Made by a program: the position numbers and the translations under genes. DNA of 30,917 nucleotides. It comes from an uncultured archaeon. Lineage in GTDB: Archaea > Asgardarchaeota > Thorarchaeia > Thorarchaeales > CAZPUN01. The stretch lies in assembly GCA_964589775.1 (NCBI GenBank), contig CAZPUN010000001.1, forward strand, positions 1 through 30,917. The letters are read 5' to 3'. Of this stretch, positions 1 through 30,917 are shown one piece after another. The notes under the pieces were generated by a model, which saw nothing but the letters and a program-made list of their open reading frames with translations, made no database searches and was not told the origin of the DNA. Numbering within the stretch: position 1 is the first letter of the stretch; each line of letters starts with the position of its first letter.

Positions 1-1013
1 GTATATGCGAACCATTTCAGAACTGCCTCACCATTGCTAAAACTCAATAGGTCATTAATCGCATCTTCTACCTCGTTCTCAACAATGTCTAACACGGCCT
101 TGTCTAACTCCGCAATAGCTTGGTTAATCCCAACCCTCTTAACCCATGCCGGCCCGCCTCGATTGTCCAGTTCCATAGCCATCCAGAACATCGTACGTGG
201 AACTCCATTGCTGTTCAACATCAACCAATCCCTCAAATCCTCTTCAACCTTGTCCTTAGGCTTGCCAAATACCCGGTCGTAAAACTCGCCCACATACTCT
301 AAACCCAATGGGTCTAATTTGTACTCAATAGCCTTACCTCGAAGCGGAGAACCAATACTCCCTAGAAAATGCATGATCTTGTAATTCGTTCCAGAAAGCA
401 CAACTAAGACATTAGGAATTTTGATGAGGTCTGAGACTAACTCGATTATATTCCTAAATAGTCCTTGCCCTTTATTGTTTTTGAACTGGTCTGTCATCTT
501 ACCGATGGTCGCCTGAATCTCATCAAAGACTACGATAATGGGTAATCTTAAAGACCTAGGAATAGTAGCGCAAAAATCGTTTAAGGTCATAGGAAATGTA
601 TCATAACTATTAAATATCTCTTGTAGTTCTATGTAGGGACCATATTCCTCTAAATTGTACTTTTTAATCAAGGATTTCGCTGCGTACTCGGAAACCAGAT
701 CAAATGTCCCAGCTAATTCTTCTATGACCGGTGCTAGAGTCACACGACGCAGCATCTTCTGAAACTTCTCAATGCCCTCATTAATCCATCGCTCAATCTC
801 CGGACTGTTTATATATAACCCCACTCCCTTTTTCTCTCGCTCAACCTTCTTGATGAATTCTTGCAAAAATCGGGTTTTTCCGGTTCCCGGGGCTTGCGTG
901 ATGCGTATGGCGCGCTCAACTGCATCGCCCATACGTGATTTTAATTCATCTTCTAAATACTTCATAGCCGCCTCGCGGTCCACAAAAACCTTCTCGATCT
1001 TTGTTCTCGCCAT
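1..1013 (-). CDS. Archaeal AAA/STAND-type P-loop ATPase (ATPase_2/AAA_16-like), runs off the left window edge
   Basis: Not in the ORF track; translated by hand from ATG at 1013: MARTKIEKVFVDREAAMK (FVDRE motif), Walker A-like TQAPGTGKT, Walker B IIVVFDEIQ, VVLSGT and GVPR motifs. SD-like GGTGAG lies upstream. Confidence 0.8.
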   Translation of the reverse strand, partial: MARTKIEKVFVDREAAMKYLEDELKSRMGDAVERAIRITQAPGTGKTRFLQEFIKKVEREKKGVGLYINSPEIERWINEGIEKFQKMLRRVTLAPVIEELAGTFDLVSEYAAKSLIKKYNLEEYGPYIELQEIFNSYDTFPMTLNDFCATIPRSLRLPIIVVFDEIQATIGKMTDQFKNNKGQGLFRNIIELVSDLIKIPNVLVVLSGTNYKIMHFLGSIGSPLRGKAIEYKLDPLGLEYVGEFYDRVFGKPKDKVEEDLRDWLMLNSNGVPRTMFWMAMELDNRGGPAWVKRVGINQAIAELDKAVLDIVENEVEDAINDLLSFSNGEAVLKWFAY

Positions 1014-1049
1014 ACGCTCACTCACCACATCTAATTATAGATTTGGACG

Positions 1050-1057
1050 TATTTAAA
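1050..1057 (-). promoter_or_regulatory. Putative TATA box (TTTAAATA) for the ATPase gene
   Basis: TTTAAATA on the minus strand about 40 nt upstream of ATG 1013, in the short gap after the FEN1-like stop. Confidence 0.35.
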
Positions 1058-1133
1058 CAATTTGAAAAATAAATTTTAGATTTATGCCAGATGATATTCT
1101 ACGTAATTCGAACTAAATTCATGTTAGCGAAAA

Positions 1134-2051
1134 TTAAAAGTCAATACATGTTTGATAGGTTTGCTTTTGAAGTGTTTTATTAAGTCTTGAGATTGCATTT
1201 TCAATCCTTTTTGGTTTCATAATATCCGATAATAAATTTCGCAATTGTGATTCTTTAGGAGACACCTTCAATAATGGGATTTTTCGTCGTTCTGTCCTCT
1301 CGTACCTTTTTCGTGCTTTTAACATTTCTCTGGTGGGACGAATATTCAATTTTACGAGAACTGTCCATAAATCTCCATATTGTTTAAGGAGAGAAATTCC
1401 ATTTTTAGGACCAATACCTTTAATTCCGGAGAAATAGTCATTTCCGCACAATATAGCAAGGTCTCTTAGTTGGTCGAGAGAAATATCGAATTGACTTAGT
1501 ATGGTGTCCAAGTTCAGTAGATGATAGACTTTATTTTGAAGATCGATATGAGTAATCAAGGAAAACACACCATAAGCAAGAAAGTCTCTATCTGAACTGA
1601 ATACATAATTTATCTGACCACTTATTGACAAGCCTGCAAGTAAATTATCGGCTTCTTCAGAAGCTGTGATGAATTGTATTCCGAGTGCGGTTAGCAGTTG
1701 TTTGGTACGGTTTATCATATAGTCAAAATCGATTTGTGGATTCTCCAGAGTTCCAGTTTTACGATATAATTCAGTAAGTTCATCATGGTTGAAGAAATAT
1801 CTTTTATGTATCTGTCCTCTCTTGTGTTCAGGAGTGATTCCGTCATACACAAATATGGGTAGAGCTCCAATTTCCAAGAGGTTCAAAACAAAATAGAGCA
1901 GCCCGGACATAATAGAATATTGAACGGAAAGATTCTTGCGAGCCACGTATCGTTTTATGAGGTAATATGTATCAATACCGATTATAGACCCATTTAGAGA
2001 TTCAAGAGGCACTTCTTTTGGCTTGAAAATGTTCCAGCCCGTTACACCCAA
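1134..2051 (-). CDS. FEN1/XPG-family structure-specific 5' nuclease (divergent FEN1 paralog)
   Basis: N-terminal MGV (TTG start), IGIDT, PIFVYDG, EEAD, SSDRDFLAYG, H3TH motif ILCGNDY..GIKGIGPK, PIP-like C-terminus QTCIDF. Confidence 0.85.
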   Translation of the reverse strand: MGVTGWNIFKPKEVPLESLNGSIIGIDTYYLIKRYVARKNLSVQYSIMSGLLYFVLNLLEIGALPIFVYDGITPEHKRGQIHKRYFFNHDELTELYRKTGTLENPQIDFDYMINRTKQLLTALGIQFITASEEADNLLAGLSISGQINYVFSSDRDFLAYGVFSLITHIDLQNKVYHLLNLDTILSQFDISLDQLRDLAILCGNDYFSGIKGIGPKNGISLLKQYGDLWTVLVKLNIRPTREMLKARKRYERTERRKIPLLKVSPKESQLRNLLSDIMKPKRIENAISRLNKTLQKQTYQTCIDF

Positions 2052-2713
2052 GCTTGCTCAACTCCCAGTAGTTGTGAGAAGTTTATTTGAATTTGTTTAA
2101 TATATTTAGCAAAAAATGATGTGGAGTCTATTGATATTCCCAGTGTGTCTTCCGATTTTTTAAATCCCAAAGCATATTTGACCTGTTGTCTAAGAAGATT
2201 TCCTCCAGCGGGTATGTCCGATACTAAATTTGAAATTATCTGGTTTGTAAGCAGCACTATTGCCTGCTTTATTGCCGCTATGGATTTTAAGCGTCTCAAG
2301 ATTGCCATGATCATTCGATTCCTTTGAGGTAGATTAGGTAATTCCGAGCGAGCAAGTCCAGTTAAAGTATCTACAATAATCAAGATGTTCTGACTTTCAT
2401 AATTTTGGATTTTTTCGAGATAATATAAGAGGGTATCAAGAGTAGGTACGAGAGCATATTTTAGATTTCTAAGATTATCTGCAGGTATCCACCGCTTGAG
2501 CAACTCTATTCGAAATGTTCGTTCTGTATCTAGCCAGAAAATGGTATGCGTTCTGATATTTACTGCGGTAATAAGATGAGCAAAGAGCGTTTTTCCAGTG
2601 CCGGGTCCACCCCAGATTTCTACAAGTCCAGGAACTGAGAAGCCCCCACCTAATATTTCATCTAATTTGCGAATACCTGTTGATATAAGAAACTCACTCG
2701 CTTCTGAAGACAT
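2042..2713 (-). CDS. RadB/Rad51-paralog-like RecA-family ATPase (core domain only)
   Basis: ISTGIRKLDEILGGG, Walker A GGPGTGKT, WLDTERTF, Walker B IIVDT, LTNQ, PAGG; no N-terminal HhH domain. Confidence 0.85.
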   Translation of the reverse strand: MSSEASEFLISTGIRKLDEILGGGFSVPGLVEIWGGPGTGKTLFAHLITAVNIRTHTIFWLDTERTFRIELLKRWIPADNLRNLKYALVPTLDTLLYYLEKIQNYESQNILIIVDTLTGLARSELPNLPQRNRMIMAILRRLKSIAAIKQAIVLLTNQIISNLVSDIPAGGNLLRQQVKYALGFKKSEDTLGISIDSTSFFAKYIKQIQINFSQLLGVEQAWV

Positions 2714-2715
2714 TT

Positions 2716-3930
2716 CTAAACCTCCTGACGAACCCTGAGATCATCATCAATTACCGTAACATCTTTGAAATCACTCTCAGTGCTATTGGTGAAAATTATT
2801 TTACTTATCTCATCTATGCTTAGAATTTTTTCTGGATTAAGCTTATTGAAAAGCATGGATAAAATGGGGTTTTCTCTGCGATGCTCCAAAGTTAGTTTTG
2901 TATTTAAGCCTATTAGCACATATGAACTAACAGCTCGGACAAGAGAACGATAACGGTCAATGACCTCTTTGTGCTTCTTATTTAGAATTGGTGGCGGGTA
3001 ATCGCTTGCAATATAAAGTTCATAAAAATCCCTGAAGCTGAGATCCAAGGATTTAGCAATCAGTCGTGCCATTTTGTCCACATGAGCGATTTCTTTATCC
3101 CGTTGGTTTTCAGAACTATAATTTGAAATTATGAAATCCTCCGGAATAATCTGAGATGTTGTATCAAGAAACGCCCATGGAAAATCGGACACAATAGGTT
3201 TGATCCCTGCTAAGACATCTTCGTCTACTAAGTTTAATGATTTGAATAATATCAGACCAAGTATCAGTAATGGGTCTTTAATCTTCTGTGCAGATATGCC
3301 TATACTTTCACTATATTGTTCAAGTTTAATGCTATCGGTGTCCAAATATTTAGCGGGACCTGATAGAATTGCATACCATTTTCCTTGAGAATACAATATG
3401 ACTAAATTTCCATAAAATTCTAGTTGCATAAGTGTAGGAATTGCCAGCTGACGCCCATTTAGAGCAAACGCACGAATTTCCTGTATTTTTCCATTGTAAG
3501 TTATCATAATTCCATTTTCGGTTTGTCCGTAAATATAAAAATCATTTACTGAAGTGTTCTTAAGATGAACACCATTAATCACAAATGGAACGATCTTATC
3601 TTCTTTTACAAGCCACAATAACAACACTGCAGGAATAGCTATAATAGAGCCGAATCTCATGGCAACTAGAACCGTCAGAAATGCGAGATACAGACCGCCT
3701 ATCCATTTCATACTCGTTATTAATTTTGAAAATTTCGACAAGCTACCGGAAGCAGGTAATACCGTCATCGCAATAGTATAACCTAACAGTAATACCACAT
3801 ATGGGATAATATCCCCGGATATGATAATTAGGGAAATGCTCAACATAAAAGATATGATCTTTAATAATTGTGATGCCAGTAAGATTATTGTAAATACGAG
3901 AATAATTTTTCTTAATTTTATTCCAAACAT
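2716..3930 (-). CDS. Hypothetical membrane protein (3-4 N-terminal TM helices plus soluble domain)
   Basis: 404-aa ORF, hydrophobic first ~110 aa, SD AGGTGA 4 nt before ATG, 2-4 nt gaps to both neighbours. Confidence 0.7.
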   Translation of the reverse strand: MFGIKLRKIILVFTIILLASQLLKIISFMLSISLIIISGDIIPYVVLLLGYTIAMTVLPASGSLSKFSKLITSMKWIGGLYLAFLTVLVAMRFGSIIAIPAVLLLWLVKEDKIVPFVINGVHLKNTSVNDFYIYGQTENGIMITYNGKIQEIRAFALNGRQLAIPTLMQLEFYGNLVILYSQGKWYAILSGPAKYLDTDSIKLEQYSESIGISAQKIKDPLLILGLILFKSLNLVDEDVLAGIKPIVSDFPWAFLDTTSQIIPEDFIISNYSSENQRDKEIAHVDKMARLIAKSLDLSFRDFYELYIASDYPPPILNKKHKEVIDRYRSLVRAVSSYVLIGLNTKLTLEHRRENPILSMLFNKLNPEKILSIDEISKIIFTNSTESDFKDVTVIDDDLRVRQEV

Positions 3931-3934
3931 ATTA

Positions 3935-4594
3935 TCACCTCAATAATTCAAGCATGACGCCAGTTGGCTTCTCTACAATAATCCCCGAGTCTATGCTTGT
4001 AGGTATATTTTCAATATTCTCGCCTTTTCGTGCCTCCAGATACAAATCATCGCCATCTCGCCTATGAATAAGTTCAAGGTTACTGAATCGCGATATGACT
4101 TTCCCTTCCACAGCAATAATTCGCCCATCTATTGTAAATGATTGATTGATTAGCCACACGGAAGTTCCATGAAGTCTCAGCATACCAAGTTTCGGTAGAA
4201 CTTGTTCGTACAATATCGATTTTAGCCTAAATTCCTCTTCAGGGATAGGCGTTCTAAAAGGTGAAGTAATAGTATCTATAACAATAAAATCATATGTTGC
4301 TCCAATGTCAATTGATCTCAGTACATCTTCTGGTTCTACAGCTGTAATGAAATCTAATTTAATACGATTGGCGTTCATGTGACTTGCTACCTGCTTCAAG
4401 CGTCTGATATCGAATTTTAGGTCGGTATCAACCCATAAACATTTACTACCTGCTTGCGCTGAAAGAATTGCTTGCATTGCAAGTGTAGTTTTCCCAGTTT
4501 GTGCGGGCCCATACGAATGTACAATAAGAGGCTCAGACATATCAGAAAGAATATGATCTATTGTAGGCACGCCTGTCCTTATCTCTGTACTCAT
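3935..4594 (-). CDS. Second RadB/Rad51-paralog-like RecA-family ATPase
   Basis: IRTGVPTIDHIL, Walker A GPAQTGKT, WVDTD, Walker B FIVIDT, LINQ. Start moved to ATG 4594 (MSTEIRTG): ATGA overlap with the upstream stop and a GGGAGG SD. Confidence 0.8.
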   Translation of the reverse strand: MSTEIRTGVPTIDHILSDMSEPLIVHSYGPAQTGKTTLAMQAILSAQAGSKCLWVDTDLKFDIRRLKQVASHMNANRIKLDFITAVEPEDVLRSIDIGATYDFIVIDTITSPFRTPIPEEEFRLKSILYEQVLPKLGMLRLHGTSVWLINQSFTIDGRIIAVEGKVISRFSNLELIHRRDGDDLYLEARKGENIENIPTSIDSGIIVEKPTGVMLELLR

Positions 4595-7500
4595 TTGCTG
4601 TCCTCCCTTGACCATGGATATTTTAATAAGTCTCTATTGTAAAAGGCACGCTCTCCCACGAATCCAACCGCAAGAATTATACCAACCATTAAGAAAGATA
4701 TAAAGTCGCCATTTACCGTAATTAATGACTGGGCGGTATTGGACCCACGGACATAAAGTGTATAAGTTTCCTGGACTCCACTAACATATTCGTTTCCGGA
4801 AACCTGTACCAGAATATTATATTCACCGATCTCTTCAGGAATCCACACAAATGTGTATCCATGCATTCCAAAAATTAATCCCTTATTTACAAGTACAGTT
4901 TGTCCTCCACGCATTACCTTTATTGTGACATTGAATACACCATCCACATATCGCTCATTATACAAAAGATGAATCGTAATATTGGTTTCTATACCGACTA
5001 GAATAGCATCTTCTGGCAATTTTACTTCAAGTTCGGGAGAGATCACCGAATATATTTGTGTTCTAAAGGCAGAAGCAAATATCTCAGAATTTCCAGAATA
5101 TTCAAGAATAATTGTATAGTTGCCCCAGCTTGTGATCTCCACATTTAAGATTAGAATTCCGGAGAAATCAGTTGTGGCATTTATCTGGCTATATATTTGT
5201 GAGTTTCTATAAATTAGAACATTTACGTCTGCATTACTAATTGTTGAATTATCTTCACGGTATAGATGATATGTCAATGCAAGATTTTGTCCTTGTGTGG
5301 AGTTTAGAATGGTTTTGCCAGTCCAGTATGAACGATACAATACCAAAATCTCGCTGCTATTATCGATGGCAGGATAGAAGGTACTTCCATCATAGCGGAC
5401 AACCAATTGGTATCGACCGGCAAGAGATGCAAACCAAGTAATGTTAAGGCCGCCTGCAGGTACGGATAGAATCGTAATTGTGGAAAACGCACTGCCATAT
5501 ATTTCTCGTCCTTTAGGATTGTATAACGAGAGAGCAATTGTGAAATCGTTCAATGTACGATTAAGATCATCGTGAAGGAATAAGAATACCGTACAATAAT
5601 CTAATACTTTAATATGCACAAGATTTAGGCGTACATGCACATGGGATAACACTGTCAAATTCAAAGATACATATACTCCACGGATTTTTACAGCACCGGA
5701 ATAATTTAGAGTAAGCACATAATTTCCAACTTCAGTTATTGGAAGCAATATGTATGCTTTACCAAAGTCATCAGTCTGAACTTCGGAATCCACAGAAATA
5801 TTTCCCACTAACCGATAAGTTATGGTCGCATTAGAAATCGGGTTATTATAGTCGTCTACAAGCGTAATTGGAATTGTAGTATTCTCAAGATAAATTGTAG
5901 AATTGACTCCAATGTTTAGATATGCTGAGGAATATACTATGATTGAGAAATTGAGTGAAGACTCTAAATAATGTGTTGTGCCGGGAAATTCTACAGATAC
6001 ACTGTAATTTCCAGAATGCTCAAAAAGGATATATAGTTCTTTATAGCTGCCATTTGAAATTGCAGTTGATATTGACATAATCTGAGTATCATTTAATACC
6101 ATTGAAAACTTGATCATGAATCCTTCTAGTGATGCCCCATTTGTATCTTCCAATCGAATCAATATTGAAACATTATCACCAGCATAAATTTGGTTCTCGG
6201 GCAATTGGACTGAAATATGAGTGCCAAGAACTGCATCAATGCTTTTGTTTTCACTTGTCGGAAGATATAGCAGGTATCCATAGAATCTAATTGAAACCAG
6301 ATATGTCTCTAATTCTGTCAGATTCACTGCTTTAGAAAATGTACCATCAGTTGAAGTTATCATAGTCCATTGGAATATTTTCGTATTATGTTCGTCAAAG
6401 ATTCTTCCCGAAAGCAATAGACCCCCGAGACCATTTCCTGCAGCATCTCGAGCAATCCCTGAAATTAGGAATGTCTCATTTACTGGAACGCGTTCCGGAA
6501 TGTTTAAAGTTATGAATACGCACGAATACACATCAAATGCAAATTCAGACTGGTTTGCATCCCAATAATCTCCCGAATATACTTTTAATTTTACAATATA
6601 TTTTCCGACTGACTGCGGAATAAATGAGAATAGCACGCCCGTTGTATTAGTAGTGAATTTAGACCATGATGTCCAAACGGATCCATATATCTCATTTCCG
6701 GCAGGATCGTATATTCCAATGTATGCAGAAATACTATCAAGCGACTGATTTAGTGCATCATAGAGGAAAACGGTGAAATTGACAGAGTCCAGCAGTAAAG
6801 GCACAGAATCCTGTAGCTTAAGGTCCCATGCAGTTTTCGTCTTCACAACAACGTCTTGAATTGCATCTTCGCCTATGTAAAATTGCCCTGGAGTTATGTA
6901 TGCTCGAACTTTCAACAAGCCAATCATTGTAGGTGTGAAATATATTGCAACGGTTCCATTTACGTATGTGATGTTTGTTTTGTGTTGCAGCGGTAGATAC
7001 GCAGGAGAGAGCAAATCAAAGCTAATGTTTACTCCGGTAATTGTATTTCCATTTTCATCTTTTAGTACACCTTGTATGTAAATATCATTTGTCAAGTACA
7101 CGGGTGAATCCAAAGTTATTGATATAATTGCCTTAATATCCGCCTCTAAATTAACTACGGTCTCAGTAGAAGCATATAGGATTGACCCATTATACATAGC
7201 ATGTATTTCGTAAATTCCTTTCTCATTAAACGTGTATAGAAATGTATCATTTGATGGTAGTATCAGTGAGTAAATCTTTGAATTATTACGATATATCTCT
7301 ACGGTGATGTTTGCATAAATTAATGTTCCATTCGAGTTATCAATCAACACCACCCGGATTTCCTGCAAATGCCCGACTAGAACTGGAGTCGAAAAATGAA
7401 CTTCAATATGGGCATCTCCTTTTACTGCAACTGTCATAAGCGAGGTCGTACTGGAGAAATACTTCTTTCCGGCATAATATAGCTCGACCGTATATAGATC

Positions 7501-10500
7501 TACATATGAAGGTTTCCAACTAAATGAGGTAACCTGCTCCGTAATATAAGTACTTTGAAATACGATAGCCCCTGTAGAATTTAGTATTTTCACCACAACA
7601 TATTCACCAATTAGGGCACCAGTAGTTTCGTTTTCCAAGGTAAATTTAACGATCAGTGTACTACCAAAAGACAGTTCGCTTACTGGATCTATTATTGTTA
7701 TTTGCACAATCTGAGTTATGTCTATTGTATCAATCAACTGGTTGTGTATCGTAAATCTATCATCTAAGGTTATGTTAAGGGTGTATGTTGCAGCGTAATT
7801 AACTCTAATATTAATCAACACAACTCCTGAAGCATTTGTAATACCAAATCCAGATACAATGTATCCGCTATGTTTGAGTGAGACAAGAATATGTCCCAAA
7901 TTGATTGGACCAGATGTTCCTCTTACAGTAGCGTTTATTGTGAATTGATGTCCTGCTGTCAAACTACCAAGAATTTCGTATGAAATTGACACTGATTCGA
8001 AAACGTCTAATTTTCCAAGATATTCTGAAGGAGCATAAGTACTATTTCCTGCATAAGAAATTCGAATCGTATATGCACCACGGTTTTCAGGCATCCATGA
8101 GAACTGTACAACGCCCTCAGAACTGTTTGCGAAAGTTACATGAATAACAGTATCGTTTAAAAGAACTTCAAATTTAATTCTACAGTTATTCAAAGACATA
8201 TTTCCAGCATCATAGATTCTCACGGAGAGTGATAGATTATTTCCTAGCACAAGTGTCTCATTATAATACGCTGCCAAGAAGGTCTGATGGCGAATATAGA
8301 CGAGCCGTGAAGAATTACTGGAATAGTGATATAAATCACCAGTATATGAGACATTTATCTGATAATCGCCAATGTTAGATGGGATCCAAGACAGCGATGC
8401 ATAATTTGTGCTATTTAAGTATAGAGTTTGAAATATTATTTGCGTGCCGTTAGAGTCGAAGATTCTTAAACTAATTGCCTGACCCGATAATGTACTAACA
8501 TCGGTTCCTGTAGCATGTACAAGAATTAACAGCTCAACGTTTGGATAACTAATATCTAAGGAGATTATATCAAGCTTGACATCACTAATCGTTCTAACAT
8601 TCGTGCTATTGTGCGATGAATATAATGTATGGTCTGAGGATCCAGAATATTCAACCGATATTTGAACATCAGTCGCTATGTCTAAATTCCAAATTAAAAT
8701 TGCAAATCCGCTTGCATTCGTTATTCGGAAGTATGTATGATAAGTAGTACCATAAGAAAGTGTAATTTTCAGAGATGCGTTAGCAATACCTGCATTGAAT
8801 TCATCATATAAATGAAAGAGGGTTGTAACATTCTCACCTGCGGATACTGAACCATCAGTTTGAATAGACACATAGCTCAGTTTGTATATTATAGACGTGG
8901 AAGAATTGCTACAACCAAGAACATGACCATTCCCGGCATATTCAAGTATGATCTCAAATTCGCCTGTGCAGTTTGGAGTCCATGTAAAGTTCGCCCAGCC
9001 ATTATTAGTCAATTTAGTATTCGTAAAGATGATTGTAGAACCACTTTTTACAGTCAGTGTGACATTATCATTATCTATTGCAGTACCATTTTCGTATGTC
9101 AGATAACCAGATATGTTCAATGGTTCGTTCACATGCCCAGTTGCATTTACGCTATTACTTAATTCTGTCAGAATAGGTTCAAAAATCGAAATATCAGAAT
9201 TATAGATATAATCCGTACAATCTTGATGCGAAATTGTCAGTTCAAACGTATAGTTACCAACCGATAAATCAAAATTGACCGAGAACTCAAATGGACTATT
9301 CACATGATAATATGTTCGCATGGTGTAATATGTTGAATTATACACTGCAATTTTTACTGTGGTATCATTAATAGGAGCTCCAGTAGTGAGATTAAACTCA
9401 ACATGACCTGTTATTGGATAGTCGTGAGGATATTCGTCAGAATCAAGAGAAACAACACCATCGATAGCTCCAGAAACATAAATATCATGAGTCACAGCAG
9501 CAGGAGTTTGAGAGCCATTAGACCATGCTTTAATCTTAATCATATTATCGCCCAGTGCAGATGAATTTGAAGGAATAGAAATTGTTATGGTACCATTTGG
9601 AGCAAAATCCGTTATTGTTCTATTTCCAAACGAATCAATTTGTAATGTGACTATTGATGGGACGGAATCACCAGAGATCGAATACATATCCAAGTCTAGG
9701 GAAATACTGCTTCCGAGCGATGTTGTACTAGGACCACTAACTGAAAGCCCAAACGCCATTGGCTGCTGCTTTGTGAACCAATCATTAAGGCGAGTATGCA
9801 GACGATAAATCATTTCAGTATATTGTGGAGTAAGTGTATTATTTTGATAATATAATCCACGATTATTGGTCTGAGACTCTATTAATGTTCTAACTATAGT
9901 GAAATTGACGTAATCGCTTAGAATAATGAATCCAGCATCTTGGAGCAAGCCTAGAGTCTCCACTGCATAATATGTCGAGCCAAGATCACTCCAATTAACC
10001 TTTGAAAGCACATAATTACGAATAGTATCCGCAAGTGTTTTGTTTAATAAATTTAGGTCACGATAAGCGAGAGTGCCAAAGTATGTCGGAGCTAGTTCGA
10101 ACATAGAATACGGATAGGTAAATTCCGTATCAAATTTAGCAGCATTAAAATTATTGAGCAAATAAGCTTCTAGCAATTGCCTATTTGCTATTTCATTTAA
10201 TTTACCCATGCTCCAGAGCAGGTCTGTAGCTGCCACAGTATATTGGAATCCGGTTATACTGCCAGTATCTCGGGATTGTCGAAATGCCCCTGCATTTTCT
10301 CCGTCCAAAATTTGCATGGATGTAATGGTTTCTACAAACTGATCTTGTTCAGCCTCAGACATGACTTTTTGGAATCCACCATATGCAATCACTGAATGTA
10401 CAGCAAACCATTCGACCCATATAGAGTCGAGGTCCAGATTTGTACTATAATATTCAATTGGATTTGGCAAGTAAGAATCAGGAACATGAACCACAAAGTA

Positions 10501-12390
10501 ATTACTATCACAAACAGATTCAATAAATGAACCCAAATTGGAAGATAGAATATTTCTATCATAATATTCCAGAATAGTATTAGCAAATGCTGAGGTCCAG
10601 AAGAGTGTATCAAGAGTGTTCGAAAACTTGTCGAATCCGACATTTTCTAAATATGTGCTCATTCCAAAATCGACTAAAGCATCATAATCAATTGTGGTGA
10701 TATTCGCTTGAAGACTAGGACGAATCAGATCCGCAAAGATTTTCGATGTCCCAATTTTGCTATACGCAATGCCTGGAATATTAAAACCGCCAGAAGATAA
10801 TTGCTGTTGTGATAGCCATGCAGATGAATTGCCATGTATTTCGGAAGGAACCCCACCGGTCAGTGCAAGAGCTCCTAACGCTGCTACAGTTCCTTTCACA
10901 AAACTTGGCGATTCAGTGATCGTTATTGGGCCAATTTGGTATGGGGGTACTGAATAGAAAGACCCATCGTTTACTGATGCATTGTTTAATATCCAGTTTC
11001 GTAATAACTGTATATCTAGTACATCTTTGCTATTTAGAATATCAAGTGAGTAAACGCATTCATAAGAGCTTACCGTAGATGATTCATCACTACCATAATA
11101 TGGTGCAATTCCACCTATCATTTCGGAAATACCATTTTCATCAGCAGTATGTTGCTGCCCTTTGAGAAATTCAATTGCTGCTGTAGTATTGATTAAATCA
11201 AGCTTGTTTGAAAGTTCAAGAGCACGCAAGGCAAGATAGGTTTCATGTACTCTATCAAGGGTTGAGCCGGGTCTTGCAACAAACCCGCCTCTATCCGTTT
11301 GCGAACTTGCGATTGTATGGGCAATAGATGTGACATTAAACTCAGAAATACCTAGTTCGCTAATTAGTATAAGTGCCATTGAGGTTGAGGTATAATCTGG
11401 CTCTTTAGTTTGGTCCGGTCTAAATAGCGTCTCAGAGTCGTTTTCATACATCCATGAGTCCAATAACTTTTTGACTGTATTGTTAATCTGGGATAATAGG
11501 TCAGACTTGTTTAGTGCATAAAGGCCATCGACGATCTCATAAGCGGCAAGTAATGTAGGTATGTGATTCCAACTCCAGCCACCAGTGTCATTTCCCTCGT
11601 GTTGTAATTGATAAATATACTCCAATTTATCTTGCTTATCAGATATTAAATACGCAATTTCATCAAACAAGGATTCCATTCCGATTTGAGACACCTTGGA
11701 GGGATTTTCAATTGCAGACCATATTGCCTCAATACCTTCTCGCTGAATATAAACCGCACCGGTATAATTCTCAGAGTTAAGTAGGGGTACTCCAAGCCGC
11801 AATGATTCATTATATTTAATCAAGGGAACTGGCACAGTATTTTGCAAGTTCACTTGTGAAAACGAATATGGAACACTAAAAACCTTTTCAGCAGCCTCAG
11901 TAACATTTAGAACAACATTTGTAAATTCGCCGAAATCATCTGAGGAGAAATGAACAAGATCATCTAAGAGAAGAAATGCATGTCCAGTCATTAAAAATGG
12001 AACTCGAGCATCTCTGAGTTCTCTCCACACAACTTTCGAATCTTCTGAGCCAGTGCTACCTGAAACAGATGCATCAATTATTATTAAATCATATTGAGAT
12101 AAATTCAAATCCAAGGAAGATACAGAAACACTACTGGTATGAAAACCAAAATCATTGCAGGCACTAAGCCAGTTATCAACTGCAGGCAATATATTTGTAG
12201 AGTTAGAAAACACAATTAGAATGTCAGGAATATCCTCTGATTCGCCTGTAAATTGCATTACTTTTTCAGTTGATATAGTGTTTATTTTTATTTGCCCATC
12301 GTTTTCAATAGGATAAGTTGCAGGTGTTCCGCCTATAGTTGATATGAACATGATCGCGAAAAGAAATAACAATACGAATTGCTTTCTCAT
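4591..12390 (-). CDS. Giant (2599 aa) membrane-anchored surface protein: signal peptide, prenyltransferase/squalene-oxidase-like alpha/alpha repeats, ~17 Ig-like repeats, C-terminal TM
   Basis: Signal peptide MRKQFVLLFLFAIMFISTIGG; QW-like repeats (QLQHEGNDTGGW, SSQTDRGGF, QQQLSSGGF, SMQILDGENAGAF) at about 11630-9780; beta-rich ~95-100 aa repeats ending Y-x-G...Y..S at about 9750-4750; TM FISFLMVGIILAVGFVG; many N-x-S/T sequons. Confidence 0.85.
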   Translation of the reverse strand: MRKQFVLLFLFAIMFISTIGGTPATYPIENDGQIKINTISTEKVMQFTGESEDIPDILIVFSNSTNILPAVDNWLSACNDFGFHTSSVSVSSLDLNLSQYDLIIIDASVSGSTGSEDSKVVWRELRDARVPFLMTGHAFLLLDDLVHFSSDDFGEFTNVVLNVTEAAEKVFSVPYSFSQVNLQNTVPVPLIKYNESLRLGVPLLNSENYTGAVYIQREGIEAIWSAIENPSKVSQIGMESLFDEIAYLISDKQDKLEYIYQLQHEGNDTGGWSWNHIPTLLAAYEIVDGLYALNKSDLLSQINNTVKKLLDSWMYENDSETLFRPDQTKEPDYTSTSMALILISELGISEFNVTSIAHTIASSQTDRGGFVARPGSTLDRVHETYLALRALELSNKLDLINTTAAIEFLKGQQHTADENGISEMIGGIAPYYGSDESSTVSSYECVYSLDILNSKDVLDIQLLRNWILNNASVNDGSFYSVPPYQIGPITITESPSFVKGTVAALGALALTGGVPSEIHGNSSAWLSQQQLSSGGFNIPGIAYSKIGTSKIFADLIRPSLQANITTIDYDALVDFGMSTYLENVGFDKFSNTLDTLFWTSAFANTILEYYDRNILSSNLGSFIESVCDSNYFVVHVPDSYLPNPIEYYSTNLDLDSIWVEWFAVHSVIAYGGFQKVMSEAEQDQFVETITSMQILDGENAGAFRQSRDTGSITGFQYTVAATDLLWSMGKLNEIANRQLLEAYLLNNFNAAKFDTEFTYPYSMFELAPTYFGTLAYRDLNLLNKTLADTIRNYVLSKVNWSDLGSTYYAVETLGLLQDAGFIILSDYVNFTIVRTLIESQTNNRGLYYQNNTLTPQYTEMIYRLHTRLNDWFTKQQPMAFGLSVSGPSTTSLGSSISLDLDMYSISGDSVPSIVTLQIDSFGNRTITDFAPNGTITISIPSNSSALGDNMIKIKAWSNGSQTPAAVTHDIYVSGAIDGVVSLDSDEYPHDYPITGHVEFNLTTGAPINDTTVKIAVYNSTYYTMRTYYHVNSPFEFSVNFDLSVGNYTFELTISHQDCTDYIYNSDISIFEPILTELSNSVNATGHVNEPLNISGYLTYENGTAIDNDNVTLTVKSGSTIIFTNTKLTNNGWANFTWTPNCTGEFEIILEYAGNGHVLGCSNSSTSIIYKLSYVSIQTDGSVSAGENVTTLFHLYDEFNAGIANASLKITLSYGTTYHTYFRITNASGFAILIWNLDIATDVQISVEYSGSSDHTLYSSHNSTNVRTISDVKLDIISLDISYPNVELLILVHATGTDVSTLSGQAISLRIFDSNGTQIIFQTLYLNSTNYASLSWIPSNIGDYQINVSYTGDLYHYSSNSSRLVYIRHQTFLAAYYNETLVLGNNLSLSVRIYDAGNMSLNNCRIKFEVLLNDTVIHVTFANSSEGVVQFSWMPENRGAYTIRISYAGNSTYAPSEYLGKLDVFESVSISYEILGSLTAGHQFTINATVRGTSGPINLGHILVSLKHSGYIVSGFGITNASGVVLINIRVNYAATYTLNITLDDRFTIHNQLIDTIDITQIVQITIIDPVSELSFGSTLIVKFTLENETTGALIGEYVVVKILNSTGAIVFQSTYITEQVTSFSWKPSYVDLYTVELYYAGKKYFSSTTSLMTVAVKGDAHIEVHFSTPVLVGHLQEIRVVLIDNSNGTLIYANITVEIYRNNSKIYSLILPSNDTFLYTFNEKGIYEIHAMYNGSILYASTETVVNLEADIKAIISITLDSPVYLTNDIYIQGVLKDENGNTITGVNISFDLLSPAYLPLQHKTNITYVNGTVAIYFTPTMIGLLKVRAYITPGQFYIGEDAIQDVVVKTKTAWDLKLQDSVPLLLDSVNFTVFLYDALNQSLDSISAYIGIYDPAGNEIYGSVWTSWSKFTTNTTGVLFSFIPQSVGKYIVKLKVYSGDYWDANQSEFAFDVYSCVFITLNIPERVPVNETFLISGIARDAAGNGLGGLLLSGRIFDEHNTKIFQWTMITSTDGTFSKAVNLTELETYLVSIRFYGYLLYLPTSENKSIDAVLGTHISVQLPENQIYAGDNVSILIRLEDTNGASLEGFMIKFSMVLNDTQIMSISTAISNGSYKELYILFEHSGNYSVSVEFPGTTHYLESSLNFSIIVYSSAYLNIGVNSTIYLENTTIPITLVDDYNNPISNATITYRLVGNISVDSEVQTDDFGKAYILLPITEVGNYVLTLNYSGAVKIRGVYVSLNLTVLSHVHVRLNLVHIKVLDYCTVFLFLHDDLNRTLNDFTIALSLYNPKGREIYGSAFSTITILSVPAGGLNITWFASLAGRYQLVVRYDGSTFYPAIDNSSEILVLYRSYWTGKTILNSTQGQNLALTYHLYREDNSTISNADVNVLIYRNSQIYSQINATTDFSGILILNVEITSWGNYTIILEYSGNSEIFASAFRTQIYSVISPELEVKLPEDAILVGIETNITIHLLYNERYVDGVFNVTIKVMRGGQTVLVNKGLIFGMHGYTFVWIPEEIGEYNILVQVSGNEYVSGVQETYTLYVRGSNTAQSLITVNGDFISFLMVGIILAVGFVGERAFYNRDLLKYPWSREDSK

Positions 12391-12977
12391 GCTAACATCC
12401 CTCCAAGATACATAATGGATAATGAAATCACGGCAACAAGAACAATAAATTCTACAATTGCCGTTCGGGGGTAGTTTTTCAAAATCTCAGTGAAAATCAA
12501 TACATCTCCACTAGTAATTGATAAATTAAACCAAATTGAAAAGGCCAGATAGACCAGTACAATCTTTAATGGAAATGATAGTATTAGACCAAAATTAAAG
12601 AATTCCAACATTATAATTGTTCCGAAATAGAAGACGGAAAATAGAACTAGAAATGCCTGAATTACACTACGAGGCGTTTCAACTTCAAACGTAGGAGTTG
12701 GTTCACCATATGTGAAGACCCAATGTGATTTTACAACTTTGACTCGAAATAGAGCCAGAAAGATTCTCCTGAATATAAATATCAAAACTAAGCCAGGAAG
12801 CGTCAAATATAGAAGGGCAACATATAATTTATTTCTAACCCAGCCGGTAAATACTCTACGCTTTCCAGACAGTATTAGAATTCCGCGTATGAGCGATGCG
12901 ATAAGAACTGCAACTGGCATGAAAAACAATGATGCCAATAACACATCCAATATTACAGGATCAAGTAAAATATCCAT
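12387..12977 (-). CDS. Polytopic membrane protein resembling small M50-like metalloproteases but lacking HExxH
   Basis: About five hydrophobic segments. LTLPGLVLIFIFRRIFLALFRVKV aligns by eye to the PGxxxHExxH...GxKV pattern, and SITSGD to the PSxxD third-ligand motif. Confidence 0.6.
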   Translation of the reverse strand: MDILLDPVILDVLLASLFFMPVAVLIASLIRGILILSGKRRVFTGWVRNKLYVALLYLTLPGLVLIFIFRRIFLALFRVKVVKSHWVFTYGEPTPTFEVETPRSVIQAFLVLFSVFYFGTIIMLEFFNFGLILSFPLKIVLVYLAFSIWFNLSITSGDVLIFTEILKNYPRTAIVEFIVLVAVISLSIMYLGGMLA

Positions 12978-14489
12978 TTAGTGCCCACCCTCCTTTACAG
13001 TGGTCTCTTCATCCTTTCCAATAATTTCTTCAATTACTGAATCTATGTCGGTAATGGGAAGGTCTGTATCGCTTTCAAAGTCATCAATAGAATCCGTTAT
13101 GGGCATTTCAACCTCCTTGACTGGCTTCGATATGGGCTCCGATGGTTCTTCAGATGGTGCGTCCTCTTTTTCCACAGCTTCCGGGAGTTCCAACTCGGCT
13201 ACTTTAAGTTCGCCAGTTTCCTCTTTTGCAAGTGGTGAATCATCTTCTTCCTCGGATTTTATCTTTCGAGTCAAGTCTTCTACTAAGGATTCTAGAGCCG
13301 GTTTATTTACAACGTCAAAAATCTTATTTTTCATGGTCTCATCAATCAGTCCGAGCCACATCAACATTCGAGCAATTATGACATATGGAGAAATGACTTC
13401 GAATGGGAATAGTTTGGATATTTCTGCCTGTCTGAGTGTATTTACTGCACGTATAAACTCAGTTTCATAAGATTCATCAAGTCCCATGCCAGCAGAGGTG
13501 AAAATGTTCAGAATACCATCGATAATTGGATCTTCATCACCTTTTATTTCAGGGTTCAATTCTCTTGCAATGGTTTCGAGAACTTCGAGAATTATTAATG
13601 CACTGGGATTATACTTTTTCTTATCAAATAGCTCTATGGCTTCATTTACCTTATCTGAGACATATTTCGTGAGTTTTTCATATTTTATATCGATTTCAGT
13701 GCGTTCCGTTTCTGATGGGGGAGTTACAACCTTGTGTATTACCGCGGGAACATATTGAATTTGCTCATACAATTCGTTCTGAAAGATAGAGAATAGACGT
13801 ACAGATTCCACCAGCATAAGCATGGAAGCGATGATTCCAGCCATGCCGATCATTATTCCAGAACTTAAACTCGGTATGATCGTACTAAGCATAGTCATTA
13901 TACCGAAGCCGGGCAGTGTGAACATAGAGTAATGACCTAATTTTCGCGATTTTCGCCATACAGCCCATTTTTTCTTAAAATTAAGCGATTTTGTATCAAT
14001 ACTAGAATCTCTTCGTATAAACTCGTCCAGATTTGTATGCAGCACGCTAATTTCCTTGATCTCATCAGGAATATCTACGACAATTCGTTCGTCCATTATA
14101 ACGATCAATGGCGTTACAGTCCACGCCAATTCACTAGTACCATAGAGCGATAATTGAGTCGATATCCAGAAATGATTCATTCGTACATGTGAGACTCCGT
14201 CAACTAACGCAGCTCGTTCCTGAGGAGGTATCGACTTGAACTCATTGATTTGTTGTAGAACTTCACTATAAACTTCCATCAATTCCGTCTTCGAAGACAC
14301 AATACCGATAATGATTACTTTAGCAATAAATCCGGAACTGTCCCTTGTGGGTGATATTCGCCATAGATAATAGCAATTCTCTTTTTCAGTCTCATGAACA
14401 TTAAATCCATCTCTAATTAGCCCCTCAAATAGAGACATATAGTCTATTGTTCCGATTTCCGGAACCCTTTCAATTTCTACACTATGCAT
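12978..14489 (-). CDS. Hypothetical two-TM protein with a HEPN-like helical domain and acidic disordered tail
   Basis: 503 aa, central pair of hydrophobic helices, EAIELFDKKKYNPSALIILEVLE helix, E/D/P-rich C-terminal ~90 aa; SD GGAGGTGA. Confidence 0.65.
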   Translation of the reverse strand: MHSVEIERVPEIGTIDYMSLFEGLIRDGFNVHETEKENCYYLWRISPTRDSSGFIAKVIIIGIVSSKTELMEVYSEVLQQINEFKSIPPQERAALVDGVSHVRMNHFWISTQLSLYGTSELAWTVTPLIVIMDERIVVDIPDEIKEISVLHTNLDEFIRRDSSIDTKSLNFKKKWAVWRKSRKLGHYSMFTLPGFGIMTMLSTIIPSLSSGIMIGMAGIIASMLMLVESVRLFSIFQNELYEQIQYVPAVIHKVVTPPSETERTEIDIKYEKLTKYVSDKVNEAIELFDKKKYNPSALIILEVLETIARELNPEIKGDEDPIIDGILNIFTSAGMGLDESYETEFIRAVNTLRQAEISKLFPFEVISPYVIIARMLMWLGLIDETMKNKIFDVVNKPALESLVEDLTRKIKSEEEDDSPLAKEETGELKVAELELPEAVEKEDAPSEEPSEPISKPVKEVEMPITDSIDDFESDTDLPITDIDSVIEEIIGKDEETTVKEGGH

Positions 14490-16677
14490 CTTTCTTCACC
14501 TCCTCAGTGATAGAAAATTCAGCTGCATCATGGAATGGAGCCAAAATGGTTTCAATTTCTGTTGCAGCTCTACCAATATCGACATAACCTTCAGAAGATG
14601 CTATTTGCGAAATGCAATGAATTAACCATCTCGCCGTGGAGAATAGCGTCATGAAATCGCCGGTGTAATTCTCAAATCTTTCAGAAATATCCCAGAACGA
14701 CTTACGTTCGATTACGATTTGGTTCAAGGCTGAGGAAAATTCTTCGGGTAACTCTCTCAGTGATTCTGTAGAAATCGCCATTTCAAGAACATGTAATATA
14801 TCTGCTATATTTTCAATGCTAAACAAAGACGCACGAATATTCTGAGCTGTTTCTATCTTCAAATACAACTGTACGATGCGCCGCCCAATTTCTGTTGGCA
14901 TATAGCGATTCTCTTTTTGAACAATAAGTTTGCTTCGAATTAATGTATCGATCACACTAAACTTTCCAAGTGCAAGAGGAATAATCCCATTACCATGTCC
15001 GGGAGAATCTGCCATAATTTTAAGACCAAGCGCTATTAGATGGACGCATAGTTTCTTACGACCACTTCTAAAAGCACTGCACGAGCATTTTGGACCTGAA
15101 ATATCTGAATAACTACAGGTGTACGTAGAACCCGCATAATCAATCAAGCCATCTATTGTTCTATCAGTTACCCGTCTTAATTGGACATAGGAAATTAGTT
15201 CTTCGGCTTCGGAAATATCGTCAGGTGCAGCAATCATTTCAATTGCCGTAATAGCATCAATATGCCCAAGACGAATAGATTTAATTCCAAGTTCGCTGCT
15301 ATGCTGATAGCTCCAGAAACTTGAATTTATGAACTCTTCAATCTGTTCTAGAGTAGGGTCATTTAGTTCGTAAATTGTAACAAGTGTTTGTTCCAAGAGG
15401 CTCGAGTAATTTCCAAAGGCGGATATAATTGGTTCATATTTCGGTACAAGTTCAGATCCTGACGGTATGAAATAGCGTTGCAAAACTTCATTTTGCTCAT
15501 CGGGATTTCCAGCAAGTATGATACCATAGCCAATATCATCGAATCCGGGTCGCCCGGCACGACCGAGAATCTGATGTACAGTATTAGCGTCCATATAATT
15601 TGTTTCTACTTCATTACTTTCATCTGTAGAGAACATTTTAACGTCTCTCAAAATCACAGTGCGAGCTGGCGTGTTAATACCTGCACTTAACGATGTTGTA
15701 CAGCATATAACAAATATCAAACCATCTCTGAATAGATCTTCCACAATCTTTCGCGAAGACCACGATAATCCTGCATGATGAATACCGACACCATTAATGA
15801 GCAAATTCTCTAATTTTGCAGATATCCGAATACCTTGTGCGCGTATTTGTGTCAGGCGTTGGCGAATAGCTTCCTTTTCCTTTCGTGATAGATGTTTGCC
15901 AACGTATTCAGCAAGTTCGGTACCTTCACTTTCAACACTTCTACGAGTGCTTGTAAAAACCATCACTTGACCGCCACTATGAATTGTGCTCATAGTGATT
16001 TTCAGAACTGCTTCACGCTTATTCTCAACAAGAGATACAAACGGCTTTAATGGGACAGGCCGTTCTGTAGATTCTACAAGATTACAACCTAACCAATCCG
16101 CAAGTTCAACCGGGTTTGCTATTGTAGCTGTAAGTCCAACTATTTGAGCGTCCGGAATAATCCTCTTGAATCGCATGATGGCTCCTTCAATTCGAGGCCC
16201 ACGAATGGGGTCACCCATCATCTGAATTTCATCAATTACGACCGTTTGAATATCCAAAATCCAACTTACTTTTGAGCGTAATATCGAATCGAATTTTTCG
16301 TAGGTTGTTACAATTATATCGGCTGCAGCAAGCATACCGGGATCATGGTCAAAATCTCCACTGGAGACTGCTACAGTATAACCTAATGCCTTGAACTTTT
16401 CTGATAATGCATGAAACTTCTCAGCTGCAAGTGCCCTTAGTGGAACGAGATACAAGGCTTTCTTGCCCAAGCGTGCAGAAGATAGCAGGGCCAATTCGCC
16501 AATCAATGTTTTTCCAGACCCGCTGGGGCTCGATACAAGTATGCTTTCGCCATCTAATAGACCTTTTAAAATTGCTTCCTGCTGTATTTTCCTTAGACGG
16601 ATTCCCCACTGCTCTAATAGGTCATTCACCCAATCTGGGAGTGGTACTTCTGGTTCTTTTGCTGCTTGAACGCTCAT
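14482..16677 (-). CDS. Ski2/Hel308-like SF2 helicase with internal SWIM zinc finger
   Basis: Q motif LRKIQ, SPSGSGKT, LVPLRALAAEK, TTYEKFD, DEIQ, LTAT, HHAGL, TTSLSAGINTPA, QILGRAGRPGFD; winged-helix PTEIGR; CSC-x10-CVH SWIM signature. Confidence 0.9.
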   Translation of the reverse strand: MSVQAAKEPEVPLPDWVNDLLEQWGIRLRKIQQEAILKGLLDGESILVSSPSGSGKTLIGELALLSSARLGKKALYLVPLRALAAEKFHALSEKFKALGYTVAVSSGDFDHDPGMLAAADIIVTTYEKFDSILRSKVSWILDIQTVVIDEIQMMGDPIRGPRIEGAIMRFKRIIPDAQIVGLTATIANPVELADWLGCNLVESTERPVPLKPFVSLVENKREAVLKITMSTIHSGGQVMVFTSTRRSVESEGTELAEYVGKHLSRKEKEAIRQRLTQIRAQGIRISAKLENLLINGVGIHHAGLSWSSRKIVEDLFRDGLIFVICCTTSLSAGINTPARTVILRDVKMFSTDESNEVETNYMDANTVHQILGRAGRPGFDDIGYGIILAGNPDEQNEVLQRYFIPSGSELVPKYEPIISAFGNYSSLLEQTLVTIYELNDPTLEQIEEFINSSFWSYQHSSELGIKSIRLGHIDAITAIEMIAAPDDISEAEELISYVQLRRVTDRTIDGLIDYAGSTYTCSYSDISGPKCSCSAFRSGRKKLCVHLIALGLKIMADSPGHGNGIIPLALGKFSVIDTLIRSKLIVQKENRYMPTEIGRRIVQLYLKIETAQNIRASLFSIENIADILHVLEMAISTESLRELPEEFSSALNQIVIERKSFWDISERFENYTGDFMTLFSTARWLIHCISQIASSEGYVDIGRAATEIETILAPFHDAAEFSITEEVKKDA

Positions 16678-19010
16678 TTTAGTTCCACCTCACCATGCCC
16701 ATCTTCAAACATTTCAAGATTCATTCGACCACGCTCAGTGATTGTATAAGACGCTACTTTGAATCCACCATAGCCTTCGCTAACTTGGGTTAGATATCCA
16801 TGTTCTGCAAGCCCTTTTACAATACGAACTATTTCATCGCGTTCGGCTTTCTTTGATAATGCACTAACAATCCCTTCCTGACTCAAGACTTCATAATTCG
16901 TCAGTAGCTTCAAGATCATTGCAGCCAGTAATGCTTTACCACCAAAGTCCTTCTCGAGGGTTGTAGAGGCAGGTCTAAAGATTCGCATACTTAATTCGGG
17001 ACGCAAATCGCCCAATCGTGCTTTTATTTCAGACTCTGAGACATCTTCGAGTTTGCTTTCAAACTTGTAATTAATTTTGATAGGAAATCCAGTGGAAACT
17101 CCCTCTACAATATATAGAGCCTCGCCATAATCTAATGTACGCAAGTAGGTTGTTTCGCGACTACCATATCGATTCTTGCTATATAGTCCATGAGATAGGG
17201 CAGAAAGACCCATGCGATCTGCAACTGTAGAAACATCTGAGCTCGACGTCACTCTATGCGAGATTGAAATTGCCAAATTGTTATACATAGAATATGGCAG
17301 GTCAGTGGGAGAGTCCGTCGAAAGTAATATGCCAATTTTTTTCTTTGACAATCCTTTTTGGAGCCCTTTCCAGATATTATCCTCATATTCTGAAATGAGC
17401 CCGCGTGCAGGCATACTAAACATTAGTGCAGCAGATGAGAAACCCAGAGCGGATATATCGCCGTTATATGCCAAAAGCTTGGTTGCGATTAGAGAACTTG
17501 CCATGAAACGTAGCGTAGGAGATTGTAGATTATATTCAATTATTACAGGACCATGGGAGATCAAATCAGATATGGAACAATTTTGCACACCGTAGAAAGA
17601 TTCTGCGCCCTCACCTATTTTCAAAGACATAACGAACCTGTATAATTCCTCTGAAGCACGGTCCATTCCAGTCGAAACAGATTCATATTTATCGAGAAGA
17701 TCTTCAATCGTTGAACTTCCATCCGAAAGAACATCCATTAAAGCCATATCAAATTCGGGAGTGGGAACTCCAGCTTTATACGCTGCAGTTGTTAGAATAC
17801 TTCGCAAAAGGCTCCCATAGAGATTAGAGGGCAATCCTTCCGGGTCTACAGGATTTAATATGAAATCTCTGCCCAATCTCAAAATAACTAAATTATCAAT
17901 TAAACGGAGCAATTTTCTATAATTCGAGTCTCCAGTTATGAATATGAAATTAATACCTCGCTCAGAAAGACCCTTAAGCACTCTAAAAGTTGTTTTCATT
18001 CGCTCATCATGAATTCCACCTACGATTGCTATGCCCTTTGGCACCATATCTCTTTTGAATCCTGCATCCTCAACTTCATTTTGGGTTTCCGTATCGATTA
18101 TACGACCAATCTTAATATCGTACTGTAATCCTGTGGGAAGAATAAATTCACCCGGGACTCGAAATTGTACCTTGCCGAGTAATACCGGCTTAATATCGAA
18201 AATAGCCCGGGTGATCTCGGCTCCAGTAGCGACAAAAGTAGGGGGTTGCGAGAGGAGGGAGGAAGAATATAGGTTCTGGAGGTTCATCTCACGTAATTTT
18301 GCACCCGGGATGCTGGCCCGTACAGAATTTCGAATTACGTGCAATGAGGCCTCCAATTTGATTTCGTCTGGAGCCGAGATGATCATCGTAATTGAGACAT
18401 TCCAGAATCCGGCCATTTTACCAATTGTTGCCTGCTGCAATCCAGAACTCATTTCAGACCAATTTTCAGATACAAACTCAGTTAGATTTGAGGATTTTAG
18501 CACATCATCAAAATCTACCGGACACAATGAGAGCGAATATTGGAAATTGATATCAGAATTTACAAGTGACTCTAACAGAGTTTCCATTCGGCCAAATAGG
18601 CTCAAAGGCACTTCTTTTATTATTAGCCCTGCAACAAATTCATCTCCAATTTTCGCAAAATTTTCTGTTCGACTAAATGAATTGGAAATTGGTGCATAAT
18701 CTGAATTACTTATCTGATACGAATGAATAAAGTAGCTAGCAGCCTCCATACTTGTAGTTAATACAATACCAAGTAAGAAAGCACCTAGCAGCTCTAATGA
18801 CATGTTTATTCCGATTATTACACCAAAGCTCCACATTATACTCATCATTCCTAACTTTTTAACGTACGTGCCTCCGATTGGACTACGTCGCTCCCATATT
18901 GTGATGTACGCGGTGTCCGACTCTTGTTCTATTTTAGGACGCTTGGACATTCGTTCAATAGGATCAACTTCGGGACGTGGTCCAAAGTACGTTCTCGCCT
19001 TTTTTGCCAT
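16674..19010 (-). CDS. Membrane-anchored HerA/VirB4/CedB-like FtsK-HerA superfamily protein with degenerate ATPase motifs and C-terminal winged helix
   Basis: Two N-terminal TMs; IKIGRII...KGIAIVGGIHDERMKT at the Walker A position; FIFITGDSNY, LNPVDP, KKKIGILLSTDSPTDLP, NNLAISISHRV parallel HerA/VirB4 motifs; LAEHGYL...YTITERG wHTH. Start moved to ATG 19010 (MAKKAR), after a GGAGGAG SD. Confidence 0.65.
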   Translation of the reverse strand: MAKKARTYFGPRPEVDPIERMSKRPKIEQESDTAYITIWERRSPIGGTYVKKLGMMSIMWSFGVIIGINMSLELLGAFLLGIVLTTSMEAASYFIHSYQISNSDYAPISNSFSRTENFAKIGDEFVAGLIIKEVPLSLFGRMETLLESLVNSDINFQYSLSLCPVDFDDVLKSSNLTEFVSENWSEMSSGLQQATIGKMAGFWNVSITMIISAPDEIKLEASLHVIRNSVRASIPGAKLREMNLQNLYSSSLLSQPPTFVATGAEITRAIFDIKPVLLGKVQFRVPGEFILPTGLQYDIKIGRIIDTETQNEVEDAGFKRDMVPKGIAIVGGIHDERMKTTFRVLKGLSERGINFIFITGDSNYRKLLRLIDNLVILRLGRDFILNPVDPEGLPSNLYGSLLRSILTTAAYKAGVPTPEFDMALMDVLSDGSSTIEDLLDKYESVSTGMDRASEELYRFVMSLKIGEGAESFYGVQNCSISDLISHGPVIIEYNLQSPTLRFMASSLIATKLLAYNGDISALGFSSAALMFSMPARGLISEYEDNIWKGLQKGLSKKKIGILLSTDSPTDLPYSMYNNLAISISHRVTSSSDVSTVADRMGLSALSHGLYSKNRYGSRETTYLRTLDYGEALYIVEGVSTGFPIKINYKFESKLEDVSESEIKARLGDLRPELSMRIFRPASTTLEKDFGGKALLAAMILKLLTNYEVLSQEGIVSALSKKAERDEIVRIVKGLAEHGYLTQVSEGYGGFKVASYTITERGRMNLEMFEDGHGEVELK

Positions 19011-19011
19011 A

Positions 19012-19368
19012 TCATCTCCTCCCCAGACGTATCGCTTCAGCATCATCTCTTAATGATTTATACACATCTTCAATCATGTTTGGCTCAAGAGAAGTTGCGA
19101 TGGTATCTGGGGAAATCCTAATTATTGAACCATCTTCTGAACTCAGTACAAGCTTAAACTCATGAAGCATATCGGGACGCTCCAGACCATAACTGGATAG
19201 AGTATGCATGATCTCTTCGTCACGCAATATTGCAGGGATTTTTATCAGGTGAACACGCACCTTAGGTCTTATAGGCGTCTGTTCCGTATGTTCTCTCTCA
19301 CCCCATAGGAATAGACTTAGTGTGAATATCCCAATTAATAATATACTACCTATTACAACCCAATTCAT
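19012..19368 (-). CDS. Small single-pass membrane protein
   Basis: N-terminal TM MNWVVIGSILLIGIFTLSLFLWG; ATGA overlap with the upstream gene, 1-nt gap to the downstream gene. Confidence 0.7.
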   Translation of the reverse strand: MNWVVIGSILLIGIFTLSLFLWGEREHTEQTPIRPKVRVHLIKIPAILRDEEIMHTLSSYGLERPDMLHEFKLVLSSEDGSIIRISPDTIATSLEPNMIEDVYKSLRDDAEAIRLGRR

Positions 19369-19790
19369 TCAGATTCCCCCGTTACTCTCGCAACTAATTT
19401 TTTCAGATCCTCAGAAGTCAGATCTACAAGTTTCACATGATGAAGTACTGATTTTAATACGCTACCGGCTATCGCCTTGAATTCGACTACCTTTTGAAGT
19501 ACCTGTTCTTCATTTCTTTTGAAAAACACTCCTTGTTTTTGCTGTGCTTCTACTAAAAAGTAAATGGCGATGGAATTCCTTGTCTGTCCAGGCTCCTTTG
19601 CATCCTTTAACAGAATATGAAATCTAATTTTATAGGAATACAATACTGAAAGTGCTCTAGCAAGTGAAACTTCAATACCAACTGGAATTAAACCGATACG
19701 AAAGCCTGTTATCGCTTTAAACATGCCGTCTTTTATCAGAATCAGCACACCGTCTTCATGAACCTTGTAATAGATTTGACTTGCTAACAC
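19365..19790 (-). CDS. Hypothetical protein (141 aa)
   Basis: GTG start overlaps the helicase TAG stop; its own stop overlaps the next ATG. Confidence 0.7.
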   Translation of the reverse strand: MLASQIYYKVHEDGVLILIKDGMFKAITGFRIGLIPVGIEVSLARALSVLYSYKIRFHILLKDAKEPGQTRNSIAIYFLVEAQQKQGVFFKRNEEQVLQKVVEFKAIAGSVLKSVLHHVKLVDLTSEDLKKLVARVTGESE

Positions 19791-21724
19791 TATGGTCTCC
19801 TCCTGAAAAAGTATTTCAACGCATCAACGAGCTCTTGAGCACTTTCGTAAGCCCAAATTTCTTGTTTCCAAGTCTTTGGCAGAAATTCACGATAGGTCTT
19901 TAATCGCTTATCGAGTACTATAACAACACCTCGATCTTTTTCAGAGCGAATGAGACGCCCGCTAACTTGGAACAACTTCTTAAGGGCTGGCACAAATATT
20001 GCATATGCAAACCCATTATGGAATCGAGCATCATAGAATTCTTTCAACTTCTCATTTATTTCATCAAGAAGTGGAAATGGAATACCAGCAATGATAATTG
20101 AACTAATAGCACTTTCACCATTTATTCTGAATTCAACACCTTCGGTCCATTTTCCACCCGCAACTGCAGACACAATTACAGGCTTACCACGAGCAAGTTC
20201 CGCCTTCAAGTCTTCTAACTTTGCACCCCGCTTCTCACTTAATATTCTACGATGGACCTTCTTAACCAAATATCGCTCGATATTATCTTTGATTTTGTAA
20301 CTCGGATATGACACAAGGACAGACTTGTTTCTCGGTAAATTTCGAACTATTAATGCGATGCGTTCGGCATAAGACTCCCATAGAGATTCAGTTCGCATGT
20401 TATAATTCATAGACAATTCAGGATCTACAAGCAACAGCCGATTTCGTGAAGAATATGGACTTGGAAAACTCATCTTAACTGCCATCGGAACGCCAAGAAC
20501 GTCTGAATAGTAGTTCAAGGGATCAAAGGTTCCAGACATTAACAAAGCGGAATCTACCGAGGTTAATAATGGTGAGATATACTCAGCGGAATCAAGACCC
20601 ATTAATGTAAGCTTAGGAATTCGTTCTCGTTTACGATACCACTGAACAACAATTATGTGTGATGAATCAACGTGTGAGAGTACACTCAGATAAAATTGGC
20701 TGACTTCAACAAGCTTACTAACAACAAAAGAACCTTCCTCAAACTTCTTGCGCTCGAATGAGCTTCCAGATTCTATTAGTTTCCGTAAACTCTCCTCCTT
20801 TATGAACCGAGGTATGATTTCCCACAATTCAACTTGGACTTTATCGTCTTCGGTTTTGCCACGAAGCTTGCGTTCGCCAGTCTCTTGTAGAAATTGATAT
20901 AGGGCCACTAAATCTGTCATATCAATACCAAGGCTCTTGCCTTCTTCAATTGCCTGTTCAATATCTTTAAGTGTAATAGAAGTTGAATTCAAATTCCGTA
21001 CAACTTCGGGAAGATTGTGAGCCTCATCAATTATAAGAGAAATGTTTCCAATATCAATGTCTAGTCCTTTTATGAAATAATTTTGAATCTTGTGATCCAA
21101 TAAATAGTTATAGGAGGCGATAATTACTCTCGCACCCTTTGCCATAAATTGGGTGATATCATAAGGACACAATCTCTGTTCTACAGAACGTGCATAAACC
21201 TCAGAAGGCGAAAATTCTTGATCGTTTAGCATAATTTCAATTACATCTTTGGCTACTTGTGACGGTTCGCCATTTTTAACAGACGTATTATGGTACGGAC
21301 AATGTCCACTTGAGGAAATTAGCAAACACTTTTTCAGAAACTCGGCATAACTAATTTTTTCTTTCTTAGGTTCGAGTAGAGGGCACATCTCTTGCTTGGA
21401 CAATAAAATAGCAACTGGAATATTAACTCCCGAAGACCGCATAATCGCTTTTATTTCCTTCTCAAATATCAGTGCCTGAGATTTTGTACGTGTTAACACG
21501 ACAAGTACATTATCTCGACCATGTAATCCCTTTGCAAGAAAATATCCAACAAGCGCACTAATAGTCTTACCCGTACCACATGGAGCATTTAAAAATCCAA
21601 TCCGCTTAGATTCGAAGATCTTCTGAACATATTCAATAATTTCCTTTTGATATGCTCTCGGACGATACTCATGCGGAAAGACTGAATCAAATGATACAGA
21701 AGGCAATACTGCAGTATCTGACAA
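19790..21724 (-). CDS. XPD/Rad3/DinG-family Fe-S cluster 5'-3' DNA helicase
   Basis: PRAYQ, APCGTGKT, four Fe-S-position Cys (MCP, KKC, HCPY, LCPY), IIDEAHNL, MSGT, GKWTEGVEF, GIPFP, QVSGRLIRSEKDRG. Confidence 0.9.
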   Translation of the reverse strand: MSDTAVLPSVSFDSVFPHEYRPRAYQKEIIEYVQKIFESKRIGFLNAPCGTGKTISALVGYFLAKGLHGRDNVLVVLTRTKSQALIFEKEIKAIMRSSGVNIPVAILLSKQEMCPLLEPKKEKISYAEFLKKCLLISSSGHCPYHNTSVKNGEPSQVAKDVIEIMLNDQEFSPSEVYARSVEQRLCPYDITQFMAKGARVIIASYNYLLDHKIQNYFIKGLDIDIGNISLIIDEAHNLPEVVRNLNSTSITLKDIEQAIEEGKSLGIDMTDLVALYQFLQETGERKLRGKTEDDKVQVELWEIIPRFIKEESLRKLIESGSSFERKKFEEGSFVVSKLVEVSQFYLSVLSHVDSSHIIVVQWYRKRERIPKLTLMGLDSAEYISPLLTSVDSALLMSGTFDPLNYYSDVLGVPMAVKMSFPSPYSSRNRLLLVDPELSMNYNMRTESLWESYAERIALIVRNLPRNKSVLVSYPSYKIKDNIERYLVKKVHRRILSEKRGAKLEDLKAELARGKPVIVSAVAGGKWTEGVEFRINGESAISSIIIAGIPFPLLDEINEKLKEFYDARFHNGFAYAIFVPALKKLFQVSGRLIRSEKDRGVVIVLDKRLKTYREFLPKTWKQEIWAYESAQELVDALKYFFRRRP

Positions 21725-21725
21725 T

Positions 21726-22346
21726 CTACTTCCTCCTCTTTATATCTTCAAATAATTTGAGATGCTTCCAGTTGTCTCGAGAAATCAATGGGCCATCATC
21801 TGTCAATTGCTCAATTTTGACTGTAAAGTAACTATCAACCATATCGAGAAACTGACGAACCACCATTCCGGCACGAATCGAATTCTGATTCATTTCATAC
21901 ACAGAACGGTCTACTAATTCCGGAGAATAACAAAATCGACGAGCATAATTCCAAAAGCCGGTCTCAATTGCTGCTGCACGTTTATAATAAGTCTTAGCCA
22001 TTTCATGCGCAAGATCAATCAATTCCTTCGCAACGAAATTTTCAGGCTTTTTTGCCTTGAAATGCATATAAAATGCGGCTCCGCTCCATGATTCCTTGGG
22101 AGTCACTGTTCCTTTTAATTCACGAGTGGCTTGAATCTTTGCAAGGAGTTCCGGAAGCTTAGCATGTGGCGTATGTTCTCCTGGGTTCCATTCTACCACA
22201 ATTACAACTCTTAAAACATCATCGTCAAGAGTCAGAAAGTATGGAATTGCATTTCGTTCGAAATATCCATTAGCCATTGATACTGCAGTTTCGGGATTTA
22301 TTGCTTGAACTTTCTCCGGTGCCCTGAATAGGGATAGTATGGTCAT
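21726..22346 (-). CDS. Hypothetical protein (206 aa)
   Basis: Coupled ORF (ATGA overlap, GGAGG SD); no recognisable motif. Confidence 0.7.
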   Translation of the reverse strand: MTILSLFRAPEKVQAINPETAVSMANGYFERNAIPYFLTLDDDVLRVVIVVEWNPGEHTPHAKLPELLAKIQATRELKGTVTPKESWSGAAFYMHFKAKKPENFVAKELIDLAHEMAKTYYKRAAAIETGFWNYARRFCYSPELVDRSVYEMNQNSIRAGMVVRQFLDMVDSYFTVKIEQLTDDGPLISRDNWKHLKLFEDIKRRK

Positions 22347-22744
22347 GCTATATCAACCTCCCCTAAATCACGAGGGTCAATACCAAAATTTTCAAGTATG
22401 CCCTCTTGTCTTCGTACCCAGTCCCATTTCAACTCCGCTTCGCTAGTAGCCTGCCTTAATTTTTCTATAGAAATAGGATTATCGTGTTTTGACAGGTCCT
22501 GCAAAATCTCGAACAATCTACGCTTACGCCCATGAAGTCTGGAAAGACCATGTTTTGAAATTCCAATTTCATCCTGAAGAATTCTTACTTTTTCGACAAC
22601 ATCATCTGGCAGTGTTGCAGTCATGCTCGGAACATCAAAATCAACAAGTTCACCGCAGAATGGGCAATCAAACGGTTGTGTAGGATATTCAACTTCGGAA
22701 TATACGACGGTATTACAACTCGGGCATATTGCAACACGATACAT
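22343..22744 (-). CDS. Zinc-ribbon protein (DUF1922-like N-terminus) with helical, possibly wHTH, C-terminus
   Basis: CPSC...CPFC pair followed by VVEKVRILQ; the start directly abuts the RadA stop. Confidence 0.65.
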   Translation of the reverse strand: MYRVAICPSCNTVVYSEVEYPTQPFDCPFCGELVDFDVPSMTATLPDDVVEKVRILQDEIGISKHGLSRLHGRKRRLFEILQDLSKHDNPISIEKLRQATSEAELKWDWVRRQEGILENFGIDPRDLGEVDIA

Positions 22745-23794
22745 CTAAGCAGCCTCCTTATCTTTCTTCGCGGCTTTGATCTCTGCCTCCAGAGCCTTTT
22801 GAGCCTCGAGTTCCTTTCTTTGTGTAGAATTCATCAAGCCGTGTTCTGTGATATAGTACTTCACTTCAAATTCCGGAAGACCTGCAGCATCTTTCAATCG
22901 GAAAATCCTCTCTCCCGGGTGCTTGCCAGTGTTTCCGAGACCCAAGTAAATTCGATACGTAGATGCATGAGCAACTATATGACCGCCCACAGGAGCATTG
23001 TCATAGCCACCCACAACCGAAATCTTCGCCATGACTTGATTTGTAATGACAACCAGCATATCTGTAGCAATAGACATCTGAAGTAAGTTTCTAAGAGCAT
23101 GATTCATAGCTGCTTGACGAGTTCTTAATTGGTCCAGAGTTGAAAACTCGCTACGGAAAAGTCCAGTAAAGCTATCTATCACAAGTAACTTCACATTATT
23201 TCGTTGAGCAAGGTCTGACACACGCTCTAATAAATCGAGCATGTGCTTCGAATTCAAAACCATTGCGTATGTAATATTGCCCACTGCAGTATCTGGCTCA
23301 ATTCCAAATCTCTCAGCAATCCTTCGAATGATCTGAGGCTTGTAGGTACGCTCGGTATCCAGCCAGATAACGCGGCCGTCTAGACCCCCCTTCTCCTTTG
23401 GTAATTGGACCGTGACAGCAAGTTGACTGCACCAGTTGGTCTTTCCTGAACGCGCGGGACCATAAAATTCAACAATCGACTTTGTTTCGAATCCTTTGCC
23501 GCCTAAAGCTTCGTCTATGGTCGGAATACCTGTCGTTAGATATCCCAATCGCTTGGTTAAGAACTCTTCAGCCTCAAATCCAGACATGAAATCATAACCA
23601 ATCAGTGCCCTCGCCTGCTTTACTATGTTTTCTGCAATTGTAACTCCAATACCCACCTTGTCTGCAAGTTCAGTAGGATTTTGAACTGCAAGAATCTCCG
23701 CAGATGTGATCCACTTAGATGCCAACTTAGCTGCCAGAGCTGGACCTACACCCTTCACACGCTTTAATTCCGTAACTTGAACACTATTTTCCAT
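22745..23794 (-). CDS. radA: RadA/Rad51-family recombinase (full-length, divergent paralog)
   Basis: N-terminal HhH (VKGVGPALAAKL), Walker A GPARSGKT, VQLPKEKGGLDG, DTERT, LLVIDS, FRSEF, TNQVMA, GGHIVAHASTYRIYL. Start moved to ATG 23794 (TAATG overlap, GGAGGTG SD). Confidence 0.85.
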   Translation of the reverse strand: MENSVQVTELKRVKGVGPALAAKLASKWITSAEILAVQNPTELADKVGIGVTIAENIVKQARALIGYDFMSGFEAEEFLTKRLGYLTTGIPTIDEALGGKGFETKSIVEFYGPARSGKTNWCSQLAVTVQLPKEKGGLDGRVIWLDTERTYKPQIIRRIAERFGIEPDTAVGNITYAMVLNSKHMLDLLERVSDLAQRNNVKLLVIDSFTGLFRSEFSTLDQLRTRQAAMNHALRNLLQMSIATDMLVVITNQVMAKISVVGGYDNAPVGGHIVAHASTYRIYLGLGNTGKHPGERIFRLKDAAGLPEFEVKYYITEHGLMNSTQRKELEAQKALEAEIKAAKKDKEAA

Positions 23795-24435
23795 TATACG
23801 CACCTCCCAACAATATTCATTCGCTTAATCAAAAAGTCAAGCAAGGCTGTTGAGTCGGCATAGAGATAACTCGTTCTGAAATATGATAGATACCTTAGCC
23901 CCGCTTTCGTAATCTGCAAGTAGCTATCGTGCATGGATAACATTCCTGAATTAACAAGCTGAAACATATAATCCTCAAGACCGAATTTCGAAACATTCTC
24001 GAGTGTATGTAAAATGCGATAAATAAGAAATAATACATTAGCACTACGAGGTATAACGCCGCTCACGGGAATGTAATTCAAATCGGATATACTTTCCATA
24101 ATGCGATTCATAATCTTATTATACAGCTGAAGTGGGATTAGCCCTGCATTAATCAATCTCAGGAACTGATGCTCACCAATTATCGAAATACCGCCTGAAA
24201 CACCATTCTTGATTAAGATCCCGTATGATAAGAATACATCTTTATTGATCAGTTCCGAAGCTTCAATAGTATTACAATGTAGTCTGAGAATGTTCCCTTT
24301 TAGAGTCCCTCGAGTTTCTATTAGATAAATCAAATTACTCTTGATGGATTCATGCTCGAGAGCTCCGGAAAACATTTCCATCTCATTTCTTGCTTCAGAC
24401 ATATTCGCATATTCTCCCATGAGCAGTTCCATCAT
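23794..24435 (-). CDS. Hypothetical protein with C-terminal winged-helix motif
   Basis: LVNSGML...LQITKAGLRYL wHTH-like pattern. Start moved to ATG 24435, after a GGAGGT SD. Confidence 0.6.
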   Translation of the reverse strand: MMELLMGEYANMSEARNEMEMFSGALEHESIKSNLIYLIETRGTLKGNILRLHCNTIEASELINKDVFLSYGILIKNGVSGGISIIGEHQFLRLINAGLIPLQLYNKIMNRIMESISDLNYIPVSGVIPRSANVLFLIYRILHTLENVSKFGLEDYMFQLVNSGMLSMHDSYLQITKAGLRYLSYFRTSYLYADSTALLDFLIKRMNIVGRCV

Positions 24436-24439
24436 CAGA

Positions 24440-25372
24440 TTACCTCCTAATGTGCTGTTTGATGCGGTCAATCCATGCACGAGTTATATTCAATTGAACT
24501 TCAATCTGAGATAGAATGTCTTCAAGCATTTCATCAATAGAGTCATAATTGCGGTCCGATAGAACTAAACCAGTATCTTTTAGAAATTCCAGGGACATCG
24601 TAATTGCTTGTTTTCTCAATTCATCTCGGTCGTATGGCTCACAGAATCTGCATAGACCAGAGCTCATTAGTGGAATTTCATTGGATACACAACTAAGACA
24701 AGCCCAGATCTCCTCTGAATTCACAGGCGAAACCTCAAATTGACTAAAATTGTGGTCCTCTGTGAGACGATCTTCGATATATTCAAGAATGCCTTCATAT
24801 ACTTCAGAGAGAAGATTGATCAATCTAGCAAAATCAAGCATGACCTGGGAAAATGGTTTTCCAGTCGGATCCGGACCTACAATTACAAATGAGAAAATAT
24901 GCCCATTAGGAAGATATCTAATTCCTGCCGGTAATATCTCATAATATCGCTTTAGGTTCTCTTGGGTAGCATAAATCAGTGCTGTAGAAATTAGGAGTTC
25001 AATTGGTGAAATTCCACTCTTATCTATGATTTTCTTATCGCTGAACATAGGATTTAGAACCGTGATGTCCATCGAGAAGATAAATTCAACAATAAGACTA
25101 GGCTTTAATGAAATTACATTCACATTCATTACTTTGTACGGCGCGAAATTATTCATCTTAATTAGCCATTTGAGTGTATCTCGTACGGGAATTTCGAAAT
25201 CGTCATCCCATGAATTATCGTAAAATATATTGGAAACTAAATTCTCAAAGAAATACAAATCTGAAAGATCAATTTGCTTATCGTCAGTGCCAAGATTCCT
25301 AAGTAGCCAATCGTATATGTCCACTCTTACATATTTATTCTTATTAATCGTAGATTTATTTAGTTCAGTCAT
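24440..25372 (-). CDS. Hypothetical protein with C-terminal CxxC...CxxC zinc finger; first gene of the coupled block
   Basis: CLSC...CRFC. Start moved to ATG 25372 (MTELNK), 8 nt after GGAGG. Confidence 0.65.
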   Translation of the reverse strand: MTELNKSTINKNKYVRVDIYDWLLRNLGTDDKQIDLSDLYFFENLVSNIFYDNSWDDDFEIPVRDTLKWLIKMNNFAPYKVMNVNVISLKPSLIVEFIFSMDITVLNPMFSDKKIIDKSGISPIELLISTALIYATQENLKRYYEILPAGIRYLPNGHIFSFVIVGPDPTGKPFSQVMLDFARLINLLSEVYEGILEYIEDRLTEDHNFSQFEVSPVNSEEIWACLSCVSNEIPLMSSGLCRFCEPYDRDELRKQAITMSLEFLKDTGLVLSDRNYDSIDEMLEDILSQIEVQLNITRAWIDRIKQHIRR

Positions 25373-25452
25373 CTTATTTTCCTCCAACGCTCCTCCTATG
25401 TCTCTCGCCAAACATGTCTATTGTTGGATTGTGAAACTCGCCATTCTCGCCT

Positions 25453-26994
25453 TCATGATGAACCTATTTGCTCGTAGGCAGATTCTGGATTTTCTAGCTC
25501 ATTCAGAAGCTTGATCGATGTATTCATGTGTGCAGGTTTCATTTGTCCTGCCGGAGAACCGTTCAAAATTCGCATTTTCATATAGTTCTTGAAACTACCC
25601 TTTGGAAAGACTACCAGACGTGGTTTTAGCAACGTCCTAGTGGTTCGAAGTACATCATAGATCTCATTTATGCTACGCAGTGATTTATCAAATTCATCGA
25701 TAAAACTGTCCAAGTCTGTAGGCTTTTTGAATTCCACACCCAGAATATGTACTGCTTCGCCATCGATTACATCGCCTATGAATGTAAAATCCTCAATTTC
25801 CGCCCCAAGCTTTTCAGATACTTCATCTAATGCTTTTATGACTTGATGCTCTGTAAGTTTTTCACCAGCTAGATTTATAGTATGCTTGCTGCGACCAACT
25901 ACCTGAACCATCAGAGGGTCTGTTTTGAGAACCATAACTAAATCGCCAACTTCATACGAGAATAGACCCATCGGTGTAGATACAATAAGTTCGTATATGA
26001 AACCCTTGCGAACATCTGCTGCAGAATAGCGTTCCTTTTCAAAACCCTCAGAGTCCTTTTGAACAAACTGGAAATGATACAGATCAATATTGAGATGAGT
26101 CCCTTCGACGCTAGAATCAATATTAATTGCATACCCACCTTCAGTGCCAAAGTACATGTCCTTAAGAACAACATCACCCAATAGCTTGCGAATCACAGGC
26201 TTGTACGGCGCAATCTGAACTCCAGAATGGGCAAACATCTGCAGATTTTCCCAGATATCCTTCGGATATAAATGACCATACTTTTCAAACAGCTTCTTGA
26301 ATTTCTCACGAACCTTTGCTGAAGTAATCATATTCAAAAAATCTGAATCATTGTTCGCAATCGCCTTCATTAGGGAAAGTACAAATGGCGCAACACCTGA
26401 AACAATTGTGACATTCTCATTGATAACTGCTGCCGCTGCTCTTAACATTCGCTCCTCATAATTCTCAATGTTAAGAATCTTAATGCTGGGTATCATCTTC
26501 TTTTTGAAGAAGCGATTGGTGTAAAATTCTCGAAGAACTCCACTAATGAACCCAACATTGTATCCTGCAACAGTTCCCATATTCGATGCAGCACCGTAGG
26601 CTAAAATCTTCCCATCAATGATACGTGCATGCTCTTTGGACTCTGCAGCAAATGAAACAATCCCACGCCTAACCGCCTGCGAATACGCTTCCATAGCTGC
26701 ATGATTCAGCGGGAATAACTTTGGCTCTCCGGTAGTCCCAGATGTCTCGATCCAGTAAAAAGGAGGATCCATAGATAGAGCGTTGGATAGCCCATGCTTA
26801 ATAGCATCAATATACGGCGTGTAATATGAATAATCCGTAAGTGGAGTACGATTTACAAGATCGTCAAAAGTTCTTACAGATCCAATATCATGCCGTCTTC
26901 CAAATATTGTATTTCTACTTAGTTTGACCAGATACTTCAATACCTGATCCTGTGTCTCATCTATATGCTCAAAGCGTTTCCATATTTTTTTCAT
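25453..26994 (-). CDS. GH3-family acyl acid-amido synthetase (ANL adenylate-forming enzyme)
   Basis: QDQVL...NTIFGRRH, PLTDY, motif I TSGTTGEPKLFP, motif II YFGTEG, motif III YEVGD, GRSKHTINLAGEK, GQMKP. Start probably ATG 26994 or 26997, at the AAGGTGA SD. Confidence 0.85.
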   Translation of the reverse strand: MKKIWKRFEHIDETQDQVLKYLVKLSRNTIFGRRHDIGSVRTFDDLVNRTPLTDYSYYTPYIDAIKHGLSNALSMDPPFYWIETSGTTGEPKLFPLNHAAMEAYSQAVRRGIVSFAAESKEHARIIDGKILAYGAASNMGTVAGYNVGFISGVLREFYTNRFFKKKMIPSIKILNIENYEERMLRAAAAVINENVTIVSGVAPFVLSLMKAIANNDSDFLNMITSAKVREKFKKLFEKYGHLYPKDIWENLQMFAHSGVQIAPYKPVIRKLLGDVVLKDMYFGTEGGYAINIDSSVEGTHLNIDLYHFQFVQKDSEGFEKERYSAADVRKGFIYELIVSTPMGLFSYEVGDLVMVLKTDPLMVQVVGRSKHTINLAGEKLTEHQVIKALDEVSEKLGAEIEDFTFIGDVIDGEAVHILGVEFKKPTDLDSFIDEFDKSLRSINEIYDVLRTTRTLLKPRLVVFPKGSFKNYMKMRILNGSPAGQMKPAHMNTSIKLLNELENPESAYEQIGSS

Positions 26995-26996
26995 CA

Positions 26997-27290
26997 TCAC
27001 CTTTGAAAAAAGGTGAAAACCGTGTGCTAGGGATACCACCCGCAAACACCACCCGCATATTTTTTCCAAGACAAGTCAGGAAAATTTTCCCGTGCGCTAG
27101 GGGAGAATGCCGGCACGCCCAAAATGAGAGGGCACGACAGTCCCACCGTTTTATACAAATCAAATTGCATCCCATTTTCGACCCACAATAAAAGGCCGGC
27201 GGGACCGTCTAGTGCCGGATATTTTTCCCGACATGTCATGGCATATGAGTGCCCTGCAAGTGCGACCCATTTTACTCACAGGACATGTTA
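26997..27290 (-). ncRNA. Candidate structured 5' leader or ncRNA upstream of the GH3 gene
   Basis: Several stems: 27136-27148/27197-27209 (13 bp, two G-U pairs on the minus strand only), 27149-27154/27188-27193, 27110-27116/27212-27218, 27244-27250/27274-27280 (one minus-strand G-U), 27231-27237/27282-27288, plus an SD-covering hairpin at 26997-27016. Confidence 0.55.
27020..27102. repeat. Short direct repeats and a palindrome in the leader
   Basis: CCGTGYGCTAGGG at 27020-27032 and 27090-27102 (12/13 identical); ACCACCCGCA at 27035-27044 and 27048-27057; perfect palindrome GGAAAATTTTCC at 27079-27090. Confidence 0.8.
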
Positions 27291-27561
27291 CTCTATTACA
27301 TCGAGAAGCAATAAACCCATCGCAAATAATTCAATCTCATAAAGATATTCCTTTTCTTAGTGAAAAAAAGCATAATATGTCAATAAGTACATAATAAGCA
27401 ATTATATCCTCTTTTTTCACTCTTTATTTTAAAATAAATATATAAAATCGAATAATACAGAAATAATACCTCAAAATATTTCGCATTTTCCCTAAAAGAA
27501 GGGATATGAGTGTTTTTCGCTCTGTGGAAAATTCAAATTTTTTTCATGAAGTCGATTGAAA

Positions 27562-29061
27562 TTACTCGTGATTCCAACTACTTGCATTCCATATATCATC
27601 TAGTATCAGAGAATACCGCTCTTGTCGTAAGTTAGACACGGTGTATTTCGCGTGAATACCGGCTCTTGAAAGTTCTCGCAGAACGAAATCAGCGTATGGA
27701 AGGGATTCACCAGTATGGTGTAAGGTTCGGATCATGGAGGCAGTATTTCCGAACCAAGCCTCTGTTGAGATATTTTCGGTGGAGATTAGTGAGAAGACTA
27801 ATTTTGCAGTCTTTTTGTCCGTTTGAAGTAAAAGGGACACAGATTCTGGCAAAGTTCTTAGATAAAAGCGGGGATATATTATGAGAACATTTTTGGATAG
27901 TAATTTTGAAATTCGCATCTCGAGTGTTCTTACGGATATTCCTAATTCCTCTGCAATTTCCTTCTTAAATTTCCAGAAGAGCTTTGGGGTTTGGCTCGAA
28001 GATATTATCTTAGCGTCTATCGGATCAAATTTTTCTGGGTTACTCTTTTTGATTATCACATCAGGTTCTCTAACGAGGATATTTTCATTAAGAACTTTAG
28101 TGAGCTCTTTAATTTTGGAATTTGTAAAAGAAAGAAGACCCTTATTAAGGCGGGAGGGCATAGAGGCGAACCAGATTTCGTGTGTGGGATAAATATCATA
28201 TTCTTCGAACTCGATATCGGTATCTTCCGGAAATAAATACAGATTTATTTTTTTAGTACTGCCATCAGAAATAAGGCAATTTTTCCCATTTATGTCTTGT
28301 AGAGATATTGTAGGGATGAACCCTAATTTGTAATAGTTTACAAGTATTCCACGCGTGACAACAATTTCATCGATGATCGTTTTTATATTGTTGGCGGTAT
28401 TTTTGCCATGTCCATATATTGGCATTATGTCGTTAATTGACAAACCATTTGGGCTAGGATGTTTAAATGCGAATTCAAGAACCTTTTTGATTTTATCGTC
28501 CAGATAGATATTTTCACTTGCATATTTGTAAAGCGTATAGAGTATTTGGATTAAGAATATCTCATTGTATTTTATTGCACTATCCAGATTCGCTAAAGCG
28601 CGAATATCATTAAGCCATTCAAAAGAATCTCGGGATACACGATAAGTAAGCAAGTCTATAGCTGCAAGTTCATAGAATAATGGCATACCACACAGCAAAA
28701 AATCCTTCCAGTGTCTGAGAACCCGAACTACTTCATCATATGGCATCCCGGTGAATTTTTGCGCGATATAGCGAGAAATTTGCCTTTCCAAATTTTCCGG
28801 AATCTCGTGTGGTAAAAAGGCCTGAATTACATGTAAGAGGTCTGCAGTTTCCAGATCTATTGTTTGCATCAGGTTTAATCCGAAGCGTTCCATAATTTCA
28901 GTAAAGTATACTTTCGCCTCTTTTTCAAATTCCTCGATTAATCCAAGTTTATCAAATGAACAAACAGGCTGGCCTATGTATTTTTCATATATCTTTATTA
29001 GATTCGTAAAATCCGTTCCAAATTCAGTCTTGTACTTGATAGGATCTTCCTCTATGAACAT
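27562..29061 (-). CDS. Large winged-helix / AsnC-Lrp-like putative transcription regulator
   Basis: FDPIDAKII...KEIAEELGISVRTLEMRISKLLSKNVL is an Lrp/AsnC-type HTH; a weaker HTH-like segment lies mid-protein, followed by VNYYKLGF. Confidence 0.65.
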   Translation of the reverse strand: MFIEEDPIKYKTEFGTDFTNLIKIYEKYIGQPVCSFDKLGLIEEFEKEAKVYFTEIMERFGLNLMQTIDLETADLLHVIQAFLPHEIPENLERQISRYIAQKFTGMPYDEVVRVLRHWKDFLLCGMPLFYELAAIDLLTYRVSRDSFEWLNDIRALANLDSAIKYNEIFLIQILYTLYKYASENIYLDDKIKKVLEFAFKHPSPNGLSINDIMPIYGHGKNTANNIKTIIDEIVVTRGILVNYYKLGFIPTISLQDINGKNCLISDGSTKKINLYLFPEDTDIEFEEYDIYPTHEIWFASMPSRLNKGLLSFTNSKIKELTKVLNENILVREPDVIIKKSNPEKFDPIDAKIISSSQTPKLFWKFKKEIAEELGISVRTLEMRISKLLSKNVLIIYPRFYLRTLPESVSLLLQTDKKTAKLVFSLISTENISTEAWFGNTASMIRTLHHTGESLPYADFVLRELSRAGIHAKYTVSNLRQERYSLILDDIWNASSWNHE

Positions 29062-29212
29062 TATGCTCAGCCAATTTGCTTTCTATAATTTTTGTTCTGC
29101 CTATTTTTTAATTCTATTTTAAACTTTCAGAGTCGTTTCGGGCAATACAATTAATGTAATTTAACACTCTCTCCAAATATTATAAAAATTGAATATTAAA
29201 TTTAGTGATTCT

Positions 29213-29235
29213 AAAACAAAAGAAAAAAAGAAGGA
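29213..29235 (-). terminator. Oligo-T archaeal terminator after gdhA
   Basis: T-rich tract on the minus strand about 15-35 nt downstream of the gdhA stop. Confidence 0.55.
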
Positions 29236-29249
29236 ATCTGAAGTTCCTT

Positions 29250-30803
<1,554 letters not shown>

Positions 30804-30917
30804 TTAGTATCATATTAATATGAAATCAATAAATTTAATTTTTTATAAATATATTTTCTTGATCAAATTCTTTATGCGCTGAAACCATGGTTCGTTTATA
30901 AAAAATTCATCATAAAC

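Follow-up and report, generated by a model that had tools for sequence, protein, structure and literature searches.

Genes of the locus

The window, i.e. the whole stretch of 30,917 nucleotides that was analysed, contains the gene of a Hel308-like helicase carrying a SWIM module (SWIM-Hel308, product P0001), which is an ORF of 731 aa at positions 14482..16677 of the minus strand; no ORF of 80 aa or longer was found on the other strand of 14482-15300. It is preceded by unk790 (16674..19046, minus), a protein which according to fold and alignment has a HerA/VirB4/CedB-like fold with degenerate Walker A, the lysine of which is missing in all 26 aligned orthologues (P-loop-dead). It is followed by unk503 (12978..14489, minus), an ORF belonging to a family of unknown kind with a size of ~550 aa, which gave no match in Pfam or the PDB; in the Thor order as well as in family f16 it is the direct neighbour of the helicase. 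Stop and start codons overlap on both sides of the helicase gene, since the stop of unk790 overlaps the helicase start in the tetranucleotide ATGA and the start of unk503 shares 8 nt with the end of the helicase gene.

The conserved cluster begins with a full-length RadA paralogue of 352 aa (22745..23803, minus; Pfam, NCBIfam). After it come two small partners, unk133 (22343-22744) and unk206 (21726-22346), and an XPD/Rad3-family helicase of 644 aa (19790..21724, minus; Pfam, NCBIfam). Beyond unk503 lie unk196 with 5 predicted TM segments (12387-12977, minus) and a giant Ig-repeat surface protein of 2599 aa (4591-12390, minus); in relatives these two genes are found after the FEN gene, here they are located between unk503 and RadB_b. 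The last part of the cluster is composed of two RadB-like RecA-core proteins, namely RadB_b of 226 aa (3935..4615, minus) and protein a of 223 aa (2042..2713, minus), with the membrane protein unk404 bearing 3 N-terminal TM segments between them (2716..3930, minus), and of a FEN1/XPG-family nuclease of 305 aa (1134..2051, minus; Pfam).

In the Thor order the helicase is co-inherited with this cluster, which was conserved at 18 of 18 loci and includes the second RadA, XPD, unk790, unk503, two RadB-like proteins, the FEN-like nuclease, membrane and surface proteins. Among the 24 high-quality Thor-order genomes it occurs in 20-22, and a few near-complete genomes of the order are devoid of it. The co-occurrence with RadB-like genes expected in the earlier note holds: helicase and RadB_b are both present in 52 Thor-order genomes and both absent from 26, with 9 mismatches registered mostly at contig ends. 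For the helicase and unk790 the corresponding numbers are 54 and 26. Throughout the order a RadB_b-type gene follows the helicase downstream at a distance of 1.5-2.3 kb, in families f5, f14, f16 and f19 the two genes are still close despite shuffled gene order, and a RadB-like gene is near the helicase in 9 of the 15 non-Thor loci with enough flank.

Helicase core and C-terminal end

The affiliation of P0001 with Hel308-like helicases, first proposed from the sequence, was confirmed by Pfam (DEAD and Helicase_C), by NCBIfam and by structure comparison of its model, which gave Sso Hel308 (2va8, Z 37.0) and Hjm (2zj2, Z 36.7) as the best folds. With the archaeal enzymes 2va8, 2p6r and 2zj2 it shares the same four-domain core (Z 32-37 over 554-585 residues, 30-32% identity). 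NCBIfam Hel308 models recognise the N-terminal 460 aa; their matches extend from aa 10 no further than about 460-490 and stay far below the equivalog score (328.6 bits vs the cut-off of 1200 for NF040935 and 398.6 vs 887 for NF002654).

The RecA1 domain (about aa 10-205; 16063..16650, minus; Pfam, motifs, alignment, model) contains Walker A GSGKT at aa 53-57 (16507-16521, minus) and Walker B, or motif II, at aa 149-152 (16222-16233, minus), both assigned by motif position. The latter is DEIQ, as had been read in the earlier note; this variant is characteristic of the Thor type and distinguishes it from canonical enzymes, while most other members of the SWIM clade have DEIH. In the alignment with 33 relatives Q32, P51, G55, K56 and D149 are invariant and E150 together with S183-A184-T185 nearly invariant (90% or more). 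RecA2 (about aa 206-415; 15433..16062, minus; Pfam, alignment, model) includes a beta-hairpin (aa 347-361) and motif VI QxxGRAGR, where, according to the same alignment, A374, G375 and R376 never vary and Q369, G372 and R373 hardly do. The two RecA domains have the whole set of Hel308/Hjm motifs, i.e. Q, I, II (DExH), III, V and VI.

The winged helix consists of an N-terminal part (aa 420-459; 15301..15420, minus) with helices 424-438, 443-450 and 454-458 seen in the secondary structure of the model, and a C-terminal part (aa 575-607; 14857..14955, minus; model, BLASTP) with helix 3 and the wing hairpin. The ratchet domain 4 (aa 608-715; 14533..14856, minus; Pfam, alignment, structure comparison) is shortened and divergent relative to archaeal Hel308/Hjm. 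It retains conserved G673, D674 and nearly invariant W684 (33 relatives), and its match to Pfam Helicase_dom4_arc is weak in P0001 (E 0.0055), while 24 of the 33 relatives match this family with the best E of 1.7e-07. Both ring-closing domains align to 2va8, 2zj2 and 2p6r through residue 715. No part of a working 3'-to-5' SF2 DNA motor is missing from P0001, its ATPase activity and polarity being predicted from homology.

The alignment of model residues 8-715 with residues -1..644 of Sso Hel308 and 8..626 of Afu Hel308 reaches the end of domain 4 only. In the model P0001 ends 16-19 residues past the last domain-4 helix with a short low-confidence tail (14485..14532, minus; model, Pfam, structure comparison), the Pfam scan of P0001 gave no HHH match, and domain 5 of the PDB targets stays unaligned. 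The canonical Hel308 of the same genome, encoded on another contig, has Helicase_dom4_arc at 524-647, HHH_5 at 655-706 and the tail GIGRARAR. The absence of the helix-hairpin-helix (HhH) domain 5 and of the GIGRxRAR end, noticed previously, is therefore borne out by Pfam, by the model and by this comparison, and P0001 is a second, specialised Hel308 in its genome. In Hel308 domain 5 serves as a brake and an annealing element, as was deduced from domain 5 truncations (PMC13623763), and judging by these published data P0001 may be “de-repressed”.

The Hel308-family fold is also found in HELQ and in the helicase of POLQ (Z about 30-31.6 for POLQ). A review ascribes to HELQ all five Hel308 domains including domain 5 and names no SWIM or zinc insert there (PMC13623763), so that by this description it differs from P0001 in both respects.

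The SWIM insert

The BLASTP alignment of P0001 to the canonical Hel308 of the same genome (732 aa) breaks in two, aa 7-459 corresponding to 2-457 and aa 560-630 to 454-526, and reveals, therefore, an extra stretch of about 100-115 aa. The insertion of roughly 110 aa that the earlier note had placed between FINSSFWSYQ (aa 449-458) and VIDTLIRSKLI (aa 575-585) is indeed there. It occupies aa 460-574 (14956..15300, minus; BLASTP, model, fold match), lies between helices 2 and 3 of the winged helix, comprises ~115 aa folded into two helices, four strands and then helices, and is not present in canonical Hel308 according to BLASTP and the alignment. The motif CSC-x10-CVH is located exactly where it was claimed: CSCSAFRSGRKKLCVH (aa 531-546, 15087-15040) bears the putative zinc ligands C531, C533, C544 and H546 (15040..15087, minus; motif, alignment). 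All four are invariant in 33 aligned relatives of 29-85% identity, and CxC-xn-CxH was found in 39 of 39 SWIM-clade sequences, with n = 10 in P0001, 9-14 elsewhere and 19 in the Loki type. The spacing in P0001 falls within the usual range for SWIM, n = 6-16 (PMC5727457).

Folded by itself (pLDDT 86), the insert had a sole outstanding fold match, residues 114-214 of ZSWIM8 (9rwz; PMC13083262), with Z 8.1-8.4 and rmsd 2.9-3.0 over 85 aa including the SWIM of this protein (172-208). The next matches had Z 3.1-4.2, and ZSWIM8 was also ranked first by Foldseek (prob 0.94). The likeness is structural, since identity is 16% and ZSWIM8 is a cullin-RING ligase receptor, not a helicase and with no recombination link. 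The Pfam scan suggested as a check did give a match to SWIM (PF04434), but its score remained below the gathering threshold (15.9 vs 19.6 bits; E 0.0097). Just 4 of the 33 relatives matched this family at E <= 0.05 (best E 0.0015), and a search of PDB sequences with the insert profile found no SWIM chain. Nevertheless, with the motif in every clade member and the fold match to ZSWIM8, the insert is a real SWIM domain inside the winged helix, as had been supposed, its zinc binding being putative, by homology.

Accessory modules on this domain have precedents. In Mtr4, FRH and Ski2 the arch/KOW projects from the winged helix and provides a docking or regulatory platform (PMC5931499). Compared at the domain level, these proteins resemble P0001 as Ski2-like helicases with an accessory module on the winged-helix domain, but they are RNA helicases and bear a helical arm with a KOW barrel instead of SWIM. 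Combination of SWIM with an SF2 motor occurs also in bacterial SNF2_assoc + SWIM proteins (weak Atlas matches, TM 0.39-0.40, query 472-724 and 474-681), where SWIM is terminal and the motor is of Snf2 rather than Ski2/Hel308 type.

Distribution and phylogeny

The taxonomic survey proposed in the earlier note found this architecture to be widespread: the SWIM-Hel308 clade (39 sequences) spans Asgard archaea. In the tree, which includes no eukaryotic sequences, it stands apart from canonical Asgard Hel308, the two forming separate clades (96 and 100, respectively), and helicase clades follow lineage. The hypothesis that the 39 SWIM-bearing sequences all arose once was not rejected (p-AU 0.535). 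L057, L060-L065 and the Loki-type genomes still have domain 5, which the rest of the SWIM clade has lost. Since Loki-type genomes carry both SWIM and domain 5, the latter was lost after the SWIM insertion, at least twice. In Loki-type genomes this form appears to be the sole Hel308, no canonical one being seen; they have one RadB-like gene, usually unlinked to the helicase (on another contig or 13-27 kb away), and unk790-like genes near the helicase as well.

No paper describing SWIM-Hel308 was found in the searchable literature. New here are the Asgard-wide clade, the Loki form combining SWIM with domain 5 in genomes without canonical Hel308, and the later loss of domain 5. From archaea to humans, Hel308/HELQ is regarded as a conserved enzyme of five domains. 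A large Asgard branch departs from this plan, having a zinc-finger module in the same domain that bears the arch of Mtr4/Ski2 and having repeatedly lost the brake and annealing domain.

Possible functions of the insert

The preferred explanation as a whole, about which we are evenly divided between acceptance and doubt, is that SWIM docks the motor to a protein of the cluster and thereby feeds recombination driven by the RadA paralogue. The module would act as a protein-docking or organising surface, as it does in ZSWIM8, where SWIM (residues 172-208) was named a “central organizer” of a protein superdomain (PMC13083262), and in Shu2. It may fix the brake-less motor to a RadB-like paralogue, to the unk503-family protein or to the HerA-like scaffold, which are all suitable candidates. 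The helicase, by unwinding, and the FEN-like nuclease, by removing a strand, would together generate single-stranded DNA, which could be handed to the cluster's own RadA and paralogue mediators, and the enzyme deprived of domain 5 is expected to have neither the brake nor the annealing activity of canonical Hel308. The sub-threshold Pfam score, the failure of the PDB sequence profile to find a SWIM chain and the variable charge of the insert argue against this explanation. So does the Loki type, in which the only Hel308 is the SWIM form and is not tightly linked to RadB-like genes; the insert may, therefore, serve some general Hel308 task, for instance substrate recognition, instead of docking to this cluster.

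The more specific version offered in the earlier note, that SWIM docks the operon's RadB-like paralogues so that a Shu-like mediator is built into the helicase as an echo of HELQ-BCDX2, is possible, but we consider it doubtful. It is in line with the proximity and co-distribution of the RadB_b-type gene in the Thor order and with its persistence near the helicase in the shuffled families. Shu2's SWIM contacts the RecA-core paralogue Shu1 (PMC5727457), while HELQ works with the RAD51 paralogues of the BCDX2 complex, which it binds (PMC13623763). As in Shu2/SWS1 (6dex; PMC5727457), a CxC..CxH zinc module is encoded here beside RecA-core-only Rad51/RadA paralogues, and P0001, owing to CVHLIA, even conforms to the extended Shu2/SWS1 motif CXC..Xn..CXHXXA, in which Ala is invariant (PMC6316741). 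This alanine, however, is present at H+3 in only 12 of the 39 clade members, so the clade does not follow the extended motif. Moreover, Shu2 and SWS1 are small stand-alone proteins rather than a helicase insert, and the fold match of 6dex_B is weak (Z 3.7, rmsd 3.6, 82 aligned residues, rank 11) in comparison with that of ZSWIM8. SWIM predates the loss of domain 5 and is kept in the Loki type, even though the RadB-like gene is unlinked there. Finally, unk503 and unk790 are linked to the helicase equally or more tightly, so that other partners fit equally.

Somewhat less probable, and in our opinion unlikely, is the role of the insert as a nucleic-acid recognition element, changing the choice of DNA structures (forks, flaps, D-loops) by the winged helix. 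This domain is the substrate-recognition domain of Hel308 (PMC13623763), and the roles predicted for SWIM include binding of DNA as well as of proteins (PMC5727457). The insert is retained in Loki-type genomes, in which the SWIM form is the only Hel308. Its net charge varies across lineages from -3 to +11, and in several of them it is basic (pI 8.3-10). Yet the Thor-type insert is near neutral or slightly acidic (pI about 6, net charge -1 to -3), which is easier to reconcile with binding to protein than to DNA, the alignment revealed no basic residue conserved clade-wide beyond those of the motif region, and the matched solved SWIMs, ZSWIM8 and Shu2, act via protein contacts.

It is very improbable that the helicase drives a membrane machine for import or exchange of DNA, in which SWIM would tether it at the membrane to the ATP-dead HerA/VirB4-like protein and it would pull DNA inwards like ComFA in the transformation of bacteria. 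The fold of unk790, its translational coupling to the helicase, the occurrence of its relatives near the Loki-type helicase and the membrane and giant surface proteins of the cluster are consistent with such a machine, but the Walker A lysine is absent from all aligned unk790 orthologues, and scans by Pfam, NCBIfam and PADLOC detected no channel, pilus or relaxase homologue. Anti-virus defence of the helicase-nuclease type (Hachiman-like or DinG-like) with the helicase as a sensor or effector is hardly credible: in PADLOC the RecA core was hit by HamB models (E 2e-38) and the XPD gene by a type IV DinG model (E 1.7e-90), and a few near-complete Thor-order genomes lack the cluster, but these matches are limited to generic helicase cores, the eight neighbours gave 0 PADLOC families, neither HamA nuclease nor another partner among them, the cluster persists in most high-quality Thor-order genomes with helicase clades following lineage, and the genes it contains (RadA, RadB-like proteins, FEN) make up a recombination set.

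SWIM-Hel308 provides the helicase for a private set of recombination genes in Thor-type and several other lineages. That its SWIM binds RecA-core-only RadA paralogues, and that SWIM and HELQ-type paralogue partnerships were already fused in archaeal relatives of eukaryotes, is a rather improbable proposition. The set is, nevertheless, a testable system for coupling of a motor to RadA paralogues, and it also allows one to test whether the SWIM-paralogue partnership predates eukaryotes. For Lokiarchaeota a 2024 survey reportedly recorded Hel308 as missing in 13 of 15 cases, and the presence of Loki-type SWIM-Hel308 as the only Hel308 may explain this absence.

A SWIM domain inside the winged helix of a Hel308-like helicase

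The minus-strand ORF at 14482–16677 of the window encodes a 731-aa product, hereafter SWIM-Hel308, in which all strings quoted by the earlier note were located where it had placed them: FINSSFWSYQ at aa 449–458, CSC-x10-CVH at aa 531–546 (window 15087–15040, minus strand), VIDTLIRSKLI at aa 575–585 and DEIQ, correctly taken there for Walker B, at aa 149–152. Strong Pfam matches were registered for DEAD and Helicase_C, the match to Helicase_dom4_arc was sub-threshold, and NCBIfam models of Hel308 covered only aa 10 to ~460–490 with scores far under their cut-offs. The AlphaFold2 model built on 33 relatives (pLDDT 87.8, pTM 0.84) found Sso Hel308 as its top structural match (2va8, Z 37.0, 565 aligned residues), and Hjm (2zj2) and Afu Hel308 (2p6r) were also retrieved. 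These alignments reach residue 715 of the model, yet only residues 644 of the Sso and 626 of the Afu enzyme, so that their domain 5, the C-terminal HhH (brake) domain, remains without counterpart; thus a Hel308-like helicase devoid of the C-terminal HhH, as proposed from sequence inspection, was confirmed by fold. On another contig the same genome encodes a canonical Hel308 (732 aa, Helicase_dom4_arc at 524–647, HHH_5 at 655–706). BLASTP aligned aa 7–459 of SWIM-Hel308 with residues 2–457 of the canonical protein and aa 560–630 with 454–526, which places an insert of 100–115 aa between winged-helix helices 2 and 3. The arch of Mtr4/FRH likewise extends from the winged helix (PMC5931499), and the insert resembles it in position. 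According to the model and the alignment of 33 relatives, ATPase motifs, RecA2 hairpin and ratchet Trp have all been conserved, and from this we infer an active motor. By fold and motifs SWIM-Hel308 probably works like Hel308, but it differs from the canonical enzyme in domain 5 and in the equivalog score.

Residues C531, C533, C544 and H546 of the insert are invariant among 33 relatives, and CxC-x(9–19)-CxH was found in 39/39 collected members of the SWIM clade. In the Pfam scan suggested by the earlier note, the SWIM match at aa 519–550 (E 0.0097, 15.9 bits) fell short of the gathering cut-off of 19.6. Modelled alone (pLDDT 86), the insert folds into two helices and a sheet of four strands, the sheet running up to CxC; a further helix begins at CxH. 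Comparison of this fold with 48,161 chains, performed without Foldseek, gave a single outstanding match, ZSWIM8 residues 114–214 (Z 8.1, rmsd 2.9, 85 aa; Z 8.4 for the other chain of the same entry), the runner-up having Z 4.2 and Shu2 (6dex_B) occupying rank 11 with Z 3.7. Foldseek alone gave no significant match, ZSWIM8 being first with E 0.13, and the sequence profile of the insert retrieved no SWIM chain from PDB sequences, only chance matches with E ≥ 0.57. Judged by its motif and modelled fold, the insert is a SWIM domain, and the zinc finger previously noticed in the winged-helix region is thereby upheld. It is probably no member of the Shu2/SWS1 family: the module is not stand-alone, the alanine of the Shu2/SWS1 motif varies within the clade, and Shu2 is a poor match by fold.

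Order of evolutionary changes

In the tree of canonical Asgard Hel308 and SWIM sequences rooted on ASH-Ski2, the canonical proteins (support 100) and 38 SWIM sequences (support 96) form separate clades, and locus L057 is unresolved at the base. A tree constrained to group all 39 SWIM sequences was slightly better than the free one (p-AU 0.535). All 20 distant members from other Asgard families retain the insert with its motif, and seven of them (L057, L060–L065) keep HhH domain 5 with a GVGRVRAR-type motif. At least two changes in the state of domain 5 are needed on the tree, and based on these data one can assume that the insert was gained first, in the simplest case by a single event, and that the brake domain disappeared afterwards on more than one occasion. 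Replacement of domain 5 by SWIM is ruled out, since Loki-type and other members have both. The Walker B variant DEIQ or DEVQ occurs in 18/19 Thor-type members; it is not tied to SWIM, since DEIH is found in most of the others.

Gene cluster in the Thor order

The same arrangement recurs in 18 loci of the order: the cluster begins with a RadA paralogue, unk133, unk206 (proteins without a family name are designated by length), XPD, two small proteins, unk790 and SWIM-Hel308, continues with a ~550-aa protein of the unk503 family, RadB-like RadB_b, a ~320-aa protein, RadB-like RadB_a and FEN, and ends with unk196 and a giant surface protein. The window differs: here 5-TM unk196 and a 2599-aa Ig-repeat surface protein (4591–12977, minus strand) separate unk503 from RadB_b, pointing to a local rearrangement, since in the 18 related loci they follow FEN. 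The unk790 gene overlaps the SWIM-Hel308 start (ATGA), the start of unk503 sits 8 nt ahead of the SWIM-Hel308 stop, and GGTGA-like ribosome-binding sites precede both overlapping starts. The window XPD gene (19790–21724, minus strand) matched the PADLOC model ‘type IV DinG’ over its full length (E 1.7e-90); no other CRISPR or defence component was found nearby, and the model is therefore probably generic for XPD.

The helicase is co-inherited with its neighbours. Among 87 genomes of the order it was both present and both absent with unk790 in 54 and 26 cases, and with RadB_b in 52 and 26, respectively, so that the expected co-occurrence with a RadB-like protein was observed; mismatches fall mostly at contig ends. 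In 24 high-quality genomes the helicase was registered in 21, unk790 in 20 and RadB_b in 22. Three RadB_b orthologues carry one in-frame TAA each (G020:C15:25639-26208, G391:C7:31547-32119 and G360:C45:87580-88251).

The unk503 family (window 12978–14489, minus strand) has 503 aa here and ~490–670 aa in relatives (L048:9060-10916, L051:12141-14144, L055:12031-13929), gave no PDB match and no meaningful Pfam match, and directly adjoins SWIM-Hel308, downstream in the Thor order and upstream in Asgard family f16.

Possible role of the SWIM insert

Domain 5 of Hel308 is a brake and annealing element (PMC13623763), and because of this SWIM-Hel308 would be a brake-less 3′-to-5′ motor. Its insert may provide a surface on which a cluster protein docks or is organised; the SWIM of ZSWIM8 (172–208) is described as ‘central organizer’ of a protein superdomain (PMC13083262). 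Docking of some cluster protein seems to us evenly balanced, while docking of the RadB-like proteins specifically is doubtful. The main rival, recognition of DNA by the insert, is unlikely, and the charge of the insert did not point consistently to DNA binding. Participation in DNA import has a neighbour of suitable appearance, as unk790 (window 16674–19046, minus strand) adopts a HerA/VirB4/CedB-like fold and membrane segments are predicted in several cluster proteins; however, its Walker A position reads GGxxxxR, without lysine, in 26/26 aligned orthologues, so that unk790 looks like a conserved pseudo-ATPase and an import motor is very improbable. A role in defence is hardly credible and was rejected, since PADLOC gave only generic helicase-core matches.

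Distribution among Asgard archaea

The window comes from a Thor-type Asgard archaeon. The Atlas cluster of the window protein consists for the most part of Thorarchaeota, and one relative is annotated merely as ‘DEAD/DEAH box helicase [Ca. Hermodarchaeia]’. When the C-terminal half was searched exhaustively against 1.84 billion proteins, only 28 representatives came up, and a word-based search with the same half gave just 3 proteins; a genome-contig search returned only bacterial (Sumerlaeota) SF2 helicases matched over the RecA core. With a profile of this half, the taxonomic survey proposed earlier detected the family in 100/400 Asgard genomes, including 59/86 in the sister family of the same order. 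Literature searches combining Hel308 with SWIM, SWIM with Asgard helicases, or SWIM zinc fingers with Asgard lineages gave nothing relevant, and we found no paper joining Hel308 with SWIM or SWIM with Asgard helicases. A 2024 survey of archaeal Ski2-like helicases distinguishes three groups, none with SWIM, and does not mention SWIM-Hel308 (PMC10946056); a 2025 study of two RadA clades in Asgard archaea mentions neither it nor its cluster (PMC12722695).

A long, ~845-aa form of SWIM-Hel308 was found in 93/135 genomes of the Loki-type family f22. Six of six near-complete genomes checked (G187, G189, G201, G210, G225, G247) lack canonical Hel308, and this SWIM+HhH form is their sole Hel308-like gene, which may be the reason why Hel308 was reported missing in 13/15 Lokiarchaeota (PMC10946056). 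In G135 (C22:56315-60043) canonical Hel308 occupies a 1284-aa open frame, and its match is split into 2–346 and 340–723, which suggests an intein-like insert. The single-contig genome G380, in which unk790 was not detected, has a 985-aa SWIM-Hel308 frame (C1:1493519-1494385), perhaps a fusion or rearrangement.

In other Asgard families the gene order is reshuffled and XPD is mostly absent from the helicase surroundings; the helicase is still near RadB_b, unk133, FEN, unk790 or the RadA paralogue. Loki-type genomes have one RadB-like gene, which usually lies 13–27 kb from the helicase or on a different contig. Beside one Loki-type SWIM-Hel308 lies a gene for a 650-aa protein (L061:6247-8199), whose match is confined to RadA's N-terminal HhH part (aa 12–85).

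Follow-up and report, generated by a model that had tools for sequence, protein, structure and literature searches.

Why should an archaeon that already carries a canonical radA keep a second full-length RadA with rebuilt DNA-binding loops, and what might this protein do? The question is raised by a gene, here called RadA2, in a 30,917-nt stretch of DNA (the window, i.e. the whole stretch that was analysed) from the genome of a Thorarchaeota member of the Asgard archaea, of 2.16 Mb and 96.75% completeness. A sequence-only reading had described its product as a specialised second recombinase, which is supported by a canonical radA elsewhere in the genome, by orthologues across the order, by purifying selection and by an operon and a clade of its own. 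RadA2 is a real, conserved and operon-specific RadA variant, and is somewhat more probably than otherwise a recombinase dedicated to an inherited Asgard operon, in which a second set of DNA-processing enzymes accompanies membrane proteins.

A RadA paralog beside the canonical gene

The RadA2 reading frame extends on the minus strand from 23803, or from the ATG at 23794, to 22745. The ATG at 23794 is the likely start, giving a protein of 349 aa; it overlaps the upstream stop by 1 nt, a Shine-Dalgarno-like GGAGGTG lies close on its 5' side, and a sister protein (P0001, 96% identity) is likewise called at 349 aa. A sigma-70 promoter scan of the region, using a model ill-suited to archaea, gave only chance-level scores. 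Pfam matches to HhH (1e-9) and Rad51 (1.7e-62) reveal the full-length RadA/Rad51 layout of an N-terminal HhH domain followed by a RecA-type ATPase core. The protein passes the cut-off of the NCBIfam RadA model PRK04301 (282.6 bits against 259), misses that of TIGR02236 (259.5 bits against 361), and scores 283 bits on RadA versus 89 on RadB, while the Dmc1 model TIGR02238 gives 209.7 bits against a cut-off of 447.7. The closest solved structures are P. furiosus RadA and Sulfolobus-type RadA, and a structure model (pLDDT 83) has filament chains of RadA, RAD51 and Dmc1 as its top fold matches. RadB, aRadC and the RAD51 paralogs share with RadA2 the status of RecA-core paralogs of RadA, but RadA2 has both the N-terminal HhH domain and the polymerisation motif, which sets it apart from RadB and aRadC.

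The sequence-only reading had proposed a search for a canonical radA elsewhere in the genome. Such a gene is present at full length on a separate contig (C64), so that RadA2 is not the sole RadA of its host. The C64 protein carries the FxxA, GR and PD motifs and shares 73-80% identity with canonical RadA elsewhere in the order and 42% with RadA2, whose own nearest relatives, from Candidatus Thorarchaeota, are 45-52% identical to it. The host belongs to the same order as the 40 relatives searched, but to another family; a profile search detected RadA2 orthologues in 40 of the 49 Thorarchaeia genomes of that other family. The dN/dS values of five unsaturated orthologue pairs range from 0.015 to 0.10, and mean identity is 66% among RadA2 orthologues versus 83% among the canonical copies. 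Thus, RadA2 is a paralog beside canonical RadA and under purifying selection, and its family evolves faster than the canonical gene, yet is constrained. Five MAGs without RadA2 (completeness 85-92%) also lack the Hel308 and XPD genes of the operon described below, for which a missing contig is as good an explanation as true loss.

The long branch of RadA2 and its identity of only 42% to the canonical copy could point to a decaying duplicate or an assembly artefact. This reading has next to no probability and was rejected, since the frame is intact, the active-site residues are invariant, dN/dS is well below 1, and the 96%-identical sister has neighbours identical in kind. Because the sister comes from independent samples and assemblies and shows both the same insertion and the same neighbour genes, a sequencing artefact is excluded.

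Further copies of the RadA2 paralog occur in some Thorarchaeia (L031:2463-3575 in G020; L124, L128 (G012); G015; G030). G020 carries a tandem copy directly upstream of RadA2 that is strongly degenerate, with broken L1 and L2, and G015 has up to 10 matches to the paralog. On long contigs of four well-assembled Thorarchaeia genomes (G014, G009, G028 and G019), the operon and canonical radA share one strand, with radA 60-80 kb farther upstream.

The RadA2 operon and its membrane proteins

RadA2 is part of a run of co-oriented genes extending from 25372 to 1134, with gaps of -41 to +4 nt:

23794..25411, minus strand: pair of ORFs of about 206-228 and 310-323 aa that match no Pfam family and are coupled to RadA2
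22745..23794, minus strand: RadA2, full-length RadA paralog, 349 aa, with HhH domain, FxxG, intact ATPase core, altered L1/L2 and C-terminal helix
22343..22744, minus strand: zinc-ribbon protein of 133 aa with four cysteines, its gene abutting the RadA2 stop
21726..22346, minus strand: conserved 206-aa protein of no known family
19790..21724, minus strand: second XPD/Rad3-type helicase; other XPD-type copies on contigs C13 and C46
19012..19790, minus strand: pair of small proteins (141 and 118 aa) containing hydrophobic segments; the VirB4-like gene follows immediately
16674..19046, minus strand: VirB4-fold membrane protein, 790 aa, without Walker A lysine
14482..16677, minus strand: helicase of Hel308 type that weakly matches the SWIM zinc finger, a second copy; others on contigs C12 and C25
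12387..14489, minus strand: 503-aa membrane-linked protein and 196-aa polytopic membrane protein
4591..12390, minus strand: 2599-aa surface protein with prenyltransferase-like barrel and Ig-like repeats
2042..4615, minus strand: 404-aa membrane protein between two short RadB-like proteins of RecA-core type
1134..2051, minus strand: second FEN1/XPG-family nuclease; another copy on contig C35

All 13 relatives compared share the gene order between RadA2 and FEN1 (13/13, one contig ending early), except that the surface protein and a small partner lie just after FEN1 in relatives; the 2599-aa surface protein is thus near the operon there too. RadA2 and the VirB4-like gene go together: among the 49 Thorarchaeia, 38 have both, eight have neither and three have only one (agreement 46/49). 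Homologues of the zinc-ribbon protein occur in Thor, Jord/Freya and Hermod-type loci. Atlas searches with this protein and the adjacent 206-aa protein gave no explaining match, and a profile comparison found no link between the two upstream ORFs and the two ORFs at the equal position in relatives.

The model of the 790-aa protein matches TrwK/VirB4 of the R388 type IV system best in Foldseek (E 1e-12, about 640 columns, N-terminal region included) and then HerA, at a pTM of only 0.48. The Walker A motif GxxxxGK[ST] is absent from this protein and from every true homologue aligned, including those of other Asgard families. Eight other HerA-type matches in the host genome could in principle be a power source for the dead VirB4-like motor. 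Chromosomal VirB4-type proteins near recombination genes, accompanied by small and polytopic membrane proteins, are also found in the Ced (Sulfolobales) and Ted (Thermoproteales) systems, and Ted loci pair DNA-import genes with recombination genes (PMC9905601). The operon shares with these systems a VirB4/CedB-type protein, but lacks the Walker A lysine and hence an intact ATPase site, and differs further in having its own RadA, RadB-like, XPD, Hel308 and FEN1 paralogs. It includes membrane proteins whose size would suit a CedA/VirB6 channel and a CedA1/VirB2 pilin, but which have no Pfam match. The 30,917-nt window yielded no relaxase, no integrase and no recognisable pilin.

The start of the operon adjoins a GH3 acyl-amino-acid ligase gene (window 25453-26994, minus strand), which is co-oriented here and adjoins the operon start on the opposite strand in most Thorarchaeia; GH3 genes also lie near the locus in the Hermod-type genome G078 and in G044. 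A 499-aa protein encoded upstream of GH3 (27562-29061, minus strand), and likewise present in the sister genome, weakly matches a winged helix and is a possible regulator. The VirB4-like gene is split in L140, L143, L144 and L155 (Jord/Freya and others) into an N-terminal membrane part of about 280 aa and an ATPase-fold part of about 510 aa, and reaches 1270-1420 aa in families f9 and f16. Two genes upstream of the 1275-aa VirB4-like gene of f9, a protein of 600-730 aa (L150:4326-6506, L153:14308-16125, L154:4915-6726) shows a weak RecA-core match and predicted membrane segments and is possibly a membrane-anchored RecA-fold protein.

ATP site, filament interface and DNA-binding loops

Residues were compared in 97 de-duplicated but related Thorarchaeia RadA2 orthologues and are given in human RAD51 numbering, anchored on yeast Rad51 and on published equivalences (R293 = R235, V331 = V273, D332 = D274; bioRxiv 10.1101/2025.02.19.639135). 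K133, T134, E163, D222, S223, R229, R241, Q242, N267, G288, G289, H294, R299, R310 and D316 are invariant (97/97), and the polymerisation phenylalanine F86 has its equivalent in 96/97. By reference to established RAD51 structure, this set comprises the residues of the ATP site, the His-Asp cap over the ATP of the neighbouring subunit, the polymerisation Phe and the ssDNA phosphate contacts. As these residues are invariant or nearly so, RadA2 retains its cis ATP site, its trans cap and the polymerisation Phe. In the window protein, the catalytic set typical of RadA/Rad51 is formed by K121, T122, E151, D210, H279 and D305. The primary ssDNA contacts of RadA/Rad51 (R229, R241, Q242 and G288-G289) are invariant; phosphate contacts of this kind are listed for Dmc1 (PMC8682777). 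The interface is conserved on both faces, as expected of a filament former, and RadA2 would bind ATP between adjacent subunits and polymerise on ssDNA via its primary site.

The polymerisation motif F72..G75 conforms to FxxA/G, with Gly as fourth residue in 93/97 orthologues. The sequence-only reading had regarded this FMSG as an altered motif and as a hint of a separate filament. It is not unusual, since the crystallised Methanococcus RadA chains 1T4G and 3ETL carry FKSG; FxxG is therefore no defect, and an altered polymerisation motif was rejected as a feature of the family. A filament of its own remains plausible on account of the two conserved interface faces, not of FMSG. Canonical archaeal RadA (1PZN from P. 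furiosus, 2BKE of Sulfolobus type, 1T4G/3ETL from Methanococcus) and RadA2 thus have domain layout, fold, ATP site, trans cap (His, Asp) and primary ssDNA contacts in common, and RadA2 has FxxG as in Methanococcus. The P-loop GPARSGKT had also been singled out. Here, the replacement of EF by PA is indeed unusual (F129 has become Ala in 92/97), but the arginine (R118, equivalent to human R130 and kept in 85/97) is not, the host's canonical RadA having it as well.

In its two DNA-binding loops, RadA2 departs from the canonical sequences (GR in L1, Pro-Asp in L2), and that reading had rightly noted both loops as unusual. The L1 arginine R235 is absent from all 97 orthologues, with Leu or Ile in its place in 95, and in L2 the V273/Pro position is Ile in 85/97 and the D274 position Ser or Gly in 88/97 (Ser 75, Gly 13); the window protein has L223 in L1 and I261 and S262 in L2. 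Both partners of the L1-L2 salt bridge (R235-D274) are consequently missing, while the length of L2 and its aromatic residue (Tyr in 74/86) are kept. A YARAYNSD-type strand at R193-F195 is rebuilt family-wide, and 32 positions are fixed differently between RadA2 and canonical RadA. RadA2 is further distinguished from canonical RadA by being a second copy, by an extra C-terminal helix and by its fixed place in a membrane-linked operon.

The insertion LGNTGKHPGER is real, with 14 instead of 10 residues between the R299 and R310 equivalents, but was rejected as a family feature; it is found in 0/97 other Thorarchaeia orthologues and so marks the lineage of the host. Its place is the hairpin that makes up the secondary DNA site in RAD51, where R303, K304, R306 and K313 capture the displaced strand (PMC12360782). 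Basic residues in this hairpin number one in the host RadA2, four in canonical RadA, three to four (usually three) in most orthologues and two in Jord-type copies, and the K313 equivalent is lost in most RadA2 orthologues.

R235 of RAD51 serves to partition the heteroduplex and to guide the complementary strand; an R235A variant shows diminished strand exchange (PMC12783270). E. coli RecA has Gly-Asp in place of Gly-Arg, in a gapped part of the alignment where the match is less sure, which suggests that a strand-exchange enzyme can do without the L1 arginine; in L2, where the alignment is ungapped, RecA has Lys-Ile-Gly and RadA2 Lys-Ile-Ser. RecA separates base triplets by the hydrophobic residues M164 and I199, which presumably correspond to L238 and V273 of RAD51, and the L238-matching position is Met in 40/97 RadA2 orthologues. 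The loss of R235 would fit either RecA-like pairing or a loss of pairing.

Within RadA2, a subgroup (L033, L034, L035, L048) has the P-loop Lys-Ala and no L1 arginine, and three of its four members have Pro-Gly in L2.

Ancestry and possible role of RadA2

RadA duplications in Asgard archaea have been published, with a second clade in Heimdall-, Njord-, Gerd- and Lokiarchaea (Matsuo et al. 2025, PMC12722695), and Asgard recombinases have been sorted into 18 groups (bioRxiv 10.1101/2025.02.19.639135). These share with RadA2 the duplication of a full-length RadA and the high diversity of loops; unlike in the present case, Thorarchaeota, operons and gene neighbourhoods are not mentioned in the main text of PMC12722695. 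A literature search, mostly outside subscription journals, retrieved no paper describing the RadA2 operon or loops.

Outside Thorarchaeia, the VirB4-like gene was detected in 45/151 Asgard genomes, some with weak E-values. Five Asgard groups have a full-length RadA beside it, or in a block with Hel308, RadB-like, FEN1 and zinc-ribbon homologues: Freyarchaeum deiterrae and its kin, a second family, with a canonical RadA sister to that of the first group, a third, named partly Hermodarchaeia and probably to be counted there, f10, and the large family f9, inferred to be Loki-type. Trees were calculated without eukaryotic and RadB sequences and without very divergent, partial or redundant ones (the L031 second copy, L179, L180, L195 and others). 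In these, RadA2 is set apart from the canonical RadA clade of its lineage, and so is not the canonical orthologue; it forms one clade (98/99) with the operon RadAs of the two Jord/Freya families and of the Hermod-type family, which have the P-loop Gly-Pro-Ala-Arg/Lys in common with it. This clade consists of long branches, and its SH-aLRT is only 87 in a smaller second tree. Forcing RadA2 together with the canonical RadA of Thorarchaeia cost 36 likelihood units (p-AU 0.049, borderline), whereas forcing all operon-linked RadAs together, including f9 and f10, gained 11 units over the free quick search (p-AU 0.77). A duplication confined to Thorarchaeia is therefore disfavoured, though at the borderline, and the trees are better read as showing an old operon-specific RadA lineage, subject to the caveat of long-branch attraction. 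R235 is kept by the operon RadAs of the Jord/Freya and Hermod-type groups, indicating that the ancestral operon RadA had a standard L1 and that, in this clade, the arginine was lost specifically in Thorarchaeia.

Genomes of families f5, f14 and f21 (L160-L180) carry four to six full-length RadA-like genes each, in several distinct clades, and the VirB4-like gene was found in only 2/43 genomes of this type.

The sequence-only reading had also suggested that RadA2 tolerates mismatched DNA like Dmc1, with the Rad51/Dmc1 difference lying mainly in L1. The key residues have instead been placed in L2: Dmc1 tolerates mismatches through the R235/R236 arginine freed from the L2 aspartate, and tolerance depends on this arginine (PMC8682777). 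A role like that of Dmc1, with selection for stabilising heteroduplex that contains mismatches to foreign DNA, would agree with the loss of the D274 equivalent, as D274 substitutions raise the mismatch tolerance of RAD51 (PMC8682777), and with the Dmc1-type Pro-Gly pair of one Thorarchaeia subgroup. Eukaryotic Dmc1 is, moreover, likewise a second full-length recombinase beside a housekeeping one and lacks the L2 aspartate. However, Dmc1 combines Pro-Gly with a retained L1 arginine, whereas RadA2 has lost the arginine throughout and mostly has Ile-Ser, so that the family is no copy of Dmc1. PG/PA loops are also common in ordinary archaeal RadA (15-16%; bioRxiv 10.1101/2025.02.19.639135), and Dmc1 has a separate origin in published trees, in which Rad51 and Dmc1 branch with no sampled Asgard RadA (PMC12722695). 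A Dmc1-like role for RadA2 is thus improbable.

RadA2 most likely acts, with a confidence just beyond even, as the operon's own ATP-dependent ssDNA filament and recombinase, supplied with ssDNA by the operon helicases, as their context suggests, and with FEN1 finishing the joint. Filament loading or capping would fall to the two RadB-like proteins and the SWIM-bearing helicase, in a manner analogous to the Shu complex of eukaryotes. RadA2 would then pair the strand with the chromosome via its rebuilt, more hydrophobic loops, dispensing with the R235-D274 bridge, and the FEN1 paralog would trim the remaining flap. Counting against this reading are the loss of R235 across the family, given the diminished exchange of R235A (PMC12783270), the eroded secondary site (one basic residue in the host copy versus four in canonical RadA, K313 mostly lost in orthologues), the missing Walker A lysine of the VirB4-like protein, the failure to recognise a pilin or channel homologue and the long branches of which the operon clade is built.

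In the main rival reading, RadA2 would be a non-catalytic accessory filament, either a protective coat on ssDNA or the nucleus of a mixed filament, leaving strand exchange to canonical RadA, much as full-length RAD51 paralogs do or as Rad51 serves Dmc1 in meiosis. The pattern of invariant primary ssDNA and ATP residues next to eroded donor-duplex residues, including hairpin positions that capture the displaced strand in RAD51 (PMC12360782), would suit such a role, as would the faster evolution of RadA2. Yet R130 is kept in 85/97 orthologues, most of which have three to four hairpin basics; L2 keeps its length and aromatic residue, and the R235 position is held as Leu/Ile without drift. The operon, in addition, already has two short RadB-like candidates for this task, and an accessory role is rather unlikely. 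A working recombinase might also serve inducible repair or genome maintenance on the cell's own chromosomes at the membrane, differing from the preferred reading only in the source of the DNA. That all operon enzymes are paralogs of repair genes, that no true VirB4-like homologue checked has the Walker A lysine, and that the window is devoid of relaxase, integrase and recognisable pilin argue for such a function without intercellular transfer. It would leave the VirB4-type fold, the 2599-aa surface protein and several membrane proteins unexplained, and Ted loci likewise join DNA import and recombination genes (PMC9905601); this alternative is unlikely.

For the preferred reading of a dedicated operon recombinase, the origin of the ssDNA in another cell, via a VirB4-scaffolded membrane complex as in Ced/Ted, is speculative and somewhat doubtful. 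More tentative still is the wider proposal that several Asgard classes inherited a chromosomal DNA-exchange programme, in which the RadA2 lineage and an ATP-dead VirB4 scaffold would recombine DNA of other cells, with loops of RecA-like hydrophobic character in Thorarchaeia. A well-conserved second RadA within a membrane-linked operon common to several Asgard lineages points to a recombination pathway of its own, which might serve DNA passed from cell to cell. DNA exchange and recombination in Asgard archaea are relevant to how meiotic sex arose, and earlier publications have considered RadA trees without gene context. The two RadAs of one genome, the housekeeping copy and that of the membrane operon, differ at the very L1/L2 residues that set RAD51/Dmc1 fidelity, which makes RadA2 a purifiable target and a natural test of RadA/Rad51-type strand exchange without the R235-equivalent arginine. 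RadA proteins without an L1 arginine (Gly-Ile-Asp) also occur in two other Asgard families (L197 in G077, L198 in G059), where they are the best RadA matches of their genomes and one has a Hel308-type gene next to it; should they be the housekeeping copies, the L1 arginine is dispensable.

What the first reader, a model, noticed from the sequence alone, without database searches (positions are those of the whole stretch)
26997..27290. ~295-nt structured RNA leader heading the GH3 gene and probably the whole operon
Seen: a GC-richer non-coding stretch next to AT-rich DNA, with nested stems. GACGGUCCCGCCG pairs with CGGUGGGACUGUC (13 bp), extended by UUUUAU/AUAAAA and GGCAC/GUGCC. A second domain has ACAUGUC/GACAUGU enclosing UGUGAGU/ACUCAUA. 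The non-Watson-Crick positions in these stems are G-U on the minus strand but A-C on the plus strand, pointing to folding of the sense RNA. GUGCC (27135-27131) has alternative partners (27216-27212 or 27255-27249), and CCGGCAC can instead pair with 27116-27110, so mutually exclusive folds are possible. Inference: an unrecognised riboswitch-like element or ncRNA; few archaeal riboswitches are known.
Basis: partly seen in the sequence, partly recalled or inferred. Interest (0 to 1): 0.8.

Follow-up and report, generated by a model that had tools for sequence, protein, structure and literature searches.

The report
Orphan structured RNA leader before GH3
A folded, roughly 250-base RNA leader in front of a GH3-type ligase gene of an Asgard (Thor-type) archaeon is real and conserved in its one known relative, matches no known RNA family, and probably hides the gene's ribosome-binding site, but nothing yet shows that it senses a metabolite.

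Summary
The exceptional folding sits in a 158-nt core (window 27232-27075, minus strand; z about -4.8; sense strand 12-13 kcal/mol more stable than antisense). The flanking 'second domain' and the 3' tail fold no better than shuffles.

One syntenic relative exists (L030, GH3 81% identical). There the AT-rich spacer and GH3 third codon positions are about 50% identical. A 29-nt block, the core helices and about 85 nt around the translation start are 97-100% identical. The relative's core folds on its own into the same architecture, with pair-preserving changes in three helices.

No Rfam family matches. SRP and RNase P RNAs lie elsewhere. The element is single-copy and was not found in 86 other genomes of the class or upstream of 60 other GH3 genes.

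Homologue N-termini indicate that GH3 starts at TTG 27045 or GTG 27039, not ATG 26997. The G-rich repeat is then the Shine-Dalgarno site, and a pyrimidine stretch 5' of the core can pair with it.

Best reading: a lineage-specific cis-regulatory leader that masks the ribosome-binding site, trigger unknown. A 16-mer in its apical hairpin is the exact complement of the 5'UTR of three micro-peptide genes that this scan noted before.

The parts
27306..27334 (-). 29-nt block, 100% identical in the relative, inside otherwise diverged AT-rich DNA. It contains two TATA-like words. Candidate promoter / TSS-proximal element of the leader, or its first hairpin.
   Evidence: 100% against 51% in the spacer; fold is weak (-5.1 kcal/mol, z 0.06)
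27233..27290 (-). Only 30% identical in the relative and not more stable than shuffles. Its 3' part (27247-27241) is the pyrimidine-rich stretch that can pair with the Shine-Dalgarno-like repeat.
27075..27232 (-). Structured core. Closing helix P0 (27232-27223 / 27084-27075). P1 (27218-27212 / 27116-27110). Long helix P2 (27209-27198 / 27147-27136) capped by hairpin A and the variable hairpin B (27170-27153). Hairpin P3 (27133-27117) with an invariant 9-nt loop. Small hairpin P4 (27104-27088).
   Evidence: same architecture from independent folds of both genomes; model from the window alone finds L030 at 59 bits, E 8e-14; 96.5% of cells paired, 5 pairs changed on both sides, slid controls 0-1
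27180..27197 (-). Hairpin A at the tip of P2. The 16-mer 27195-27180 is invariant in both leaders. It recurs exactly in the three family-X loci of this genome, where its complement lies just 5' of the Shine-Dalgarno site of a 13-codon micro-gene.
27035..27056 (-). Tandem 9-nt G-rich repeat (27056-27048 and 27043-27035). The first copy is the probable Shine-Dalgarno site (27054-27048). The probable GH3 start codons TTG 27045 and GTG 27039 lie in or next to the second copy.
   Evidence: pairing with 27247-27241
26997..27016 (-). Perfect 8-bp hairpin, kept in the relative with a U-A to A-U swap at the loop-closing pair. With the revised start it lies in codons 10-16 of GH3 and carries an internal SD-like word before the two ATG codons.
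27020..27032 (-). Second copy of a 13-nt motif (first copy 27102-27090, in P4). A third copy in the genome lies at C17:30176, in the opposite orientation to its downstream gene. Could be an RNA motif or a DNA operator.

Best explanation
The region is the 5' leader of the GH3 mRNA, and probably of the long same-strand gene array behind it. It runs about 250 nt, from a start near 27300 (27285-27305, inferred) to the GH3 start codon at 27045 or 27039.

Its centre is a 158-nt multi-helix domain (27232-27075). The ribosome-binding site is the first copy of a tandem G-rich repeat (27054-27048). It can pair with a pyrimidine-rich stretch (27247-27241) that lies 8 nt 5' of the core. The core is therefore clamped between an anti-SD and the SD.

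Inferred mechanism: the folding state of the core, set by an unknown ligand, protein or RNA, decides whether that clamp forms and so whether GH3 is translated.

Shown: the fold, its conservation, the pair-preserving changes, and single-copy status. Inferred: the transcript limits, the SD assignment, the switching and the trigger.
For: Fold: z -5.28 for the interval. The core alone is z -4.8 in the window and -3.8 in L030, and sense beats antisense by 12-13 kcal/mol in both.

Conservation against a diverged background: spacer 51%, GH3 third positions 48%, the 29-nt block 100%, and 27060-26975 about 97-100%.

The two cores fold independently to the same architecture. A covariance model built from the window alone finds L030 at E 8e-14 and nothing else in the genome.

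P2 shows G-U to A-U, C-G to U-G and U-G to C-G changes plus loss of one whole base pair. P0 has a G-C to A-U swap. The 8-bp hairpin has a U-A to A-U swap.

The anti-SD/SD helix is kept at the same spacing from P0 in both genomes, through three pyrimidine-for-pyrimidine changes opposite G.

The start codon is revised from homologues: Pfam GH3 profile position 2-3 falls at residue 16-17 in four homologues with SD-backed ATG starts. In the window it falls at residue 17 from GTG 27039, 19 from TTG 27045, but 3 from ATG 26997.
Against: Only two sequences exist, so covariation is thin, and the alignment behind one search was fitted to the structure.

There are no transcript data, so the TSS is unknown. 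A consensus TATA at 27446-27439 and an A-rich word at 27066-27057 are alternative promoters.

A 6-bp match to a G-rich target within a 60-nt variable stretch is not rare by chance (my estimate is about 0.5 per leader). Only its conserved position gives it weight.

The tail's extreme conservation is not explained by local folding (z -0.16). It could reflect DNA-binding sites or N-terminal coding constraints.

No homologous core was found before other GH3 genes, which is unlike widespread riboswitch classes.
Confidence: 0.5

Rival explanations
1. Two units instead of one. The core (27232-27075, perhaps from 27300) is a stand-alone small RNA gene. The stretch 27105-27035 is the DNA-level promoter and operator region of GH3: two copies of a partly palindromic 13-bp motif, an A-rich TATA-like word at 27066-27057, and 13-bp-spaced direct repeats over the start site.
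For: The 13-nt motif occurs three times in the genome, where about 0.07 is expected by my estimate. The third copy (C17:30176) is in the opposite orientation to its downstream gene, as expected of a DNA site and not of an RNA motif. The tail is ultra-conserved yet folds no better than shuffles. The genome holds other orphan stand-alone structured RNAs.
Against: The TATA-like word is poor and differs in L030. P0 and the anti-SD/SD helix join sequence on both sides of the supposed boundary and are kept in L030. There is no conserved oligo-T terminator between the core and the tail.
Confidence: 0.2
2. A metabolite-binding riboswitch in the strict sense. The core is an aptamer for a small molecule related to the GH3 reaction (an acyl acid, an amino acid or their conjugate), with SD masking as the expression platform.
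For: Multi-helix junction with invariant loops (the P3 loop and the hairpin A loop) and variable peripheral hairpins. It sits directly before an enzyme gene, with a plausible SD-masking helix.
Against: The core is found in two genomes only. It is absent upstream of 60 other GH3 genes, and no hit came from the 86 other genomes of the class. Nothing points to a ligand. Invariant loops fit protein or RNA partners equally well.
Confidence: 0.12
3. A small protein gene on the opposite (+) strand, 27024-27188, 55 aa, with its own SD and a GTG start. It would account for the conservation.
For: SD-like word 7 nt before the GTG on the + strand in both genomes. The L030 version is 75% identical over 40 aa. 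In the block 27137-27085, 5 of 7 changed codons are synonymous in this frame (and read).
Against: Lengths and C-termini differ (55 against 40 aa), and the frame is broken by the 1-nt difference in P2. The conserved blocks have no synonymous changes at all, although GH3 third positions are 48% identical. Hairpin A, the P1 5' strand and the 29-nt block lie outside the ORF. A search of 1.84 billion proteins gave only two low-complexity eukaryote-type repeat proteins.
Confidence: 0.05
4. A decayed mobile-element scar (a MITE, or an IS605-type guide-RNA remnant such as the roughly 40-copy families noted elsewhere in this genome), or chance GC-rich DNA.
For: Such remnants are common in this genome according to earlier notes of the scan. 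The leader shares short words with other loci.
Against: It is single-copy by BLAST and by covariance model. It is syntenic and conserved in L030 in blocks at 100%. Only 16-17-nt words are shared with other loci, with no terminal repeats.
Confidence: 0.04

Closest known systems
Translational riboswitches and other SD-masking mRNA leaders of bacteria (for example the SD-sequestering expression platforms reviewed in PMC5473149)
   Same: A structured domain in the 5' leader, with a helix that can pair the ribosome-binding site to an upstream complementary stretch. It lies directly before an enzyme gene.
   Different: No ligand is known and no conserved aptamer core exists beyond two genomes. The host is an Asgard archaeon. 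Transcript limits are unmapped.
Orphan lineage-specific archaeal structured RNAs (for example the intergenic sRNAs of Methanosarcina; other orphan RNAs noted in this same genome by the scan)
   Same: GC-rich island in AT-rich intergenic DNA, single copy, conserved only in the nearest relatives, no Rfam family.
   Different: This one abuts and overlaps a translation start and is larger (a 158-nt core within about 250 nt).
Family X of this genome (three ~150-nt loci on C21, C17 and C25 that carry a 13-codon Pro-rich micro-gene on one strand)
   Same: Exact 16-mer shared with hairpin A, plus G-rich GGGUGG-type words.
   Different: The covariance models of the leader core do not hit family X. The rest of the sequence is unrelated. 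The 16-mer is on the strand complementary to the micro-gene mRNA.
Rfam wcaG RNA (RF01761)
   Same: Weak local resemblance over the G-rich repeats.
   Different: 20.4 bits against a gathering score of 42, E 0.25 on a 751-nt search. Not a member.

Membership tests
Any Rfam 15 family | Score at or above the family's gathering threshold | tested here: not met
   No match in the whole window at gathering. The best sub-threshold match is wcaG at 20.4 against 42 bits.
Archaeal SRP RNA / RNase P RNA (same size class) | Match to RF01857 or RF00373; one copy per genome | tested here: not met
   Both are found elsewhere in the genome above threshold: C13:49681-49993 at 182.8 bits and C9:22168-22503 at 159.1 bits.
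Riboswitch (metabolite-sensing) | Aptamer core conserved across many lineages and repeatedly linked to the same gene class | tested here: not met
   The core is found in 2 genomes only. No model hit in 86 other genomes of the class or in 60 GH3-upstream loci. No shared k-mer beyond the SD.
Riboswitch (metabolite-sensing) | Expression platform with mutually exclusive pairing that covers the SD or a terminator | tested here: inconclusive
The anti-SD (27247-27241) / SD (27056-27050) helix is predicted and kept in L030.
Riboswitch (metabolite-sensing) | Direct, selective ligand binding | not testable with these tools
   Needs in-line probing, SHAPE or ITC.
MITE / IS605-derived guide-RNA remnant | Many dispersed copies; terminal repeats or a transposase-linked parent | tested here: not met
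   One copy by BLAST, by short-word BLAST and by covariance model.
Family X (micro-gene / sRNA repeat of this genome) | Full-length similarity to the ~150-nt unit | tested here: not met
   Only the 16-mer and a few short words are shared. The models R1 and R2 do not hit X loci.
Protein-coding small ORF (antisense) | Conserved frame and length, synonymous-site turnover, homologues | tested here: not met
   55 against 40 aa with different C-termini. No real homologues among 1.84 billion proteins.

The most novel reading that the evidence does not exclude
The leader is a docking site for other RNAs. The invariant 16-nt tip of hairpin A (27195-27180) is the perfect complement of the 5'UTR, up to the Shine-Dalgarno site, of three micro-peptide genes. 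Micro-gene transcripts and the GH3/recombination-operon leader would then regulate one another by base pairing: either the leader sponges and silences the micro-genes, or the micro-gene RNAs remodel P2 and open the GH3 ribosome-binding site. This would be an RNA-RNA regulatory circuit in an Asgard archaeon that ties a peptide signal to a DNA-processing operon.
Probability: 0.15. Interest if true: 0.75.

Novelty: new member of a known kind. Interest (0 to 1): 0.5.

Why it matters
Very few cis-regulatory RNAs are known in archaea, and I found none described for Asgard archaea in one literature search. This leader heads a 27-kb same-strand array that includes a second RadA, XPD- and Hel308-type helicases and a giant surface protein. 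Its control would therefore set the expression of a candidate DNA-exchange system.

It gives a concrete, testable object: a 158-nt core, a defined anti-SD/SD pair, and a 16-nt complementarity to micro-peptide genes.

Its reach is limited. It is confined to one family with two sequenced members, and no transcript data exist.

Tried and rejected
1. SRP or RNase P RNA: both are elsewhere in the genome.
2. Rfam at E-value level: only chance-level hits. Family X and the C17 locus also gave none.
3. Close relatives. BLAST of the element in 40 relatives found nothing. GH3 peptide scans of metagenome and genome contigs found nothing. The GH3 protein search gave one relative at 81% and the next at 33%. 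A search for N-terminal GH3 fragments found nothing.
4. The 16-mer as a probe:
- The 96 matches in the loci returned (16 viral, 80 metagenome) have no flank similarity, so those are chance hits.
- In 400 Asgard genomes exact matches occur only in this genome, and 1-mismatch hits are at control level.
5. A class-wide 'GH3 leader'. GH3 genes of the sister family do have long upstream gaps that are conserved within a genus. They share no motif or model hit with this element, and their fold z-scores are mostly -0.3 to -3.6.
6. A P3-loop pseudoknot with 27175-27167: it pairs in the window, but the L030 partner does not fit (by eye).
7. Antisense small ORF: see the rivals.
8. RNA duplex energy between family X and the leader: the script machine was lost, so the complementarity is read directly from the sequences.

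Full report
WHERE IT LIES

The window comes from a 2.16-Mb, 35% GC genome in 64 contigs. It is the only member of its family among the reference genomes held.

All large ORFs of the window lie on the minus strand. The largest gap, 27561-26998, separates an unknown 499-aa gene from a GH3-family adenylating enzyme (Pfam GH3 N, M and C domains). Further downstream are a RadA paralogue, helicases and a 2599-aa protein.

CHECK OF THE OBSERVATION

The interval 26997-27290 folds to -115.1 kcal/mol on the minus strand (z -5.28; none of 200 shuffles as good) and to -95.5 (z -4.48) on the plus strand.

Split into parts, the signal belongs to the core 27232-27075 (-66.7 kcal/mol, z -4.8; antisense -53.4, z -3.3). 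The 5' domain 27300-27233 (z -0.66) and the tail 27075-26985 (z -0.16) are ordinary.

WHAT IT IS NOT

- No Rfam family matches at gathering score. At E-value level the best hit is wcaG, at half its threshold.
- SRP RNA and RNase P RNA are found elsewhere, above threshold.
- The element is single-copy by BLAST, by short-word BLAST and by covariance model.

THE ONE RELATIVE

A protein search found one close GH3 (81% identity) on a 29.5-kb contig of GCA_053940065.1. The next best is 33%. The locus (L030) is syntenic: glutamate dehydrogenase, the unknown ~500-aa gene, a 538-nt gap, GH3, two unknown genes, RadA, and so on.

The two genomes are well diverged. GH3 third codon positions are 48% identical and the AT-rich spacer 51%. 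Against this background:
- a 29-nt block (27334-27306) is 100% identical;
- the 5' domain is 30% identical;
- the core is 65% identical, with several perfect blocks (hairpin A, P3 plus the 3' strand of P1);
- 27060-26975 is 97-100% identical.

STRUCTURE

Folded separately, the two cores give the same architecture:
- P0, the closing helix;
- P1, 7 bp and invariant;
- P2, 11-12 bp, capped by hairpin A (invariant loop) and a variable hairpin B;
- P3, a 4-bp stem with an invariant 9-nt loop;
- P4, a small hairpin.

In P2 the differences are G-U to A-U, C-G to U-G and U-G to C-G, plus removal of one nucleotide from each strand. That is a whole base pair lost, and it would be a frameshift if the sequence were coding. 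P0 has a G-C to A-U swap.

A covariance model made from the window alone finds the L030 core at 59 bits, E 8e-14. On that alignment 96.5% of cells pair, and five pairs are changed on both sides, against 0-1 in the slid controls. The alignment was fitted to the model and there are only two rows, so this is support and not proof.

The kept partner of CCGGCAC is 27116-27110.

WHERE GH3 STARTS

An alignment with five homologues shows that they all carry about 14 more N-terminal residues.

Pfam GH3 profile position 2-3 falls at residue 16-17 in four homologues whose ATG is backed by a canonical SD. In the window it falls at residue 17 if translation starts at GTG 27039, at 19 from TTG 27045, and at 3 from ATG 26997. 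A public gene call of 528 aa (P0001) agrees with GTG 27039, and in L030 the frame opens exactly at the TTG.

I therefore read 27045/27039 as the start, at roughly 2:1 odds. Two consequences follow:
- The first copy of the tandem G-rich repeat (27054-27048) can form seven pairs with the 3' end of 16S rRNA (from general knowledge of the anti-SD sequence). It becomes the Shine-Dalgarno site.
- The 8-bp hairpin 27016-26997 lies inside codons 10-16. That hairpin is still under RNA-level selection: the only two differences in about 85 nt are a U-A to A-U swap of its loop-closing pair.

LIKELY MECHANISM

RNAalifold pairs 27247-27241 with 27056-27050, the SD-like repeat. In L030 the orthologous stretch lies at the same 8-nt distance from P0 and differs at three positions, each a pyrimidine exchanged for a pyrimidine opposite G. 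In the window the full-length minimum-energy fold extends this to both repeats.

The layout is therefore anti-SD, then core, then SD and start. This is the layout of SD-masking leaders. In the window the anti-SD overlaps the inner stem of the 5' domain, so a choice of folds exists there, but that stem is not conserved.

I infer that the state of the core governs access to the ribosome-binding site. What sets that state is unknown.

LINKS TO OTHER LOCI

Short-word BLAST found the 16-mer of hairpin A (27195-27180) exactly at three other places. They belong to a ~150-nt, three-copy family (C21, C17, C25) with no Rfam match.

An earlier report of this scan reads the other strand of that family as a 13-codon Pro-rich micro-gene. 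I confirmed the ORF and saw a consensus TATA, an SD and the ATG on that strand. On that strand the 16-mer lies just before the SD, so the GH3 leader's hairpin A is its exact complement.

The 16-mer is also intact in a third organism, upstream of a 74%-identical amidohydrolase. It is absent as an exact word from the other 399 Asgard genomes searched.

This could mean RNA-RNA pairing, a shared protein site or common descent. I could not compute duplex statistics because the script machine was lost.

A second shared word, 17 nt including the 13-nt motif of P4 and of 27032-27020, recurs at C17:30176 in the opposite orientation to its downstream gene. This keeps a DNA-operator reading of the tail alive.

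OTHER GH3 GENES

In the sister family, GH3 genes (25-30% identical) also have long ORF-poor upstream gaps. Their sequences are conserved within a genus: clusters of 13 and 7, one with a covarying 9-12-bp long-range helix.

They share no k-mer with this element beyond the SD. Their fold z-scores are modest (incomplete). The two-sequence model R2 finds nothing in the 86 other genomes of the class or in the 60 upstream regions. The core is thus specific to this family.

RIVALS

The rivals are a separate small RNA plus a DNA-level promoter and operator; a true metabolite riboswitch; an antisense 55-aa ORF; and a mobile-element scar. They are weighed in their own sections.

The antisense ORF deserves mention. 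It has an SD and a GTG in both genomes, and 5 of 7 changed codons in one block are synonymous. But its length and C-terminus differ, its conserved blocks show no synonymous turnover at all, it misses several conserved parts, and it has no real homologue among 1.84 billion proteins.

VERDICT

This is a real, conserved, sense-strand structured RNA leader of a new, very narrow family. It most likely masks the GH3 ribosome-binding site. 'Riboswitch' is not shown. Interest is moderate.

Noticed in passing
window 27037-27045: GH3 probably starts at TTG 27045 or GTG 27039, 14-16 codons upstream of the ATG pair at 26997/26994. The homologues all have that N-terminal stretch. The separate earlier finding that the 8-bp hairpin sequesters the SD would then concern an internal SD-like word inside the coding sequence.
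   Followed up: yes
L032:1470-1640 (G000 C21:88969-89139), L033:1395-1565, L034:1290-1460: Three-copy ~150-nt family with no Rfam match. One strand folds into several hairpins. The other carries a 13-codon Pro-rich micro-gene with TATA, SD, ATG and a stop. It is syntenic in a third organism (L061:1-57). Which strand is expressed is open.
   Followed up: partly
L035:1420-1540 (G000 C17:30120-30240): GC-rich ~90-nt element between two plus-strand genes. It shares a 17-mer and a 10-mer with the leader's tail, in the same order as in the leader but in the opposite orientation to its downstream gene. Fold z -3.26.
   Followed up: partly
window 27437-27497: Semi-conserved stretch (73-77% against about 50% around it) in the AT-rich spacer, with a consensus archaeal TATA at 27446-27439. 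It shares the word TGCGA with the 29-nt block. Possible alternative promoter or regulator site.
   Followed up: no
window 27024-27188 (+): Antisense 55-aa ORF with an SD-like word and a GTG start. A 40-aa counterpart exists in L030. Judged to be a by-product of the conserved blocks.
   Followed up: yes
L009, L012, L013, L014, L020, L023, L024 (about 230 nt before their GH3 starts): GH3 genes of one sister genus share a conserved ~230-nt upstream region. It has a long-range helix that covaries (9 to 12 bp) and a hairpin that ends in the first bases of the SD. This may be a different GH3 leader RNA in that genus.
   Followed up: partly
L007, L008 (about 110 nt before their GH3 starts): A 6-bp hairpin with the loop UGAUUGUG, resembling the loop of hairpin A. 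One pair changes C-G to U-A between the two genomes.
   Followed up: no
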